Source of the DNA: an uncultured Erysipelotrichaceae bacterium
GTDB lineage: Bacteria; Bacillota_I; Bacilli_A; RF39; UBA660
DNA length: 64,000 nt
NCBI GenBank assembly: GCA_902767245.1
Contig: CACXGO010000002.1
Coordinates: 6,343 to 70,342 of the forward strand
Reading direction: 5' to 3'
A program made the position numbers and the translations under genes. Shown here piece by piece: positions 1-64,000 of this stretch. A model generated the notes under the pieces. The model was not told the origin of the DNA. It saw only the letters and a list, made by a program, of their open reading frames with translations, and searched no databases. Position 1 is the first letter of the stretch. Every line of letters begins with the position of its first letter.

Positions 1-915
1 GGAGCTAAACTCAATATTGAAAAAACTTTTAAAAATGCTTATTTTAATGCAGAAATATCAAGAACCTGTTATGTTGTAAATGACATTTTAAAAGATTTGA
101 TTAGAAAAAATGCTCTTGGTGATGTAATTGTACTAAACTTTGGTGCTAATGGAGATTGCTCACAAGCAACAAAAGAAACAATATTGAAAACAATTGGTGA
201 TAGAAAAGTATTTTGGTTAACAGTTACTAATGATAAAAAGGTTCACTTTAATGATAAAATAAAGGCTTTTGCAGCAAAATATGATAATTTATATATAATT
301 GACTGGGAAGCAATATCTAAAGGACATAAAGAATACTTCTATTCAGATGGACTTCATCTTCCAACTCCAGGTAGAATTGCATATACAAATGCAATATATG
401 AAGCCATTTATAAAGTTTATTTAGATGAATTTAATGCTAAAAAAGAAGAAATCATGAATAAACATAATGAGGATTTAAAAACACAGATTAGTTTTTACGG
501 CAATGATATAATTTTAAATGCTTTTGATAGTTTGAAAAACGAATTTAAAAATGGAAATTTTGTTTTAAACAAAGACTTTACTTATGAAGAAGTAAAGTCA
601 GAATTAGAAAAAAACAAAGATAATTTAACCCATAGATTAGTGTTTGCTTTTGATCAATCACTAAAATTGACTAAAGAAGAATATCAAAGCATAGTTGATT
701 TATGTAAAGATCATGAAATATATATTGTAAATATGTCAAGTGAGAAACTAGACCTTGAAAATGTAGAGGAGATAGACTTTTACAGCGAAATAAAAACTCA
801 TAGAAATTATGTAATGGCTGATAAGATTCATTTAACAACTGAAGGAAATAAAGCATTTGTTTCAAAATTAACTGAAGTGTTAAATTCTTTTAAGACTGAA
901 GAAAAACAGGATTAA
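1..915 (+). CDS. acyltransferase-associated SGNH/GDSL-type hydrolase domain protein, 5' end outside the window
   Basis: The frame is open from base 1 (GAKLNIEKTF..) into tracked ORF 97..915. VIVLNFGANG and SDGLHLP resemble SGNH blocks, as in OatA-type C-terminal domains. The last ~150 aa are unassigned. Confidence 0.5.
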   Translation, partial: GAKLNIEKTFKNAYFNAEISRTCYVVNDILKDLIRKNALGDVIVLNFGANGDCSQATKETILKTIGDRKVFWLTVTNDKKVHFNDKIKAFAAKYDNLYIIDWEAISKGHKEYFYSDGLHLPTPGRIAYTNAIYEAIYKVYLDEFNAKKEEIMNKHNEDLKTQISFYGNDIILNAFDSLKNEFKNGNFVLNKDFTYEEVKSELEKNKDNLTHRLVFAFDQSLKLTKEEYQSIVDLCKDHEIYIVNMSSEKLDLENVEEIDFYSEIKTHRNYVMADKIHLTTEGNKAFVSKLTEVLNSFKTEEKQD

Positions 916-1469
916 TTCCTGTTTTTATTTTTGGTTAGTTGTGGAGCTTTTTCTTCTTCTCCTGTTATTATTTTTATTTCGGGAATATTTCGATATTTTT
1001 CATCTAAATCTAATCCATATCCGACAACAAAATAATCCGGAATTGTAAAGCCAACATAATCTACTTTAATATTTTTATTTTCTCTTGATTTTGGTTTATC
1101 AAGCAAAGTACATAATTGCAAGCTTTTAGGATTTTGAATCATTAAGTGATCAATTAAGTATGAAAGAGTTTTTCCTGTATCAATGATATCCTCAACAATA
1201 ATGACATTTTTACCAGTAATTGGTTTATCTAAATCAAGTTTTAAAGTTATTTCTCCAGTTGAATCTTTACCTCGGTAGCTTGATATTCGCATAAACTCTA
1301 GTTCAACATCAAGATCAATTTGTCTTGATAGATCAGCAAAGAAGTAAATAGAGCCTTTTAAGATACAAATAAGGGTTAATTTTTCACCTTGATGATTCTT
1401 TGTGATTTCTTGAGCCAAATCTTTAATTCTTTTTTTTAATACTGCTTTATCAATTAAAGTAGTCATCAT
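912..1469 (-). CDS. hpt: hypoxanthine phosphoribosyltransferase
   Basis: PRPP-binding motif VIIVEDIIDTGKTL and LICILKGS..FFADL. I moved the start to ATG 1469, which is preceded by GGTGATAAT, the SD context seen at many genes here. Confidence 0.9.
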   Translation of the reverse strand: MMTTLIDKAVLKKRIKDLAQEITKNHQGEKLTLICILKGSIYFFADLSRQIDLDVELEFMRISSYRGKDSTGEITLKLDLDKPITGKNVIIVEDIIDTGKTLSYLIDHLMIQNPKSLQLCTLLDKPKSRENKNIKVDYVGFTIPDYFVVGYGLDLDEKYRNIPEIKIITGEEEKAPQLTKNKNRN

Positions 1470-1550
1470 ATTATCACCGCTTTCTAACATGATTTTATCA
1501 AATATTTTAAATTAAAACAATAAATATGTTATAATTAAATAGGTGATAAT

Positions 1551-2213
1551 ATGAAAAAGTTAAAAATATCATTTTATTTAAACATTTTTATATTTATTCT
1601 AGTACTCATAGCAACGATTATTATGTTAACAGGTTTTCAGTTTATGGGTGAAGATTTAGTACTAACAGCAACCAAAATTGAAGCATTCAAATTTTTTACG
1701 GTTGATTCCAATGTTTTGATGGGGATAACAGCAATAATATTTGCTTTATATGAACATAAATATATTAAAAATAAAGAAAAAATACCAACTTTTATGTATG
1801 TATTAAAGTTAGTTTCAACGACTGCTGTTGTATTAACGTTTTTAACAACAACATTTTACTTGGCACCTTTTGTTCCAAGTGGATTTTTCTCAATGTTTAT
1901 AAATAGTAACTTGTTTTTTCATTTTATAATTCCACTCTTAAGTTTAGTGACATTTATGTTTTTTGAAAATACCAATGTAATTAAATTTAAATATACATTT
2001 TTAGGTATAATTCCTACATTTTTATATGCTATTTTTTATTTAATAAATGTTTTATTGCACATTGAAAACGATAAAGTATCTTATACATATGATTGGTATG
2101 GCTTTGCTCAAGGAGGAACTAATACCATTGTATTTACATTTTCATTTATGTTAATAATTACATATGTAATATGTGCTATAATCTGGCTTTTTAATAAGAA
2201 AATTAGTAAATAG
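1551..2213 (+). CDS. polytopic integral membrane protein, function unknown
   Basis: 220-aa ORF with about 6 hydrophobic segments. GGTGATAAT SD lies directly before the ATG. Confidence 0.5.
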   Translation: MKKLKISFYLNIFIFILVLIATIIMLTGFQFMGEDLVLTATKIEAFKFFTVDSNVLMGITAIIFALYEHKYIKNKEKIPTFMYVLKLVSTTAVVLTFLTTTFYLAPFVPSGFFSMFINSNLFFHFIIPLLSLVTFMFFENTNVIKFKYTFLGIIPTFLYAIFYLINVLLHIENDKVSYTYDWYGFAQGGTNTIVFTFSFMLIITYVICAIIWLFNKKISK

Positions 2214-2228
2214 ATGAAGGAGAATTTT

Positions 2229-2678
2229 ATGAAAATATTTGTAGCAGGTGCTGTCAGTTCTGCAAAAAAAGAACAGTTGGAGAAGTATAATATATATAAA
2301 AAAATTTTAGAAGAAACATTTGAAGATTTAATTTTAACAACGCCAGATGATATATGGGATTATAGAAATAAATGTATTGATGAGAATCCAAACTTTGAAA
2401 AGATTAGTATAGATAAATTGATGGTAGATTATGATTTAAAACAAGTTAAAGAAAGTGATTTAATTATTTGTGATATTTCAGAAATTTCAACAGGAATGGG
2501 GATTGAACTTGGTATTGCCCATGAAAATAACAAAAAAATCTTATTTTTCTATGAAAAAGGATCTTATATTAGTAATATGATTAGTGGTTCTTTTAAAGAT
2601 GCGCATTTTATTGAATATGCTAATACTGATGAATTAGTGGGTAAACTTAAATTTGAATTAAAAAATTTATATAATTAA
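2229..2678 (+). CDS. nucleoside 2-deoxyribosyltransferase-like protein
   Basis: KIFVAGA N-terminus and ISTGMGIELGIA..KKILFF resemble the deoxyribosyltransferase-like fold. AAGGAG lies 6 nt before ATG 2229. Confidence 0.5.
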   Translation: MKIFVAGAVSSAKKEQLEKYNIYKKILEETFEDLILTTPDDIWDYRNKCIDENPNFEKISIDKLMVDYDLKQVKESDLIICDISEISTGMGIELGIAHENNKKILFFYEKGSYISNMISGSFKDAHFIEYANTDELVGKLKFELKNLYN

Positions 2679-2703
2679 AAATAATCATTTGATTATTTTT
2701 TTA

Positions 2704-2731
2704 TTGCATTTTTATAAAAATATAGTATAAT
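2704..2731 (+). promoter_or_regulatory. sigma-A type promoter of the zur-znu operon
   Basis: TTGCAT (2704-2709), 16-nt spacer, TATAAT (2726-2731). Confidence 0.6.
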
Positions 2732-2757
2732 CAATTTGAAAATGATTTTCAAATTGA
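2731..2757. promoter_or_regulatory. Fur-family (Zur) operator, perfect 13-1-13 palindrome
   Basis: TCAATTTGAAAAT-G-ATTTTCAAATTGA is perfectly symmetric around G2744. It abuts the -10 box and covers the expected transcription start, directly upstream of the Fur-family gene. Confidence 0.65.
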
Positions 2758-2769
2758 AAGAAGGATTAT

Positions 2770-3171
2770 ATGTATAAAACAAAACAAAAAGATTTAATTT
2801 TAAAAATAGTAAAAAAGCAAAAAAGTGAGTTTACTATTAAAGATATATATGATGATTTAAATAAAGAAGTTGGATTAACAACAATATATCGTTTTATAGA
2901 TAAATTGGTTAAAGATGGCAAATTGAATAAGAGCATTGGTGAAAATAATACGACTTATTATCAATATTTAGAAGAATGCTGTAATCATAATCACTTTTAT
3001 TTAAAATGTGAAAAATGTGGCAATATAATACATATTGATTGTGATTGCATTGAAGAATTGACAAATCACATTTTATTGAATCATAAATTTAAGCCATGCC
3101 GTGAACATATCATTATAAATGGGATATGTGAAAAATGTGATGGAGGTGTAAAAGATGAAAAAAATAGTTAA
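2770..3171 (+). CDS. zur: Fur family transcriptional regulator, probably zinc-responsive (Zur)
   Basis: Winged-helix region TIYRFIDKLVKDGKL plus C-terminal CxxC pairs (CEKCG, CEKCDG). It is the first gene of a metal ABC importer operon. Confidence 0.75.
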   Translation: MYKTKQKDLILKIVKKQKSEFTIKDIYDDLNKEVGLTTIYRFIDKLVKDGKLNKSIGENNTTYYQYLEECCNHNHFYLKCEKCGNIIHIDCDCIEELTNHILLNHKFKPCREHIIINGICEKCDGGVKDEKNS

Positions 3172-4069
3172 AACAATTATATTTTTAATATGTGCATTAA
3201 TTTTAGTTGGATGTAAAAAAAATGATAATAAATCACTTTTGATAGTTACTAGTAATTTCCCAAGTTATGATTTTACCAGAGCTATCATAAAAGATTCAAA
3301 TATTTCAGTTCAAATGTTATTAAAACCTGGTAGTGAAATTCATGATTTTGAACCAACACCACAAGATATAATTAAAATAGAAGATAGCAGCATTTTTATT
3401 TATACTGGTGGAGAATCTGATAGTTGGGTTCAAGGAATACTAAAAGAAAAGATTAAAACAAAAGTAATAAAGTTAATTGATTTAGTTGAAACTTATGAAG
3501 AAGAGATTACTGAGGGAATGGATGAAATAGAAGAAGAAAAAGAAATTGATGAACATGTGTGGACAAGTCCATTAAATGCAATCAAAATTGTTTCATCAAT
3601 AAAAGAAGAAATTATTAAACTTGATCCTCAGAATAAACAATTATATGAAAAAAATGCCGAAAATTATATCAGTGAACTAACTAAAGTAGATAAGGAGATA
3701 AAAGATATCGTTTCATCTTCTAAAAGAAAAGAAGTAATTTTTGGTGATCGTTTTCCATTACGTTATTTTACTCAAGAATATGGTTTAACTTATTATGCCG
3801 CTTTTAAAGGCTGCTCAGAATCAACAGAAGCAAGTGCTAAAACACTCACATTTTTAATTAATAAAGTTAAAGAAGATAAAATACCTGTAGTTTTTAAAAT
3901 AGAGCTTTCAAATGGCAAAATAGCAGAATCAATTGCTAGAGAAACAGGTGTAAAAATACTAGAATTTCATAGTGCTCATAATATAAGTAAGAGTGATTTT
4001 GAAAATGGAATAACTTATATAGATATTATGATAAATAATATTAAAGTTTTAAGGGAGGCATTAAATTAA
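3155..4069 (+). CDS. znuA: metal (probably zinc) ABC transporter substrate-binding lipoprotein, TroA/ZnuA family
   Basis: Lipobox LVGC, DFEPTPQD, DEHVWTSP and an acidic loop typical of cluster-9 binding proteins. Zn rather than Mn is inferred only from the Fur-family neighbour. Confidence 0.8.
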   Translation: MKKIVKTIIFLICALILVGCKKNDNKSLLIVTSNFPSYDFTRAIIKDSNISVQMLLKPGSEIHDFEPTPQDIIKIEDSSIFIYTGGESDSWVQGILKEKIKTKVIKLIDLVETYEEEITEGMDEIEEEKEIDEHVWTSPLNAIKIVSSIKEEIIKLDPQNKQLYEKNAENYISELTKVDKEIKDIVSSSKRKEVIFGDRFPLRYFTQEYGLTYYAAFKGCSESTEASAKTLTFLINKVKEDKIPVVFKIELSNGKIAESIARETGVKILEFHSAHNISKSDFENGITYIDIMINNIKVLREALN

Positions 4070-4749
4070 TGAATTTAATTGAACTTAAAAATGTAACTCT
4101 TGGTTATGATAATCATATTGTTTTAAAAAATATAAATTTTATAGTTGAAGAAAACGATTTTATTTGTATTGTTGGACCTAATGGATCAGGGAAATCAACT
4201 TTAATAAAAGGAATTTTAGGACTTATAAAGCCTTTAAAAGGCCAAATTAAGTTTAATAATTTAAAACAAAATTTTATTGGTTATATGCCTCAAGAGACAA
4301 AAGTTGATGCTAATTTCCCAGCTTCTGTTTGGGAAATAGTTTTATCAGGAACTTTGAATAATTGTTTAAAACCATTTTATACAAAGAAAGAAAAAGATAT
4401 TGCATTAAAAAATTTAAAAATTCTTCATATTGAAGCTTTGAAAGATAAAAGTTTTGCTGATTTATCCGGTGGTCAAAGACAAAAAGTTTTACTGGCTAGA
4501 AGTTTATGTGCAACTTCAAAATTATTAATATTAGATGAACCTTCAAATAATTTGGACACAAAATCAAAAGAAAGCTTGTATGAAATCATTTCAGATTTAA
4601 ATAAAAATCATGGTATAACTATCATTATGATTACGCATGATTTAGATCATAATAATTTACTTGGGAATAAAATTTTATCCCTTCGTGAAGATGATATTTT
4701 CTATGGCTCAACAGAAGAATTTGTAAGGAGAATTCATCATGATAAATAG
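4069..4749 (+). CDS. znuC: metal ABC transporter ATP-binding protein
   Basis: Walker A GPNGSGKST, signature LSGGQRQ, Walker B LLILDEP. Confidence 0.85.
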   Translation: MNLIELKNVTLGYDNHIVLKNINFIVEENDFICIVGPNGSGKSTLIKGILGLIKPLKGQIKFNNLKQNFIGYMPQETKVDANFPASVWEIVLSGTLNNCLKPFYTKKEKDIALKNLKILHIEALKDKSFADLSGGQRQKVLLARSLCATSKLLILDEPSNNLDTKSKESLYEIISDLNKNHGITIIMITHDLDHNNLLGNKILSLREDDIFYGSTEEFVRRIHHDK

Positions 4750-5557
4750 TATTATTCAAATGTTTTCATATTCATTTATGTTAAAAGCATTCATTGTTGG
4801 AGTTTTAATTTCCATTTCAGCTTCTTTAGTTGGAGTCTCTCTTGTTTTAAGAAAAAATTCGATGATTGGTGATGGACTTTCTCATGTTGGATTTGGAGCT
4901 TTTGCAGTAGCAACAGTTTTAGGACTTGCACCATTAGAATTTGCACTTCCTATTGTTATAATTGTTTCATTTTTAATTTTAAAATTGAATGAGAGTAGTA
5001 AAATTCATGGCGATGCTGCCATTGCTTTAATATCTGCTAGTTCTTTAGCTATAGGAACATTTGTTGTATCAATTTTTGGTGTGAATATTGATATTAACAA
5101 TTACTTATTTGGAAGTATTTTAAGTATAACTGATGTTGATGTTGTTATTAGCGTTGTTTTATCAATTTTAGTAGCAATCTTATATGTTTTATCTTATAAC
5201 AAAATTTTTGCTTTAACGTTTGATGAAAAATTTGCAAAATCAATTGGAATTAAAACTAATTTTTATAATATTGTTTTTGCAATATTGTGTTCTATAATTG
5301 TCGTTTTAGGTATGCGTCTAATGGGGGCACTTTTAATCTCAAGTTTGATAATATTTCCTACACTTTCTTCAATGCAAATTTTCAAAAAGTTTAAAACCGT
5401 TGTTTTATCAAGTGTTATTATTTCAATAATATCATTTATTGTTGGTTTAATATTTTCTTATTTTGTTGCAACACCAACTGGAGCTACTATAGTTGTAACT
5501 AATCTAGCTATATTTTTAATATTTAAAATTGTGTCGTTTTTTAGGCCTAAATATTGA
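4739..5557 (+). CDS. znuB: metal ABC transporter permease
   Basis: Polytopic ABC-3 type permease that overlaps znuC. Confidence 0.8.
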   Translation: MINSIIQMFSYSFMLKAFIVGVLISISASLVGVSLVLRKNSMIGDGLSHVGFGAFAVATVLGLAPLEFALPIVIIVSFLILKLNESSKIHGDAAIALISASSLAIGTFVVSIFGVNIDINNYLFGSILSITDVDVVISVVLSILVAILYVLSYNKIFALTFDEKFAKSIGIKTNFYNIVFAILCSIIVVLGMRLMGALLISSLIIFPTLSSMQIFKKFKTVVLSSVIISIISFIVGLIFSYFVATPTGATIVVTNLAIFLIFKIVSFFRPKY

Positions 5558-5602
5558 TTTTTTAGCATGTATTTAATATAATTAGAATAGGAGGTATGTT
5601 TT

Positions 5603-6253
5603 ATGAATAGGAAGGAAATCAAAGAAGCCGCAAAGGCAAAAATTAAAGGGAATAAGTGGAATATTATATGGCCAATGTTAGTAATTTCAGTAATTACGTC
5701 AATTATTTCAGGTTTGTTTGGACCAAAAATAAATATTGATTTTACCAATTTAGAAAGTTTAGCTAATATTAAAGTTCCAACATCATATTATGCAGTTAAT
5801 TCTATAGTAGCATTATTATCAGGGATTCTTTCAGGATGTTATTTAAAATACATCTTAGATTTTGTAAGAACTGGTAAATTTGATCATAATGTAATTATTA
5901 AAACTTTAAAAGAAAAATGGTTAAATTTATTAATTGCTGACATTTTAGTTGGAATTATAGTTGTATTATGTTCACTATTATTTGTAATTCCAGGAATTAT
6001 TATGGCAATTGCATATACATATGCTACTATGATTGTAATTGATTCTAACTTGTCTGGAACTGAACCATTAAAGAAGAGTCGTGAAATGATGAAAGGATAC
6101 AAATGGGATTATTTTGTATTTGGCTTAAGTTTCATTGGCTGGTGTTTACTAATTGCTCCAACATTTGGATTAATTATGATTTGGCTATTCCCATATATGG
6201 TTGTTGCTAATGCGATGTATTATGACAAATTAAAACAAAAAGCAGGGAAATAA
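5603..6253 (+). CDS. DUF975-like membrane protein
   Basis: N-terminus MNRKEIKEAAKAKIKGNKW followed by hydrophobic segments, as in DUF975 proteins. Confidence 0.55.
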   Translation: MNRKEIKEAAKAKIKGNKWNIIWPMLVISVITSIISGLFGPKINIDFTNLESLANIKVPTSYYAVNSIVALLSGILSGCYLKYILDFVRTGKFDHNVIIKTLKEKWLNLLIADILVGIIVVLCSLLFVIPGIIMAIAYTYATMIVIDSNLSGTEPLKKSREMMKGYKWDYFVFGLSFIGWCLLIAPTFGLIMIWLFPYMVVANAMYYDKLKQKAGK

Positions 6254-6260
6254 TTATTAA

Positions 6261-6287
6261 AGCAGATTTCTAAATCTGCTTTTTTTG
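6261..6287 (+). terminator. rho-independent terminator
   Basis: AGCAGATT..AATCTGCT stem followed by T6. Confidence 0.75.
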
Positions 6288-6332
6288 TAGTATAATTATT
6301 TTAGATATAAAATGATGAATAGGTGATATTGT

Positions 6333-7514
6333 ATGGAAAAAAGAAAAAGATTAAAAATAGGAATTTTTATGGATAGTTTTTATCCGGCAGTCGATGGAGT
6401 AGTTCTTGTTATTGATAACTTAGCTAAAATGCTTGCCAAATTTAATGATGTAACTCTTGTAGTTCCAGAAACAAGCACTTCAAACGAGGATTTTATGCGT
6501 CCTTATAATATTATCCGTGTTAAAAGCATTTCTGTTCCTTTTACAGAATATAAACTTGGAATGAATTATGCAAAATTGTCTAAACCATTTAAAGATCTTT
6601 TAAAAGAAGATTTTGATGTTATTCATATTCATTCGCCGTTTTCTGTTGGGAAACTTGGTTTAAAGGTGGCTAAAGCTTTAAATATACCTTGTATTGCAAC
6701 GATGCATACAAGATTTGATTTTGAAATAAGGCGAGTTGTAAATAATAAAATCATTGTAAATCAAATAATAAAAAAATTGATTAAAGTTTATAATGATTGT
6801 GATGACTGTATTGCTGTTAACCATGCAATGCAAGGGGTTTTTAGAGACTATGGTTATAAAAGAATACCAATTGTAATTTATAATGGTACTGATTTATTAC
6901 CTTTAACAGACAAAGAAAATAATATAAAAAAGGTAAATAAGCTTTATGATTTAGATGAAAAAGATGTTGTTTTTTTATTTGTTGGAAGAATAATTGATAT
7001 AAAAAATATTTTCTTTATTTTAGACTCACTTAAATTATTAAAAGAAGATGGTTTTAAATTTAAAATGCTATATGTTGGAACAGGACCAAATGAAAAAGAG
7101 TTGAAAGAAAAAATAAAAAAATATAATATGCAAAATGAGGTCATAATGACAGGAAGAATTACAGATCGTGTCCTCTTATCTTCAATTTATGCCCGCGCTG
7201 ACTTATTTTTATTTCCTTCATTATTTGATGCTTCAAGTTTAGTTCAAATTGAGGCAGCAATTAATGAAACTCCAGGTTTATTTATTGAAGGAAGTGTTAC
7301 ATCTGATACAGTTGTTAACAATATAAGTGGTTTTACATCTAAGTTGGACACTAACGCTTATAAAAATAGAATAATTGAAATAATGAATGATGAAAAAAAG
7401 CTTAAAAAGGTTTCTAAAAATGCTAGAGAAATGTTAGGTAAAAATTGGAAAACAATTGCAGATGAAACTTATGAGTTATATTTAAAAGAAATTGAAAGGA
7501 AAAAAAGTGAATAA
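6333..7514 (+). CDS. glycosyltransferase family 4 (possible glycolipid synthase)
   Basis: GT-B/GT4 layout with FVGRI..K, the EAAINETP acceptor motif region and FPSLFDASSLVQIEA. Confidence 0.7.
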   Translation: MEKRKRLKIGIFMDSFYPAVDGVVLVIDNLAKMLAKFNDVTLVVPETSTSNEDFMRPYNIIRVKSISVPFTEYKLGMNYAKLSKPFKDLLKEDFDVIHIHSPFSVGKLGLKVAKALNIPCIATMHTRFDFEIRRVVNNKIIVNQIIKKLIKVYNDCDDCIAVNHAMQGVFRDYGYKRIPIVIYNGTDLLPLTDKENNIKKVNKLYDLDEKDVVFLFVGRIIDIKNIFFILDSLKLLKEDGFKFKMLYVGTGPNEKELKEKIKKYNMQNEVIMTGRITDRVLLSSIYARADLFLFPSLFDASSLVQIEAAINETPGLFIEGSVTSDTVVNNISGFTSKLDTNAYKNRIIEIMNDEKKLKKVSKNAREMLGKNWKTIADETYELYLKEIERKKSE

Positions 7515-7975
7515 TGAGAGATTTTGAAAAAATAAGTTATGAACAATTTTGCAAAGATGTTAAAGCAGATAAGAATTTGTATGATAGTTATAAAATTCCA
7601 AGCAGGAATTCTACTAATGCCGCAGGGTATGATTTTTACTTGTTGGAAGATATTGAATTAAATCCTGGTGAAATAGTAAAAATTCCAACAGGAATTAAAT
7701 CTTATTTTGAACCTGATGAAGTTTTATTTTTAATTGTTAGAAGTAGTACAGGTTTTAAATATAATATAAGACTTGTAAATCAAGTTGCTGTTATAGATGC
7801 TGACTATTATAACAATGAAAATAATGAGGGACATATTTTTATAAAAATTCAAAATGAAAGCGATAAAACTTTTAATTTTCAAGCTGGAAATGCTTTAGTA
7901 CAAGGAGTATTTATGAAATATTTAACCACTGAAAGTGATCAAAATTTAGAACAAAAAAGAACATCTGATTATTAG
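7514..7975 (+). CDS. dut: dUTP diphosphatase / dCTP deaminase-family protein
   Basis: AAGYDFYL and IVRSSTG motifs of the dUTPase fold. The start overlaps the GT4 stop (TAATG). Confidence 0.65.
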   Translation: MRDFEKISYEQFCKDVKADKNLYDSYKIPSRNSTNAAGYDFYLLEDIELNPGEIVKIPTGIKSYFEPDEVLFLIVRSSTGFKYNIRLVNQVAVIDADYYNNENNEGHIFIKIQNESDKTFNFQAGNALVQGVFMKYLTTESDQNLEQKRTSDY

Positions 7976-8041
7976 TGTTGGGTTGATATTAAATAATGTA
8001 CTATTCAATGCAAAAATGATATAATTTAAGTAGGTGAAAGC

Positions 8042-8842
8042 ATGACAGATAGAATTGATAAAGAGCTTGTCAGAAGAAGTTTAGTTCCTTCAAGAAGTAA
8101 AGCTCAAGAGCTTATTGAAGCTGGTCTAGTTATATGCAATAATGATAAAATATTTAAATCAAATCATTTAGTTTCAGAAACGGATAGTATAGTTATATTA
8201 GAAAATGACAAGCTAAAATATGTTTCAAGAGGTGGATTAAAACTTGAAAAAGCAATTGACATATTTAATGTAAACTTTACGAATCTAAATGTAATGGATA
8301 TTGGTTCTAGCACAGGAGGATTTACTGATTGTGCTTTGAAGCATGGTGCTAAAAAAGTACTTGCAATTGATGTTGGAACAAATTTAATGCATGAATCATT
8401 AAAAAACGATAAAAGAGTAGAATTATATGAAAAGACGAACTTTAAAAATTTAACTCATAATTTTTTTGAAAATATTGATATTATTGTTTGTGATGTATCA
8501 TTTATTTCTTTAAAACAAATAATTGAAAAGATTAAAAATGAAAGAATAAAAATTGACGTTATTTGTTTAATAAAACCTCAATTTGAATGTGGTAAAGAAA
8601 TAGCTACTAAATATAAAGGCATTATTTTAAATAAAAATATTCACGAAAATATAATTAATGAATTAATAACGTGTTTTAATAATTTTGGTTTTTATATACA
8701 AAATTTTACTTTTTCACCAATTTCTGGTGGGGATGGAAATATTGAATATTTAGCATTATTAACAAACAAAAAAGATAAAAACAAATATTTAAACATTAAT
8801 AAAATTGTTGAAGAAGCATTTGATAGTTTAAGGGAGGATTAA
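8042..8842 (+). CDS. tlyA: TlyA family rRNA 2'-O-methyltransferase
   Basis: N-terminal S4-like RIDKELVRR.LV.SRSKAQELI, YVSRGGLKLEKA and DIGSSTGGFTDC SAM motif. Confidence 0.85.
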   Translation: MTDRIDKELVRRSLVPSRSKAQELIEAGLVICNNDKIFKSNHLVSETDSIVILENDKLKYVSRGGLKLEKAIDIFNVNFTNLNVMDIGSSTGGFTDCALKHGAKKVLAIDVGTNLMHESLKNDKRVELYEKTNFKNLTHNFFENIDIIVCDVSFISLKQIIEKIKNERIKIDVICLIKPQFECGKEIATKYKGIILNKNIHENIINELITCFNNFGFYIQNFTFSPISGGDGNIEYLALLTNKKDKNKYLNINKIVEEAFDSLRED

Positions 8843-8844
8843 AA

Positions 8845-9390
8845 ATGAAATTAGAAATAACTGAAACTGGTAATAAGGAATATTATGATGAATTTCTTTA
8901 TATCGCAAATATTTATCAAAAATTTAAAAAAAATCCAAGAAGAAAAGCTCATGAATTTACTAAAGTTCTTTTGTTATGGACAATCATTACAATTGTTTAT
9001 ACTTTGCTTTTAACTTGCGCTTATTTAAAAACAAATGATGCATTATATATATTTCTTATTGGTATGACTTGTTTTGCAATATTTTTTGAAATAATGTATT
9101 TAATTATTTTAAATAAAAAAATTAAAATCTTTATGAACAACAAAGGTAAAAAAATTGTGGAACTGGGTAAAGAAGGAGTAAATTATACTGATGCTGATAA
9201 ATCTTTTAATGTAAAATGGGAAGATATATCTTATATAATTATAAATAAACAGACTATTTGTGTAATTCCAAAGACAGTATTAAGTGCACTTATTTCTATA
9301 AACATTAAATATAAAAAAGAAATAAGTGAAGCTTTAAAAAAATATGATAAAGAAGCTTTGTTAATTGATAACTCAAATTTCTATAAATGA
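8845..9390 (+). CDS. YcxB-like membrane protein
   Basis: Two central TM helices followed by a small C-terminal domain. The assignment is weak. Confidence 0.35.
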   Translation: MKLEITETGNKEYYDEFLYIANIYQKFKKNPRRKAHEFTKVLLLWTIITIVYTLLLTCAYLKTNDALYIFLIGMTCFAIFFEIMYLIILNKKIKIFMNNKGKKIVELGKEGVNYTDADKSFNVKWEDISYIIINKQTICVIPKTVLSALISINIKYKKEISEALKKYDKEALLIDNSNFYK

Positions 9391-9442
9391 CTTTAATTAT
9401 TATTAAAATTATAGTACAATATAATAGAAAGGAGTAAGCAAA

Positions 9443-9694
9443 ATGGATTATTTAAAAATAGCTGTGATTGCCTTAATTGTTATTTTAATTGCAAAATATG
9501 TATTTAAAATAAGTGGCAAAAAGATTACTGCATTAATTATAAACTCATTAATTGGTTTAGCAGTATTGTGGTTAATCAATTGGACAGAATTAGTATCAAT
9601 TCCTCTCAATTGGGTAACAGTTTTAATTACTGGAATATTTGGTGCTCCAGGTGTAATTGTTTTAGTTTTACTAGCATTATTCCATTTAATATAA
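9443..9694 (+). CDS. bofA: pro-sigma-K processing inhibitor BofA family protein
   Basis: 83-aa two-TM protein. INSLIGLAVLWLIN...IPLNWVTVLITGIFGAPGVIVLVLL matches the BofA pattern. Confidence 0.7.
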   Translation: MDYLKIAVIALIVILIAKYVFKISGKKITALIINSLIGLAVLWLINWTELVSIPLNWVTVLITGIFGAPGVIVLVLLALFHLI

Positions 9695-9715
9695 TTGATA
9701 ATGAAATAACCAAAA

Positions 9716-9743
9716 AAAGTCATAATAAAATATGACTTTTTTT
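9716..9743 (+). terminator. rho-independent terminator
   Basis: AAAGTCATA..TATGACTTT stem followed by a T-run. Confidence 0.75.
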
Positions 9744-9770
9744 GTGCTATACTATTAATAGGTGATAAAA

Positions 9771-10226
9771 TTGAAAAGAAGTGCAGGGATTCTACCTTAT
9801 AAAATAATTAATAATGAAATATATGTTTACTTAGAGCATCCAGGAGGACCTTATTGGAAAAATATTGAAAAATATAGTATATGTAAGGGAGAATATGATA
9901 ATGAAAAAGCTATAGATGCTGCAATACGAGAATTTAAAGAAGAATCAGGTTTTGAAATAAAAAAAGAAGAATTAATTTACTTAAAATCACATAAAATAAG
10001 TAACAATAAAATATTAACTATCTTTATTATTAATAAAGATCTAGATCCCGAAAAAATGACATCAAATACTTTTAAAAAAGAATTTGCAAATGGAGAAATT
10101 AAAGAATTTCCAGAAATGGATAAGGCTTGTTGGCTTAAATTAGATGAAGCTCAAAAATATATTTTTGATAGTCAAATATACTTTATTGAAGCATTAAAAG
10201 AAAAATTAAAAATGGAGGTATTATAA
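9771..10226 (+). CDS. NUDIX hydrolase
   Basis: Nudix box G.....AIREFKEESGF. TTG 9771 sits 5 nt after AGGTGA; the track ORF starts at GTG 9762. Confidence 0.75.
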   Translation: MKRSAGILPYKIINNEIYVYLEHPGGPYWKNIEKYSICKGEYDNEKAIDAAIREFKEESGFEIKKEELIYLKSHKISNNKILTIFIINKDLDPEKMTSNTFKKEFANGEIKEFPEMDKACWLKLDEAQKYIFDSQIYFIEALKEKLKMEVL

Positions 10227-11747
10227 ATGGAATTTATTAAAAATTTAATAAAAAGAATTAGTGAAAATTATTTGAATTTTTTTAAAAATTATTTGATAAG
10301 TAATATTTTTATTATTATATCAACTATATTAGCAATTATTTTTTTAGATACAGAAACAGGTTTAGATTTATTTAAATATGAAATGTTTTTTGTTATTAAT
10401 ACATTTACAATTGAAAATTTCTTTAAAACTAAAAAATCAAGAATTATTGGATATATAATTGCTTTTATAATTGCCATTATTCTGGGTTATTTATTTAATA
10501 ACTATGAAGAATCATTTGAAAACTTTTTCATTTTTTATGTAATAAGTATGTCTTCAATTAATCTTTATTACATTATAAAAAAATCGTCATTAGAGTTAAA
10601 CAATTATTTGCATAATTTGTTTAGTAATTTAGTAACTACAACAATTATTAATATTGTTTTAAATATTGGTATTTTTGCTGTTTTAAGCGTCATTACAGTT
10701 TTATTAATACCTGACTATGATTTTGATTTATTTTTAAGAGCTGAAGTTGCTATTTTAGGATTTTATACAATTCCTGCTTATTTGTATGCATTTATTAATA
10801 AAGAAACAAAGGTAACAGAACTTGCTAATGTTTTATTAAAATATGTAATTATACCTCTTACTTATATTGCAGTTTTAGTTGTCTATTTATATATTTTTAA
10901 GATAATAATTACTAATAATATGCCATCTAATTCTGTATTTGGAATTATTTTAGCATTATTTATTGAATGTATACCAATCTTCATTTTGTTTAAGAGTTTA
11001 GATTTTAAGCATAAGTTTCTTATATTTATTGATAATAATATTACTTTTATTTTTCTACCACTTTACGTACTTCAAGCCTATGCCATGATTATAAGAGTTA
11101 TGACATATGGTTTAACTAAAGATCGTTACTTAGGCTTAATGATTTTATTTGTTGAAGCATTTATTCTTTTCTTAATGAAGTTTAAAAAAAGAAAATATTT
11201 AATAAACATTTTCTATGTTTTTATAGCATGTTCTTTAATTACTTTTATAATTCCTGGAATAAATTATGAAGATGCAAGTATATATTACCAAAAAAATGTT
11301 GTTGAAAGCATTTTAAAAGATAAAAAAATTTCTCAATTAAATGGCGAAGAAAAAGCTAAATTAGTAGGAGCTTACAATTATTTGAAGAGCGAAAACGCTT
11401 TGGAAAAGTTAAAAATTAAAATTGATGAGCATGAAATATTAGAAGAAAATTATGATTATTTTTATAAAGAATATAATGCAAACGAAGATGTAATTGATGT
11501 TTCTAAATATAAACAATTACAACAAGTATCTTATGATGGTACAATAACAAATGGAATTGTAAAACTTGACATTTATCAAATTGATTTAAGTGAAATTATT
11601 AATAAAGTTATCAATGATGAAGAATTGAAAGAATTAATTATTAAATTAGATGAAAATCATGATTTATATGTTACAACTATGGTTATAAGCGGTAAAAATA
11701 AAATAGCAGACCACTATAGTATTGTAGGATATTCATTAACTAAATAA
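10227..11747 (+). CDS. large polytopic membrane protein (DUF4153-like) with soluble C-terminal region
   Basis: 506 aa with about 10 hydrophobic segments followed by ~170 hydrophilic residues. Confidence 0.4.
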   Translation: MEFIKNLIKRISENYLNFFKNYLISNIFIIISTILAIIFLDTETGLDLFKYEMFFVINTFTIENFFKTKKSRIIGYIIAFIIAIILGYLFNNYEESFENFFIFYVISMSSINLYYIIKKSSLELNNYLHNLFSNLVTTTIINIVLNIGIFAVLSVITVLLIPDYDFDLFLRAEVAILGFYTIPAYLYAFINKETKVTELANVLLKYVIIPLTYIAVLVVYLYIFKIIITNNMPSNSVFGIILALFIECIPIFILFKSLDFKHKFLIFIDNNITFIFLPLYVLQAYAMIIRVMTYGLTKDRYLGLMILFVEAFILFLMKFKKRKYLINIFYVFIACSLITFIIPGINYEDASIYYQKNVVESILKDKKISQLNGEEKAKLVGAYNYLKSENALEKLKIKIDEHEILEENYDYFYKEYNANEDVIDVSKYKQLQQVSYDGTITNGIVKLDIYQIDLSEIINKVINDEELKELIIKLDENHDLYVTTMVISGKNKIADHYSIVGYSLTK

Positions 11748-11796
11748 GAGGATTATCAAATCTTCTTATTTTTGTTATAATTGAATTGGTGGTAAT

Positions 11797-12969
11797 ATGG
11801 ATGTAATTGTTATAGGAGCAGGAGCAAGTGGCATTATAGCAGCTTTAAGATTAAATAAAAAAGCAAATGTTACTTTACTTGAAAAAAATGACAAATGTTG
11901 TAAAAAAATATTAATAACAGGTAATGGAAAATGCAATTATTGGAATTCAAATATTGATATTAATAAATATAATACTGATTCTAAAGAAAAATTGGCAAAA
12001 ATTCTTGAAAAAAAAGATAGTACATTTGATTATTTAAGTAATCTAGGAATCTATCCGACTATTAAAAATGGTTATTATTATCCACATTCAGAATCAAGCA
12101 TGAGCATTAAAGAAATATTTACAAAAGCATTAAATAAAGTTAATGTTGTTTATAATGTTGAAGTTTTAGATATAAAAAAAGATAATAATAAATTTAGAAT
12201 TATTACAAATGAAAAAGAATATGTATGTGATAAACTCATTCTTGCAATGGGATCTAAAGCGGCACCTAAAACTGGCAGTGATGGAAGAGTGTATGATGTA
12301 TTACAGAATTTGGGTTTAAAAATAAAACCTGTTTTGCCAGCTTTAGTTGGACTTAAAGCTAATGAGTCATATTTAAAAGATTGGAATGGATTAAGAGTTG
12401 AAGCAAAACTAAAACTATTTATTAATAATGAGCTTTTTAAAGAAAGTAGTGGTGAACTTCAATTAACAGATTATGGTATAAGTGGTATTTGTACATTCAA
12501 TCTTAGTTCAATAGTAGCTTCATCTTTACATGCTAAGAAGGAAGTAAATATTATAATTGATTTTTTTGAAAAAGATTTTTATGATTTTATGGAAAATTAT
12601 AAATTAGATTTAACATTAGAAGAAGCTTTAGAAAGTATATTTCATTATAAACTTATGCACATATTTTTTAAGCTTTCAAAAGTTAATAAAAATAAAAAAT
12701 GGAAAGAACTAACAATAAAAGAAAAGAAAAATCTTGCCAGTATAATAAATAATTTTAATTTAAACATAGTTGAAACAAATGGCTTTGAAAGAGCTCAAGT
12801 ATGCACAGGTGGACTTTCATTAGATGAAATTAATCCTGAAACCATGGAAACTAGCATAAGGAATCTTTATGTAATTGGGGAAACACTAGATGTTGATGGC
12901 GAATGTGGAGGCTTTAATTTAGCATTTGCATTTATAACTGGATATATAGTAGGTGATATTGATGCTTAG
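11797..12969 (+). CDS. HI0933/BaiN-like FAD-dependent oxidoreductase
   Basis: Dinucleotide-binding VIVIGAGASGIIAA and the ITGNGKCN motif typical of the family. Confidence 0.75.
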   Translation: MDVIVIGAGASGIIAALRLNKKANVTLLEKNDKCCKKILITGNGKCNYWNSNIDINKYNTDSKEKLAKILEKKDSTFDYLSNLGIYPTIKNGYYYPHSESSMSIKEIFTKALNKVNVVYNVEVLDIKKDNNKFRIITNEKEYVCDKLILAMGSKAAPKTGSDGRVYDVLQNLGLKIKPVLPALVGLKANESYLKDWNGLRVEAKLKLFINNELFKESSGELQLTDYGISGICTFNLSSIVASSLHAKKEVNIIIDFFEKDFYDFMENYKLDLTLEEALESIFHYKLMHIFFKLSKVNKNKKWKELTIKEKKNLASIINNFNLNIVETNGFERAQVCTGGLSLDEINPETMETSIRNLYVIGETLDVDGECGGFNLAFAFITGYIVGDIDA

Positions 12970-14524
12970 AGTTCGTCAGGTAAAAGTTGATGTTTTAAAA
13001 AAAGATATTGTTGCTTCAATCGCCAAGAAATTGAAAATAAATGAAAATGACATTATTGACTATGAAATTATTAAAGAATCAATTGATGCAAGAAATAAAG
13101 ATAAAATATATTTTGTTTATGAAGTTGATGTAAAGGTAAAACATGAAAATAAAATAGTTAAGAGTAAAGATGTTTTTGAAAGCTATAGAAGAGAATATAT
13201 TTTTAATAAAACGGGATTTGAAGAGTTAAAATATAGACCAGTAATTGTAGGATCAGGTCCAGCAGGTCTATTTGCAGCTTATATTTTAGCAGAAAATGGT
13301 TATAAACCTTTAGTAATAGAACGTGGGCCAATGATTGAAGAAAGAATTCAAGATGTTGAAAAGTTTTTTGAAAATGGGAAGTTAAAATTAGATTCGAATG
13401 TGCAATTTGGTGAAGGTGGGGCTGGAACATTTTCGGATGGCAAACTAAATACTATGGTAAAAGATTTAGAAAATCGCCATTTTAAGGTTTTTGAAACTTT
13501 TATTAAGTGTGGGGCTCCAAGTGATATTATGTATTCAGCGCGTCCTCATATTGGAACCAATTTACTTCGTATTGTAATTAAAAATATGCGTGAAAAAATA
13601 ATTGAAATGGGTGGCGAATTTAAATTTAATTCGAAACTAACAGATTTAATTATTGAAGATAATTGTTTAAAAGAAATAGTTGTTAATGATAGTGATCATA
13701 TAAAAACAAAAATACTTATTTTAGCACTTGGTCATAGTGCTCGTGATACTTTTAAAATGCTACTTAAAAATGGATTAAATATGGAAGCTAAACCATTTGC
13801 AGTTGGTGTTAGGGCATCTCATAGTCAAAATATGATTAACGAATCACAATATGGAAAAAAATATAAAGATGTTTTACCGCCAGCAAGTTACAAATTAACT
13901 TGTCAAGTTGGGTCTAGGGGAGTTTACACATTTTGTATGTGCCCAGGAGGCTATGTTATAAATGCCTCAAGTGAAAAGGGACTGCTAGCGATTAATGGTA
14001 TGAGTAATCATGAACGTGGAAGTGAAAATGCGAATAGTGCTATTATTGTTACAGTTGGACCTAATGATTTTGGATTCAATCCATTAGATGGAGTAGAATA
14101 TCAAAGAAATTTAGAACATAAAGCATATGAACTTGCTTCAGGTAAAATTCCTGTTCAATTATTAAAAGATTTTAATGAAAACAAAAGAACAACAGAATTT
14201 GGTAAAGTGAAACCTATATTTAAAGGTGAATATGCATTTGCCAATTTGAATGAGTTATTACCTAAATATGTAAGTGATTCGTTAAAAGAAGCATTTAAAA
14301 TTTTTGGCAAAAAAATAAAAGGTTTTGACTTTGAAGATACTATATTGGCTGGAATTGAAAGTCGCACCAGTTCTCCTGTTAGAATTATTAGAAATGAAGA
14401 TTTTTTAAGCAATATCGAAGGAATTTATCCATGCGGGGAAGGCGCAGGTTACGCTGGTGGCATTACATCAGCAGCAATAGATGGTATCAAAGTAGCAGAA
14501 GCAATAGGAAAAATTTATAAGTAA
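12962..14524 (+). CDS. FAD-dependent protein (COG2509-like oxidoreductase)
   Basis: PVIVGSGPAGLFAA, GAGTFSDGKL and the C-terminal CGEGAGYAGGI motif. ATG 12962 follows AGGTGA by 5 nt. Confidence 0.7.
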   Translation: MLRVRQVKVDVLKKDIVASIAKKLKINENDIIDYEIIKESIDARNKDKIYFVYEVDVKVKHENKIVKSKDVFESYRREYIFNKTGFEELKYRPVIVGSGPAGLFAAYILAENGYKPLVIERGPMIEERIQDVEKFFENGKLKLDSNVQFGEGGAGTFSDGKLNTMVKDLENRHFKVFETFIKCGAPSDIMYSARPHIGTNLLRIVIKNMREKIIEMGGEFKFNSKLTDLIIEDNCLKEIVVNDSDHIKTKILILALGHSARDTFKMLLKNGLNMEAKPFAVGVRASHSQNMINESQYGKKYKDVLPPASYKLTCQVGSRGVYTFCMCPGGYVINASSEKGLLAINGMSNHERGSENANSAIIVTVGPNDFGFNPLDGVEYQRNLEHKAYELASGKIPVQLLKDFNENKRTTEFGKVKPIFKGEYAFANLNELLPKYVSDSLKEAFKIFGKKIKGFDFEDTILAGIESRTSSPVRIIRNEDFLSNIEGIYPCGEGAGYAGGITSAAIDGIKVAEAIGKIYK

Positions 14525-14633
14525 CTTGTAAAAAATATATTATTATGATATTGTGTATATAGATGAGGGAAACTTCATAAAATAAAAAAGCGGAACACTT
14601 AATACTTGCATGCTGAGTGTTGCCAAAGTTGAC

Positions 14634-14666
14634 TTCACCTAACTATGTTTAGTTAGGTGAATTTTT
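14634..14666 (+). terminator. rho-independent terminator (12-bp stem), possibly shared with a convergent minus-strand small gene
   Basis: TTCACCTAACTA-TGTT-TAGTTAGGTGAA followed by T5. Confidence 0.8.
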
Positions 14667-14670
14667 ATAT

Positions 14671-14748
14671 TTAGACTATAAAAAGTAGTAATAATAGTAA
14701 AAAGATGATTATTACTAAAGAAGAGATTAAAAAATCTTTCTTATTCAT
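14671..14748 (-). CDS. 25-aa hydrophobic peptide, candidate type I toxin or small membrane protein
   Basis: MNKKDFLISSLVIIIFLLLLLLFIV, below the ORF-track size cutoff. GGAGA lies 8 nt upstream of the ATG, and an extended -10 TGCTATAAT lies at 14821..14813 on the minus strand. Confidence 0.45.
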   Translation of the reverse strand: MNKKDFLISSLVIIIFLLLLLLFIV

Positions 14749-14928
14749 AACCATCATCTCCAATCTTAAAGAAAAGAGGCATCACCCAACTTATTAAATG
14801 TTCCTTATATCGATTATAGCAAACATTAGTTCTGTATGCGATATTCTGATATAAAAATATTGAAGTAAACCACAGGTTGCTTTAATAGTTTTTTGTTATA
14901 TGCTAATATTTATTTCGGAGGAGATAAA

Positions 14929-15855
14929 GTGAATCAAGAAAAAATTGGTAGTTTTATATCTAAAAAAAGAAAAGAAAAAAAGTTAACTCAAGAAGCATTA
15001 GCTGAAAAATTAAATGTTAGTAAAAATGCGGTTTCAAAGTGGGAACGTGGTATATGTTTAATGGATATGTCACTTTTAAAACCACTTTCAGAAATACTTG
15101 ATGTTTCAATTAATGAAATATTAAATGGTGAAGAAATAAAAAAAGAGGAATTAAAAGAAAAAACCGATGAAGTATTAAATAATACTATTAATTATTCAAC
15201 TAAGAAGATAAAAAAAATTAAGAATAAAATATTATTTATTGTTTTAGTTTCAATAATTATCTTGTTTTTGGGAACATTTTTAATTGACTATAAGCGAATT
15301 AAAGAAAATCTAAATCCACTTTTTATGATTCCTATTTCTGAAAATGGGAGTGAATATACTTATCTTGGCCCTGGTTATAAGATGGTTAAAAAGACAAGTG
15401 TTTCTCCACTTGAACCTCTTGTTAATAGTCGGGAAATTCGTTTTGGACTTTGGTTTTTTACTTGGCAAGTAAAAATATTTAATACAAAACCATATAATAT
15501 TTGGATAACAAATGGTGATAATAGTATTTTAATGAATGTTGGATCATATTGTATAACAGATACTATTGAGGATGATAAATCAAGTGAGTGTGGTCTTTCT
15601 ATTCCAATTGAAAAAATAAAATATAAAGAAGTTTTAGAAGCTTTTAAAAATCAAACTATTGAATTAGACTCTAAATTTGTAAAAATATCTCAAGTAAGAT
15701 TTTATGATTTAAATGGAAATAAAATAAATATTGCTATTTCAAACAAAAAATACAGTTTTAAAGTACCAGATTTATTAGGAGAGTATTTAGTACTACTTGA
15801 TACTATTTCAGAAAGAGGTAGTGTTTGGTACTCATTTAAAATAAGCATAAACTAA
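14929..15855 (+). CDS. membrane-anchored XRE-family HTH transcriptional regulator
   Basis: LTQEALAEKLNVSKNAVSKWERG HTH, one TM helix (ILFIVLVSIIILFLGTFLI) and a ~190-aa C-terminal domain of unknown type. GTG 14929 follows GGAGGAG. Confidence 0.7.
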   Translation: MNQEKIGSFISKKRKEKKLTQEALAEKLNVSKNAVSKWERGICLMDMSLLKPLSEILDVSINEILNGEEIKKEELKEKTDEVLNNTINYSTKKIKKIKNKILFIVLVSIIILFLGTFLIDYKRIKENLNPLFMIPISENGSEYTYLGPGYKMVKKTSVSPLEPLVNSREIRFGLWFFTWQVKIFNTKPYNIWITNGDNSILMNVGSYCITDTIEDDKSSECGLSIPIEKIKYKEVLEAFKNQTIELDSKFVKISQVRFYDLNGNKINIAISNKKYSFKVPDLLGEYLVLLDTISERGSVWYSFKISIN

Positions 15856-15912
15856 TTTTACATTTTTTTACATAGATGCTATAATTAAATGGTATATAGT
15901 AAAGGTGGTATT

Positions 15913-16764
15913 ATGAGAAAGAAATTTGGCAAAAGAGTAAAAGATATTACGGGAATGATGCAACTTAATTGTGACATTAGAAAAACAAGACAAGAAAGCT
16001 ATTTATATGCAAGTCCGAAATTTGATGTTACTGAATTAATGGAGTATTTAGAAAAAAGAAAGAAAAATGGTGATCATATAACTTTCTTTCATGCCTTTTT
16101 AGCTGCTATTGGTAAAGTTTTTTATAATCGCCCAGTTTTAAATCGTTTTGTAAAAAATAGACATATATATGAACATCCAGATGTTTCATTTGCATTTGTT
16201 GCAAAAATTGCTTTTGATGATAAGGCTGAAGAAATGATGCTTCAATGCAAAATTGATCCTAATGATAATATTGATACAATAAGTAAAAAAATAGCTGAAA
16301 AAGTTGAAAAGATTAGAGAAAGTGCTAAAAATGTTGATAAAAAGGGTGCTAACAATGCTATGGATGTTTTAGCAAAACTTCCTAATATTATTAGAGTTCC
16401 AGTTGTTGGTTTTTTCAAATGGTTAGATAAGATCGGTTATCTACCTGATTTTCTTGCTAATGATAATATTTACTATAGTAGTTTAATTCTTTCAAATTTA
16501 GGTTCTTTTAAATTTGATGCTATTCATCATAATATTAATGAATTTGGAATTTCTAGTGGTCTTGCTACAATTGGAGAAATTCGTGAAGAAGAAGTTATAA
16601 TTGACGGCAAAAAAAAGATTCGAAAAATGTTTGAACTTGGAGCTAATTATGACGAAAGGGCAACAGATGGATTTTATTTAATAAAATCATTAAATTTATT
16701 ACAATACATTTTTGATAATCCAGAAATGTTAGAAGAAGATGCATCTAAAAAAATTGATTTTTAA
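15913..16764 (+). CDS. 2-oxoacid dehydrogenase acyltransferase catalytic-domain-like protein
   Basis: Stand-alone domain with HHNINEFG and DERATDGFY, resembling the E2 catalytic H-x-x-x-D-G region. AAAGGTGG SD before ATG 15913. Confidence 0.5.
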   Translation: MRKKFGKRVKDITGMMQLNCDIRKTRQESYLYASPKFDVTELMEYLEKRKKNGDHITFFHAFLAAIGKVFYNRPVLNRFVKNRHIYEHPDVSFAFVAKIAFDDKAEEMMLQCKIDPNDNIDTISKKIAEKVEKIRESAKNVDKKGANNAMDVLAKLPNIIRVPVVGFFKWLDKIGYLPDFLANDNIYYSSLILSNLGSFKFDAIHHNINEFGISSGLATIGEIREEEVIIDGKKKIRKMFELGANYDERATDGFYLIKSLNLLQYIFDNPEMLEEDASKKIDF

Positions 16765-16804
16765 TTAAATCAATTTTTTAATTATAATAATTGACAAATA
16801 GTGA

Positions 16805-18222
<1,418 letters not shown>

Positions 18223-18223
<1 letters not shown>

Positions 18224-18247
18224 CAGTTTAAAAAAACTGCTTTTTTT
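18223..18247 (+). terminator. rho-independent terminator
   Basis: GCAGTTT..AAACTGC followed by T7. Confidence 0.8.
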
Positions 18248-18271
18248 GTTAAAATAATTTTAGGTGATAAT

Positions 18272-18754
18272 ATGAAAAAAGCAATAGTTTATTATTCATT
18301 GACAGGAAATACTGATTATGTAGCTAAAAAAATATCTAAAAAAATAAATGCTGATTTGATTAGACTTGAAGTTGAAAAGAGCTATCCTGATTCAGGATTT
18401 AAAAAGTATTTTTGGTGTGGTAAAAGTGCAGTAATGAAAGATACACCGAAATTAAAAAAATATGATTTTAAGGATTATGACTTAATTATTTTTGGAACTC
18501 CGGTATGGGCTAGTAATTTTACACCACCATTAAGAACTTTTATTAATGAAAATAAAGATAGGTTAAAAAATAAAAAATTTGCAGTTTTTATTTGTTTTAG
18601 TGGTGGCGGAGCCGATAAGGCGATTGAAAAACTAAAAAAGGAACTAGAAATAAATGAATTTGTTTGTGAATTAATATTAATTGATCCTAAAGATAAAGCT
18701 GATTTAAAAAATGATGAAAAAATTGATTCATTTGTAAAAAAAATAAATATTTAA
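18272..18754 (+). CDS. flavodoxin family protein
   Basis: Flavodoxin-like N-terminus KAIVYYSLTGNT and the FGTPVW motif. Confidence 0.7.
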   Translation: MKKAIVYYSLTGNTDYVAKKISKKINADLIRLEVEKSYPDSGFKKYFWCGKSAVMKDTPKLKKYDFKDYDLIIFGTPVWASNFTPPLRTFINENKDRLKNKKFAVFICFSGGGADKAIEKLKKELEINEFVCELILIDPKDKADLKNDEKIDSFVKKINI

Positions 18755-18778
18755 TGCTATAATTTAAGTGGTGGTATT

Positions 18779-19096
18779 ATGAAAAAAGTATTTGCGTTCA
18801 TTTTTATTTTATTCTTATTAACAGCTTGTTCTAGTAAAGAAGGGACAATCACAAAAATTAATTGTGATAAGATGAAAGAAGTAATGTCTTCAAAAGAAGC
18901 AGTCTTGCTTGATGTTAGAAGTAAAGAAGAATATGATGCAGGACATTTAGACAAAGCAAAAAATGAGCCATTAACAAAAATAGATGAGTTGGAAATAGAT
19001 AAAGAAACTCCAATTATTGTTTATTGCAAAAGTGGAGTTCGTAGTAACGAAGCTGCAAAAATGCTAAAAAAAAATGGGTTATATAAATATTTATGA
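18779..19096 (+). CDS. rhodanese-domain lipoprotein, C-terminus frameshifted
   Basis: Lipobox LTAC and active-site loop YCKSGVRS. The expected C-terminus GYINIYDLGAMSNCNV* continues in the next frame to 19127. Confidence 0.75.
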   Translation: MKKVFAFIFILFLLTACSSKEGTITKINCDKMKEVMSSKEAVLLDVRSKEEYDAGHLDKAKNEPLTKIDELEIDKETPIIVYCKSGVRSNEAAKMLKKNGLYKYL

Positions 19097-19128
19097 CTTA
19101 GGAGCTATGTCTAATTGCAATGTTTAAA

Positions 19129-19152
19129 AAGGTAAGAAATTACCTTTTTCGT
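19129..19152 (+). terminator. rho-independent terminator
   Basis: AAGGTAA..TTACCTT followed by a T-run, just after the out-of-frame stop at 19125-19127. Confidence 0.6.
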
Positions 19153-19215
19153 TTGCTTTAAGCATTATTCTTGTATCTTATATTCATTTGTTATATAATA
19201 ATAATGGTGTTAAAT

Positions 19216-19944
19216 ATGAAAAAAAACATTAAAAATATAAATGTTAATTATGAACTTTATGGTGAAGGGAATGACACAATTGTTTTACTTCATGGTTGGG
19301 GTCAGAATATTGAAATGATGAAACCAATTGGAGATAAAATGTGTTTTAATCATAAAGTTTTAATTGTTGATTTACCAGGTCATGGTTTAAGCGATGAACC
19401 TGATTTTGCTTGGACACTATATGATTATGTTGAAATGTTAAAAGAACTAATTGAATCTTTAAAACTTAAGAATATTATTTTAATTGGCCATTCTTTTGGG
19501 GGAAAGATTAGTTTGCTTTATGCAAGTAAATATGATGTTAAAAAGGTAGTTGTATTTGGTAGTCCATATAAGAAAAAAATTGAAAAAGAATCATTTAAAT
19601 TGAAAGTATTAAAAGGATTAAAGAAAATACCGGGGATTAATAAATTAGAAGGATTTGCCAAAAAGCACATTGGTTCAACTGATTATAAAAATGCTTCTAA
19701 AATAATGCGTGAAGTACTTGTAAATCATGTCAATTTAGATATAACTGAAGATGTAAAAAAAATAAAAGCACCATTATTAATTATTTGGGGTACTAATGAT
19801 CAAGCAGTTCCAATAGAAGATGCGTATGAGTTAGAAAAATTAGTTTCAGGTTCTGGATTAGTTGTTTATCCAGGTTGTACTCATTATGCATATTTAGAAA
19901 ACCTTGGTCAAACAATAAATGTTTTAAAAAGCTTTTTAGATTAG
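19216..19944 (+). CDS. alpha/beta hydrolase
   Basis: HGWG oxyanion region, nucleophile elbow GHSFGG and C-terminal H in GCTHYAY. Confidence 0.75.
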   Translation: MKKNIKNINVNYELYGEGNDTIVLLHGWGQNIEMMKPIGDKMCFNHKVLIVDLPGHGLSDEPDFAWTLYDYVEMLKELIESLKLKNIILIGHSFGGKISLLYASKYDVKKVVVFGSPYKKKIEKESFKLKVLKGLKKIPGINKLEGFAKKHIGSTDYKNASKIMREVLVNHVNLDITEDVKKIKAPLLIIWGTNDQAVPIEDAYELEKLVSGSGLVVYPGCTHYAYLENLGQTINVLKSFLD

Positions 19945-19953
19945 GAGGTTTAA

Positions 19954-21543
19954 ATGATGCAAGAATTTATTTTGTCATTGGTAGCAATTTTTATATTTTG
20001 GATTTTAAAAACTCGAAAATGTTTTCATATGTTACAACAGAATTGGTATGATAAAAGTTTTAGATATTTAAAATGGATATTTAAAAATGCCAAAAAGTCA
20101 TTTTTAGATGTTGATATTCTTATAATTCCTGTAATTTTACTCTGCTACTTATTTAAACCTGTTTATGTTTACTATATAATTGGGCTCACATATCTTTTGA
20201 TAACATATATTTATTTTAAAAATATGAAACATGAACAAGTAAAAAAGGCCTTAGTTTATACAGCAAGACTTAAAAGGCTTTCTGTTACAATGTTGATTAT
20301 ATATGCGATACCTTTAATTTTTATTTTAAATAATTTTGATTCGGCTAAAATATATCTTTATTATGTAATATTAATAGCTATGTTGTATTTGAATTTTATT
20401 ATTGTTGCTATTGCTAATCGTATAAATATGCCAATTGAAAAGCTAGTTTATTTTCATTATTTACATCAAGCAAAGCAAAAAATTGAAAGTATGCCTAATA
20501 TGAAAAGAATAGGTATTACTGGCAGTTATGGTAAAACAACTAGTAAAAATGTACTTAATGATATTTTATCAACATCGTTTAATACAACGCCAACCCCGTT
20601 AAACTATAATACTGCTTATGGAGTAATTAATGCTATTAATAATTATCTTGACAAATTTTCAGATATTTTTATAGTTGAAATGGGAACGCTAAAAAGAGGA
20701 GATATTAAAAAGATTGCAGATATTGCAAAACCAGAATATGGAATTTTGACTAAAATTGGGGTTGCTCATTTAGAAACTCTTGGAAGCGAAGAAAACATTC
20801 AAAAAGAGAAATTTTCTTTAATTGAGTCACTTCCAAAGGATGGAATTGCTATTTTAAATCGTGATGATGAAATGCAAGTTAACTATAAATTAAAAAATAA
20901 ATGTAAAGTGATTTGGATAGGCATTGATAACGATTGTGATGTTAGAGCAACTAATATTAAACTTTCACACGAAGGAAGTACTTTTGATTGTATAATTAAA
21001 GGAAGTAGTAAAGTATATCATTTTCAAACAAAATTACTTGGAAAAGTAAATATTTATAATATTCTTGCCGGTGTAGCTTTAGGGCTAGAATTTGGTATTA
21101 AAGATGAAAAATTAGAAATGGCGGTGAGAAGAGTAAAGCCAACTGAGCATCGTTTAGAATTAAAAAAATATCATGATTTATATATTATTGATGATGCATA
21201 TAATTCTAATCCGGTTGGTTCAAAAATGGCCTGTGAAGTTTTAGGACTAATGCCAGGCAAAAAAATAATGGTAACTCCAGGTATGATTGACTTGGGTGAC
21301 AAACAAGATGAATTAAATGAGAAATTTGGTGAATATATAGCTGATGTTGCTGATGAAGTAATTTTAGTAGGAGAGCATCAAACAAAACCAATTTTTAAAG
21401 GTTTAATGAAAAAGAAATTTAAAGAAAAAAATATACACGTAATTAATGATGTTAAGGAAGCTTTTCCTTTAGCACTTAAATTAAAAGAAAAAGATACTTA
21501 TGTGCTTTTAGAAAATGATTTGCCAGACATTTTTAATGAATAG
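19954..21543 (+). CDS. murF: MurF-like Mur ligase (UDP-MurNAc-tripeptide--D-Ala-D-Ala ligase family) with an N-terminal five-TM domain
   Basis: GITGSYGKTTSKN P-loop, TEHRLE and DDAYNSNP motifs, and ddl immediately downstream. The first ~165 aa are hydrophobic helices. Confidence 0.7.
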   Translation: MMQEFILSLVAIFIFWILKTRKCFHMLQQNWYDKSFRYLKWIFKNAKKSFLDVDILIIPVILLCYLFKPVYVYYIIGLTYLLITYIYFKNMKHEQVKKALVYTARLKRLSVTMLIIYAIPLIFILNNFDSAKIYLYYVILIAMLYLNFIIVAIANRINMPIEKLVYFHYLHQAKQKIESMPNMKRIGITGSYGKTTSKNVLNDILSTSFNTTPTPLNYNTAYGVINAINNYLDKFSDIFIVEMGTLKRGDIKKIADIAKPEYGILTKIGVAHLETLGSEENIQKEKFSLIESLPKDGIAILNRDDEMQVNYKLKNKCKVIWIGIDNDCDVRATNIKLSHEGSTFDCIIKGSSKVYHFQTKLLGKVNIYNILAGVALGLEFGIKDEKLEMAVRRVKPTEHRLELKKYHDLYIIDDAYNSNPVGSKMACEVLGLMPGKKIMVTPGMIDLGDKQDELNEKFGEYIADVADEVILVGEHQTKPIFKGLMKKKFKEKNIHVINDVKEAFPLALKLKEKDTYVLLENDLPDIFNE

Positions 21544-21555
21544 TAGGAGGATTTT

Positions 21556-22749
21556 ATGAAAATAAAAGTAGGTGTAATATTTGGTGGTGAATCAGTTGAA
21601 CATGAAGTAAGTATTATTTCTGCTGTTCAAGCGATGAAACACTTAAATGAAGAAAAATATGAAGTAATTCCAATTTATATTGCTAAAGATCAAACATGGT
21701 ATACAGGAAATATGCTTAAAGATATTGAAGTTTATCGTGATTTAGATTTATTAAAAAGATTTTCTAAAAAAGTTGTTTTAACTAAAAAAGATAAAGAATT
21801 TTACTTAATGAAAACAAATGGTGTTTTTAGAAAAGAAATAACAGATATTGATGTTATTCTACCAATTGTTCATGGCCATGGAGTTGAAGATGGTTCACTC
21901 CAAGGTTATTTGGAAACATTAAAAATTCCTTATGTAGGATCGAATGTTTTAGGTTCTGCTTTAGGTCAAGACAAAGTTGTCATGAAACAAGTAATGATAA
22001 GTGAAGGAATTCCATGTGTAGATTATGTTTGGTTTTATGATACTGAATATGAACTTGATAATGAAGCAATTATTAAAAAAATTAAAAAGTTAGGATTCCC
22101 TGTAGTTGTAAAACCAGCTACATTAGGTAGTAGTGTTGGAATTTCGCTTGTAAAAAAAGAAGAGGAATTAGACGAAGCTATTACTGAAGCAATCTCATAT
22201 GACTCTAAAATAGTAGTAGAAGCAGCAGTTGAAAACTTAATCGAAGTAAATGCTAGTGTTATTGGAAACTACGAATCTCAAGATGTTAGTGTTTTAGAAG
22301 AAGTAATGGGTGTTGATGAGTTCTTAAGCTACCGTGATAAATATCTAGGTGGCGGTAAGAAAACTGGTTCAAAAGGAATGGCTTCAACTAACAGAATTGT
22401 TCCAGCTCGTTTGGATGAAAAAATGACATTAGAAGTTCAAGAACTAGCTAAAAAAGTATTTAAAGTTCTTAATCTTAATGGCGTATGTCGAATTGATTTC
22501 TTAATTGATAAAAAATCAAAGAAAATTTATGTCAATGAACCAAATACAATTCCAGGATCACTTTCGTTTTATTTATGGGACAAGTGTGACAAGCCTTATG
22601 ACATGTTACTTGATGAAATTATTTCTCTAGGTTTGAGAAGATACAAAGCTGAAAGTAAAAAAATTCGTTCTTTTGAATCAAATATTCTAAGTAATTATGG
22701 TGGTACAAAAGGTGCTAAAGGTATTAAAGGAAGCAAAAGTTTAAAATAG
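21556..22749 (+). CDS. ddl: D-alanine--D-alanine ligase
   Basis: FGGESVEHEVSI, HGHGVEDGSLQG, PVVVKPATLGSSVGIS and EPNTIPG motifs. It has a Lys/Gly-rich C-terminal tail. Confidence 0.9.
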   Translation: MKIKVGVIFGGESVEHEVSIISAVQAMKHLNEEKYEVIPIYIAKDQTWYTGNMLKDIEVYRDLDLLKRFSKKVVLTKKDKEFYLMKTNGVFRKEITDIDVILPIVHGHGVEDGSLQGYLETLKIPYVGSNVLGSALGQDKVVMKQVMISEGIPCVDYVWFYDTEYELDNEAIIKKIKKLGFPVVVKPATLGSSVGISLVKKEEELDEAITEAISYDSKIVVEAAVENLIEVNASVIGNYESQDVSVLEEVMGVDEFLSYRDKYLGGGKKTGSKGMASTNRIVPARLDEKMTLEVQELAKKVFKVLNLNGVCRIDFLIDKKSKKIYVNEPNTIPGSLSFYLWDKCDKPYDMLLDEIISLGLRRYKAESKKIRSFESNILSNYGGTKGAKGIKGSKSLK

Positions 22750-22753
22750 TTTT

Positions 22754-22778
22754 AAGAGTATTAATAATACTCTTTTTT
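22754..22778 (+). terminator. rho-independent terminator
   Basis: AAGAGTATT-AAT-AATACTCTT followed by a T-run. Confidence 0.8.
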
Positions 22779-22827
22779 GTTTGACTATTATGAATAAAAG
22801 TGCTAATATATTCCCTCGGTGATTAAT

Positions 22828-23559
22828 ATGAAAAAAATTGATGACAAATTTTTATGGACAATTTGTACAATGCACATGTTAGATATAGAAGTTCCTGCCT
22901 TAGCGGAAGCTAGAATAAAAGTTATTGATAAAGAAAAATTAGATAGTATTTTAAATGATTTAAAAAACATTGAAACATATGTACCAAGCGGTTTTGAAAG
23001 TACTGAGAATATCTCGGTTGATTTTAATCCTAAATTTATTAGTTTTAATAATGTTGGGGCTATTAGAAGCTTGACATGGGTAGAAGGTAACCAACTTTCT
23101 AAAGGGAGATTTGAATACAAATTTTCAAATCCAAGAGCAGCTGTTTATCAATTATTATCAGATGAATATAGTAAAAAAACAAATTTGTTAAATTTGTTTG
23201 CGACTTTGGAATACGGTGACTCAAAAGAAAAACAAATAGCAAGATTAAGACAAGCAGAAGCTTTATTAACGGATTTAAAAAAGGCAAATATTTCTGCAGA
23301 TAAAAAAAGAATGATTATTAAAGGTTTATGGCCAAGTTTTGGAACCTTTGCATTAGAAGGATTGGATGCAGTTTACATTGAAACAATAAATCCATATATG
23401 ATATCAGATATAATTGAACGAGTAAGCTGGTATGAAAAGATTGGTAAGCATGTTCCACCAACATTAAAGGAATTAATAGATAATTGTAATTTAGCAGAAC
23501 AAAATTATGAAGTTTTAACTTTAGCTAAAGAGGCTCATTTTATGGTTAATAAAAGATAG
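22828..23559 (+). CDS. hypothetical cytoplasmic protein
   Basis: 243-aa ORF with a GGTGAT SD. I recognise no motif. Confidence 0.5.
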   Translation: MKKIDDKFLWTICTMHMLDIEVPALAEARIKVIDKEKLDSILNDLKNIETYVPSGFESTENISVDFNPKFISFNNVGAIRSLTWVEGNQLSKGRFEYKFSNPRAAVYQLLSDEYSKKTNLLNLFATLEYGDSKEKQIARLRQAEALLTDLKKANISADKKRMIIKGLWPSFGTFALEGLDAVYIETINPYMISDIIERVSWYEKIGKHVPPTLKELIDNCNLAEQNYEVLTLAKEAHFMVNKR

Positions 23560-23597
23560 TTTAACTATCTTTTTTAATACCAAAATGGTATAATTAA

Positions 23598-25597
<2,000 letters not shown>

Positions 25598-25666
25598 GTA
25601 TTTATTGGAAACAAAAAAAGTTTTTAAAATTTGCAAGTTTATGGTATAATGAATTAAGGTGGTAAA

Positions 25667-26765
25667 ATGGAAATAAGTGAATTATTAAATAGATATAATG
25701 AATTTAAGAATAGAATTTTAGATTTATGGAGGTCACTTTGACATTCTTGGTAAAGAAAAAGAAATAGAAGACTTAGATGCGACTATTAATAATCCTGATT
25801 TTTGGAATGATTCAGAAAATGCTGAAAAAATCATAAACAAGAAAAATAGCATAAAAAAAATAGTCGATTCCATAAATGAAATAAAAAATAAAATAGATTC
25901 TAATTTAGAAATGCTTGAAATACTAAAACAAGAAAACAATTTAGAATTGAGTCAATTAATAGAAAGTGAAATAGTAGAAATTTCTTCTAAATTAGATGAA
26001 TTAGATTTAGATACACTTCTTAATGGACCATATGATGAATTAGATGCCATTATGGAAATACATGCCGGTGCTGGGGGAACAGAAGCTTGTGACTGGGCTA
26101 ACATGTTACTTCGAATGTATACACGTTTCTGTGAAAAAAAAGGGTTTAAATATGAAATTGTTGATAAACAAATATTAGATGAAGCTGGATTTAAAAGCGC
26201 CACAGTTTTAATAAAAGGTGAGTATGCCTATGGAAAATTGAAAAGTGAAAAAGGTGTTCATAGATTAATTAGAATTTCTCCTTTTGATAGCAATTCAAGA
26301 AGACATACTTCATTTGCATCAGTTGATATAGAACCAATATTTGATAATAAAGATATTGATATTCAAATAAAAGATTCTGATATTAGAGTAGATATATATC
26401 GCAGTAGTGGCAATGGTGGTCAGGGTGTTAACACCACCGACTCAGCAGTCAGAATAACTCACTTAGCAACTGGGATTGTAGTTACATGTCAAAATGAGCG
26501 TAGCCAAATTCAAAATCGTGAAACAGCTTTGAATGTTTTAAAAAGCAAATTGTATAAATTAGAGTTAGAAAAAAGAGAGCAAGAATTAAAAGGAATTCAA
26601 GGAGAACTTTCTGATATTAATTTTGGTTCTCAAATAAGAACATACACTATGCATCCATATTCATTAGTTAAAGATCACAGAACAAATGTCGAAAATACTA
26701 ATGTAACTAAAGTGTTAGATGGTGATATAGATTTGTTTATTGATGCATATTTAAAGAAAAGGTAG
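25667..26765 (+). CDS. prfB: peptide chain release factor 2, requires a programmed +1 frameshift at 25736-25742
   Basis: ORF0 is MEISELLNRYNEFKNRILDLWRSL-TGA. The +1 frame continues DILGKEKE...FWND into the tracked ORF 25911..26765, which carries the SPF and GGQ (SSGNGGQGVN) motifs. Confidence 0.95.
25728..25742 (+). promoter_or_regulatory. prfB +1 frameshift site (internal SD plus CTT TGA C)
   Basis: GGAGG, then 3 nt, then CTT-TGA-C. This is the same architecture as the classical RF2 autoregulatory site. Confidence 0.9.
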
Positions 26766-26773
26766 GGTGATTT

Positions 26774-27472
26774 TTGTTGGAATTAATTGAAATAAACAAT
26801 GTTACAAAACGTTTTAAGACGGGAACGATTGCCTTAAATGATGTTTCACTTAAAATTGCAAAAGGTGAATTTGTCTTTATAATAGGTCATACTGGCTGTG
26901 GCAAATCAACTTTAGTTAAAATCATTTATCGTGAAGAAAAACCAACAAGTGGTGAAGTTTTTGTTGGAGGCGTTAATGTAGCAAAAATCAGAAATCGTAA
27001 AGTTTACAAAATTAGACGTAAAATGGGTGTTGTTTTTCAAGACTTTAAATTACTTGAAAAATTAACAGTTTATGAAAATGTTGCTTTTGCTTTAGAAATA
27101 TTTGGTTTAAAATCAAACGAAATTCATACTAAAGTTTTAAAAGCTTTAGAATTGGTAGGTTTGAAAGGGAAAGCCAAGAATTATCCAGATCAATTATCTG
27201 GTGGTGAAAAGCAAAGAGTTGCAATAGCGAGAGCAATTGTAAATGGACCAAAATTATTAATATGCGATGAACCGACAGGAAATTTAGATGAAGAAACAAG
27301 TATGGAAATAATGGATGTATTAAAAGATGTAAATGCATTAGGAACAACAATAATAATGGTAACACATGATACTATTATTGTAGAAAAGATGAAGAAAAGA
27401 GTAATTGAGCTTGAAGAAGGCAAAATAAAAAAAGATTACGCGAAAGGAAAATATAAACGTGAAAATATTTAG
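26774..27472 (+). CDS. ftsE: cell division ATP-binding protein FtsE
   Basis: Walker A GHTGCGKST, LSGGEKQR and LLICDEP. TTG start; ftsX lies directly downstream. Confidence 0.9.
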   Translation: MLELIEINNVTKRFKTGTIALNDVSLKIAKGEFVFIIGHTGCGKSTLVKIIYREEKPTSGEVFVGGVNVAKIRNRKVYKIRRKMGVVFQDFKLLEKLTVYENVAFALEIFGLKSNEIHTKVLKALELVGLKGKAKNYPDQLSGGEKQRVAIARAIVNGPKLLICDEPTGNLDEETSMEIMDVLKDVNALGTTIIMVTHDTIIVEKMKKRVIELEEGKIKKDYAKGKYKRENI

Positions 27473-28358
27473 AATGTTGGGTCGCGATATTCGCGATGCT
27501 TTCCACAGTGTTGTTCGTAACTTTTCTTTATCACTTGCATCAATTACATGTATTATTATAACTTTGTTTATTGTTTCTATTTCCATTATGCTATCTGCAA
27601 TTGTTAATAATTTTGCTAATAATGTAAAAAAAGATATGACTATCTTAGCATTTTTAGATGTTGATGTTGAAGAAGAAAGAATCAAAGAAATAAAAACTGA
27701 AATAGAAAAATTAGGTAATATTGCTTCCATTTCTTTTGATAGTAAAGAAAAAATAGCTAAGCAAATAATTGAAGAGTCCCCAACTTTTAAAGACATTTTA
27801 AGTGGTTATACCGATGAAGATAATCCACTACAAAATACTTATTTAGTAAAAGTAAAAAATGTTGAAAAAATTGGTGAAACTGCAAAAAAAATTGAGGGGA
27901 TTTTAAATGTTGAATCCGTTCAGTATGGAGCTGGCATGGTTGAACAATTACTTGATGTTTTTGAAACTATTAGAGTTGTTAGTTTGTTTGTAGTAGGAGC
28001 CTTAATTATAGTAACAATATTTTTAATTTCAAATACAATAAAAATTACGATTTTTTCAAGAAGAAAAGAAATTGAAATTATGCGTTTAGTTGGGGCATCT
28101 AATATTAATATCAAAATACCTTTTCTATTTGAAGGCGTTTTTCTAGGACTATTTGGTTCAATTCTACCAGTACTTGCAACCATTTATGGTTATACATATT
28201 TATATAATCGTTTAGGAGGATTTATCAGTATAAAAACAATTGAACTAATAAAACCTTCACCATTTATTTATTATGTTGCTTTACTTTTAATTGGGATTGC
28301 AATTATAGTAGGTTCTTTAGGTAGTTATAAAGCAGTTAAAAAACATTTAAAAATATAA
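27459..28358 (+). CDS. ftsX: cell division permease-like protein FtsX
   Basis: N-terminus MKIFRMLGRDIRDAF, a large extracytoplasmic loop and 3 C-terminal TM helices. GTG start overlaps ftsE. Confidence 0.85.
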   Translation: MKIFRMLGRDIRDAFHSVVRNFSLSLASITCIIITLFIVSISIMLSAIVNNFANNVKKDMTILAFLDVDVEEERIKEIKTEIEKLGNIASISFDSKEKIAKQIIEESPTFKDILSGYTDEDNPLQNTYLVKVKNVEKIGETAKKIEGILNVESVQYGAGMVEQLLDVFETIRVVSLFVVGALIIVTIFLISNTIKITIFSRRKEIEIMRLVGASNINIKIPFLFEGVFLGLFGSILPVLATIYGYTYLYNRLGGFISIKTIELIKPSPFIYYVALLLIGIAIIVGSLGSYKAVKKHLKI

Positions 28359-28388
28359 CAAGATTTAAAAAATCTTGTTTTTTTTTAT
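28358..28388 (+). terminator. rho-independent terminator
   Basis: ACAAGATT..AATCTTGT followed by T9. Confidence 0.8.
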
Positions 28389-28431
28389 TTCTTATTTCTG
28401 CTATAAATGATATACTTATTATGGTGATTAT

Positions 28432-29496
28432 ATGGCGAGAGCAAAAGCAATGGATCATAAATGTCCTAGTTGTGGAGCACCTTTACTTTATGTTACAAAA
28501 TTAGCTAAATGGAAATGTGATTATTGTGATTCCACATATACATTAGATGAATTAAAAAAGTTAGGTGTTATAAAAGAAGAAGCAAAAAAAGAAGAAGATA
28601 ATACTATATATGATACATATTTATGTAAAGACTGTGGTGCTGAAATTATAGCAGATGAAAATACAGCTTCAACTTTTTGTTTATATTGTGGTAATACAGC
28701 AATTCTAAAAAATAAACTATCTGGTAAATTTGCACCAGATAAATTAATTCCATTTAAAGTTGTAAAAGAAGATGCAATTAATGCTTTTAAAGCTTTAAAA
28801 AAAGGAAGACCTTTATTACCTAAAGACTTTATATCAGAAAAAAACATTGAAAAAATAACAGGTTTATATGTTCCTTTTTGGTTATATGATATAACTTTTG
28901 ATGGGAATGTCATTGCTAAAGGAACTAAAGTAAAAAGTTGGCGAGTTGGGGATACTCAATATACTAAAACTGATACTTATCAAGTTGAAAGAGATTTAAG
29001 TGTCAGCTATAATTTGGTCCCTGTTGATGGTAGTGAAAAATTTGCAAATGACATTATGAACACAATTGAACCGTTTGATTATAGTGAATTAGTAGATTAT
29101 AACCATGCATATTTGTCTGGTTTTTTAGCTGAAAAATATGATATATCACAAGAGCAAGCATATGAAGATGCCAAAAGAAGAACATTTAATTCAACTATAG
29201 CAGAAGCAAAAAGTTCGATGAGTGGTTATTCATCAGTAAATGTTACAGGTAATACTTTAAAAGATACTTTGAATGATACAAAGTATGCACTTTTACCAGT
29301 TTTTATGGTAAATGTTAAATATAAAGATAAATATTATTTGTTTGCAATGAATGGTCAAACAGGAGAATTTGTTGGAAATATGCCAATTTCTGCAGGAAGA
29401 GTAATTATCTATACTGTTTCAATTTTGGTTATTGTTGCCGCAATAATAATACTAGTATCTTTGATAATTTTTGCTTTATCAGGAGGTGCTAAATGA
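28432..29496 (+). CDS. double zinc-ribbon protein with a C-terminal TM anchor
   Basis: CPSCG..CDYC and CKDCG..CLYCG ribbons, and a C-terminal helix IIYTVSILVIVAAIIILVSLIIF. Confidence 0.55.
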   Translation: MARAKAMDHKCPSCGAPLLYVTKLAKWKCDYCDSTYTLDELKKLGVIKEEAKKEEDNTIYDTYLCKDCGAEIIADENTASTFCLYCGNTAILKNKLSGKFAPDKLIPFKVVKEDAINAFKALKKGRPLLPKDFISEKNIEKITGLYVPFWLYDITFDGNVIAKGTKVKSWRVGDTQYTKTDTYQVERDLSVSYNLVPVDGSEKFANDIMNTIEPFDYSELVDYNHAYLSGFLAEKYDISQEQAYEDAKRRTFNSTIAEAKSSMSGYSSVNVTGNTLKDTLNDTKYALLPVFMVNVKYKDKYYLFAMNGQTGEFVGNMPISAGRVIIYTVSILVIVAAIIILVSLIIFALSGGAK

Positions 29497-30407
29497 AAAA
29501 GTTTTATTTGATTTTAATAACATTATTTTTAGGAATAAATAATGTATTTGCAAGTACTAATACAATTCCAAGAACAGAAGAAGATTTAGGCGTTAATAAG
29601 AAGTGGACTATTAATGAAAAAAATATTGGGAATGTAAAAAGAACACCAAGAGTTAATGCTTCTGAGAAAATATATGATTTTGCTAACATTATAAGTGATG
29701 AAGAAGAACAAAAACTATATCAAGAAATCAAAAATTACATTGATTATACTAAGATGGATATGGTAATTTTGACTATTGATTTAGAATTAAATGATTCAGA
29801 AATTGAAGACTATGCTGCTGATTTTTATGATTATAATGATTTTGGTATAGATACACCTAAATACGATGGTATTATACTAGTAAGAAATGCTAATAATTAT
29901 AATAGATTTTTCAATATTTATACATTTGGAGAAGCTCAACTTTATTATGATTATGATACATGTGAAAGAATACTTGACTATATTTTTGATGATATAAAAA
30001 ACAATCGATATTTAAGTGGATTTAGTAAATTTATCTCATCTTCAAAATCATATTTTGACAAAGGACCTAGAGATGATTGGTATGTTGATGATTATGGATA
30101 TGTATATGTAAAGCGAGAATATCATATTCCATGGAAAACTTCAATTATAATATCATCTATTGTTACTTTAATTACTATAATTATTTTAGTTAAGAAAAAT
30201 AAAATGGTAAAAAAAGAAACATTGGCTAATGTTTATATAAATAAAGATAGCATTTATTATAGAAATAAAGTTGATCAATTTTTACATTCACACACATCAT
30301 CTTACACTATAAGTAGCAGTAGTAGCTCTGGTGGTGGTGGTGGTAGTCATTCACATTCAGGTTCGTCTGGCGGAGGCCACGGTGGTGGTGGCGGTAGACA
30401 CGGATAA
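29493..30407 (+). CDS. TPM-domain (YgcG-like) membrane protein with a Gly/Ser/His-rich tail
   Basis: Signal peptide, IYDFANIISDEEEQKLYQEI typical of a TPM domain start, one TM helix, and the tail SSSSSGGGGGSHSHSGSSGGGHGGGGGRHG. Confidence 0.6.
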   Translation: MKKFYLILITLFLGINNVFASTNTIPRTEEDLGVNKKWTINEKNIGNVKRTPRVNASEKIYDFANIISDEEEQKLYQEIKNYIDYTKMDMVILTIDLELNDSEIEDYAADFYDYNDFGIDTPKYDGIILVRNANNYNRFFNIYTFGEAQLYYDYDTCERILDYIFDDIKNNRYLSGFSKFISSSKSYFDKGPRDDWYVDDYGYVYVKREYHIPWKTSIIISSIVTLITIIILVKKNKMVKKETLANVYINKDSIYYRNKVDQFLHSHTSSYTISSSSSSGGGGGSHSHSGSSGGGHGGGGGRHG

Positions 30408-30413
30408 TTTAAA

Positions 30414-30440
30414 AAGATAAATTAAGTTTTATCTTTTTTT
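30414..30440 (+). terminator. rho-independent terminator
   Basis: AAGATAAA..TTTATCTT followed by a T-run. Confidence 0.7.
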
Positions 30441-30502
30441 ATTTAAATAAAATAAACTTTCATAAATAAAAATTTATTTCATATATTTATTTAGGTGATG
30501 AA

Positions 30503-31270
30503 ATGAAATATAAAGTAGGTGACATAGTAACAAGAAAATCATATAACAATGATACCATATTTAAAATAACAGATATTGTAGGAGATATTTGCTATTTAAA
30601 AGGTCTTAATACAAGAATAATTGCTGATGCTGAGGTATCTGACCTAGTACCTTATAACGATAAAGATGATGTTGAAAATGAAGAAAAATTTGAGGAAAGA
30701 ATCAAAGATATTGTATCGTTAAATCGGGACGATTATTTCTATCTACCAGGGCGTATCCTACATATAGATGGTGATAGTGATTATTTAAATAGATGCCTTG
30801 ATTATTATAAAAGTAATAATATTAATGCTATAGGCATTAATGAATCTGAAGAAACACTTGCAAGTAATATTAAAAATTTACTTGAAGAATATAAACCTAA
30901 TATTGTAATAATAACAGGGCATGATGCCTATTATAAAAAAAATGGTTCATATAAAAATAGTACCAATTTCATTAATGCTGTTAAAGAAGCACGAAATTAT
31001 GAATCTAGTCATGATAAATTAATTATTATTGCGGGTGCTTGTCAATCAAATTATGAAGAATTAATTAAAGCTGGTGCCAATTTTGCATCAAGCCCTAAAA
31101 GAATAAATATTCATGCCTTAGACCCTGCAATAATTGCAACTAAAATAAGTTTACTTGAAGCAACAAAGGATATTGACTTGAGAGATATTTTGGAAAAGAC
31201 AAAATATGGTCCGAGTGGAATTGGGGGTATATCTACTAAAGGAACTATGCATGTGGGGTATCCACGATGA
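30503..31270 (+). CDS. yabG: sporulation-specific protease YabG
   Basis: ITGHDAY, AGACQS.YE.LI.AGANFASSP.RINIHALDP closely follow B. subtilis YabG. Confidence 0.85.
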   Translation: MKYKVGDIVTRKSYNNDTIFKITDIVGDICYLKGLNTRIIADAEVSDLVPYNDKDDVENEEKFEERIKDIVSLNRDDYFYLPGRILHIDGDSDYLNRCLDYYKSNNINAIGINESEETLASNIKNLLEEYKPNIVIITGHDAYYKKNGSYKNSTNFINAVKEARNYESSHDKLIIIAGACQSNYEELIKAGANFASSPKRINIHALDPAIIATKISLLEATKDIDLRDILEKTKYGPSGIGGISTKGTMHVGYPR

Positions 31271-31491
31271 TAAGCGTCTATGAAGTGAAAAAAAATCTAG
31301 CTAGTTTAAAAGGTAAAACAATTAAAATAAAATACAATTTGGGTCGTAATAAATACGAAAGTTATAAAGTTGTGATTAAAGAGTTATATGATTACATTTT
31401 CATTGTTTCGTCAATAAATGACGAAAAATTAGTAAAATCATTTTCATATGCAGATATTATTTCAAAATTAATTAAAATTGATATAAATTGA
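31267..31491 (+). CDS. veg: Veg family protein
   Basis: 74 aa. LASLKGKTIKIKYNLGR and SFSYADII match the Veg pattern, and the gene follows yabG as in Bacillus. Confidence 0.8.
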   Translation: MISVYEVKKNLASLKGKTIKIKYNLGRNKYESYKVVIKELYDYIFIVSSINDEKLVKSFSYADIISKLIKIDIN

Positions 31492-31503
31492 AAGGAGAAA
31501 AAA

Positions 31504-31758
31504 ATGCAAATAACTAATGTTGATGTTTATAAAACTGAAAAGGAAGATTCAAGATTAAAAGGAATAGCAACAGTATATATAGATAATGCTTTTGTTATTA
31601 AAAATATTCGTATAATTGATGGCAACAAAGGACTTTTCATTGCTATGCCTAATCGGGAAGTTAGTCCAGGAAGAAGAATAGATATTTGTAATCCGATAAA
31701 TAGAGAAACACGTAAAATGTTTGAGGATGCAATAATAAGTAAATATAAAGAAAATTAA
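31504..31758 (+). CDS. spoVG: septation protein SpoVG
   Basis: MQITNVDVY...LKGIATV..DN.FVI..IRIIDGNKGLFIAMP matches SpoVG. Confidence 0.9.
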   Translation: MQITNVDVYKTEKEDSRLKGIATVYIDNAFVIKNIRIIDGNKGLFIAMPNREVSPGRRIDICNPINRETRKMFEDAIISKYKEN

Positions 31759-31771
31759 AAGGGAGAAAAAA

Positions 31772-32047
31772 ATGGATAAAGAAAGTATAAATCATTCAAT
31801 AAATATAACTGAAAGAAAAAGTATTGCTTTGACAGGTGTAAAAAAAATTGATAGTTTTAATAGCAATGAATTTTTGCTTGATTCTAATATGGGTTATATA
31901 ACTTTAAAAGGTTCCAATTTAGAGATTGTTAAACTTGACACTTTTCAAGGAAATGTTTCAATTAAAGGAACAATTAATAGTTTAAGTTATAGTGATAAAT
32001 ATAATAAACAAAAAGATGAATCAATTTTTAATAAGTTATTTAAATGA
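31772..32047 (+). CDS. yabP: sporulation protein YabP
   Basis: ITERKSIALTGVKKIDSFNSNEF...LKGSNLEI matches the YabP family pattern. Confidence 0.8.
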   Translation: MDKESINHSINITERKSIALTGVKKIDSFNSNEFLLDSNMGYITLKGSNLEIVKLDTFQGNVSIKGTINSLSYSDKYNKQKDESIFNKLFK

Positions 32048-32313
32048 CATTAAGTGTTCAAATTAAAACAATTATATTTTCATTTTTAATAGGATTAACT
32101 GCTTATTTTTTAAGAATCCTATTTTATAGAAAAATATATCATAAAAATAAAATTATTAGGTTTGTTTCATCTTTTATCTATATTGAATTTTTGTTTTTTA
32201 TTTATATTAAATGTTCATATATTATAAATAATTTATGTATTCACTTTTATTCAATATTTTTTTTAATCTTTGGTTATTTAATAGCATTTTTTTATTTAAA
32301 AAACATTGTATAA
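32044..32313 (+). CDS. yabQ: spore cortex biosynthesis protein YabQ-like
   Basis: 89-aa three-TM protein overlapping the yabP stop, in the position yabQ occupies in Bacillus and Clostridium. Confidence 0.6.
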   Translation: MTLSVQIKTIIFSFLIGLTAYFLRILFYRKIYHKNKIIRFVSSFIYIEFLFFIYIKCSYIINNLCIHFYSIFFLIFGYLIAFFYLKNIV

Positions 32314-32358
32314 CATAAAAATATGTGATATTATTTTAGTGATTGAAGGTCTGAAAAT

Positions 32359-33090
32359 ATGGAAAAAGATAATAAAGTCACATTAATATCAATAATACTT
32401 GCACTTGTTTGCATAGGAATTTTAGGTTATTTTATTTATTTTAAACTTAATAAACCAATAGTTAAACAGCCGGAAGAAAAACCAGAAAAAACTGAAGAAA
32501 AAGAAAATACAAGCGAAAATAATGAGCAAGTTGAACAAGTTAATTATGAAGAAATTGCTAAAAGTTTATATGCAATAATTGGAACTAATCCTGAGTTTAG
32601 AGCAAATGAAATAGTTACTTATGAGTCTCTTCCTGAAAGTGTAAGAGATATGGTTGTTTTAAATAAATTAAGTGATAAATGTGAGAATTTAATAAATTAT
32701 GATAAAGAGCAATATTTATCCGAGTATAAAAACATATTTAATCAAGATAAAATAAACGAAGATGGATTATGTAAAGTAATTAATAATGTTTATCAATGTG
32801 AACGCTATTGTGATGAATTTAATACTAGAATTTATAATAAATTCTCTCACTTTGAGACAGAAGAAGACAAGATAATCATATATGAAACAGCTGGGCATAT
32901 TCATTATGCTGATGATAGTAAAATTTATCTTGAAGAACATGAAAATGATAGTAGTGCAATTGCATCATTTGATTCAATTGATGAGTTGATGAACTCAACA
33001 GTTGAATACAAATTACCAACTTATAAACATGTATTTGAAAAAGGTGAAACAGGGTACTATTGGGTATCAAGTGAGCTTGTAAAGCAATAA
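32359..33090 (+). CDS. membrane-anchored hypothetical protein
   Basis: N-terminal TM helix, an acidic/Pro linker and a Cys-containing domain. It sits between yabQ and divIC. Confidence 0.5.
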   Translation: MEKDNKVTLISIILALVCIGILGYFIYFKLNKPIVKQPEEKPEKTEEKENTSENNEQVEQVNYEEIAKSLYAIIGTNPEFRANEIVTYESLPESVRDMVVLNKLSDKCENLINYDKEQYLSEYKNIFNQDKINEDGLCKVINNVYQCERYCDEFNTRIYNKFSHFETEEDKIIIYETAGHIHYADDSKIYLEEHENDSSAIASFDSIDELMNSTVEYKLPTYKHVFEKGETGYYWVSSELVKQ

Positions 33091-33107
33091 TTTTATTGCT
33101 TTTTTTT
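33083..33107 (+). terminator. rho-independent terminator
   Basis: AGCAATA..TATTGCT followed by T8. Confidence 0.7.
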
Positions 33108-33145
33108 ATTATTTTTATGTTATAATAACTTTAGAGGATACAGAA

Positions 33146-33595
33146 ATGAAAAAGAAAAGAAGACTTAAACCTAAAATTCGTATGCTTTTAACTTTTGCCG
33201 TAGCCATAGTTTTATTTGGCTATGTTTCTTTTAGTGTTATAAATTATGGCTTTTCTAAAAATAAATATGAAGCTGAAACAAAAAACTTAGAGGAAAAATT
33301 ACACAAGTTAAAAGATGAGGAAACAGATTTAAATCAAGAGATAAGTAAACTTAAAGATGATGATTATTTAGCAAGATATGCTCGTGAAGAGTACCTATAT
33401 TCTAAAAAAGGAGAATATGTTATTAAATTAGAAGATGATACTAAAAATGATGAAAATATTAAAAGTAATGGAAATGAAAAACCAAATTACAAAATGGTAT
33501 TTATTATAGTAGGTATAATTATAGCACTTGCATTTTTGATATTAATAATAAAAACCTTAATAAATAGCAAAAAAAAGAAAGTTATTGAAAAATAA
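33146..33595 (+). CDS. divIC: septum formation initiator family protein (DivIC/FtsB)
   Basis: N-terminal TM helix, a coiled coil, and DDDYLARYAREEYLYSKKGE typical of DivIC/FtsB. It also has an extra C-terminal TM helix. Confidence 0.7.
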   Translation: MKKKRRLKPKIRMLLTFAVAIVLFGYVSFSVINYGFSKNKYEAETKNLEEKLHKLKDEETDLNQEISKLKDDDYLARYAREEYLYSKKGEYVIKLEDDTKNDENIKSNGNEKPNYKMVFIIVGIIIALAFLILIIKTLINSKKKKVIEK

Positions 33596-33601
33596 CTTTT
33601 T

Positions 33602-34129
33602 TTATAATTTTAAATTATCAGAATTTTTTAAAATGTTTTTATTGTCATAGTAATTTCGATCTTTATAACCACATATCATTGCTACTAAATTACTTGGAAA
33701 TTTATGCCTTAAACGATTATAATCTGTGGTAACATCATTATAATATTTGCGATAAGCAAGTAGTTCAGCTTCTGTTTCTTTTAAAACACCATCTATTTTT
33801 TGAAATTCGTCATCTTTTATTCTACTTTTATATGAATCAAATTCGTTAATTGCTTGATAAAGAGAACGATCTAAATCGAAATTACTCATCTTTTTTGAAT
33901 GCAAATCCTCAATAATTGGCATAGGATTCTCATCAGGTAATTCTTTTTTTATAACTGAAATTGATTTATTTAATAAATCAAATCTTTTTCTTAAAACATT
34001 GTCAATGTCACTTTCAACTTCATTAATCCTAATTAAATTTTCCTGAAATCTATTATAAATACTTACAAATCCAATTGAAAGCAAACATATAATAGCTATT
34101 ATAATACATATTATTGTTAATGTATCCAT
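33602..34129 (-). CDS. lemA: LemA family protein
   Basis: N-terminal TM helix, then YNRFQ...V.....I.......R.DL and YYND..T.YN motifs. Confidence 0.8.
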   Translation of the reverse strand: MDTLTIICIIIAIICLLSIGFVSIYNRFQENLIRINEVESDIDNVLRKRFDLLNKSISVIKKELPDENPMPIIEDLHSKKMSNFDLDRSLYQAINEFDSYKSRIKDDEFQKIDGVLKETEAELLAYRKYYNDVTTDYNRLRHKFPSNLVAMICGYKDRNYYDNKNILKNSDNLKL

Positions 34130-34233
34130 ACGCTTATCACCTAGTTTAATTATAGCAAATTATGTCGAATAATTCAATTTAAAATATAATTTATTTTAAT
34201 AAAAATTAGTTCGTGATATAATTTAAATAGGAG

Positions 34234-35238
34234 ATGATTATAGTGACAGTCAATTATGTACAAACTTTTAATATTATACCTAAAGTAATATTTGGAAATA
34301 AAGAATTATTTTTAAATGAAATTTTTATATCAAAAGAAAATATGCGTTCTTTTATAGAAAAAGATACTTATCTAAAAGCTTTAGAAAAATTAAATTATGA
34401 ATCATCAAATTTAGTAGTAGAATCTATTGATGAAATAAACGAAGATAATACTAAAATTATAAAAGTAAGTTTTTTTGATAATTATTTAGAAGAAAAAGAT
34501 GATTCTAAAATTTTGTTTTTTGTTTTGTTTAAAGGAACTTTAAGATACTTTAGAATAAATGGTGATAATTTTTTAAGTGAAATTGATATTAATACAAATA
34601 TAGAAGAAAAATATACGATAATTAATTTAAATGAAGCTATTAGTTTTATTATAAATAAACTTAACAATGAATTATATGTACCAGTTGGAATATCTGCTCG
34701 TCATGTTCATTTGTGTAAAGAAGATTTAGAAGTTTTATTTGGCAAGAATTTTGAATTAGAAGTCGATCGTTATTTAAGTCAAAAAGGTCAATTTGCTTCA
34801 AAACAAAAAGTAACTATTAAAACAGAAGCTGGTTATTTTGAAAATGTTCGTATCTTGGGACCACTTAGAAATTATACCCAAATAGAAATATCAAAGACAG
34901 ATTCATACAAATTAAAAATTAATCCACCAGTAAGAGATTCTGGTGATTTAGAAAGATCAGAAGGGATTACAATAGTTGGACCAGAAGGCGAAATAAAAAA
35001 AGAATATGGTTGCATTATTGCAGATCGCCATATTCATTTAAGTAACAATGATTTAACTAAGTATGATTTAGATAAAAATAAACTTTATAAAGTAAAAATA
35101 AAAGGTGAAAAAGGTGGTATTTTAGATAATGTTCATTTAAAAGTAGATGACAATTTTACATTTGAACTTCATCTTGATACTGATGATGCTAATGCCTTTT
35201 TAATCCAAAATGGAGACAAATTAGAGATTATTAAATAA
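34234..35238 (+). CDS. pduL: phosphate propanoyl/acetyltransferase PduL with an ~145-aa N-terminal extension
   Basis: Duplicated PduL motifs VPVGISARHVHL and IIADRHIHLS. The start is uncertain: ATG 34234 abuts the SD, and GTG 34243 is an alternative. Confidence 0.75.
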   Translation: MIIVTVNYVQTFNIIPKVIFGNKELFLNEIFISKENMRSFIEKDTYLKALEKLNYESSNLVVESIDEINEDNTKIIKVSFFDNYLEEKDDSKILFFVLFKGTLRYFRINGDNFLSEIDINTNIEEKYTIINLNEAISFIINKLNNELYVPVGISARHVHLCKEDLEVLFGKNFELEVDRYLSQKGQFASKQKVTIKTEAGYFENVRILGPLRNYTQIEISKTDSYKLKINPPVRDSGDLERSEGITIVGPEGEIKKEYGCIIADRHIHLSNNDLTKYDLDKNKLYKVKIKGEKGGILDNVHLKVDDNFTFELHLDTDDANAFLIQNGDKLEIIK

Positions 35239-35246
35239 TCTCTTTT

Positions 35247-37157
35247 TTAGTTTTTGGGTTCAGTACCTTTTATGTAGTAAAGAACACTCTTTTTAGTCGA
35301 TTCATTTGTTGCAATTTTACCATTTTTAGTGTCAATTAAAACTCCAACAACACTATCCGGTTGTTTGTACCAAGTTGGATTTTTTTCCTTTAAATAACTT
35401 TCAACTGTATCTGCCCATACATATTTACTAGCTAAAGACTCTTTTGAGGTTGTTTTTTTATTGTCATCATATCCAACCCAAACTCCCATTAAAATATCTT
35501 GATTATAACCAAAAATAAGATTATCAGTATCGGTAGAACCGGTTTTGATGGCATATTTTTTAGTTATTTTTGGAATTAAACTTGTACAAGTTGGATAACT
35601 ATAAGAAATAAATGCTGTTGAAGTACAATTAGCAAGCATACTATTTAGAATAAATATTTTATCTTTTTCAAGTATTTTTTCTTCCTTACTTGGATGCATA
35701 TATATGATATTTCCATTTATATCTTCAATATGATCAATAAAATATGGTTCAATTTGAATTCCTTCATTAGCAAGAACCTGATAGCCAGTAATCATTTTAA
35801 TAAGAGGTATTTCTTCACTACCAAGTGCAAGAGAAGGAATTTTATTTAAAGAATCGCTTATTTTTAATTTTTTTGCAATTTCAACTAATTTGTCTTCACC
35901 TAAGAAAAGATGCGTTTTGATAGCATAAATATTATCTGAAAGTACAATTGCTGATGCTAAAGTTATTTCATCTTCAGCGTATAAATTTCCATAGTTTTTA
36001 GGACTATATGTTTGATTCTCTGAAAAAACAAAAGTTGTTCTTTCACTTGTAAATGTAGTTGATGGGGTAAAACCACTATTCAAAGCTTGATAATATAAAA
36101 ATGGTTTTATAGTTGAGCCAACACTTCTTTTTGCATCAATTGCTCGGTTATATTCAGATTTATAATAATTTTTTCCACCAGTTAATGCAAGTATTTTCCC
36201 CGTACTTGGTTCTACAACAATTGAAGCAATCTGCAAATCGTTTAGTTTTGCTAAGTTTTTATTAATGCTATTTTCTAAAGTTTTTTGCACATCTAAATTT
36301 AAATTGGTATATATTTTTAAACTACCAGCGTCTAAAAATGATTTAGGTATTGTTTTTATATTATCTAATTCTTTATTAACGGCATCTTGATAGTACATAA
36401 TAGTTTTCAAATAATTACTATTTTTATTTCCTACTAAAACAAGTTCTTCATTGAAAGCATCATTCATTTCTTTTTCAGTTATTATTCTATTTTTTAACAT
36501 CATTTTTAAAATTTCTTTTTGTCTTTTTTTGGCATTTTCAAAATTATTAATTGGTTCAAATTTTGCTGGCCATTTAGGTATTCCAGCAAGCAAGGATGCT
36601 TCTGCTAAAGAAAGATTACTTGCACTTTTATTAAAATAGTATTTTGAAGCATTTTCAATCCCAAAAATATTGCCATAATTAATAGTGTTTAAGTATCCTT
36701 CTAATATTTGATCTTTTGAATAGTGAGCTTCAAGACGAATTGTCAGCCAAGCTTCTTTTAATTTTCTAGAAACATTTTTGTCAAAATTTAAAAATAAATT
36801 TTTCACATATTGTTGTGAAATTGTTGAAGCTCCACTTATGGTTTTTTGATGTTTTAAATTAATCCACAAAGCTTTAACAATTCTTGGATAATCAAATCCA
36901 TCATGTTTATAAAAATTTTTATCTTCAGCTGCTAAAGTAGCATTGATTAGGTTTGGTGAAACATTTCCCAGTTTTATCCATTCTCGTGTTGTTCCTGTAA
37001 ATAGATTACTATTAGAGTCATAATAATATATGCCACTAGCATCATTGACATTTAAAGGAGGCATAAAAAAAGCAATTAAATGTAAACCTAAATAAACAGA
37101 AATACATCCAACTACTATGATTAAGCTAGATATTCTAATAAATTTTTTTAAGTTCAT
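35247..37157 (-). CDS. class A penicillin-binding protein (GT51 transglycosylase plus transpeptidase)
   Basis: EDKNFYKHDGFD and RKLKE (GT51). SxxK (GSTIKP), SxN (LSDN) and KTG(ST) transpeptidase motifs. N-terminal TM anchor. Confidence 0.9.
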   Translation of the reverse strand: MNLKKFIRISSLIIVVGCISVYLGLHLIAFFMPPLNVNDASGIYYYDSNSNLFTGTTREWIKLGNVSPNLINATLAAEDKNFYKHDGFDYPRIVKALWINLKHQKTISGASTISQQYVKNLFLNFDKNVSRKLKEAWLTIRLEAHYSKDQILEGYLNTINYGNIFGIENASKYYFNKSASNLSLAEASLLAGIPKWPAKFEPINNFENAKKRQKEILKMMLKNRIITEKEMNDAFNEELVLVGNKNSNYLKTIMYYQDAVNKELDNIKTIPKSFLDAGSLKIYTNLNLDVQKTLENSINKNLAKLNDLQIASIVVEPSTGKILALTGGKNYYKSEYNRAIDAKRSVGSTIKPFLYYQALNSGFTPSTTFTSERTTFVFSENQTYSPKNYGNLYAEDEITLASAIVLSDNIYAIKTHLFLGEDKLVEIAKKLKISDSLNKIPSLALGSEEIPLIKMITGYQVLANEGIQIEPYFIDHIEDINGNIIYMHPSKEEKILEKDKIFILNSMLANCTSTAFISYSYPTCTSLIPKITKKYAIKTGSTDTDNLIFGYNQDILMGVWVGYDDNKKTTSKESLASKYVWADTVESYLKEKNPTWYKQPDSVVGVLIDTKNGKIATNESTKKSVLYYIKGTEPKN

Positions 37158-37247
37158 AATATCCCTCATAAATATTATTAATAAATTTATAAAAAATATG
37201 AGTTATTTTTTTATTATTGTGTTATAATCAATGAAATTGGTGATTAT

Positions 37248-37619
37248 ATGTCAAAAATAAAAATAAAGATGAAATTAAAAAATTCTAAAGAAGATTTAGA
37301 AAAAGAAATAATTGGTTTAAAAAGAGGTAACAAAATTCATTTTGTTGATGATAAGGTAAAAGTAACAATTACATTAGATGAAGTTGTAACAATGCGAAGA
37401 AACTCAGATGAATATGAAATAATTTTAAACTTCAAAGAAGGTGAAAAATTAAAGGGAATTTATGATTTAAAAAAAATGAATTATAATTTACCTATTGACA
37501 TCAAAACAAATAAAATGTATATTGGTAGCGGTCAATTTAAAGTTGATTATGAAATTACCAGTGACAATATAAAAATGGATACATTTTTATTTGAATTAAA
37601 TTATGAGGTGATAGAGTGA
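37248..37619 (+). CDS. DUF1934 (YwiB-like) protein
   Basis: 123-aa beta-rich protein directly upstream of and overlapping argS, the conserved Firmicute arrangement. Confidence 0.6.
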   Translation: MSKIKIKMKLKNSKEDLEKEIIGLKRGNKIHFVDDKVKVTITLDEVVTMRRNSDEYEIILNFKEGEKLKGIYDLKKMNYNLPIDIKTNKMYIGSGQFKVDYEITSDNIKMDTFLFELNYEVIE

Positions 37620-39214
37620 GAAATTATTTGAAAAACATAACAAAAGAAGCAATTTCTAAACTTGAAATAGATTATAATGATGATATTGTTATTGATGTTC
37701 CAACCAAAAAAGGTTTTGGGGACTATACAACTAATATTGCATTAAAACTAGCAAGCACTTTAAACACGAATTCAAGAGAACTTGCAAATAGTATTGTAAA
37801 TGAAATTCAAGATGAGAAAATCGATCATGTTGAAGTCGCAGGACCAGGTTTTATAAATTTTTATTTAAAAAATGACTATTTATTTGAAAATTTGAATAAA
37901 ATAATTACTGAACCAAATTATGGTAAGAGTAATATTGGGAATGGCCAAAAAATAAACATTGAATATGTTAGCGCTAATCCAACTGGGACTTTACATTTGG
38001 GTCATGCAAGAGGGGCTGCCTATGGCGATTCACTTGCACGTATTATGAAATATGCTAGTTATGAGGTAACTCGTGAGTACTATATTAATGATGGTGGTAA
38101 TCAAATTAATAATTTGATTACTTCAATAGATGCAAGATATCAAGAGTTAAAAGGAATAGAAATAGAATTTCCAGAAGATGGATATCATGGAGTGGAAATA
38201 ATTGAAATTGCAAAAGAATTATTGAAGAAATATCCAGATAATGTTTCAAAAGAAATTATTCATGAATATGGAATGAATTATTTGTTAAATAATATTAAAG
38301 CAGATTTAAAAAAATTTAATGTTGAATTTGATATTTGGTCTTCAGAAAAAAAACTTTATGAAAATAAAGCCGTTGAAAAAGCTTTAAATACTCTTAAAGA
38401 TAATGGTTATACATATGAAGCAGAAGATGCTTTATGGCTTAAAACAACTGAATTTGGTGATGAAAAAGACCGTGTTTTAGTAAAAAATGATGGTAATTAT
38501 ACATATTTATTACCAGATATTGCATATCATATGGACAAATTATCAAGAGGATATGATAAGTTGATTGACGTTTTTGGCGCTGATCATCACGGGTATATTC
38601 CACGTCTTAAAGCTTCAATTCAAATGATGGGTGGAGATAGTAATAAACTTGACGTTCAAATTTTGCAAATGGTTCGTTTACTTCAAGGTGGCGAAGAAAT
38701 AAAAATGAGCAAAAGAACAGGTAAAGTTGTTACTTTAAATGAACTTGTAGATGAGGTTGGGGTTGATGCTTCAAGATACATTTTTACTTCAAAATCACTT
38801 GATACACAGCTTGATTTTGATATGGATATAGCAACTAAACATAATAATGAAAACCCTGTTTATTATATTCAATACGCATACGCAAGAATTTGCTCAATAT
38901 TAGGTGATTATAGTGGCGAAATAAAAACTCGTGAATATCATAATTTGAACTCAAGTTATGTTTTAGATATCTTAAGTAAAATGTATGAGTTTGAAAACAC
39001 TATAAGTGTTGCAGCAAGTAAGTTTATGCCACACTTAATTACAAATTATGTTTATGATCTTGCAACTTTGTTTCATACTTTTTATGCTCATGAGCATGTA
39101 TTAACTGATAACTTAGAAAAAACAGCAGAATATATTAATTTAATTAAAGCTGTGTCAATAATTATTAAAAAGTCACTTGAATTAATTGGTGTTCAAGTAT
39201 ATGAAAAAATGTAG
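37616..39214 (+). CDS. argS: arginine--tRNA ligase
   Basis: SANPTGTLHLGHAR (HIGH) and MSKRTG (KMSK) motifs. GTG start. Confidence 0.95.
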   Translation: MRNYLKNITKEAISKLEIDYNDDIVIDVPTKKGFGDYTTNIALKLASTLNTNSRELANSIVNEIQDEKIDHVEVAGPGFINFYLKNDYLFENLNKIITEPNYGKSNIGNGQKINIEYVSANPTGTLHLGHARGAAYGDSLARIMKYASYEVTREYYINDGGNQINNLITSIDARYQELKGIEIEFPEDGYHGVEIIEIAKELLKKYPDNVSKEIIHEYGMNYLLNNIKADLKKFNVEFDIWSSEKKLYENKAVEKALNTLKDNGYTYEAEDALWLKTTEFGDEKDRVLVKNDGNYTYLLPDIAYHMDKLSRGYDKLIDVFGADHHGYIPRLKASIQMMGGDSNKLDVQILQMVRLLQGGEEIKMSKRTGKVVTLNELVDEVGVDASRYIFTSKSLDTQLDFDMDIATKHNNENPVYYIQYAYARICSILGDYSGEIKTREYHNLNSSYVLDILSKMYEFENTISVAASKFMPHLITNYVYDLATLFHTFYAHEHVLTDNLEKTAEYINLIKAVSIIIKKSLELIGVQVYEKM

Positions 39215-39223
39215 GAGGAATAT

Positions 39224-39661
39224 ATGAAACTAACTGATATGACAAAAGAAGAACTAAGTTTACTTACTTATGTAGAAATTGCATACCGTTATTTAAAGGA
39301 AAACAAAAAAACTTTGAAAACTCCAGATTTATTTAGAAAAGTATGCGATTTGCTTGGATTTAATGATAGTCAATATGCAAGCAAAATAGGGGACTTTTAT
39401 ACATCTTTAACAATGGATAAAAGATTTATTGTTTTAGATAATAATGAATGGGATTTAAGAGAAAATCATTCAGTTGAAATTGTTTTAGATGATGAAGATG
39501 ATGCTGAAGATATTTCAGAAGAAGAAACAGATGAAGAGCCAGAAGAAGAAACAGATGAAGAATCTTTAGAAAATGTTGACGACTCAATTGATTCGGATTT
39601 AGATGATGAAGACGATTTAGATGATCTTACAATCATTGATGAGGATGAAGAAACAGAATAG
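39224..39661 (+). CDS. rpoE: DNA-directed RNA polymerase delta subunit
   Basis: HARE-HTH-like N-terminus (LSLLTYVEIAYRYL...FYTSLTMDKRFI) and a long Asp/Glu tail. Confidence 0.85.
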   Translation: MKLTDMTKEELSLLTYVEIAYRYLKENKKTLKTPDLFRKVCDLLGFNDSQYASKIGDFYTSLTMDKRFIVLDNNEWDLRENHSVEIVLDDEDDAEDISEEETDEEPEEETDEESLENVDDSIDSDLDDEDDLDDLTIIDEDEETE

Positions 39662-39717
39662 CAGTAATGCTATTTTTTGTTGTCAAAAAAAATTTATAGT
39701 ATTATAATTAATATGTT

Positions 39718-39793
39718 GCTGGAATAGCTTAGTTGGTAGAGCAGCTCCCTCGTAAAGAGCAGGTCGTAGGTTCGACTCCTATTTCCAGCACCA
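39718..39793 (+). tRNA. tRNA-Thr (anticodon CGT)
   Basis: Cloverleaf folded by hand: acceptor GCTGGAA/TTCCAGC, anticodon loop CTCGTAA, TPsiC GGTTCGACTCC, encoded CCA. Confidence 0.85.
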
Positions 39794-39796
39794 TTT

Positions 39797-39872
<76 letters not shown>

Positions 39873-39882
39873 TATGAATATG

Positions 39883-39905
39883 AGAACTTTAAAAAGTTCT
39901 TTTTT
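39883..39905 (+). terminator. rho-independent terminator
   Basis: AGAACTT..AAGTTCT followed by T6. Confidence 0.8.
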
Positions 39906-39953
39906 ATTACAAAAAAATCGTGATATAATCTAAGTATATATTGGAGGTATAAA

Positions 39954-40472
39954 ATGAACGATTTAAAAAAGTATAGCGATGAAGAGATAGTAGAACTAAT
40001 AAAAAAAGGTGAAGTAACTGTTGCAGATATTGTGGACTCAGGAATATGCCCTACATGTTTTGATAAGGGAAATAATCATGTCTTATATGGTAATAACGAA
40101 GACAAAATGATTTTTGAAGATGATGATTTTGAATGCTTTTTAGTAGGGAATCCAAGAGCTGAAGGTCATGCTGCTATAAGTACAAAGAAGCATTTTAAAG
40201 ATATGATGGAAATTGATGATGAAATATGCAAAAAAGTGTTTTTATTATCAAAAAAACTGATGATTTTAATAAAAGAAATATACAAAGCAGAAAGTGTATA
40301 TTTGTGTACGATGTGTGATGGACCAATGAATCATTTCCATGTACAATTAATACCTAGATATTCTTTTGAAAAAAGAGGGTCAAAGAATTTTGTAAAACCA
40401 AGATTTGATTATAAAGAAAATAAAGAAAAATTGAATCAATTGCGTGAAAAGATGTTAATAGTAAAAATATAA
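39954..40472 (+). CDS. HIT family protein
   Basis: Histidine triad variant NHFHVQLIPR and GHAAISTKKH. N-terminal CPTC. Confidence 0.65.
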   Translation: MNDLKKYSDEEIVELIKKGEVTVADIVDSGICPTCFDKGNNHVLYGNNEDKMIFEDDDFECFLVGNPRAEGHAAISTKKHFKDMMEIDDEICKKVFLLSKKLMILIKEIYKAESVYLCTMCDGPMNHFHVQLIPRYSFEKRGSKNFVKPRFDYKENKEKLNQLREKMLIVKI

Positions 40473-40564
40473 TTTAATTTTTTAATTTATCTTTATTTTA
40501 TAAGACAATTTTAATTATTCGTGTTATAATTATTACAAATGTTTATTTTATTGGAGGAATTATT

Positions 40565-42976
40565 ATGTATGATTTTCACAAAGTAGAAGAAAAATGGCAG
40601 AAAAAATGGTATGAGGAAAAAAGCTTTAAAGCAATTGATTTTCATCCAACTAAACCAAAATATTATGTTTTGTATGAGTTTTATAACATAAGTGGAAATC
40701 TGCATATGGGTCATATGAAAGGTACTATCCCTGCTGATGCATTATCACGAATGAAAAGACTTCAAGGGTATAATGTTTTATTTCCAATTGGTGGAGATGC
40801 TTTTGGTTTGCCAGCTGAAAATGCAGCTATGAAAACAGGAATTAATCCAGAAGACTTTGTTAGTAACGGGATGAACAAAGTTATGGAGCAATCAAGAAAA
40901 CTTGGACTTTCATTTGACTGGGATCGTACCATTTGTACAAGTGATCCGTCTTATTATAAATGGACACAATGGATTTTTAAAAAATTTTTTGAAAATGGCA
41001 AAGCTTATAAACAAAAAGGAGTTGTAAACTTCTGCCCAAACTGTAAAACTGTCCTTTCAAATGAAGACAGCCAAGGTGGTGAATGTGATCGTTGTCATGG
41101 CAAAGTTATTCAAGAAGAAAGATGGGTTTGGTTCCTTAAAATGAAGGAATACTCGGAAAAGTTGCTTGAAAATGTTGATCGCATTACCATGAATGAAAAC
41201 TTAAAAGAGCTTCAAAGAAATTGGATTGGTAGAAGTGAAGGTATGGAGGTATGTTTTGATATTGTTTCAGAAAGTGGAAAAATAATTGCTGATTCAAAAA
41301 TATTTACAACATGCATTGAAACAATATATGGAATTACATTCTTTGTAATGGCTCCAGAGCATAAGTTAATTGATGATTTAAAGAGTTATATAACAAATTA
41401 TGATGAAGTAAAAGAGTATCAAAAACAAACAGCATATAGAACAGAACTTGATCGAATCAGTGATCAAAAAGATAAAACAGGTTGCAAATTAGAAGGTATT
41501 TCTGCTATTAATCCAATTAATGGAGCAAAAGTACCAATATACATTTCAGATTTTGTTTTAGCTAATTATGGAACTGGAATTGTAATGGCCGTTCCAACTC
41601 ACGATCAAAGAGACTATGAATTTGCTAAAAAATACAATATTCCAATGATTCAAGTAATCGAAGGAGATGTTAGTGAAAAAGCTTATGAAAAATATGACTA
41701 TTTAAAAGAAAATAGCAAAATGATGAATTCAGAAGAATTTACGGGTCTTCCTGTTAAAGAAGCAAAAGAAAAGATTATTGAAAAAGTCATTAAATTAGGT
41801 TTTGGTAAAAAGCAAGTTAATTATAAAATGCAAGATTGGTCATTTAACCGTCAAAGATATTGGGGCGAACCATTCCCTGTTGTGTTCTGTGACAAGTGTG
41901 GTATAGTTGCTATTCCAGACGAAGAGTTACCTTTAACTTTACCAAGAACAAATGATTATATGCCAAATGAAAATGGTAGTTCACCACTTTCAAAAATTGA
42001 TGATTGGGTTAATTGTAAATGTCCAAAATGTGGTGGCGCTGCTAAAAGAGAAACTGACACAATGCCTAACTGGGCTGGATCTTCATGGTATTGGTTAAGA
42101 TATTGTGATCCACATAATGATAAGGCATTAGCTGATTTTGAAAAATTAAAATATTGGGGTAGCGTTGATGTCTATACTGGTGGAACGGAGCATATAACTA
42201 GACATGTACTTTACGCTTTCTTCTGGCAGAATTTCTTATATGAAATAGGTGCTGTACCAACTAGAGATCCATTTATACGTAAAATGGGAAGTGGCCTTAT
42301 TTTAGATGATACTGGTAAAAAAATGAGCAAAAGTTCAGCAAATGGTGTTTCACCGATGGAAGTAATTGAAAAATATGGTACCGATGTTGCTAGACTTCAT
42401 GTTCATTTCTTGGGTGGTTATGAAGACAATACCCCTTGGACATATGATGGTATAAGTGGTATTACTAATTTTATTAATCGTGTATGGGATTTACAAAATA
42501 TAATTAAAGGCGAAGAAGTATCAAAAGAACATATTTATGAAATCAATCAATTAATAAAAAAAGTTACAGATGATATTGAAAACTTAAAATTAAATACAGC
42601 AATAGCTTCTTACATGACATTTTTAAATGTTATTAAAAAAGATGGATTTATAACTAAAGAGGAATTAAAAACTTTCTTGATTTTGCTTAATCCATTGGCA
42701 CCACATATTACAAGTGAACTTTATGAAATTGTATTTGGTGGCAACATAATTGATGATAAATGGCCAGAATACAATGAAAAGTATTTAAATAAAGATGAAA
42801 TTAATTTACCAATTCAAATAAATGGCAAAATGAAAAAAACAATTTTAGTAAGCAAAGAAATTGAAGAAAATGATGTAATGAAAAAAATAAAAGAAGATTA
42901 TCCTGATTTAATTAAAGGCGAAATTGTTAAAATCATTTATGTAAAAGGAAGAATTATTAATATAATTTGCAAATAA
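40565..42976 (+). CDS. leuS: leucine--tRNA ligase
   Basis: Large class I aaRS ORF of 803 aa with a HIGH-like NLHMGH motif, the KMSKS motif, a CP1 editing region and Zn-binding CPNC..CDRC. Confidence 0.95.
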   Translation: MYDFHKVEEKWQKKWYEEKSFKAIDFHPTKPKYYVLYEFYNISGNLHMGHMKGTIPADALSRMKRLQGYNVLFPIGGDAFGLPAENAAMKTGINPEDFVSNGMNKVMEQSRKLGLSFDWDRTICTSDPSYYKWTQWIFKKFFENGKAYKQKGVVNFCPNCKTVLSNEDSQGGECDRCHGKVIQEERWVWFLKMKEYSEKLLENVDRITMNENLKELQRNWIGRSEGMEVCFDIVSESGKIIADSKIFTTCIETIYGITFFVMAPEHKLIDDLKSYITNYDEVKEYQKQTAYRTELDRISDQKDKTGCKLEGISAINPINGAKVPIYISDFVLANYGTGIVMAVPTHDQRDYEFAKKYNIPMIQVIEGDVSEKAYEKYDYLKENSKMMNSEEFTGLPVKEAKEKIIEKVIKLGFGKKQVNYKMQDWSFNRQRYWGEPFPVVFCDKCGIVAIPDEELPLTLPRTNDYMPNENGSSPLSKIDDWVNCKCPKCGGAAKRETDTMPNWAGSSWYWLRYCDPHNDKALADFEKLKYWGSVDVYTGGTEHITRHVLYAFFWQNFLYEIGAVPTRDPFIRKMGSGLILDDTGKKMSKSSANGVSPMEVIEKYGTDVARLHVHFLGGYEDNTPWTYDGISGITNFINRVWDLQNIIKGEEVSKEHIYEINQLIKKVTDDIENLKLNTAIASYMTFLNVIKKDGFITKEELKTFLILLNPLAPHITSELYEIVFGGNIIDDKWPEYNEKYLNKDEINLPIQINGKMKKTILVSKEIEENDVMKKIKEDYPDLIKGEIVKIIYVKGRIINIICK

Positions 42977-43003
42977 AAGTATTTAGTAAAAGTTTTTTGA
43001 TAT
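42977..43003 (+). repeat. upstream copy of a duplicated leuS-terminator/promoter fragment (3' stem arm missing)
   Basis: AAGTATTTAGTAAAA (42977-42991) and TTTTTTGATAT (42993-43003) recur at 43925-43939 and 43949-43959. This copy lacks ACTAAATAC, so no hairpin can form. Confidence 0.8.
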
Positions 43004-43013
43004 CATGAAAATA

Positions 43014-43022
43014 TGATATAAT
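43014..43022 (+). promoter_or_regulatory. extended -10 promoter element TGATATAAT for ORF 43065
   Basis: TGnTATAAT match 42 nt upstream of the ATG. The same 9-mer precedes ORF 52263. Confidence 0.5.
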
Positions 43023-43064
43023 TATATTATCTACAGAAATAGTAGATTTTCAGGAGATTTTTTA

Positions 43065-43925
43065 ATGGAAAAATTGGATAATTGCATAAAAACATGGAAT
43101 TTAATTTTTACTGACACTTTAAAATCTGAAGATTTATGTACAAGAGACTTTAATTTGAGCAAATCAGAAGTTAATTACCAAAACTGTATTAGTTTATATA
43201 ATTTAGTTTATGCATTTAATAAATTGTATTTGGCTTTTAAAAAAGAATATAATGAATTAGAAAAAATAGAGATGGGAAGAAGTATTGAAATAGTGCAATT
43301 TAAGAAGTTTTCTGATGAAGATGGAAAAGAATATCGAACATTGATTATAGATATAGATGAGCCTACTATTATTAATCAACCAGATACTTTACTATATTTA
43401 AGAGATATTGATGGTCAGATGGAAACTTTTGTAACTAACAATTTAAATCCATTTGACAAGAATTACTATTTTAAATATGTAAGCCTTGATAATGAAAAAG
43501 TAAAGAAATATTTAGATTTGTTTGAAAAATATAAATTATTGTTAGAATTATATTATTATTTACGAATGCAACTTGTTTTTGGTGATGGATCAACTATATT
43601 ACAGACAAAGATAAATGATGGAAATAGTAATTTATTTGACAATTTAGAGAATTCTAACATAACAATGGCTAGCTTAGGATGGCTAAGCGCAAATGATGAA
43701 GCAAATATATCTATTCATTTAGGAGATAATTTTGATGTTGATTCAACTAATAGCAGTTTAATTTTAGATGGTGTTAATATGGATACAGATGCCAGCACTT
43801 ATACTAAAATTTTGCAAAGTGTTTATATAAATGGTCAATACTTAAGTGAATATAAAGATAGAAACAAAGATTCTAAGAATGATAATGTAAAGCCATTAAT
43901 GTTTAAATTGTTTGAAAAAATTTAA
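43065..43925 (+). CDS. hypothetical protein (orphan A), weakly similar to ORF 52263..52997
   Basis: 286-aa ORF with a CAGGAG SD. No recognised motif, signal peptide or TM helix. Confidence 0.55.
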   Translation: MEKLDNCIKTWNLIFTDTLKSEDLCTRDFNLSKSEVNYQNCISLYNLVYAFNKLYLAFKKEYNELEKIEMGRSIEIVQFKKFSDEDGKEYRTLIIDIDEPTIINQPDTLLYLRDIDGQMETFVTNNLNPFDKNYYFKYVSLDNEKVKKYLDLFEKYKLLLELYYYLRMQLVFGDGSTILQTKINDGNSNLFDNLENSNITMASLGWLSANDEANISIHLGDNFDVDSTNSSLILDGVNMDTDASTYTKILQSVYINGQYLSEYKDRNKDSKNDNVKPLMFKLFEKI

Positions 43926-43959
43926 AGTATTTAGTAAAAACTAAATACTTTTTTGATAT
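43925..43959 (+). terminator. rho-independent terminator (intact copy of the duplicated element)
   Basis: AGTATTTAGT-AAAA-ACTAAATACT, a 10-bp stem followed by T5. Confidence 0.8.
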
Positions 43960-43981
43960 TTTTTTTAAAATGTAGTATACT
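43953..43981 (+). promoter_or_regulatory. tRNA-Leu promoter
   Basis: TTGATA (43953-43958), 17-nt spacer, TATACT (43976-43981). The tRNA starts at 43993. Confidence 0.6.
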
Positions 43982-43992
43982 TTATGGTGTTT

Positions 43993-44078
43993 GCAAGAAT
44001 GGCGGAATGGTAGACGCGCTACTTTGAGGGGGTAGTGAGCATATGCTCGTGGGAGTTCAAGTCTCCTTTCTTGCACCA
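43993..44078 (+). tRNA. tRNA-Leu (anticodon GAG), class II with long variable arm
   Basis: Acceptor GCAAGAA/TTCTTGC, anticodon stem-loop CTACT-TTGAGGG-GGTAG, variable hairpin GAGCATATGCTC, encoded CCA. Confidence 0.85.
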
Positions 44079-44090
44079 ATGGTATTTTTT

Positions 44091-44115
44091 AGACAAACAT
44101 ATTTTGTCTTTTTTT
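44091..44115 (+). terminator. rho-independent terminator
   Basis: AGACAAA-CATAT-TTTGTCT followed by T6. Confidence 0.8.
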
Positions 44116-44151
44116 ATGCCTTAAATCATATAATGAGTTAGAGGTGAAAAG

Positions 44152-45009
44152 ATGAATCAAACATACACAGTAAAACAAGGTGATACTCTATATGGAATCA
44201 GTAATCAATTTGGTGTAAATGTTAATGAACTTGCAGAATTAAATAATATTCGCGGAAGTTTTTTAAAAATTGGACAGGTTTTAAAAATACCAAATACATC
44301 AGGTACTAATCCAAGCAATATGTTTATTTATACTGTCAAAAAAGGAGATAGTTTATATTCAATTGCTCAAAGATATAATACAACAGTAAAAGCTATTCAA
44401 GAATTGAACTATTTAAAATCAATAAATCTTAGCGTTGGACAACAACTAAGAATTCCAGAACAATATAATAATCAAGAAAATACTTTGCCAAATTTTATTA
44501 ATTATACAGTAAAAAAAGGAGATAGTTTATATTCAATTGCTAGAAATAGCAATGTGACTGTTGATACTTTAATCAAAGATAATAATTTGCAAAATACGGT
44601 TTTAAATATTGGTCAGAATATACGCATACGAGTTCCTGTATCAAGTTCTATTGAAATTGAAGAAGAGTGTTATGGACCAGATTACACTCCACCTGAAAGT
44701 CAAAATGTAACAACATATACAGTAAAGAAAGGAGATAACTTATATAGTATTGCTAGACAATTTAACACAAGTGAAACTGCAATTATGAATTTGAATAACT
44801 TAAAAACAAGTGCTTTAAGTATTGGTCAGATTTTAAAAATACCAGTTACTACAACTATAAATGGAGATCAAACAAAAACTTATATTGTGAAAAAAGGAGA
44901 TAGTTTATACTCGATTGCTAGAAAGTATAATACAACAGTTGATAGTTTAAAAAGAAAGAATAATTTGACTTCTAATTCACTTTCGATTGGTCAAAAATTA
45001 ATAATTTAA
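44152..45009 (+). CDS. protein with five LysM repeats and no signal peptide
   Basis: Five copies of the Y.VKKGD(S/T)LY.IA..(Y/F)N..V..L...N.L.S..L..GQ.L.IP module. Confidence 0.85.
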   Translation: MNQTYTVKQGDTLYGISNQFGVNVNELAELNNIRGSFLKIGQVLKIPNTSGTNPSNMFIYTVKKGDSLYSIAQRYNTTVKAIQELNYLKSINLSVGQQLRIPEQYNNQENTLPNFINYTVKKGDSLYSIARNSNVTVDTLIKDNNLQNTVLNIGQNIRIRVPVSSSIEIEEECYGPDYTPPESQNVTTYTVKKGDNLYSIARQFNTSETAIMNLNNLKTSALSIGQILKIPVTTTINGDQTKTYIVKKGDSLYSIARKYNTTVDSLKRKNNLTSNSLSIGQKLII

Positions 45010-45019
45010 GGAGGAATTC

Positions 45020-45424
45020 ATGAATAATGTTAGTATAAATGATCAAACATTAATTGATTCAAATGAATATAAAGAATTTATGAAAAATAATCCAAGTGTA
45101 GGTTATTTAAATATTCGAGTTAGAGCAGCTAGTGGGGCAATTCCAATTAGTAATTTGAAAGTTGCAGTTAGTACTGTTATAGGCAATAATAATGTTATTT
45201 TTTTTGAAGGCTATAGTGATGCTTCAGGAATAATTGAAACCATTAATTTACCAACACCAAAATTAAACCCTAATGATTTAACAGTCCCTCAAGGAACAGC
45301 TTATAATATTTTAGCAACTTATGTGCCAGATAACATTAGTGAAAATTTTGTGGTTGAAATGTATGAAGATATAAGTGTTGTGCAAAACATTAATATTGCA
45401 CCAGTAAATCCGGAGGAATACTAA
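45020..45424 (+). CDS. small beta-rich protein, carboxypeptidase-regulatory-like fold suspected
   Basis: LNIRVRAASGAIPISNLKVAV......GYSDASGIIETINLP fits the CarboxypepD_reg-type strand pattern. It lies between the LysM and PG-binding genes. Confidence 0.4.
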   Translation: MNNVSINDQTLIDSNEYKEFMKNNPSVGYLNIRVRAASGAIPISNLKVAVSTVIGNNNVIFFEGYSDASGIIETINLPTPKLNPNDLTVPQGTAYNILATYVPDNISENFVVEMYEDISVVQNINIAPVNPEEY

Positions 45425-45425
45425 A

Positions 45426-46766
45426 ATGGCGATTAGATATCCTGTTGTTCCTAGTACAATAACTGTTCATTTGGGAGCACCAGATGAAAATGCCAGAGAT
45501 GTAACAATTCCATTTACGGAATATATTTCAAATGTTGCCGCATCCGAACTCTACCCAACATGGCCAAGAAATGCTTTAATTGCAAATATTTATACAATTA
45601 TTTCTTTTGCGATGAATCGCATATATAACGAATGGTATCGCAGCAAAGGTTACAATTTTGATATTACTTCAGTTCCTGCATATGACCAAACATTTACTTT
45701 AAATCGTTCGACATATAGTAATATAGATAATATTGTTGAAGAAATATTTAATAATTATATTGTTAAAGATAATCAAATTCAACCATATTTTACAACTTAT
45801 TGTGATGGTCGTGTAACTACTTGTGATGGCCTTTCACAGTGGGGAAGTGTAAGTTTAGCTAATCAAGGGAAAACTCCTTTAGAAATTTTAAAATATTATT
45901 ATGGTAATGACATTTCAATTAAGTATGATGCGCCAGTAGGAGACTTATTAGGTGTCTTTCCTGGCAATGTTGCATTAGGAAATGCTGGAAATCCTGTGCT
46001 TGCAATTCAAAGGGATTTAAGAAGAATTAGAAAAAATTATCCAGCTATTCCTGATATAACAAATACCTTAGGTATATATGATGAAGAAACTGAAAATGCT
46101 GTGAAAAAATTCCAAGAAGTTTTTAATTTGCCAGTCACTGGTGTTGTTGATAAAGGTACTTGGTATAAGATAAAGTATGTATATACGAGTGTTAAAAAGC
46201 TTTCCGATTTGTATTCAGAAGGACTAAGTGAAGAAGAAGCAACATTTTTATATACTGATGAAGTAAATTATGGAGATACTGGAATTGAAGTTGAATACAT
46301 ACACTATTTTTTAGATGCTTTGGCATTTTTTGATCCTGATATTCCAAGACTTCCACTTGATTCAATTTATAATAATAATAGCATCACGATGGTAAAAGCT
46401 TTTCAAGAAAAATATAATCTTCCTGTAACTGGTATCTTTACTTATGCTGATTGGATTGTTTTAAGAGATGCATATGACAAAACTTTAGCTAGAGTTCCAA
46501 TTGAATATAAGGATTATGTAAGCGAACTTTATCCAGACTATTTTTTAACAAGAGGAATGACTGGAGATGATGTAAGAAGACTCCAAAAATTTCTACTTGC
46601 AATTTGTAAATATGATAAATCGATTCCAGGAGTAAAAGTTAATGGTATTTTTGATGATTTAACTGAAAAATCTGTCAAAAAGATTCAAGATGATTATGAT
46701 TTTGACATCAATGGTATTGTAGGGCCGCTTTTATGGCGTAAAATAGTAGAACTTTCTAAAAGATAA
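45426..46766 (+). CDS. peptidoglycan-binding protein, SleC-like putative spore cortex-lytic enzyme
   Basis: N-terminal SpoIID/LytB-like stretch (FTEYISNVAASELYPTWPRNALIANIYTIISFA) and three PG_binding_1-type repeats (..FQE.(F/Y)NLPVTG..D..TW..). Confidence 0.5.
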   Translation: MAIRYPVVPSTITVHLGAPDENARDVTIPFTEYISNVAASELYPTWPRNALIANIYTIISFAMNRIYNEWYRSKGYNFDITSVPAYDQTFTLNRSTYSNIDNIVEEIFNNYIVKDNQIQPYFTTYCDGRVTTCDGLSQWGSVSLANQGKTPLEILKYYYGNDISIKYDAPVGDLLGVFPGNVALGNAGNPVLAIQRDLRRIRKNYPAIPDITNTLGIYDEETENAVKKFQEVFNLPVTGVVDKGTWYKIKYVYTSVKKLSDLYSEGLSEEEATFLYTDEVNYGDTGIEVEYIHYFLDALAFFDPDIPRLPLDSIYNNNSITMVKAFQEKYNLPVTGIFTYADWIVLRDAYDKTLARVPIEYKDYVSELYPDYFLTRGMTGDDVRRLQKFLLAICKYDKSIPGVKVNGIFDDLTEKSVKKIQDDYDFDINGIVGPLLWRKIVELSKR

Positions 46767-46791
46767 AATCAATCAATGATTGATTTTTTTT
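46767..46791 (+). terminator. rho-independent terminator
   Basis: AATCAATC-AAT-GATTGATT followed by T6. Confidence 0.75.
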
Positions 46792-46832
46792 AATGTCTAT
46801 ATTATAATAAACACCACTGGAAAGGAGATCTT

Positions 46833-48632
46833 ATGGGAAAAGAAAAATCAAATAAAACTGAAGCTTATGAAAAAATAATTGAATCTCCAGAATTAAAAAG
46901 AGTATTAAGACATTATAAAGTTTTTAATATAGCCTCAAAAACAATTAAAGAAATGTTGATTGAAGCTATTAGATTAACTAAAGAAGAAAATAATAATTAT
47001 GTCCAAACCGTAATATCTTTACTTAATAATAAAATGAAAGAACATATCAAGAATTGTCTTATTGATGAATCATATTTGTTTGAAGTTTTAAATCGATTTA
47101 TTAGTAAGAGTTTTAAAGAAAACTGTTCATCTGATGAATCTAGTTTAAATTTAAAAAAATTCAGTAAATTTCTTGAAAGTATAAATGTAGAGTTAAATCC
47201 GGATTTAATTTTCAATTTGTTGAATAGTAATTCTATATTTAATGCTAATGTAAAATCAATAGTAGAAAAAAAGTTACCATTAATAAAAAAAGTGGGGATT
47301 GAAAAAGTTTTTATAGACTCAAGTATTGCTTTGATTTGTAGCAGTTATTGTATGCCTAAAAATATTGATATTTCGGTTGATGAGATATCTAATCAATCAG
47401 TACCAAATATTGAATCAGAAAATGCTTATTCGGATGACAATATAGGTTACTTAGATCCATTAAAACAATATTTAAATGAAATAATTAAAGTTCCCCTATT
47501 AACAAAAGAAGAAGAATATGAGTTATGCATGCGAATAAAAAATGGTGATGATATAGCTAATAAAAAATTAATAGAAGCTAATTTAAGACTAGTAGTGTCA
47601 ATTGCAAGAAAATATTTAAATAGAGGTATTGAATTTTTAGATTTAATTCAAGAAGGAAATGAAGGCTTGATGATAGCAACAAAAAGATTTGATGCTACTA
47701 AAGGCTTTAAATTTTCAACATATGCAACATGGTGGATTCGTCAATCAATTCTGAGAGCATTAGCTGAAAAAAGTCGTAACATCAGACTTCCTGTTTATTT
47801 GACTGAAAAAATTAACTTTATAAATCGTACAAAATCATATTTAACAAATAAGTTAAATCGCGAACCTACTTTAGGAGAAATAGCAGAGTATACTAAAATG
47901 ACTGAAAGTGAAATTAATGAAATTTTAATGGTTTCTCAAAACACAATAAGTTTAAATCAAACTATAAAAGTTAGTGCTGATAATGATTTTAGTGAGAATG
48001 AACTTGGGGATTTCATTCCTGACGAAAAACAAGAATTTGAAGATAAAGTGTTAAAAAAAGGTCAATATAATGAAATTATTGAAATTATTAAAAGTATTAA
48101 ATCTTTAAATGAACGTGAATTAGAAGTTCTTCTCTTAAGAATAGGTATTGTAGATGGTAAAAAGTGGACTCTTGAAAAATGTGGTCGTAAACTTGGTATC
48201 ACACGTGAAAGAGTAAGACAAATAGAATCACGAGCTCGTAGTAAGATAATAAACTCAAACAAAAGAGGTATACTTATTGAATATGCAGACAATCAATTGG
48301 AAATTATAAAGAAACTAAAAAGTTATAATCCAAATATAATGGCTCATGAAAGAATCTATGAATTTGTGAAGGCTGCTATAGGGAATGATTTATATGCTCG
48401 TATTTTTGGTTTAAGAATGGGCTATGTCGATGGGAATAGGCATTCAATTTATAGTATTTCTCAAATGATTGGAATGAGTTCATCACATATATATGAAATA
48501 TGTAGTAAAGTTTTAACTAGAATAAGTGATTGCACATTTAAGGATGAAATGATTAAACTAGATCCAAATTTAGAAATATTGTTTATAAAAATGAATTTAA
48601 TTGGAAACACAAAAGAATTAAAATTGTCTTAA
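46833..48632 (+). CDS. sigma-70 family (group 1/2-like) RNA polymerase sigma factor with N- and C-terminal extensions
   Basis: Region 1.2 to 4.2 is clear at aa 208-472: DPLKQYLNEI, LIEANLRLVVSIARKY, DLIQEGNEGLM, YATWWIRQSI, LGITRERVRQIESRA. It is flanked by 207 unassigned aa and a 127-aa tail. Confidence 0.8.
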   Translation: MGKEKSNKTEAYEKIIESPELKRVLRHYKVFNIASKTIKEMLIEAIRLTKEENNNYVQTVISLLNNKMKEHIKNCLIDESYLFEVLNRFISKSFKENCSSDESSLNLKKFSKFLESINVELNPDLIFNLLNSNSIFNANVKSIVEKKLPLIKKVGIEKVFIDSSIALICSSYCMPKNIDISVDEISNQSVPNIESENAYSDDNIGYLDPLKQYLNEIIKVPLLTKEEEYELCMRIKNGDDIANKKLIEANLRLVVSIARKYLNRGIEFLDLIQEGNEGLMIATKRFDATKGFKFSTYATWWIRQSILRALAEKSRNIRLPVYLTEKINFINRTKSYLTNKLNREPTLGEIAEYTKMTESEINEILMVSQNTISLNQTIKVSADNDFSENELGDFIPDEKQEFEDKVLKKGQYNEIIEIIKSIKSLNERELEVLLLRIGIVDGKKWTLEKCGRKLGITRERVRQIESRARSKIINSNKRGILIEYADNQLEIIKKLKSYNPNIMAHERIYEFVKAAIGNDLYARIFGLRMGYVDGNRHSIYSISQMIGMSSSHIYEICSKVLTRISDCTFKDEMIKLDPNLEILFIKMNLIGNTKELKLS

Positions 48633-48649
48633 TTTATTTAAAAATAAAG

Positions 48650-48678
48650 ATTGTGAACATCACAATTTTTATTTTTTT
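48650..48678 (+). terminator. rho-independent terminator
   Basis: ATTGTGA-ACA-TCACAAT followed by a T-rich run. Confidence 0.75.
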
Positions 48679-48697
48679 AAAAAACAAACAAATGTTC

Positions 48698-48726
48698 GTG
48701 ACAAATGAATTTTTGTATTGTATAAT
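48698..48726 (+). promoter_or_regulatory. promoter of the radical-SAM / DUF4130 / GroEL-like operon
   Basis: gTGACA (48698-48703), 17-nt spacer, TATAAT (48721-48726). Confidence 0.6.
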
Positions 48727-48742
48727 TAAGATGGTGATGGTT

Positions 48743-49954
48743 ATGAATTTAAAAGAAAAGCTTGAAATACTTGCTGATAGTGCCAAGTATGATGCATCAT
48801 GTTCCTCTAGTGGAAGTACTAGAAATGATAAAGGGTTAGGTAATGTTGCATATTCAGGAATTTGTCATTCATTTGCAAACGATGGAAGATGTATTTCTCT
48901 TTTAAAAATTCTAATGACAAATGCCTGTATCTTTGATTGTAAATATTGTATTAATAGAAAAAGTAACAGTGTTAAAAGAGCTATTTTTACTCCTGAAGAA
49001 ATTTGTGAAATTACAATTAACTTTTATAAAAGAAATTATATAGAAGGTTTATTTTTAAGCTCTGGTATTATTAAAAATCCGGATTATACGATGTCTAAAA
49101 TAATTGAGACAATTTACCTGCTTCGAAATAAGTATCATTTTGCTGGTTATATTCACGCTAAAGCCATACCTGGTGCTAGTGACTATTTAATTAAAAAGTT
49201 AGGTAAACTTGTCGATAGAATGAGTGCTAATATTGAGCTTCCAAGGGACGATTCATTAAAATTACTTGCACCAGATAAAAAACCAGATAAAATTAGTTCA
49301 ATAATGCAAACTGTTAAAGATAACAGAAGTCGAAATTTTGCTCCAGCTGGTCAAAGTACCCAAATGATTATTGGTGCAAGTAAAGAAACAGATTTAGAAA
49401 TACTTTCAAAAAGCGAATCGCTTTATAATAGGTATTCTTTAAAAAGAGTTTTTTATTCAGCTTATATTCCGGTTAATAAAGATAAATTATTACCAAGCAT
49501 AGAAATTCCACCATTAGTACGTGAAAACAGACTTTATCAGGCCGATTGGCTTCTAAGATTCTATGGTTATAAAGTTGATAATTTGTTAGAAGAAAAAAAT
49601 CCCAACTTTAATATTTTACTTGATCCAAAAGCGGATTGGGCTTTAAGACATTTTGAAGAGTTTCCTAAAGAAATAAATAAATCAAGTTATTATGATTTAT
49701 TAAAAGTCCCAGGAATAGGTCCAAAATCTGCTAAAAAAATAATTTCATCAAGAAAAGTTTTTAAGATTGAATTTAATGATTTAAAAAAAATGAGTATTTC
49801 TCTTAAAAGAGCTAAATATTTTATTACTTGTAATGGCAAATTTTATATTAATATGGGTTTATTTCAAAAAAAGTTTGTAGAAAGCAGCTTATTATTAGAA
49901 ACTAAAAAAGATGTTTCAAATAATAAAGAACAACTAAGATTAACTTATGAGTAA
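48743..49954 (+). CDS. putative DNA modification/repair radical SAM protein (TIGR03916-like)
   Basis: LADSAKYDASCSSSGS, GICHSFANDGRCISLLKILMTNACIFDCKYCINR, RNYIEGLFLSSG and GYIHAKAIPG follow the family signature. ATG 48743 follows GGTGATGG. Confidence 0.8.
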   Translation: MNLKEKLEILADSAKYDASCSSSGSTRNDKGLGNVAYSGICHSFANDGRCISLLKILMTNACIFDCKYCINRKSNSVKRAIFTPEEICEITINFYKRNYIEGLFLSSGIIKNPDYTMSKIIETIYLLRNKYHFAGYIHAKAIPGASDYLIKKLGKLVDRMSANIELPRDDSLKLLAPDKKPDKISSIMQTVKDNRSRNFAPAGQSTQMIIGASKETDLEILSKSESLYNRYSLKRVFYSAYIPVNKDKLLPSIEIPPLVRENRLYQADWLLRFYGYKVDNLLEEKNPNFNILLDPKADWALRHFEEFPKEINKSSYYDLLKVPGIGPKSAKKIISSRKVFKIEFNDLKKMSISLKRAKYFITCNGKFYINMGLFQKKFVESSLLLETKKDVSNNKEQLRLTYE

Positions 49955-50684
49955 TATTTATTTGTATAATGGAGATTATTCATCATTGTTAAATTTAATA
50001 ATTGAACTTTTAAAACAAAAAATAAATCCAGATAATATAAAAAACTGTGATTATGAACCAAATTTGTTAGAACAAATAGTTAATTTAAAATTGGATAATA
50101 AAAACAATTTAAAGATTTTAAATAAAATGCCCAAGATCATTTTAAAAAGTATATATTATGTATATTTATCAAATAATGAAAATAAAGAATTGCTTATTTT
50201 TGAGTTTTTAAAATATGCCTTTAAATATAAGGAAGATGTATTTAGATATCGTAATATAGATAGCATCAATGAGGTTATAAAAATTATTAAATATGTTGGT
50301 TCAGAAGCTCACAAGTTAAAAGGATTTTTAAGATTTAAACAAGTTAAAAACTTTTATTATGCTGTTATTGAACCTACCAATAATGTTATTTCTATTTTAG
50401 CCACTCATTTTAAAAAACGTTTAAGTGAAGAATTATGGATTATATATGACAAAAAAAGAAATATATATGCTCTTTATGATTTAAAAAAAGTTATATATTT
50501 AAAAGAAAGTGAATTTAAATCACTTAATTTAGATCTTGATGAAAATGAAAAAAATATTGAAGAATTATGGAAAACATTTTTTAAAACAATTTCTATTAAA
50601 GAAAGAAAAAATTTGAAATGCCAAATGAATTTTATGCCAAAAAAATATTGGAAAAACATGCTTGAAATGGAGGATAGAATATGA
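49947..50684 (+). CDS. TIGR03915-like probable DNA metabolism protein (DUF4130)
   Basis: N-terminus IYLYNGDYSSLLNLI and E.HKLKGFLRF fit the family. It overlaps the radical SAM gene by 8 nt. Confidence 0.7.
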   Translation: MSNIYLYNGDYSSLLNLIIELLKQKINPDNIKNCDYEPNLLEQIVNLKLDNKNNLKILNKMPKIILKSIYYVYLSNNENKELLIFEFLKYAFKYKEDVFRYRNIDSINEVIKIIKYVGSEAHKLKGFLRFKQVKNFYYAVIEPTNNVISILATHFKKRLSEELWIIYDKKRNIYALYDLKKVIYLKESEFKSLNLDLDENEKNIEELWKTFFKTISIKERKNLKCQMNFMPKKYWKNMLEMEDRI

Positions 50685-52210
50685 AGAAGATTATAATGGG
50701 TGAAGAATTAAAAAAAACTATGGAAAATGGAATTCAATTAATAGCTAGTGCAGTTGGATCAACTTTAGGTCCTAAAGGGAATAATGTTTTAATTAATAAA
50801 TATGATACAAGTCCATTTATTACTAATGATGGTGTAACGATTGCATCATCGATAGAAAGTGATGATGCAAGTATTAATACTATCTTGGAAATAGTAAAAG
50901 AAGCATCATTAAAAACTAATGAATTAGTAGGTGACGGAACGACGACGACGATTGTTTTATTAGAAAATATTTTTAAAGAAGGTTTAAATGTAATTAGAAA
51001 TGGTAAAAATCCAATAGTTTTAAAAGAAGAATTGGATAAAACATTAGAAAGTATTTTAGAACTTATAGATAAATATAAGAAAAAACCAACCAAAGAAGAA
51101 TTAATAAATATTGCAAAAACATCATGTAATGATGACGAATTAGGAAAATTTTTGGCAGATATTTTTTTAGATGTAAAAAATAAATACGCAATCAAAATTG
51201 AAGAAAGTAGTACTGAAAAAACATATGTCAAAAAACAAAAAGGTTATATATTTGAATTAGATAATGTTTCTAATGCATATTTTCTTAATAGTAATGAGAT
51301 AGTTTTAAATGATACCAGTATATTGTTATTAAAAGGCTATTTGGATGATTTAGAAGTAATTAATGATTTTATTAATGAATCTTTAGTAAAAAATCAAAAT
51401 TTATTAATTCTAGCTGAAGATGTAAGTGAAGATGTAAAAAACCAAATTCTTTCTTACTATCTTGATTATCAAAAAAATATTTTTTTATTTTTATTACCAG
51501 ATTATATATCAAGGAAATATGCGGTTATTCAAGATCTTATGGCAATAAGTGGTGGTATATTTAAAAGTGTTATGGAATCGATTAGTTATGAAGATTTAGG
51601 TCGAGTTTCTAAAGTAGTAATAAATAAAGATAATATTGCTTTTTCATTTGAACGCAAAATTGATAAGTATGTAAATAAACTAAAAAAAGATTTTGAAGGA
51701 TTAAATGATTATGAAAAAGTATTTATGGCTCAAAGAATTGCTTCGTTAGATTTTGGTATAACAACAATTTATGTTGGTGCTATAACTAAAACAGAAATGA
51801 AAGAAAAGAAAATGCGCATTGAAGATGCAATTAATGCTTTAGACATTGCTAGTCGTGGAGTTTGTTTAGGAGCAGGCATTACATTTTTTAGAATATCTGA
51901 GGAAATAAAATGTGAAAATGATGGATATCAAATTATGATTAATTCTTTAAAGGTGCCAATGCAAAAAATTATGAATAATTGTGGTGAAGATTATGAAAAT
52001 TTAAAAAATGAAATTATTAAAACCAACTATCAAAAAATATATAATTGTAAATTGAGACAATTTGAAAACATCAATAACACAAATATTTTAGATCCTGCTG
52101 AAGTCTTAAAAACGGCTTTAAAGAATGCAGTATCGATAGCATCAATGTTACTTACGACTAATTATTTAATTATTAATGAAAAAAATGTTAAAATTGAAGA
52201 ATATATATAG
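50681..52210 (+). CDS. divergent Cpn60/GroEL-family chaperonin-like ATPase
   Basis: Collinear with GroEL: TLGPKGNNVLI, FITNDGVTIA, LVGDGTTTTIVL, KMRIEDAINAL, ILDPAEVLKTALKNAVSIASMLLTT. It lacks the GGM tail. GGAGGA SD, and the ATG overlaps the upstream stop (ATGA). Confidence 0.7.
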   Translation: MKKIIMGEELKKTMENGIQLIASAVGSTLGPKGNNVLINKYDTSPFITNDGVTIASSIESDDASINTILEIVKEASLKTNELVGDGTTTTIVLLENIFKEGLNVIRNGKNPIVLKEELDKTLESILELIDKYKKKPTKEELINIAKTSCNDDELGKFLADIFLDVKNKYAIKIEESSTEKTYVKKQKGYIFELDNVSNAYFLNSNEIVLNDTSILLLKGYLDDLEVINDFINESLVKNQNLLILAEDVSEDVKNQILSYYLDYQKNIFLFLLPDYISRKYAVIQDLMAISGGIFKSVMESISYEDLGRVSKVVINKDNIAFSFERKIDKYVNKLKKDFEGLNDYEKVFMAQRIASLDFGITTIYVGAITKTEMKEKKMRIEDAINALDIASRGVCLGAGITFFRISEEIKCENDGYQIMINSLKVPMQKIMNNCGEDYENLKNEIIKTNYQKIYNCKLRQFENINNTNILDPAEVLKTALKNAVSIASMLLTTNYLIINEKNVKIEEYI

Positions 52211-52229
52211 ACAATATTTTTGATATTTG

Positions 52230-52238
52230 TGATATAAT
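52230..52238 (+). promoter_or_regulatory. extended -10 promoter element TGATATAAT for ORF 52263
   Basis: TGnTATAAT lies 24 nt upstream of the ATG, preceded by TTTTTGATAT as at ORF 43065. Confidence 0.5.
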
Positions 52239-52262
52239 GTATCTTAATAAAGGAGTAAAAAA

Positions 52263-52997
52263 ATGCAAAAATTAAGAATTGATCAAGAAAAATTAATGCA
52301 AGTAATGTTTGATAAATTTGCTTTAATAAATGATAGCAAAAGAATTGAAGATTTAAATCCTAAAATAAATCAAGTACGCGAAAAATATACTGTTTTAAAT
52401 AGTATTGTTTTTTCAAATCCAAATGATAGAGAATATAGTTCCGTTGAATTTATTAGAAAATTTGATTTTAATGGTTGTAAATACATTGTTATTTGTAAAA
52501 ACATTTGGGAATATATATTTATTAATCTTAATACAGGTCAATGTTTAAGTAAATCAGAAATTTTAAAATCGTTTGATAAGATGTATTTAAAACATTTTTT
52601 TGGAATTTTTACGGATTTTAGATGTTTGCATTTTGATGGAAATATTAAAGCTTTAAATGATTTTTATGAAGCCAATAAAGAAATTTTTAGTTCAAAAAAT
52701 AATATTGATTATACAATCATGCTTGATGAAATAGCAAATATATTTGCTAATTTAAATATTGGATTAAATAATAATAAAACTCAAATATTAGTTAGAGCTC
52801 CAGGAAATAGATTTCTAAATTTACGCCTTATTTTTGATGAGAATCTTGAATTAATAGAATCAAACTATCCATTAAATCCAAGTAGTTATGCAGAAATAAA
52901 AGACATTAAGATTCCTTATGAAGTATTACCAAGTATTTTCTTAACTAGTGAACAGATTGAAAAAGGTAATAGAAAAAGACTTAGTTTATATGAATAA
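52263..52997 (+). CDS. hypothetical protein (orphan B), weakly similar to ORF 43065..43925
   Basis: 244-aa ORF with an AAAGGAG SD and no recognised motif. It ends 26 nt before tRNA-Ser. Confidence 0.55.
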   Translation: MQKLRIDQEKLMQVMFDKFALINDSKRIEDLNPKINQVREKYTVLNSIVFSNPNDREYSSVEFIRKFDFNGCKYIVICKNIWEYIFINLNTGQCLSKSEILKSFDKMYLKHFFGIFTDFRCLHFDGNIKALNDFYEANKEIFSSKNNIDYTIMLDEIANIFANLNIGLNNNKTQILVRAPGNRFLNLRLIFDENLELIESNYPLNPSSYAEIKDIKIPYEVLPSIFLTSEQIEKGNRKRLSLYE

Positions 52998-53023
52998 AAA
53001 AATCTTTACTATTATCTTATAGT

Positions 53024-53113
53024 GAAGAGTTATCGAAGTGGTTATAACGAGCTTGACTCGAAATCAAGTTGTCATTATGTGGCACGTGGGTTCGAATCCC
53101 ACACTCTTCGCCA
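53024..53113 (+). tRNA. tRNA-Ser (anticodon CGA), class II with long variable arm
   Basis: Acceptor GAAGAGT/ACTCTTC, anticodon stem-loop CTTGA-CTCGAAA-TCAAG, TPsiC GTGGGTTCGAATCCCAC, encoded CCA. Confidence 0.85.
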
Positions 53114-53120
53114 AAGTAAA

Positions 53121-53148
53121 AAAAACCGTTAATTTATAACGGTTTTTT
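53121..53148 (+). terminator. rho-independent terminator
   Basis: AACCGTTA..TAACGGTT followed by a T-run. Confidence 0.85.
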
Positions 53149-53250
53149 ATATTTGATATAACATATTAAAATAATAAATGAAATAATTAAGCAATTTATA
53201 ATTTGCTAAAAATATATTTTTTCATAAAATAAATCGAAAGTAGTGATAAT

Positions 53251-53580
53251 ATGAAAATTTTAATAAAATGTTGTGTTAAGAATGATTTGGCTTTTCATAC
53301 ATTTAAATTCAATATTTATGATTTAAATAATAATTTAATAATATCTTCCAAGACCGATAAATATGGTTGTTATACATGCGATTTACCTAAAAAACTTTAT
53401 AAGATTGTAATATATAGTAAAAATCTAATACCAAATAGAATGGTTGGCATATTAAATAAAGAAATTAATACCTTTTGTTTTATTAAAAATGATTCTATTG
53501 TTGTTACTTTAACTGATAGTAATTATTCAGGTTTAAAAATAGGAAGGGGGAAAATAATGTTATGGCAAAACCATATGTAA
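53251..53580 (+). CDS. small beta-rich hypothetical protein (CarboxypepD_reg-like pattern), no signal peptide
   Basis: FNIYDLNNNLIISSKTDKYGCYTCDLPKKLYKIVIYS fits a prealbumin-like strand pattern. Candidate promoter TTGCTA-16-TAAAAT at 53203-53230. Confidence 0.45.
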   Translation: MKILIKCCVKNDLAFHTFKFNIYDLNNNLIISSKTDKYGCYTCDLPKKLYKIVIYSKNLIPNRMVGILNKEINTFCFIKNDSIVVTLTDSNYSGLKIGRGKIMLWQNHM

Positions 53581-54098
53581 TAAATATTGTTAATGGTAGT
53601 GGAACTGAATCAATTTTGAACGGAACTTATAATGTTTCAGCCAATGTCTCAGGTTATAATAATGAATCAATATCACCATCTTCTGTTAATGTTCAAGCCG
53701 GAACTAATAATTATGCCTTTCAAATATCAGCAACCGGAACACTAACACTTCATGTAACAGAAACAGGTGAAGCAGGTGGAACACCAATAGTAGGAGCAAC
53801 ATTTGTAAGAACTGATGCATCTGGAACTACTTATGGTAATCCAATTACTACTGATAGTGAAGGTAATGCAGTATTTAATAATGTTCCATTTGCAGCTACA
53901 AATGCTCCATTAATATATTATAAGCAGACAGCTTCAGATGGTGAACATGAATTTGATGATAATGTTCAAAACACATCTTTAACTACAGATTCGCAGACAA
54001 TTCAAATAACTAATGCAACACCAGCAAGTAGAACTATTACTTTAACCGATGCTAATTATGCCAATTTACCAATTGATGGTGAATTAACTTTGAATTAA
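53562..54098 (+). CDS. Thr/Asn/Gly-rich beta-rich hypothetical protein with a SpaA/Cna-B-like segment, no signal peptide
   Basis: GTPIVGATFVRTDASGTTYGNPITTDSEGNAVFNNVPF resembles a prealbumin-fold domain. GGGGGA SD. It overlaps the previous ORF by 19 nt. Confidence 0.5.
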   Translation: MAKPYVINIVNGSGTESILNGTYNVSANVSGYNNESISPSSVNVQAGTNNYAFQISATGTLTLHVTETGEAGGTPIVGATFVRTDASGTTYGNPITTDSEGNAVFNNVPFAATNAPLIYYKQTASDGEHEFDDNVQNTSLTTDSQTIQITNATPASRTITLTDANYANLPIDGELTLN

Positions 54099-54121
54099 AG
54101 TCAGAATAACTGACTTTTTTT
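54099..54121 (+). terminator. rho-independent terminator
   Basis: AGTCAG-AATAA-CTGACT followed by T6. Confidence 0.8.
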
Positions 54122-54153
54122 CTTTTTTGTGGTATAATTTTTTTGGTGATATT

Positions 54154-54756
54154 ATGGAAATTTTGAAAAAGATTAAATCTTATACATTACTCGTGTCATT
54201 ATTATATTTTGTTATGGGTTTAATAATGCTTTTAAATCCAGGATTTATATTAGATGCAGTTAATTATATAGTCGGAATATTTATTCTTTTATATGGAGTA
54301 ATCTATATTATTAGGTTTTTTAGTAAAAATGATTTTAATACTTTAAGTAAATTTGGTTTAATTGCAGGTCTTATATGTATTACTTTTGGGATATATATTT
54401 TAATTAATCCAACTCTTTTATCATCAATTATTCCGTTTGCAGCAGGTTTACTTTTATTAGTAGATGGTTTAGGTAAATTGAAAGATTCAATTGCTTTTAA
54501 AAAAGTTAATTATCGCCGTTGGTGGATTGGACTTATTATTGCAATTTTGTTTGTTGGTTTTGGAATCTATATGTTAGTTAATGCATTTAATGTTTCAAAA
54601 GTTATCATTCAAATCATAGGTGCAATTTTAATAATTGATGCTTTAACAGATATTTGGGTATATTTTGGATATAAAAAATATTCACCAAACAAAGAAGTCA
54701 AAAAAGAAATTGAAAATATTAAAGAAGCAAACATAGTTGAAGTTAAAGAAAAATAG
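54154..54756 (+). CDS. HdeD/DUF308 family membrane protein
   Basis: Repeated pairs of TM helices with the G..M.(L/V)NP pattern. ATG 54154 follows GGTGAT. Confidence 0.55.
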   Translation: MEILKKIKSYTLLVSLLYFVMGLIMLLNPGFILDAVNYIVGIFILLYGVIYIIRFFSKNDFNTLSKFGLIAGLICITFGIYILINPTLLSSIIPFAAGLLLLVDGLGKLKDSIAFKKVNYRRWWIGLIIAILFVGFGIYMLVNAFNVSKVIIQIIGAILIIDALTDIWVYFGYKKYSPNKEVKKEIENIKEANIVEVKEK

Positions 54757-54776
54757 ATTTTTATAATCTATTTTTT
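54754..54776 (+). terminator. rho-independent terminator
   Basis: TAGATT..AATCTA followed by T6. Confidence 0.6.
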
Positions 54777-54818
54777 AAATTTTATGATATACTAATTGTG
54801 TGAATTAAGGAGGATTTT

Positions 54819-56012
54819 ATGAAATTATTATGTGTTAATGCAGGAAGTTCATCATTAAAGTTTCAATTATTTGAAATGCCTGAAGAAAAAGTAATAATCA
54901 GTGGTTATATTGAAAAAATTGGTTTTTCAGACTCTTTTTGGAATACAAAAATCAATGGTGAAAAAATTAGAGGCGAAAAATATTTAAGTAATCATACTGA
55001 AGCAGTTCAAGTGATGCTAGATGAAATATTAAAATATAAAGCTGTTGAAAGTCTAGATGAAATAAAAGGTGTTGGTCATCGTGTTTTACATGGTGGTGAA
55101 AAGTATTCTGATGCTGTATTAATCGATGATCAAGTTGTAAAAGATATTAAGGACTTAACTAAACTTGGGCCATTGCATCATCCAGGTAATTTAGCAGGTA
55201 TTACAGCAATGCAAAAAGCTTTACCAGGAGTACCTAATGTTGCAGTATTTGATACGGCATTTCATCAAACGATGCCACAAGTTAATTTTATGTACCCAGT
55301 ACCTTATGAATGGTATGAAAAATATGGTGTTAGAAAATATGGATTTCATGGGACTAGTCATAAGTATATAACTGAAACAATGAAGAATATGTTAGGTAAA
55401 GATAACGTTAACTTAATTATCTGTCATGTTGGTAGTGGGGCATCAATTAGTTGCATCAAAGATGGAAAATGTTATGATACAACAATGGGTTTAACTCCAT
55501 TAGATGGTTTAATGATGGGAACTAGATGTGGTTCTATTGATCCTTCTATTATTGAATATGTATGTAAAGAGTCTGGTAAATCTGTTTCTGAAATTACTAA
55601 TGATTTAAACAAAAAGAGTGGTTTACTTGGTATCTGTGGATATAATGATAATAGAGATGTTGAGAAAGCTATTGCTGCTGGTGATGAAAAAGCTAAGCTT
55701 GCTTTAGATATGTATGTTGATATTATTGATAGATTCATTGCTGAATACTATATTGAGCTAGATGGAAAAGTAGATGCTATGGTTATGACTGCAGGTGTAT
55801 TAGAAAACGGTAGTGAAACTAGAAAAGCTATACTTAATAAATTAAAGCCATTTGGCATTGAAGTAGACGAAGAAACTAATAGTAAGATTGCTGGATTTAA
55901 AGAAATTCATGAAGGTTTAATCACAACAGCAAATTCTAAAATACCAGTATATGTAATACCAACTAATGAAGAAATTATGATTATTAGAGATACCTATAAT
56001 TTGATAAAGTAG
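54819..56012 (+). CDS. ackA: acetate kinase
   Basis: VNAGSSSLKFQLF, GHRVLHGG, FDTAFHQTMP and FHGTSH motifs. Confidence 0.95.
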   Translation: MKLLCVNAGSSSLKFQLFEMPEEKVIISGYIEKIGFSDSFWNTKINGEKIRGEKYLSNHTEAVQVMLDEILKYKAVESLDEIKGVGHRVLHGGEKYSDAVLIDDQVVKDIKDLTKLGPLHHPGNLAGITAMQKALPGVPNVAVFDTAFHQTMPQVNFMYPVPYEWYEKYGVRKYGFHGTSHKYITETMKNMLGKDNVNLIICHVGSGASISCIKDGKCYDTTMGLTPLDGLMMGTRCGSIDPSIIEYVCKESGKSVSEITNDLNKKSGLLGICGYNDNRDVEKAIAAGDEKAKLALDMYVDIIDRFIAEYYIELDGKVDAMVMTAGVLENGSETRKAILNKLKPFGIEVDEETNSKIAGFKEIHEGLITTANSKIPVYVIPTNEEIMIIRDTYNLIK

Positions 56013-56025
56013 AAAAGGAATATTT

Positions 56026-56982
56026 ATGAATGTTTACAAAAGAATATATTCTAAAATAAAAAAATACGACAAAATTGTAATAGCTCGTCATGTAGGAGCA
56101 GATCCAGATGCATTATGTAGCCAAATTGCTTTAAGAGATAGTATTTTAAATACATTTCCAAGTAAAAAAGTATATGCAGTAGGATCTCCAGCAACCAAAT
56201 TTCGTTTTTTAGGTAATTTAGACAAAATAGATGAAAATATATATGAAAATAGTTTATTAATTGTTTTGGATGTACCAGATAAAAAAAGGGTTGATGGTGT
56301 AGATGTAGATAAATTTGAGTATAAAATTAAAATTGATCATCATCCAGTTGTAGATACATATTGTGATATTGAAAAAATTGATGATACATCAAGTAGTACT
56401 TGCCAGTTAATTCTTGAACTTTTATTTGCAACAAAATTGAAGCTTAATTTAGGAATAGCTAAAACTCTTTACTTAGGTATTGTTTCAGATACAAATAGAT
56501 TTTTATACTTCTATACAACATCTAAAACTTTTGAACTTGTGTCAAAAATGATGAAAGAAACAGGTTTAACAGTAGAGGGGATTTATGATGAACTTTACAT
56601 GAGGCCTTTAAAAGAGTTTAAGTTTCAAGGCTTTATTACTAATAATATGATAGTTACAGAAAACGGACTTGCATATATCAAAATAACTGATGAAACCTTA
56701 AAGGAATATGATGTTGATGCTGCAACTCCGGGGAATATGATTAACAATTTTAATTATGTTGACGAAGTACTTGTCTGGGTATTTATGAGTGAAGATAAAA
56801 ACAATAATTATATAAGAACATCTATTAGATCACGAGGACCAATTATTAATGAAGTTGCTTCTCATTATAATGGCGGTGGCCATATATATGCTTCAGGATG
56901 TCGTTTCAAAGATTTTGATGAAGCAGATGGTTTGATTAATGAATTAGATGAATTATGTAAAAGCTACAAAAAAGAAGATTAG
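56026..56982 (+). CDS. nrnA: DHH family phosphoesterase (NrnA-like oligoribonuclease/pAp phosphatase)
   Basis: IARHVGADPDALCS (DHH motifs I-II), IDHH, and DHHA1 GGGH near the C-terminus. Confidence 0.75.
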   Translation: MNVYKRIYSKIKKYDKIVIARHVGADPDALCSQIALRDSILNTFPSKKVYAVGSPATKFRFLGNLDKIDENIYENSLLIVLDVPDKKRVDGVDVDKFEYKIKIDHHPVVDTYCDIEKIDDTSSSTCQLILELLFATKLKLNLGIAKTLYLGIVSDTNRFLYFYTTSKTFELVSKMMKETGLTVEGIYDELYMRPLKEFKFQGFITNNMIVTENGLAYIKITDETLKEYDVDAATPGNMINNFNYVDEVLVWVFMSEDKNNNYIRTSIRSRGPIINEVASHYNGGGHIYASGCRFKDFDEADGLINELDELCKSYKKED

Positions 56983-56993
56983 TCTTCTTTTTT
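56972..56993 (+). terminator. rho-independent terminator
   Basis: AAGAAGA-TTAG-TCTTCTT followed by a T-run. Confidence 0.7.
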
Positions 56994-57075
56994 ATGTAAA
57001 CCAAAAGTATAATTTGTTGACTAAAAATATTCTTTTGTGTTATATTAATAATGTAAAAATAGAGGAGGAATTTAT

Positions 57076-57537
57076 ATGAAAAAATTATTAAATAAGAAAG
57101 GATTTACATTAATAGAACTTTTAGCAGTTATCGTTATTTTAGCAATTGTTGCTGCTGTAACTATGGCGGTAATTGTACCAAAATTAACTCAAGCACCTTT
57201 AGATGCTGCTGAATCATCAGTTGGGAATATGAAACAACAACTTGTTAATGCTTGCTCTACGATAGGATCTAGTGTTGATATGTATGGTACTTTTGATGGG
57301 ACTGTTTCAGGCGGTGGTGATGTAAGTACTTGCCAAAGTGGAACATGTACTATAACTTTCAGTAAAGCTCAATTAACAGCAATGAAAATTTCAGGAGAAT
57401 TACCAGAAACAACAGTTATTAATTTTAACCAGTGTGCTATCACAAGTGGAACATTTACTTATAGTACAAGTGAGGGACAATTTAAAGGTATCACAGTTAC
57501 ATTAGATGCAAATGGAAAAGCAACTGCTACAAAATAG
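57076..57537 (+). CDS. type IV pilin / ComGC-like pseudopilin with a prepilin N-terminal methylation motif
   Basis: KKGFTLIELLAVIVILAIVAAV (G|FTLIE cleavage/methylation site). AGAGGAGG SD. Four Cys in the C-terminal domain. Confidence 0.75.
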   Translation: MKKLLNKKGFTLIELLAVIVILAIVAAVTMAVIVPKLTQAPLDAAESSVGNMKQQLVNACSTIGSSVDMYGTFDGTVSGGGDVSTCQSGTCTITFSKAQLTAMKISGELPETTVINFNQCAITSGTFTYSTSEGQFKGITVTLDANGKATATK

Positions 57538-57544
57538 TGTTATG

Positions 57545-57569
57545 AAAGCCATATTAATGGCTTTTTTTT
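57545..57569 (+). terminator. rho-independent terminator
   Basis: AAAGCCAT-ATTA-ATGGCTTT followed by a T-run. Confidence 0.85.
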
Positions 57570-57607
57570 CTTGGCTTTTTTTGTTATAATAACTCCAGGT
57601 GATATTT

Positions 57608-59395
57608 ATGAATGAAAACATTCGTAATTTTTCAATTATTGCTCATATTGATCATGGAAAAAGTACAATTGCTGATCGTATTTTAGAATTAACTGGAGCT
57701 TTAGATAAAAGGCAAATGCAAGATCAAATTTTAGACAATATGGATCTTGAAAGAGAACGTGGAATTACAATTAAATTAAATGCTGTAAGGCTTGAATATA
57801 AAGGTTATTTACTTCATTTAATTGATACTCCTGGTCATGTTGACTTTACATATGAAGTGTCAAGAAGCTTAGCAGCCTGTGAAGGTGCAATTTTAGTTGT
57901 TGATGCTGCTCAAGGAATTGAAGCTCAAACACTTGCAAATTTATATCTTGCTTTAGAAAATGATTTAACAATAATACCTGTTATAAATAAAATAGATTTA
58001 CCAAATGCTGATATTGAAAAGGTAACAGCTGAACTTGAAGGTATTGGTTTCAATCGTGATGAAATCATCTTGGTGAGTGCCAAAAATGGAATTGGTATTG
58101 ATAAACTTGTTGATGCCGTTATTGAGAGAATACCTGCACCAACTGGAAATAAAGATGATAAACTACGAGCTTTAATATTCGATAGTTATTACGACTCGTA
58201 TAAAGGTGTTGTTGCTTTAGTTAGAATTGTTTCTGGTAAATTAAAAGTTGGAGACAAGATAAAAATGATGGCAACAGGGGCCACATATGATGTTGTGGAA
58301 ATGGGTGTGCACACACCTAAAGAAAAGGCTTGCAGTGAGCTTTTTGCTGGTGAAGTAGGTTTTATTTCGGCTGCTATTAAAAGCATTAAAGATGTTAAAG
58401 TCGGAGATACTGTTACTTTAGAAAATAATCCAGCTGATTTACCTTTAAAAGGCTATAAGCCAATGAAACCAATGGTATTCTGTGGACTTTATCCTTTAGA
58501 AACATCAAAATATAATGACTTAAGAGATGCCTTAGATAAACTTAAGCTTTGTGATGCCGCTTTAGAATATGAGCCAGAAACCAGTAAAGCCTTAGGATTT
58601 GGTTTTAGATGTGGATTTTTAGGTTTACTTCATATGGATATTATTGAAGAAAGAATTAAAAGAGAATTCAATCTTGATTTAATTGCAACCAGTCCATCTG
58701 TTATTTATGAAGTAACTTTAACTGATAAAAGTGTAATTAGTATTGATAGTCCAATTAAATTACCTGATCGCGGAATGATACTTGATATAAAAGAACCTTA
58801 TATTAGGACAAATATATTTACACCTAGTGCTTACATAGGTCCAATTATGGAACTATGTCAGAATAAAAGAGGCACTTATGTAAATATGGAATATATTGAT
58901 CAAACAAGAGTTAATATTCATTATGAAATACCTTTATCTGAAATAGTTTATGATTTCTTTGATAAATTAAAGTCATATACTAAAGGCTATGCTTCATTTG
59001 ATTATGAATTAATTGGTTATAAATCTAGCAATTTAGTTAAAATGGATATTTTACTCAATGGTGAAATAGTTGATGCTTTAAGTATTATTGTTCATAAAGA
59101 CTTTGCATATAATCGAGGCAAAGCTTTAGTTGAATCACTTCGAAAAATAATTCCAAGGCAGCAATTTGAAGTCCCAATTCAAGCGAGCATTGGAAGTAAA
59201 ATAATTGCTCGTGCTGATATTAAAGCTGTTAGAAAAAATGTACTTGCTAAGTGTTATGGAGGAGACGTTTCAAGAAAGAAAAAACTTTTAGAAAAACAAA
59301 AAGAAGGTAAAAAGAAAATGAAACAAATTGGTAGTGTTGAACTCCCACAAGAAGCATTCTTAGCAGTATTAAATATGGATAATGAGGATGAATGA
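57608..59395 (+). CDS. lepA: translation elongation factor 4
   Basis: [29 protein letters not shown] and the LepA C-terminal domain. ATG 57608 follows AGGTGA. Confidence 0.97.
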
Positions 59396-60495
59396 TGAAA
59401 AGTATAGAATCAGTTTATATTCATATTCCTTTTTGTTCATCAATATGTACTTACTGTGATTTTTCTAAGATGCTATATTATGAAAAGTTTGCTTCTAGTT
59501 ATCTTGAAGCTCTTTTTGATGAAGTAAAAGGAAAATATAAGGGTGAAGAAATAAAAACTATTTATATTGGTGGTGGCACTCCAAGTGTTTTAAATTTGAA
59601 AGACTTAAAAAAGCTTTTTGAAATAACAAAAATATTTAAGTTGAAAAAAGATTATGAATTTACAATCGAATGTAATGTAAATGATATAAATGAAGAAAAA
59701 CTCGAAATATTTAAAAACAATGGCATTAATCGTATTAGTATTGGTGTACAATCATTTAATTCTGAAATATTAAAAAAAATGAATCGTTTTCATACCTATG
59801 AAGAAGTGAAACAAAAAATTGAATTAATTAATAAATTTGGAATTGAAAATATTAATGTTGATTTAATCTATGCTTTTCCCAATACAAGCATTTTTGATTT
59901 AAAAAAGGATTTAGAAAAGGTGTTCTCACTTAAAATTAAACACATTTCAACATATTCTTTAATGATTGAACCACATACGATGCTTTACATAAAAAAAACA
60001 AAAAGCATTTCAGAAGATATTGATTCTGAAATGTATGAATTAATAAAAAAAGAAATGAAAAAACATGGCTTTATTCATTATGAAGTTAGCAATTTTTGCA
60101 TTCCAAATTATCAAAGTAAACATAATTTGACATATTGGAATAATTTGGAATATTATGGCTTTGGACTTGGAGCAAGTGGTTATATTAAAAATGTGCGTTA
60201 CACAAATACTTTGTCTTTGGACAAGTATTTAAGTCATAAATATGTAAGTGAAGAAGAAGTTTTATCTAAAAAAGATCAAATGGTTTATGAATTAATTTTG
60301 GGAATGCGTAAAATAGATGGCATAAATATTAAAGATTTTAATAAGAAATTCCAAACGAATTTACTTGAAAATAAAATAATTCAACGATTAATAAAAAATG
60401 ACTGTTTAGTTATAGATGACAATTACATAAAAATCCCATATAATAAAATATATACTGAAAATGACATTTTAAAGGAGTTACTTGATTATGAATAA
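59392..60495 (+). CDS. hemW: radical SAM family heme chaperone HemW
   Basis: [16 protein letters not shown] (CxxxCxxC) and GGGTPS. It follows lepA as in many Firmicutes. Confidence 0.85.
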
Positions 60496-61069
60496 AATTG
60501 AAATGTTAAAAACAGAATTAAATTATATTAAGAATGAAAGAATAAAAAAAAGCGCAGCAACTTTTATTGAAATGCTTCCTGATTATTTTTTTCGGGTTGC
60601 TGCTTCCTCAACAGGCAAATATCATCCTGAATTTGCAAGTGGTGAAGGAGGCTTGTTGAGGCATTCAAAAGTTGCGTGTTATATTTTAAATGAAATTCTT
60701 TCTTCACACACATTTGGGGATGATTTTACAAGTGATCAAAAAGATTTACTTCGCTTTGCAATTTTAGTTCACGATGGCTTTAAACATGGTGTTAGTGAAG
60801 AAGAATTTACAAAACACGAACACCCACTTATATGTGCTACTTGTCTTCGCTCGGCTAAGGATAAGCTAGATTTAACTGATGATGAAATTGAGTATGTTGC
60901 TTCAGCCATTGAGAGTCATATGGGTGAGTGGAATAAGAGTAATTATAGTGATATTGAACTTGCACTTCCAACAAGCAAGGCTCAAAAGATTGTTCATTTA
61001 GCAGACTTGCTATCAAGTAAGAAAGTATTAGATGTTAAATTTGATGGCAATGAAATAAGACGCGATTAA
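60488..61069 (+). CDS. HD domain phosphohydrolase
   Basis: H..(H)D motif region LVHDGFKHG plus SHMGEWN. The start is ATG 60488 or TTG 60482. Confidence 0.6.
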   Translation: MNKIEMLKTELNYIKNERIKKSAATFIEMLPDYFFRVAASSTGKYHPEFASGEGGLLRHSKVACYILNEILSSHTFGDDFTSDQKDLLRFAILVHDGFKHGVSEEEFTKHEHPLICATCLRSAKDKLDLTDDEIEYVASAIESHMGEWNKSNYSDIELALPTSKAQKIVHLADLLSSKKVLDVKFDGNEIRRD

Positions 61070-61085
61070 TTAAGACGCGTCTTTT
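61058..61085. terminator. GC-rich hairpin at the convergent junction of the HD-domain gene and ispE (bidirectional terminator)
   Basis: AGACGCG..CGCGTCT stem followed by TTTT on the + strand. The two coding regions overlap by 4 nt inside the loop. Confidence 0.6.
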
Positions 61086-61905
61086 CTAATATCTGAATTC
61101 CTTTACAAGGATTAACCATATATGCTTGGTAATTCTGAAAATAATTTTTTAAATTTTTATAAGCATTTAATAATTCTTCTTTATTATTAAATGCTCCAAT
61201 TACAGTTGGACCACTACTAGTCATATTTGTAAAATATGCATTAAAATTGGCCATATAATCTTTAATATCTTTGATTTCTTTTGGAGCTACTATTTCAAGA
61301 TCATTTTGACCGATAGCATAATAACCAAAATCAAAATAGTTAACACAAGTTTTATCATAAGCTTCAAACATTTCTTTTTGATTTAAATCAATGTTTGGTT
61401 TAATGATTAAAAATGGACACAAATCCATATTTACTTCAGTAACAATACTACCTGACCCATCAATTAAACAAGTTCCACCAAATAAACAAAATGGCACTTC
61501 TGGACTGATCATAGTTCCAATAAATGTGAGGGTATCATTGTCTATATCTAGATTAAACATTTTTTTTATACCTAAAATAACACCTGCTGCATCAGTACTG
61601 TCACTTCCAAGATTGGCATTATCAGGTATATTTTTTACAATATCTATATCAAAGCCATAAACTATGTGATAAAGTTGTTTCATTAAAATGGCAGCTTTAA
61701 ATATAATATTTTCTTGATTAATATATTTTTTTTCGTTATTAATAGTTATATTAATAAAACCAGTTTCATTTGGTTTAATTGTCAAATAATCATACAAATC
61801 AACACTTTGATTAATTGATTTAAAAATATGTTTTCCGTTTTGTTTGCCTAATATATTCAAAAATAAATTTATCTTAGCAGGACATATGACAATTATTTGC
61901 TCCAT
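61066..61905 (-). CDS. ispE: 4-diphosphocytidyl-2-C-methyl-D-erythritol kinase (GHMP kinase)
   Basis: CPAKINLFLNILGK N-terminus and the GHMP motif KNIPDNANLGSDSTDAAG. Confidence 0.75.
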   Translation of the reverse strand: MEQIIVICPAKINLFLNILGKQNGKHIFKSINQSVDLYDYLTIKPNETGFINITINNEKKYINQENIIFKAAILMKQLYHIVYGFDIDIVKNIPDNANLGSDSTDAAGVILGIKKMFNLDIDNDTLTFIGTMISPEVPFCLFGGTCLIDGSGSIVTEVNMDLCPFLIIKPNIDLNQKEMFEAYDKTCVNYFDFGYYAIGQNDLEIVAPKEIKDIKDYMANFNAYFTNMTSSGPTVIGAFNNKEELLNAYKNLKNYFQNYQAYMVNPCKGIQILEKTRLN

Positions 61906-61944
61906 AAAACCACCCGCTAATTATTTTAACAAATATGTAATGAA

Positions 61945-62406
61945 TTAGCAATTAAAAATTTTTATAACATTAACATTAATTTTGTTGTTTCTTTTCTTTA
62001 TTAATTTTATTATCTTATTTTGTAATTTTCGTTTTACATTTATTTCAAATTTATAATTATTCATAACTTTAATAATATTTTTATCAAACCTTAAAAATAC
62101 TTTTTTAAAGTAATTATAATCTTTACTAGTGACTTTAAAAGAAATAATAATACAACCCAGAGCTATCTTTTCTTCAATTATATTTCCTAGATAAGAACCA
62201 ATTCCACTACCTAAAGCAAAGTAAAAAATCTTTAAGTAATCTTTAAAATCAACGACAATAAAAGAAACTGAAAAAATCCATATTAAAGATATGGCAAAAG
62301 TTAAAATGGCTCCAAGCATTTTTTTATTGTTTGCAATTAAAATTATTCTTAAAGTTGCTAATGTATTTTCTAACAACTTTGAAATAAAAATTAGAAAATA
62401 AGTCAT
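61945..62406 (-). CDS. UPF0316/DUF2179 family membrane protein
   Basis: The N-terminal three-TM part (LENTLATLRIILIANNKK) resembles B. subtilis YebE-type proteins. Confidence 0.6.
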   Translation of the reverse strand: MTYFLIFISKLLENTLATLRIILIANNKKMLGAILTFAISLIWIFSVSFIVVDFKDYLKIFYFALGSGIGSYLGNIIEEKIALGCIIISFKVTSKDYNYFKKVFLRFDKNIIKVMNNYKFEINVKRKLQNKIIKLIKKRNNKINVNVIKIFNC

Positions 62407-62488
62407 ATTTTTATTATGACTTTTTCTTTGAATAAAATACTTACTTGCAAAAGAAGTACTATTATGATAATATTATTATGGTGATAAT

Positions 62489-62644
62489 ATGGCTAGAGAA
62501 ACTAAAAAAATGACTGAAGAAGAAATAAGAAGATATTATGAAAAACGTGCTTACATTATTGGCGCCGTTTTTGCATTCACACTTTTAGGTATTGCATTTT
62601 TGGGCTTTTTAATAGGTTTTAACGGGCCAGATTTATTTAACTAA
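62489..62644 (+). CDS. 51-aa single-TM small protein, possibly the N-terminal remnant of a decayed gene
   Basis: MARETKKMTEEEIRRYYEKRAYIIGAVFAFTLLGIAFLGFLIGFNGPDLFN. GGTGATAAT SD. Below the ORF-track cutoff. Confidence 0.45.
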   Translation: MARETKKMTEEEIRRYYEKRAYIIGAVFAFTLLGIAFLGFLIGFNGPDLFN

Positions 62645-62669
62645 GAGATAAATAATAAATAAAATAACA

Positions 62670-62977
62670 TATGCTGAGGTTGTTGGAAGTGAGGATGAGG
62701 CATTAAAATATATGTATGCTGTAAGAAGAGCAACTCCAGAAGAAAAACATCATTTATTGGAATCCTTAAGTAGTTGTAAAACCAAAAGTGGCAAAGTAAT
62801 ACCTGGCGTGGTAAAATATACAAATGCAAGTCATGATGAGAATCCAGTTTTTTAAAACCACTTGCAAATGCTAAAGATCAACTTTGGATTAATATCAAAG
62901 GTGAAATAGTAGCAGAAAAGCCATTTGAAATTGACCAAGATGAAAATTTAAAATTAACTGATACAAAGATAAGATAG
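62670..62977 (+). pseudogene. frameshifted gene remnant (two open fragments, no start codon)
   Basis: Frame 0 reads YAEVVGSEDEALKYMYAVRRATPEEKHHLLESL...HDENPVF*. It continues in another frame after a T6A4 tract as KPLANAKDQLWINIKGEIVAEKPFEI...TKIR*, followed by a terminator. Confidence 0.55.
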
Positions 62978-62997
62978 TGCAAAAGATGCACTTTTTT
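62977..62997 (+). terminator. rho-independent terminator
   Basis: GTGCA-AAAGA-TGCAC followed by T6. Confidence 0.7.
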
Positions 62998-63023
62998 ATT
63001 TTTTTAAAATTAGCACTCATATA

Positions 63024-63052
63024 TTGACATTGCCAGCATATAATAGTATAAT
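63024..63052 (+). promoter_or_regulatory. consensus sigma-A promoter of the hrcA operon
   Basis: TTGACA (63024-63029), 17-nt spacer, TATAAT (63047-63052). Confidence 0.8.
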
Positions 63053-63056
63053 GAAT

Positions 63057-63083
63057 TTAGCATTCAGGTTTGGAGAGTGCTAA
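63057..63083. promoter_or_regulatory. CIRCE operator (HrcA binding site)
   Basis: TTAGCATTC-N9-GAGTGCTAA, against the consensus TTAGCACTC-N9-GAGTGCTAA. It lies between the -10 box and the hrcA SD. Confidence 0.9.
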
Positions 63084-63095
63084 AGAGGTGAAAAT

Positions 63096-64000
63096 GTGTT
63101 AAACGAAAGACAAGAAAAGCTTCTTAAAATAATTGTTGAAGATTATATTAAAACAGCAAGACCAATTGGTTCTAAAGCAATATGTGATAGTCTAAATTGC
63201 TCATCAGCTACAGTTCGTAATGAAATGGGTGAATTAGAAAATTTAGGTTTGCTTGAAAAAATGCATACATCTTCAGGAAGAGTTCCAAGTGAAAAGGGAT
63301 ATCGTTATTATGTTGATAACATTATGAAACCAAAAGAATTAAATGGTGAAGAAATGTTAAAATTGCAAACGATATTTAAAAACAATTCACTTGCACTATC
63401 TGATGCAATTGCAAGAAGTATGGAAATAATTTCAGAACTTACAAGTTATACAAGTATTGTTTTAGGTAAACAATCAAGTAATAATAAGGTTAGTAAAGTA
63501 GAAATTGTTCCAATAACAGATACACATTTAATTGCTTTAGTTGTAACTGATCAAGGTCATGTTGAGCATCGTGATGTTATTATGAGTGATACTGTTGATA
63601 TGAAAGAAGTTCAAAAAACAGTTGAAATTATAAATAGAATGATTGTTGGCACACCAATTAATGAAGTTAGTGCTAAATTAGAGTATGAGGTTAAACCGGT
63701 AATTAATGAGTGTATTGCACAACATGATGTTTTATACAATGCATTTTATAATGCTTTTAGTGATTTCAACAAATCAGAAGTTCATGTGTCAGGGACAAGC
63801 AATATATTAATGCAACCAGAATTTGATAATGCTGACAGAATTCGTGAAATTGTTAGTAAATTTGATGATAAAACTAAAATCAGTAGTATTAAAGAAGATG
63901 ATTCTGGAATCAATATATATATTGGTAGTGAAAATGAATTTGATGATGATGTTACAATAATTAAAACCAAATATTCTGTTAATGGTGAAGAAGGAACGAT
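63096..64000 (+). CDS. hrcA: heat-inducible transcription repressor HrcA, 3' end outside the window
   Basis: LNERQEKLLKIIVEDYIKTARPIGSKAI...ATVRNEMGELENLGLLEK.HTSSGRVPSEKGYRYYVD. GTG start after GAGGTG. The frame is open to base 64000. Confidence 0.9.
   Translation, partial: MLNERQEKLLKIIVEDYIKTARPIGSKAICDSLNCSSATVRNEMGELENLGLLEKMHTSSGRVPSEKGYRYYVDNIMKPKELNGEEMLKLQTIFKNNSLALSDAIARSMEIISELTSYTSIVLGKQSSNNKVSKVEIVPITDTHLIALVVTDQGHVEHRDVIMSDTVDMKEVQKTVEIINRMIVGTPINEVSAKLEYEVKPVINECIAQHDVLYNAFYNAFSDFNKSEVHVSGTSNILMQPEFDNADRIREIVSKFDDKTKISSIKEDDSGINIYIGSENEFDDDVTIIKTKYSVNGEEGT

Follow-up and report, generated by a model that had tools for sequence, protein, structure and literature searches.

A derived 4.2-kb block between tRNA-Thr and tRNA-Leu in a gut Bacilli genome, and the probable origin of a short repeat around its right-most gene

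How did a gene without annotation come to lie between leuS and a tRNA-Leu gene, with nearly the same short sequence after its own stop codon and after that of leuS? The original prediction for this window (the whole stretch of 64,000 nucleotides that was analysed) was an orphan cassette, inserted or duplicated into an ancestral array of leuS, terminator, promoter and tRNA-Leu. We favour another reading, with a probability of roughly 0.6: that the gene, here called P0001, forms the right-hand end of a derived mosaic of 4.2 kb splitting a tRNA-Thr/tRNA-Leu pair, and that the repeat is a junction duplication.

AAAGTATTTAGTAAAA and TTTTTTGATAT are present 3′ of both stops, that of leuS and that of the reading frame 43065..43925, and the repeat described in the original prediction is borne out by the coordinates and sequence of both copies:

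42976..43003, + strand: upstream repeat copy (16-mer, G, TTTTTTGATAT), without hairpin
42977-42991, + strand: AAGTATTTAGTAAAA, following the TAA stop of leuS
42992, + strand: G between the blocks of the upstream copy
42993-43003, + strand: TTTTTTGATAT, upstream copy
43924..43959, + strand: downstream repeat copy, with a perfect 12-bp hairpin, AAAA loop, T-run, then GATAT
43925-43939, + strand: AAGTATTTAGTAAAA, downstream copy, beginning at the last A of the P0001 TAA stop
43940-43948, + strand: ACTAAATAC, downstream copy only
43949-43959, + strand: TTTTTTGATAT, downstream copy

The two copies are exactly identical over 16 nt (42976-42991 equals 43924-43939) plus 11 nt, and both begin within the stop codon of the adjacent gene. 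Their similarity stops at TTTTTTGATAT, any extension into the promoters not being significant. The 9 nt unique to the downstream copy match the left arm next to them exactly, as its reverse complement; judged from the sequence, the difference could be due either to loss of this arm or to its creation by template switching, and either would fit.

The wider setting of the repeat is a block of genes between two tRNA genes:

39718..39793, + strand: tRNA-Thr(CGT), the last native element at left, followed in relatives by tRNA-Leu(GAG)
39794..43992, + strand: derived block of 4,199 bp, missing from the tRNA-Thr(CGT)-tRNA-Leu(GAG) interval of the syntenic L030, L031 and G002
39797..39872, + strand: tRNA-Thr(TGT), second copy
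39954..40472, + strand: HIT-family gene, with an HxHxQ motif
40565..42976, + strand: leuS of xenologous type, the only leuS of the assembly
43065..43925, + strand: P0001, 286 aa, of an unannotated family of proteins of about 250-290 aa
43993..44078, + strand: tRNA-Leu(GAG), the first native element at right

The distance from tRNA-Thr(CGT) to tRNA-Leu(GAG) is 4-137 nt in same-genus relatives. L030, which is syntenic on both flanks, has 5 nt between the two genes; in L031 tRNA-Leu(GAG) lies directly 3′ of tRNA-Thr(CGT), G002 has a 137-nt spacer, and in G006 tRNA-Leu(GAG) comes 6 nt after a tRNA-Thr. Given that the two genes are adjacent in same-genus relatives, with one contig syntenic on both flanks, the 4,199-bp block is derived in the window. 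GC3 is 0.17-0.20 in the three block genes versus 0.12-0.15 in their neighbours, and ArgRS is 70-77% identical to that of same-genus genomes. The native copy of tRNA-Thr(TGT) is found in a Val-Thr-Tyr-Gln-Lys-Leu(TAA) cluster, where contig C41 breaks 8 nt into tRNA-Thr(TGT).

Aminoacyl-tRNA synthetase genes are known to spread by horizontal transfer and to displace native copies as xenologues, ileS2/mupA being the classic mobile example, and the leuS of the block resembles such cases. Its product scores 833.5 bits against TIGR00396 (bacterial leucine--tRNA ligase; cut-off 548.4), and belongs to a clade unrelated to the genus-type LeuS: identity is 42-45% to the type found in the same-genus genomes G001 and G002, members of which are 59-75% identical among themselves, and 44-48% to a second LeuS type in other genera. 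Identity rises to 84-86% with a clade adjoining Mob_Pre, serine recombinase or transposase genes; besides one identical sequence, the closest LeuS is 86% identical and stands in other contexts. In Candidatus Onthousia faecigallinarum both leuS types occur together, that of the window next to genes for transposase, relaxase and recombinase, and three genomes of 93-94% completeness hold the window type only. Nucleotide homology between leuS and its mobile relatives ends at the stop codon, which argues that leuS repeatedly acquires new 3′ flanks. The window differs from the displacement cases known elsewhere in that mobility genes are gone from it.

The HIT gene is likewise foreign: its identity to the HIT genes of relatives is 31-35%, whereas widespread copies, among them cargo of Tn4451-like elements, reach 75-83%. 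One homologue, 81% identical, has a serine recombinase, a Mob_Pre relaxase and TnpV as neighbours, which together make up the gene set of the Tn4451/Tn4453-type mobilisable transposons; in other gut bacteria this element also bears GNAT acetyltransferases, a LysE exporter and an S66 (MccF-like) peptidase. A leuS homologue of 85% identity has similar neighbours, namely a serine recombinase, a Mob_Pre relaxase and a DDE transposase, though TnpV is lacking there, and one leuS element also bears a second metS. Unlike these elements, the block contains no large serine recombinase, TnpV or Mob_Pre, no such mobility genes occur in the window or near the block, and nucleotide homology is confined to coding parts; we do not class it as Tn4451-like.

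These comparisons bear directly on the arrangement that the original prediction took as ancestral, in which a native leuS, its terminator, the promoter and tRNA-Leu received a 950-bp cassette with a target duplication of about 27 nt, the upstream copy later losing its 9-nt arm. Taken literally this is rather unlikely, even though it agrees with the repeat, with a hairpin in one copy only and with a cassette that has a promoter of its own. What precedes tRNA-Leu(GAG) in L030, L031, G002 and G006 is tRNA-Thr, and leuS is itself foreign and part of the derived block. tRNA-Leu is downstream of leuS in none of 12 family relatives, in none of four genomes with window-type leuS (G182, G019, G245, G269) and at none of three mobile-element leuS loci. 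The search for an empty site had a divided outcome: the whole 4,199-bp block is absent in L030, L031 and G002, but no site empty of the 0.95-kb cassette alone, that is, no strain with leuS directly before tRNA-Leu, was found among the relatives checked, whose LeuS are at most 86% identical and have other 3′ flanks. The arrangement would thus be at most an intermediate stage, after the arrival of leuS before tRNA-Leu, and as such it is compatible with our preferred reading. Target duplications of 27-35 nt are, moreover, untypical of any transposase. As had been claimed, no recombinase is nearby: the genes within about 5 kb on either side encode no recombinase or transposase domain, and no relative of the Mob_Pre, DDE or serine-recombinase genes was seen near the block. 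With no transposase over that distance and no inverted repeats at the cassette ends, we rejected insertion of an insertion sequence or transposon.

P0001 turned out to be no orphan. It has 48 homologues at 33-50% identity, and the family amounts to 209 clusters at 50% identity (E ≤ 1e-3), with conserved motifs and, in one subgroup, a conserved C-terminal extension; homologues were located in 5 GTDB species of uncultured Bacilli, and none of the 40 nearest reference genomes contains the family. Searches of Pfam, PHROGs, PADLOC, NCBIfam and PDB sequences yielded no family, the sole match being NF047774 (18.9 bits against a cut-off of 200), and the longer members have no Pfam domain. The AlphaFold model of P0001 is confident (pLDDT 87), and Foldseek matched it to nothing in PDB or BFVD at E ≤ 1e-3 (TM < 0.2). 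No relatives were found by tblastn in phage and plasmid collections or in a scan of viral contigs. The homologues occupy unrelated contexts, different in every genome: in L020, L022 and L053 it closes an inserted islet and is followed by a duplicated stretch of 175-267 nt, which in L020 and L053 is the 3′ end of comEC, and in L056 and L057 homologues adjoin tRNA genes. Elsewhere in the window, the reading frame 52263..52997 was considered as a paralogue of P0001, which a BLASTP E value of 0.13 does not support.

The signals flanking these genes are as follows:

39882..39906, + strand: hairpin and T-run 3′ of tRNA-Thr(TGT); -7.1 kcal/mol, z -2.5
43014-43022, + strand: extended -10 of P0001, TGATATAAT
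43953-43981, + strand: promoter of tRNA-Leu, TTGATA-17-TATACT, 12 nt upstream of tRNA-Leu(GAG)

Both predicted promoters are where they were expected. Besides TGATATAAT, P0001 has an AGGAG 8 nt upstream of its ATG, and TATGATATAAT recurs upstream of the homologues in L020, L022 and L053; P0001 is a real, conserved, itinerant accessory gene that travels with its own promoter. The tRNA-Leu promoter shares the -10 region TGTAGTATAnT with the same-genus G002. A similar TTTTTGATAT with TGATATAAT lies upstream of the reading frame at 52263.

The downstream repeat copy folds into a perfect 12-bp stem (10 bp had been claimed) with a 4-nt loop and a T6/U-run, at -12.8 kcal/mol and z -3.3. As the original prediction had it, no hairpin is formed by the upstream copy (-2.8 kcal/mol, z +0.5). 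The hairpin is a stable stem-loop directly before a U-run, as in a terminator, but its stem is not G+C-rich, having 2 G-C pairs only, and a consensus terminator scan of 42500-44500, with a minimum of 3 G-C pairs, had no hit; the window has 27% GC, and its other terminator-like hairpins are just as AT-rich. The folding supports the view that, of the two copies, only the downstream one would be able to terminate transcription.

The opposite order of events was also considered, in which P0001, hairpin and tRNA-Leu promoter came first, and HIT-leuS or leuS alone was added upstream through illegitimate recombination, a part of the P0001 terminator region being copied in the process; or else a later template switch that copied the left arm may have produced the perfect downstream hairpin. 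We consider this unlikely, somewhat more so than the literal cassette insertion. The 9 extra nt are just what a quasi-palindrome template switch gives, the gain of new 3′ flanks by leuS after its stop codon would suit a late joining, and the homologues beside tRNA genes in L056 and L057 offer a parallel for P0001. No relative was found, however, with P0001 beside tRNA-Leu and without leuS, and the evidence does not discriminate between the orders.

Is there a duplication at all? Two independent AT-rich terminator and promoter elements might have converged by function and chance, and several counts agree with this. Direct repeats of a 15-mer within 3 kb are by themselves at chance level (about 60 per Markov-3 simulated genome), as is a 16-mer repeat on its own, and TTTTTTGATAT is a common motif, its 33 copies in the assembly being about 2.6 times a composition-based expectation of 12-13; the similar TTTTTGATAT and TGATATAAT before the reading frame at 52263 point the same way. 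Such convergence is nonetheless improbable. The 15-mer has only 2 sites in the whole 1.08-Mb assembly (26.8% GC), both at the P0001 locus, so that the repeat is locus-specific and not the genome-wide motif that the original prediction had named as a possible objection. The split arrangement, 15+11 or 16+11, occurred in 0 of 5 simulated genomes. When aligned locally, the two 3′ flanks score 39, a value that only 15 of 40,000 randomly paired genuine 3′ flanks of this genome attained (3.75e-4), and the flanks rank 3rd-4th by this score among 800 adjacent same-strand pairs, the two higher-ranking pairs being explained by tandem paralogues downstream. That both copies start within a stop codon also speaks against chance.

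No 3′ flank of leuS relatives or P0001 homologues resembles the repeated sequence, and neither gene can therefore be named as its source. Other loci with P0001 homologues have no comparable short direct repeats (11 nt at most), which indicates that belonging to the family does not entail such a repeat; among the viral contigs scanned, none matched the repeat pattern. A chimeric contig, joined at tRNA genes so that the block would exist in no real chromosome, is very improbable: the genome is a MAG of 76% completeness and the tRNA-Thr(TGT) repeat does break contig C41, but two further assemblies of this population have the same sequence, both P0001 junctions read identically in an ENA scaffold of 875 kb and in a Logan contig separate from it, and a contig of another sample (SRR33322345) spans the 3′ end of tRNA-Thr(TGT), HIT and the start of leuS with one SNP in the 117 nt compared.

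In the reading that we prefer, the mosaic 39794..43992 would have grown between tRNA-Thr(CGT) and tRNA-Leu(GAG), two genes that adjoin each other in relatives. Its parts are the tRNA-Thr(TGT) duplicate, the foreign HIT gene, the xenologous leuS and P0001, every one of them with a promoter of its own. The 16+11-nt repeat was most likely left as a junction duplication by a recombinase-independent (illegitimate) event that would have joined leuS and P0001 upstream of the tRNA-Leu promoter, and one later indel of 8-9 nt, corresponding to the right arm of the hairpin, would separate the two copies. A consequence would be a leuS-P0001 junction without terminator, and P0001 would thus be covered by transcripts starting at its TGATATAAT promoter as well as by those reading through from leuS. 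The two kinds of transcript would end at the single hairpin 43924..43954, the T-tract of which appears to run into the -35 of the separate tRNA-Leu promoter.

Comparison with known systems places the locus within ordinary mosaic gene flux. Like genomic islets at tRNA loci, it has foreign genes between or beside tRNA genes, an uninterrupted tRNA pair in relatives and a slight GC3 shift; unlike them, the block comes without an integrase, its far border shows no repeated tRNA 3′ end, and it has instead a complete second tRNA-Thr(TGT) at left and a short repeat flanking the last gene only. By eye, no tRNA-Thr fragment is seen in 43926-43992, and with no integrase either, the block does not qualify as a tRNA-targeting integrative island. 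Integron cassettes share with P0001 a single reading frame followed directly by an inverted repeat, and a sequence repeated at both borders; here, however, there is no integron integrase, the reading frame has its own promoter, and the hairpin, a 12-bp perfect stem with T-run, is terminator-like and missing from homologues elsewhere. With no integrase nearby and the hairpin 15-mer confined to this locus, we rejected an integron cassette. The P0001 homologues before duplicated stretches in L020, L022 and L053 recall 3′-end islands that bring a replacement gene end (prophage-like att duplication), whereas the duplication in the window measures 27-35 nt, is non-coding and follows the stop codon, and the YhcG nuclease partner is absent.

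A further suggestion concerns the HIT gene and leuS together. The MccH clade of HIT hydrolases, which confers immunity to peptide-nucleotide antibiotics, has a modified triad, HxHxK, and has lost the N-terminal His (PMC7157772). The HIT protein of the window, with NHFHVQLIP (HxHxQ), was rejected as a member on this motif. We offer only as a tentative idea, and a doubtful one, that HIT-leuS, possibly together with P0001, may be what is left, after domestication, of a mobile module giving resistance to natural, LeuRS-poisoning mimics of aminoacyl-adenylates, combining a target-replacement LeuRS with a HIT enzyme cleaving nucleotide phosphoramidates; it would have been captured from Tn4451-like elements, and such antibiotic pressure would have led to replacement of the native LeuS in several small-genome lineages of gut Bacilli. 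To our knowledge, no resistance phenotype or inhibitor has been linked to the window-type LeuS clade.

For annotation, the supposed orphan is a member of a sizeable unnamed family that moves between genomes, with a confidently predicted fold that has no match among solved or viral structures. For genome evolution, the locus is a clear, polarised case from a gut bacterium with a reduced genome, in which single-gene units, probably captured one after another, came to divide a tRNA operon; as a result, an essential synthetase gene of foreign origin lies inside the insert, and its sole predicted terminator is common to it and an accessory gene. As a broader lead, distinct LeuS and HIT clades circulate on mobilisable transposons in gut Firmicutes, and the displacement of the native enzyme by window-type LeuS in some lineages could point to natural LeuRS-targeting antibiotics in the gut.

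P0001, the 286-aa protein encoded between leuS and tRNA-Leu(GAG), comes last in a block that opens with tRNA-Thr(TGT) and a HIT gene. The features concerned are as follows.

39797..39872, forward strand: tRNA-Thr(TGT), 99-100% identical to the copy in G001 and G003 and 93% to that in G013
39954..40472, forward strand: HIT gene, 31-35% identical to the HIT genes of relatives
40565..42976, forward strand: leuS, stop codon TAA, followed by AAGTATTTAGTAAAA-G-TTTTTTGATAT at 42977-43003
43014-43022, forward strand: TGATATAAT upstream of P0001, read in the sequence
43065..43925, forward strand: P0001, stop codon TAA, with AAGTATTTAGTAAAA-ACTAAATAC-TTTTTTGATAT from its last A (43925-43959)
43953-43981, forward strand: TTGATA-17-TATACT promoter, from a consensus scan
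43993..44078, forward strand: tRNA-Leu(GAG), from ARAGORN and Rfam

The assembly was checked for artefacts: across both P0001 junctions the window is matched exactly by an ENA scaffold of 875 kb and by a Logan contig, and a contig from a different run (SRR33322345) covers the 3' end of tRNA-Thr(TGT), the HIT gene and the start of leuS (one SNP/117 nt compared).

Scanned against metagenomes, a 47-mer of tRNA-Leu(GAG) gave two contigs syntenic with the window. The first, L031, carries argS (77% identical to the window's), the gene for a 145-aa RNA polymerase delta subunit, the same promoter, tRNA-Thr(CGT), 4 nt and tRNA-Leu(GAG); the second, L030, which agrees with the window on both flanks, has the delta gene, tRNA-Thr(CGT), 5 nt, tRNA-Leu(GAG), a 99-aa ORF and a LysM gene (80% protein identity to the window's). 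In the same-genus genome G002, whose ArgRS is 77% identical to the window's, tRNA-Thr(CGT) and tRNA-Leu(GAG) are 137 nt apart (L034 1587-1723); the spacer has a terminator and a promoter of its own, and the -10 region, TGTAGTATAAT, is similar to TGTAGTATACT in the window. A tRNA-Thr lies 6 nt ahead of tRNA-Leu(GAG) in G006, from another genus, and in other genera tRNA-Leu(GAG) stands alone behind a similar promoter. No tRNA-Leu was found downstream of leuS in 12 family relatives, in four genomes with the window-type leuS (G182, G019, G245, G269) or at three loci of mobile-element leuS. The original prediction took leuS, terminator, promoter, tRNA-Leu as the ancestral order, which is contradicted by the tRNA-Thr before tRNA-Leu in L030, L031, G002 and G006; the adjoining tRNA genes of relatives, together with the absence of a leuS-tRNA-Leu arrangement from all these loci, show instead that 39794..43992 is a derived block of 4,199 bp.

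The spacer at the tRNA-Thr(CGT)/tRNA-Leu(GAG) junction varies within the genus, from 137 nt in G002 to 4-5 nt in L030 and L031. The distance from tRNA-Ser(CGA) to tRNA-Leu(GAG) is ~1.3 kb in G002 (L034) against ~9 kb in the window (44079-53023), so the interval to the right of the block also differs between the two; in the window it holds a LysM operon, a large sigma factor and a radical-SAM/GroEL-like operon. Behind the window's argS, the 145-aa ORF at 39224-39661 encodes the RNA polymerase delta subunit, scoring 75.9 bits for TIGR04567 (cut-off 42), and its product has an acidic tail at the C-terminus.

The three genes of the block have a GC3 of 0.17-0.20, against 0.12-0.15 in their neighbours. 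The window LeuS shares 42-45% identity with the type found in the same-genus genomes G001 and G002 (59-75% among the members of that type) and 44-48% with a second type from other genera (G024, G010, G004, G023); its identity to a clade including L023, L027 and L028 is 84-86%, and within that clade (window, L023, L027/L058, L028, L059/L060) members share 84-95%. This leuS adjoins Mob_Pre/AAA_25/HTH genes in L023, followed by a putative T-box-type leader and a second metS, adjoins a DDE transposase, Mob_Pre and a serine recombinase in L027, and lies among small ORFs in L028. Both the window type and the native type are present in the genome of Ca. Onthousia faecigallinarum, and the window type alone in three family genomes that are 93-94% complete (G182, G019, G245); the window's own assembly also has this type alone, but is only 76% complete. 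This distribution represents xenologous displacement in progress.

tRNA-Thr(TGT) belongs, in G001, G003 and G013, to a cluster of the order Val(TAC)-Thr(TGT)-Tyr-Gln-Lys-Leu(TAA). Two contigs of the window's assembly hold remains of this native cluster: C41, in which tRNA-Val(TAC) is followed by the first 8 nt of tRNA-Thr(TGT) before the contig breaks off, and C17, which starts inside tRNA-Leu(TAA). The tRNA-Thr(TGT) of the block is therefore a second copy. The assembly break in the native cluster falls exactly at the start of tRNA-Thr(TGT).

The window HIT protein is 75-83% identical to >2,500 metagenome proteins. Among the homologue loci compared (L066-L070), one at 81% is carried as cargo, along with an AAA_33 kinase, two GNAT acetyltransferases, LysE and an S66 (MccF-like) peptidase, by a serine recombinase/Mob_Pre/TnpV element that is widespread; this cargo recalls the genes that give immunity to peptide-nucleotide antibiotics. 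Another homologue adjoins a Y1 transposase. The window protein is itself no member of the MccH clade, having HxHxQ (NHFHVQLIP) instead of that clade's HxHxK (PMC7157772). HIT and the foreign LeuS could together be a resistance module, now domesticated, against aminoacyl-adenylate mimics that poison LeuRS, but we think this unlikely.

P0001 had been called an orphan, a description refuted by 48 metagenome homologues (33-50% identity) and 209 profile-search clusters at 50% identity. The family alignment conserves YLDLFEKY, FGDGT and NLGENFGIDYDNC; the C-terminal extension of P0001 recurs in a subgroup, which marks the gene's 3' end as native. A confident AlphaFold2 model (pLDDT 87.4, pTM 0.84) has two helix-plus-sheet modules and no match in PDB or BFVD, and the sequence has none in Pfam, PHROG, PADLOC, NCBIfam or PDB. 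The family is missing from the 40 nearest reference genomes and from phage, plasmid and viral-contig collections, and occurs in five uncultured Bacilli MAGs, from sources including deer and rabbit. The genomic context is different each time: after radical-SAM and unknown genes, after a UvrD helicase, after CoaBC, or directly after tRNA-Arg. At three loci (L020, L022, L053) a YhcG-type PD-(D/E)XK nuclease precedes the homologue, which is the last gene ahead of a duplicated stretch of 175-267 nt (76-86% identical); in L020 and L053 this stretch is the comEC 3' end, an arrangement that marks an islet integrated there. The L053 islet (1930-6090) contains the nuclease and the homologue and nothing else, and the two may form a functional pair. 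The L020 islet (1-6100) also carries Bro-N and a SUKH immunity-type gene. P0001 has AGGAG 8 nt ahead of its ATG, and the extended -10 predicted for it is borne out by TGATATAAT, with TATGATATAAT also upstream of several homologues. The varied contexts, the comEC islets and the common TATGATATAAT thus show the family to be an itinerant accessory gene travelling with its own promoter. No flanking short repeats >11 nt were found at other homologue loci. TTTTTGATAT followed by TGATATAAT also occurs at 52215-52240, upstream of ORF 52263..52997, which abuts tRNA-Ser(CGA); its protein has no detectable similarity to P0001 (BLASTP E 0.13).

The repeat after leuS and P0001, which reads exactly as originally given, brackets only this last unit of the mosaic, with exact identity over 16 nt (42976-42991 and 43924-43939) plus 11 nt. 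Its most economical reading is a junction duplication: illegitimate recombination, independent of any recombinase, would have joined leuS and P0001 ahead of the tRNA-Leu promoter, and a single 8-9-nt indel would have followed. RNA folding confirmed that a hairpin is confined to the downstream copy (perfect 12-bp stem, AAAA loop and U-run; -12.8 kcal/mol, z -3.3), the upstream copy having no structure (-2.8 kcal/mol, z +0.5). Because the 9 extra nt of the downstream copy are the exact reverse complement of the adjacent arm, the indel can be read both ways, as an arm lost from the upstream copy, as first proposed, or as a template switch that made the hairpin perfect downstream. The data likewise accommodate arrival of P0001 either after or before leuS: the 3' flanks of leuS relatives and P0001 homologues held nothing resembling the repeated sequence, and no strain-level empty site was found.

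Repeats of a 15-mer within 3 kb are expected ~60 times per Markov-3 simulated genome, so that such a repeat, taken alone, is unremarkable. The 15-mer is confined to these two sites in the 1.08-Mb, 26.8% GC assembly; TTTTTTGATAT is common there (33 copies). The split 15+11 arrangement, however, arose in 0/5 simulated genomes and recurs in the real one only inside one repetitive region (contig C18); the 3'-flank alignment score of 39 was equalled or exceeded by 15 of 40,000 random pairs of real 3' flanks from the same genome; and leuS/P0001 ranks 3rd-4th among 800 adjacent same-strand gene pairs, the two pairs above it being accounted for by tandem paralogues downstream. The similarity between the flanks ends after TTTTTTGATAT. 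We accordingly take the repeat to be a genuine duplication specific to this locus, and consider chance plus convergence an improbable origin. In the same genome, similar modules of terminator plus promoter lie in the 3' flanks of the adjacent gene pairs C22:26721/27786 and C21:12683/15065; these pairs may be further duplicated junctions.

Judged from the sequence, leuS would lack a terminator of its own, P0001 would be transcribed from its own promoter and by read-through from leuS, and the single hairpin, whose T-tract the tRNA-Leu promoter appears to overlap, would end both transcripts.

Nucleotide homology of the block genes to mobile copies covers coding parts only, and a gene search around the block found no recombinase, as had been noted, nor any relaxase or transposase. 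On defining tests the locus is not an IS, an integron cassette, a tRNA-targeting integrative island or a Tn4451-like element in situ. It has parallels in gene flux at tRNA loci and in the horizontal transfer and displacement known for synthetase genes; it thus adds an example to processes already described and is no new kind of element. That a tRNA locus should acquire genes as a mosaic will hold little surprise for the specialist; what is informative is the reinterpretation of the locus.

What the first reader, a model, noticed from the sequence alone, without database searches (positions are those of the whole stretch)
48698..52210. Divergent GroEL/Cpn60-family gene with no adjacent groES, translationally coupled to the TIGR03916/TIGR03915-type radical-SAM DNA repair pair
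Seen in sequence: one gTGACA-17-TATAAT promoter (48698-48726) precedes three tightly packed ORFs. The radical SAM gene (48743..49954) overlaps the DUF4130/TIGR03915-like gene (49947..50684) by 8 nt. That gene's stop overlaps the ATG (ATGA, with GGAGGA 6 nt upstream) of a 509-aa ORF collinear with GroEL from the first residues (MKKIIMGEELKKTM.. against MAKDIKFGEDAR..). The nucleotide-pocket motifs survive: LGPKGNNV, TNDGVTIA, GDGTTTT, RIEDAINAL, DPAEVLKTALKNA. The rest is heavily diverged, by eye well below the level usual among Firmicute GroELs. The C-terminal Gly-Met tail is absent and AVEEGIVAGGG is replaced by ASRGVCLGAGI. No groES-sized ORF lies upstream and no CIRCE element is present, although the hrcA promoter in this same window carries a near-perfect CIRCE. 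Established knowledge: the radical SAM plus TIGR03915 genes form a conserved two-gene module with an unproven DNA repair or modification role. I know of no description of a chaperonin-family ATPase as a third member. Inference: this may be a dedicated chaperonin-like partner or an uncharacterised three-component system, not the housekeeping GroEL.
Basis: partly seen in the sequence, partly recalled or inferred. Interest (0 to 1): 0.72.

Follow-up and report, generated by a model that had tools for sequence, protein, structure and literature searches.

The report
DNA-damage operon with its own chaperonin
In a large group of uncultured small-genome gut bacteria, a very divergent GroEL-type chaperonin with no GroES is always the third gene of a putative DNA-repair operon (radical SAM enzyme plus DUF4130 protein) that carries a LexA-type operator, an arrangement I found described nowhere.

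Summary
The promoter, the 8-nt and 4-nt gene overlaps, the GGAGGA ribosome site and the quoted motifs are all present.

The 509-aa protein has a full three-domain GroEL fold with an intact ATPase site. It is only 28-36% identical to ordinary GroELs and falls below every NCBIfam GroEL cut-off.

The linkage is not local. In 79/79 species-level genomes with upstream DNA, DUF4130 lies directly before the chaperonin gene. The radical SAM gene precedes DUF4130 in 73/73. Flanking genes differ and start/stop overlaps are kept.

Starting from the radical SAM gene, 10/10 loci at 63% identity or more carry the chaperonin. About 50 loci at 61% or less carry only the two-gene pair.

One relative (L225) has radical SAM, DUF4130, groES and groEL in a row, which looks like the ancestral state.

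GroES-less members have lost hydrophobic residues needed for GroES and substrate binding. They also lack the GGM tail and the inter-ring contacts.

A LexA/Cheo-type palindrome sits about 57 nt upstream in 68 of about 70 loci (window 48685-48698). No CIRCE is present.

Best reading: a DNA-damage-induced, GroES-independent chaperonin dedicated to this repair pair. Whether these genomes also keep an ordinary groESL could not be tested.

The parts
48685..48698 (.). Palindromic operator CAAACAAATGTTCG, a LexA/Cheo-box type (GAAC-N4-GTTC with 1 mismatch). It abuts and overlaps the -35 hexamer by 1 nt.
   Evidence: It is the best hit of the position weight matrix in the whole 64-kb window (20.7 against the next best 15.6). 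The same motif C[AG]AAC-N4-GTT[TC]G lies 55-59 nt before the radical SAM start in 68 of about 70 triad loci. It is also present in L093 and L225, which were not used to build the matrix. Two-gene relatives carry GAAC-N4-GTTC with at most 1 mismatch in 43/61 loci, against 5% background. Binding by LexA is inferred, not shown.
48698..48726 (+). Sigma-70-type promoter candidate, GTGACA-17 nt-TATAAT.
   Evidence: 11 of 12 matches, the best in 48400-53400. It sits in the only intergenic gap before the operon. It is a consensus match only, and such matches are not enriched in this AT-rich DNA.
48743..49954 (+). [quoted passage not shown] It has the CxxxCxxC cluster motif (C62, C66, C69; nt 48926-48951), a weak helix-hairpin-helix match at residues 311-340, and a degenerate clamp-binding-type C-terminal motif QLRLT(Y) at nt 49931-49948.
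   Evidence: TIGR03916 scores 609 bits against a cut-off of 343.5. Pfam Radical_SAM matches; HHH_3 is below its cut-off. It is 66-80% identical across triad loci. dN/dS is 0.03-0.10. The C-terminal QLSLF motif is present in 85/89 triad loci.
49947..50684 (+). DUF4130 / TIGR03915 protein, 245 aa, with no uracil-DNA-glycosylase domain. It overlaps the radical SAM gene by 8 nt.
   Evidence: TIGR03915 scores 224 bits against 112. Pfam DUF4130 has E = 3.6e-49. The overlap is shown. The gap between the radical SAM stop and the DUF4130 start is -8 or -4 nt in 66 of 84 triads.
50669..50684 (+). Translational-coupling junction: Shine-Dalgarno GGAGGA (50669-50674), then ATGA (50681-50684), where the chaperonin start overlaps the DUF4130 stop.
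   Evidence: The same -4 overlap occurs in 51 of 84 triad loci, and the rest have small overlaps or gaps of at most 28 nt.
50681..52210 (+). Divergent group I chaperonin (GroEL/Cpn60 superfamily), 509 aa. The ATPase site is intact, the apical binding groove is altered, there is no GGM tail and there is no partner groES.
   Evidence: Pfam full length; below all GroEL cut-offs; 246 bits to T. thermophilus GroEL. (T30, G32, P33, D52, D87, T89-91, D398, G416, D495 and hinge glycines invariant). (4 of 8 apical contact positions still hydrophobic). (AlphaFold2 pLDDT 85; TM 0.85 to GroES-bound GroEL subunits). (dN/dS 0.09-0.31).

Best explanation
The three genes form one operon, most probably repressed by LexA and switched on by DNA damage.

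The first two products are the known but uncharacterised pair: a radical SAM enzyme (TIGR03916) and its DUF4130 partner (TIGR03915). The enzyme has a weak helix-hairpin-helix match and, in most relatives, a C-terminal QLSLF motif of the type that binds the sliding clamp. The pair therefore probably acts on damaged DNA at the replication fork.

The third product is a GroEL-derived ATPase that has become the private chaperonin of this module. It is made in fixed proportion to the other two through translational coupling. It most likely still forms a ring. It uses ATP to fold or assemble the radical SAM enzyme, the radical SAM-DUF4130 complex, or both, and it works without GroES.

It arose when a groES-groEL pair was joined to the two-gene operon. 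groES was then lost, and the residues for GroES binding and general substrate binding, the inter-ring contacts and the GGM tail decayed, while the ATPase core was kept.

Shown here: the gene linkage, its phylogenetic boundary, the conserved operator motif, the conserved ATPase residues, the altered apical residues, the purifying selection, and the four-gene intermediate.

Inferred: that LexA binds the operator, the clamp binding, the ring state, and above all that the clients are the two neighbouring proteins.
For: Linkage:
- DUF4130 lies directly upstream of the chaperonin gene in 79/79 loci with upstream DNA. The radical SAM gene precedes it in 73/73, with different flanks.
- Overlapping junctions are kept in 84 triads.

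Boundary:
- Radical SAM genes at 63% identity or more always carry the chaperonin (10/10).
- Those at 61% or less never do, in about 50 loci with at least 3 kb of downstream DNA.

Every family or near-family chaperonin inspected is linked: P0001, P0040, P0165, P0173, P0214, P0222, P0242, P0260.

Intermediate: L225 has radical SAM, DUF4130, Cpn10 and Cpn60, all overlapping, with the same operator upstream.

Apical contact positions 199, 203, 204, 234, 237, 259, 263 and 264:
- 8 of 8 are hydrophobic in E. coli, in the two ordinary GroES-paired relatives and in the GroES-paired L225 protein.
- Position 234 is polar in every GroES-less outlying or basal member listed singly, and polar or alanine across the main family. 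The family mean is 5.7 of 8 and the window protein has 4 of 8.

ATPase and hinge residues are invariant.

Fold: pLDDT 85 and TM 0.85 to GroEL.

Selection: dN/dS is 0.09-0.31, so the gene is functional.

Regulation:
- The Cheo-type box sits at a fixed distance in 68 of about 70 triads.
- The same box type is present in 43/61 two-gene relatives.
- No CIRCE precedes any triad (best match 6 of 18 mismatches), although CIRCE and hrcA are in this window.

Literature:
- The homologous two-gene operon (COG1573-COG4277) is LexA-regulated in other phyla (PMC8565304).
- It is a DNA-damage-response gene in Acinetobacter (PMC12392091).
- The radical SAM and DUF4130 proteins are predicted to form a complex (bioRxiv 10.64898/2026.08.19.745780).
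- QLSLF is the clamp-binding motif of B. subtilis PolC (PMC12309361).
Against: - No direct evidence of any physical or functional contact between the chaperonin and the other two proteins.
- The substrate of the radical SAM enzyme is unknown, so 'DNA repair' is itself an annotation-level inference.
- lexA and recA were not found in the 1.4 Mb of DNA held, so the regulator is not identified.
- In the window itself the clamp-type motif is degenerate (QLRLTY).
- If these genomes have no other GroEL, the protein could still serve other clients.
- Most two-gene versions of the module work without any private chaperonin, so the need for one is not explained.
Confidence: 0.5

Rival explanations
1. 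It is the only chaperonin left in these reduced genomes. The ancestral housekeeping groES-groEL happened to lie downstream of, or fused to, the radical SAM operon. groES was lost as the proteome became less dependent on GroE, as in Mollicutes. The remaining GroEL still serves several clients. The gene linkage reflects history plus convenience of expression, not a private client.
For: No GroES and no second GroEL were found in the window or in about 1.4 Mb from about 95 triad-bearing contigs. This is weak, because only about one chance capture was expected. The four-gene intermediate shows that a complete groES-groEL was once in this position. The hosts are labelled Bacilli, Tenericutes or Mycoplasma MAGs, with contigs of 0.9-1.2 Mb. 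Mollicutes are the one group known to lose GroE (PMC5810989, PMC13245659). The two ordinary GroES-paired relatives closest to the family have very few relatives of their own.
Against: An essential general chaperonin would not be expected as the third, translationally coupled gene behind a LexA-type operator with no CIRCE, when the same genome keeps hrcA and CIRCE. It evolves no more slowly than ordinary housekeeping proteins of the same genome pairs: 41-42% identity where LeuRS is 44-49%, other proteins 50-64% and the radical SAM enzyme 72%. Its dN/dS is 0.09-0.31. Half of the general substrate-binding hydrophobic residues are gone in the window protein. Strict linkage persists down to about 31-33% identity while all flanks are reshuffled.
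Confidence: 0.22
2. The chaperonin fold has been put to a new use as a working subunit of the repair machine and not as a folding helper. It would be an ATP-driven ring that holds, shields or delivers the oxygen-sensitive radical SAM-DUF4130 complex. Alternatively it would strip that complex from the clamp or from DNA after the reaction.
For: Stoichiometric co-expression through ATGA coupling is conserved. The ATPase and hinge residues are invariant while the general client groove is remodelled into a different but still partly conserved surface: I237, L263 and Y265 kept, S234 and K259 new. The inter-ring contacts and the R197-E386 salt bridge are lost, which suggests changed allostery.
Against: Nothing distinguishes this from a folding role with the tools at hand. 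The protein remains acidic (median pI 5.0), so direct DNA binding is not suggested. The four-gene intermediate with its own GroES points to ordinary encapsulation as the original role.
Confidence: 0.15
3. The adjacency has no functional meaning, or the gene is decaying. It would be a leftover GroEL paralogue drifting next to an unrelated operon.
For: It diverges fast and scores below all curated GroEL cut-offs. NCBI names at least one member 'hypothetical protein' (P0040).
Against: The reading frame is intact in about 100 loci. The catalytic residues are invariant. dN/dS is well below 1. The junction overlaps are conserved. Linkage is 100% despite reshuffled flanks.
Confidence: 0.03

Closest known systems
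The two-gene module TIGR03916 radical SAM plus TIGR03915/DUF4130 (COG4277 with COG1573 where a uracil-DNA-glycosylase domain is fused). It is a recurrent SOS or DNA-damage-response operon of unknown chemistry.
   Same: Genes 1 and 2 are clear members, with scores far above the cut-offs. They are adjacent and overlapping. A LexA-type box lies upstream, as reported for the homologous operon in Verrucomicrobia, Alphaproteobacteria and Bacteroidetes (PMC8565304) and for the damage response in Acinetobacter (PMC12392091). The two proteins are predicted to form a complex (bioRxiv 10.64898/2026.08.19.745780).
   Different: There is a third, chaperonin gene, which none of the held papers on this module mentions. 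There is no glycosylase domain. In the main triad lineage the radical SAM protein lacks the roughly 16-residue tail that follows QLSLF in two-gene versions.
Specialised or orphan GroEL paralogues: chlamydial GroEL2/GroEL3, mycobacterial GroEL1, Myxococcus GroEL2. Stand-alone groEL genes occur in 770 of 4,861 genomes (PMC5406781; PMC1892554).
   Same: A GroEL-family protein without an adjacent groES, diverged from the housekeeping copy and plausibly specialised for particular clients.
   Different: It does not match the chlamydial variant models (58 and 32 bits against cut-offs of 600). It is much more divergent than most paralogues. It is embedded by overlapping reading frames in an operon for two specific proteins. 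It is under a LexA-type operator rather than heat-shock control.
Phage-encoded GroEL homologues. From my own knowledge, these are reported to work without a co-chaperonin and as single rings, for example in phage EL.
   Same: Similar degree of divergence from cellular GroEL. No groES nearby. No GGM tail. Phage GroELs are among the next-best matches (P0181, P0175).
   Different: No member of this family is on a viral contig. The viral scan found only GroELs at 22-32% identity and no triad. The family forms its own clade in a neighbour-joining tree, with modest support (exact monophyly in 28 of 50 bootstraps). The surrounding genes are ordinary chromosomal genes.
GroEL dependence of a DNA-damage-tolerance protein in E. 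coli: UmuC needs GroEL/GroES (my own knowledge; not checked in the held library).
   Same: A chaperonin supports a damage-induced DNA-processing protein.
   Different: In E. coli the general GroEL does the job and is not SOS-regulated or linked to umuDC. Here the chaperonin is encoded in the operon itself.

Membership tests
GroEL (group I chaperonin; NCBIfam TIGR02348 and GroEL subfamily models) | Score above the curated family cut-off | tested here: not met
   TIGR02348 scores 315 bits against 582. The best subfamily model, NF009487, scores 333 against 352.
GroEL (group I chaperonin) | Full-length Cpn60_TCP1 domain and the three-domain (equatorial, intermediate, apical) fold | tested here: met
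   Pfam PF00118 covers residues 21-499 at 165 bits. The AlphaFold2 model has pLDDT 85. The best Foldseek hits are GroEL chains with TM 0.82-0.86.
GroEL (group I chaperonin) | ATP-binding and hydrolysis residues (T30-P33, D52, D87-T91, D398, G416, D495) and hinge glycines (G192, G375, G410) | tested here: met
   All are invariant in 25 family members.
GroEL (group I chaperonin) | Partner co-chaperonin GroES, normally encoded immediately upstream | tested here: not met
   No Cpn10 in the window or within 10 kb on either side in 80 loci. The gap between DUF4130 and the chaperonin gene is at most 28 nt. The exception is the distant relative L225. A groES elsewhere in the genome could not be excluded.
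GroEL (group I chaperonin) | Hydrophobic apical residues for substrate and GroES binding (Y199, Y203, F204, L234, L237, L259, V263, V264) | tested here: not met
   The window protein has N, A, Y, N, I, K, L, S, so 4 of 8 are hydrophobic. The family mean is 5.7, against 7.3 in other GroELs. Position 234 is polar in the GroES-less members listed singly, and polar or alanine across the family.
GroEL (group I chaperonin) | C-terminal Gly-Gly-Met repeats | tested here: not met
   The protein ends ...NEKNVKIEEYI. None of the family representatives carries the tail, apart from one flagged match in P0167.
GroEL (group I chaperonin) | Double heptameric ring with conserved inter-ring contacts (R452, E461, S463, V464, A109, K105) | tested here: inconclusive
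   The inter-ring residues are not conserved. The elements that form contacts within a ring (stem-loop and terminal strands) are conserved. The oligomeric state itself cannot be tested with these tools.
GroEL (group I chaperonin) | Heat-shock control through CIRCE/HrcA, as is usual in Firmicutes | tested here: not met
   The best CIRCE match upstream of any triad has 6 of 18 mismatches. The window's only CIRCE is at hrcA.
TIGR03916/TIGR03915 radical SAM DNA modification/repair module | Radical SAM protein above the TIGR03916 cut-off, with a CxxxCxxC motif | tested here: met
   609 bits against 343.5. The sequence C62-IFD-C66-KY-C69 is in the translation.
TIGR03916/TIGR03915 radical SAM DNA modification/repair module | Adjacent TIGR03915/DUF4130 protein | tested here: met
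   224 bits against 112. It overlaps the radical SAM gene by 8 nt.
TIGR03916/TIGR03915 radical SAM DNA modification/repair module | Uracil-DNA-glycosylase domain fused to the DUF4130 protein (frequent, but not obligatory) | tested here: not met
   The protein is 245 aa and contains only DUF4130. Most two-gene relatives fetched here also lack the fusion, at 245-330 aa.
TIGR03916/TIGR03915 radical SAM DNA modification/repair module | SOS (LexA) regulation | tested here: inconclusive
   A conserved Cheo-type palindrome is in the right place. No lexA or recA promoter from these genomes was available for comparison.
Chlamydial variant GroEL2/GroEL3 | Match to NF038370 or NF038369 | tested here: not met
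   58 and 32 bits against cut-offs of 600.
Group II chaperonin / thermosome | Match to the thermosome or CCT models | tested here: not met
   At most 57 bits against cut-offs of 400-800, and only the equatorial N-terminal part matches.
Phage-encoded GroEL | Encoded on a viral genome | tested here: not met
   The IMG/VR scan found GroELs at only 22-32% identity and no triad. The window neighbourhood is chromosomal.
Known anti-phage defence systems | Match of any of the three proteins to a PADLOC model | tested here: not met
   No hit for any of the three proteins.

The most novel reading that the evidence does not exclude
The GroEL fold has been converted into an obligatory, ATP-driven subunit of a radical SAM DNA repair machine that is tethered to the sliding clamp. 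In this reading it is a cage that assembles, shields from oxygen, or loads and unloads the radical SAM-DUF4130 complex at stalled forks. It would be produced only on DNA damage, and it would be the only chaperonin these bacteria have. That would be a chaperonin that evolved from general protein folding into a dedicated part of a DNA-damage response.
Probability: 0.15. Interest if true: 0.9.

Novelty: new variant of a known kind. Interest (0 to 1): 0.7.

Why it matters
The radical SAM-DUF4130 pair is one of the most widespread SOS-linked gene pairs whose chemistry is still unknown. A lineage in which it comes with its own chaperonin offers a practical handle, because co-expressing the private chaperonin may be what is needed to obtain the pair soluble and active.

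For chaperonin biology, it is a natural series:
- an ordinary-looking groES-groEL inserted in an operon;
- then loss of groES;
- then stepwise loss of the general binding groove, the tail and the inter-ring contacts.

The series shows how a general folding machine may become client-specific and independent of a co-chaperonin.

It also flags that automatic annotation calls at least one of these proteins 'hypothetical'. Surveys of GroEL presence or absence in reduced genomes may therefore misclassify them either way.

Tried and rejected
(1) Does the same genome hold an ordinary groESL? No tool gives whole-genome access. I tried to recognise co-located genes by identical 'longest contig' lengths.
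- I searched with the two ordinary GroES-paired relatives nearest to the family, P0270 and P0223.
- Neither list shared a contig length with any chaperonin-bearing contig.
- Both queries turned out to have only a handful of close relatives, so the test is uninformative.

(2) I looked for GroES or a second GroEL in all held DNA and found none. Only about one chance capture was expected, so this is weak evidence.

(3) I looked for lexA and recA in the window and the loci, to confirm the operator by autoregulation, and found none. Other strong operator-like sites precede an SNF2 helicase, MgsA/RarA and a Bro-N protein. This is suggestive only.

(4) Defence-system reading: no PADLOC hit for the three proteins. 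Rejected.

(5) Viral or mobile origin: the IMG/VR scan gave only distant phage GroELs. Rejected for the family, although phage GroELs are similarly divergent.

(6) DNA binding by the chaperonin: the median pI is 5.0, like GroEL. Not supported.

(7) ORF244 (52263-52997) as a fourth member: it is absent from all other loci, has no family match and has its own promoter-like element. Rejected.

(8) The representatives closest to the family outside it come from unrelated phyla such as Roseomonas and Nocardioides. Similarity ranking therefore gives no clue to the donor lineage.

(9) Literature searches for any link between a chaperonin and this module, or for a LexA-controlled chaperonin, found nothing relevant.

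Full report
**1. Checking the observation**

The three reading frames are exactly as described:
- 48743-49954, 403 aa. The ATG start agrees with homologues and with the public gene call of the same contig.
- 49947-50684, 245 aa.
- 50681-52210, 509 aa.

The first junction is an 8-nt overlap. The second is ATGA, with GGAGGA 6 nt upstream. GTGACA-17-TATAAT at 48698-48726 is the best promoter-like match in the region. Such matches are not enriched in this 27% G+C DNA, so the hexamers alone mean little.

Profile searches give these assignments:
- Gene 1 is TIGR03916 (609 bits, cut-off 343.5).
- Gene 2 is TIGR03915/DUF4130 (224 bits, cut-off 112), with no glycosylase domain.
- Gene 3 is a full-length Cpn60_TCP1 protein (165 bits, cut-off 34.3). 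It fails every curated GroEL model: TIGR02348 scores 315 against 582.

The window contains no GroES and no second GroEL. Its only CIRCE (63057-63083, one mismatch, none expected by chance) lies in front of a partial ORF that reads as HrcA.

**2. What the third protein is**

It is collinear with GroEL over its whole length, at 28-36% identity. An AlphaFold2 model built from 25 family members has mean pLDDT 85. It superposes on GroEL subunits with TM 0.82-0.86.

The result:
- Invariant: the nucleotide-pocket residues T30, G32, P33, D52, D87, T89-T91, D398, G416 and D495, and the hinge glycines G192, G375 and G410.
- Not kept: the R197-E386 salt bridge (now I/L and K).
- Not kept: the inter-ring contacts R452, E461, S463, V464 and A109.
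- Not kept: the GGM tail.
- Not kept: half of the eight apical hydrophobic residues. From my knowledge of the GroEL mutagenesis literature, these bind both substrate and GroES.

By domain, identity to other GroELs is 34% in the equatorial domain and 23% in the apical domain. It is only 11-15% in helices H and I. The protein stays acidic, with a median pI of 5.0. dN/dS in 12 close pairs is 0.09-0.31. The gene is therefore under purifying selection, though less strictly than the radical SAM gene at 0.03-0.10.

**3. The linkage is conserved**

The protein belongs to a large, almost wholly unnamed family. More than 120 clusters at 90% identity have 46-61% identity to it. There are about 56 clusters at the 50% level.

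A scan of one genome per GTDB species found 289 species with a relative. The best 80 are all gut or rumen MAGs labelled Bacilli, Tenericutes, Erysipelotrichaceae or Mycoplasma. In those 80 loci:
- DUF4130 lies immediately upstream in 79 of the 79 with any upstream DNA.
- The radical SAM gene lies before DUF4130 in 73 of 73 with enough upstream DNA.
- The flanking genes differ from locus to locus.

The junctions stay overlapped in 84 triads: mostly -8 or -4 nt at the first junction and -4 nt at the second.

**4. The reverse test gives a sharp boundary**

I searched metagenome contigs with an alignment of the radical SAM protein and then looked downstream.
- All 10 loci whose radical SAM protein is 63-80% identical to the window's, and which have room downstream, carry the chaperonin gene right after DUF4130.
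- About 50 loci at 51-61% identity, with at least 3 kb of downstream DNA, carry radical SAM plus DUF4130 and no GroEL-like gene.

The chaperonin is therefore a lineage-specific addition to a widespread two-gene module.

**5. Evolutionary series**

I looked up the contigs of progressively more distant chaperonins. All are preceded by DUF4130, and by the radical SAM gene where the contig reaches that far:
- P0165, 38% identity to the window protein.
- P0173, 37%.
- P0214, 33%.
- P0222, 32%.
- P0260, 31%.

These outlying members are closer to ordinary Firmicute GroELs (37-41% identity; 45-49% for the partial one in L155) than the window protein is.

One locus, L225, has four overlapping genes: radical SAM, DUF4130, an 86-aa Cpn10 and a 544-aa Cpn60. 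Its radical SAM protein is 63% identical to the window's, right at the boundary.

The state of the apical groove tracks the presence of GroES:
- 8 of 8 contact positions are hydrophobic in E. coli, in the two ordinary GroES-paired relatives (P0223, P0270) and in the GroES-paired L225 protein.
- 7, 7 and 6 are hydrophobic in P0222, P0260 and P0214.
- The main family averages 5.7, and the window protein has 4.
- Position 234 is polar in each GroES-less member listed singly, and polar or alanine across the main family.

The simplest history is that a groES-groEL pair was captured into the operon. groES was then lost, and the features that serve GroES and general clients decayed. A neighbour-joining tree recovers the main family as a clade, with modest support (28 of 50 bootstraps for exact monophyly). 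The deeper order is not resolved.

**6. Regulation**

A palindrome C[AG]AAC-N4-GTT[TC]G lies 55-59 nt before the radical SAM start in 68 of about 70 triad loci.
- The window copy, CAAACAAATGTTCG at 48685-48698, touches the -35 hexamer. It is the best match in all 64 kb.
- The motif is also present in L093 and L225, which were not used to derive it.
- Two-gene relatives from organisms of 24-63% G+C carry GAAC-N4-GTTC with at most one mismatch upstream of the radical SAM gene in 43 of 61 loci, against 5% of random windows.

From my own knowledge, this is the consensus of the Gram-positive LexA operator, the Cheo box. The homologous operon is reported as LexA-regulated in three other phyla (PMC8565304). 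It is reported as a DNA-damage-response gene in Acinetobacter (PMC12392091).

No CIRCE precedes any triad. I could not confirm the regulator, because no lexA or recA lies in the DNA I hold.

**7. A further feature of the radical SAM protein**

Its C-terminus carries QLSLF in 85 of 89 triad loci and in many two-gene relatives. QLSLF is the clamp-binding motif of B. subtilis PolC (PMC12309361). The window copy is degenerate (QLRLTY).

In two-gene versions, in L225 and in L155, the motif is followed by a conserved tail of about 16 residues. The main triad lineage has lost that tail. Together with the weak helix-hairpin-helix match, this suggests an enzyme recruited to the replication fork.

**8. 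Interpretation**

The best-supported reading is a damage-induced operon whose third product is a private, GroES-independent chaperonin for the first two products (confidence 0.5).

The main rival (0.22) is that it is simply the last chaperonin of a reduced genome. I could not test this.

Evidence against the rival:
- The LexA-type control, and the absence of CIRCE in a genome that has hrcA and CIRCE.
- The rate of evolution: 41-42% identity where LeuRS is 44-49% and the radical SAM enzyme 72%.
- The loss of the general binding groove.

Evidence for the rival:
- Mollicutes are known to lose GroE (PMC5810989, PMC13245659).
- No GroES was found in about 1.4 Mb of carrier contigs.

A third reading (0.15) is that the ring has become a working subunit of the repair machine. 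Meaningless adjacency or gene decay is effectively excluded (0.03).

**9. Comparison with what is known, and novelty**

- Genes 1 and 2 are plain members of the known module.
- Gene 3 belongs to the Cpn60 superfamily by fold and ATPase site. It fails the curated GroEL definition and several defining features: partner GroES, the apical groove, the tail and CIRCE control.
- Orphan and specialised GroEL paralogues are common (PMC5406781, PMC1892554), and phage GroELs are similarly divergent.
- I found no description of a chaperonin as part of this module, or of a chaperonin under a LexA-type operator.

I rate it a new variant of known kinds. It is widespread (up to 289 species) and currently goes largely unnamed; the one named family member in the hit list, P0040, is called 'hypothetical protein'.

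Noticed in passing
window 49931-49948; loci L003-L085 and L143-L222 (C-termini of the radical SAM genes): The TIGR03916 radical SAM proteins end in the sliding-clamp-binding consensus QLSLF in 85/89 triad loci. Many two-gene relatives have it too, followed by an extra conserved tail of about 16 residues (..ED..C(L/I)TGx(I/L/F)) that the main triad lineage lacks. The window copy is degenerate (QLRLTY).
   Followed up: partly
L225 (Logan SRR29243442_19607), 555-4434: A four-gene variant: radical SAM, DUF4130, Cpn10 (86 aa) and Cpn60 (544 aa), all overlapping. The same LexA-type box lies 58 nt upstream. This is a likely ancestral state of the triad.
   Followed up: yes
L156-L222, upstream of the radical SAM genes: Canonical Cheo-type boxes (GAAC-N4-GTTC with at most 1 mismatch) precede the two-gene radical SAM-DUF4130 module in 43/61 loci from organisms of 24-63% G+C. 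The module therefore looks like a general SOS regulon member in these Firmicute-like bacteria.
   Followed up: partly
window 46833-48632: A 599-aa sigma-70 family protein with an N-terminal extension of about 200 residues lies directly upstream of the operon. It matches the PADLOC model MzaA (E = 1.3e-46) over its sigma domain. It neighbours the triad only in this genome.
   Followed up: no
window 63009-63017 and 63057-63083: A near-perfect CIRCE (1 mismatch) and an extra upstream half-site TTAGCACTC lie between promoter-like hexamers in front of hrcA, which runs off the end of the window.
   Followed up: partly
window 52263-52997: A 244-aa ORF directly after the chaperonin gene has no match in Pfam, NCBIfam, PHROGs or PADLOC. 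It is absent from every other triad locus. It has its own TGnTATAAT-like promoter element at about 52229-52238 and is followed by the terminator at 53120-53148.
   Followed up: partly
window 50734-51231, minus strand: A 165-aa antisense ORF inside the chaperonin gene stays open in 56 related loci. This is most likely a by-product of AT-rich codon usage opposite a conserved gene and not a gene itself.
   Followed up: no
L086, about 2723-2749: In a distant triad locus, a CIRCE (3 mismatches) lies between the chaperonin gene and a downstream htpG. Heat-shock control there applies to htpG and not to the chaperonin.
   Followed up: no
window 14819-14834: A weaker copy of the operator-like palindrome (CAAACATTAGTTCT) lies about 60 nt upstream of a 320-aa HTH_3 (XRE-type) protein at 14893-15855.
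   Followed up: partly
L087/L088 (157-kb contigs) and L091/L092: GroEL homologues of 521-528 aa sit among many small ORFs without family matches. This looks like large phage genomes. They are among the closest non-family matches to the window protein.
   Followed up: no
L006 12650, L030 6498, L077 1178: The only other strong operator-like sites in 1.35 Mb of related loci precede an SNF2-family helicase, an MgsA/RarA AAA+ ATPase and a Bro-N domain protein. A Bro-N gene also lies just upstream of the triad in L003/L004.
   Followed up: partly
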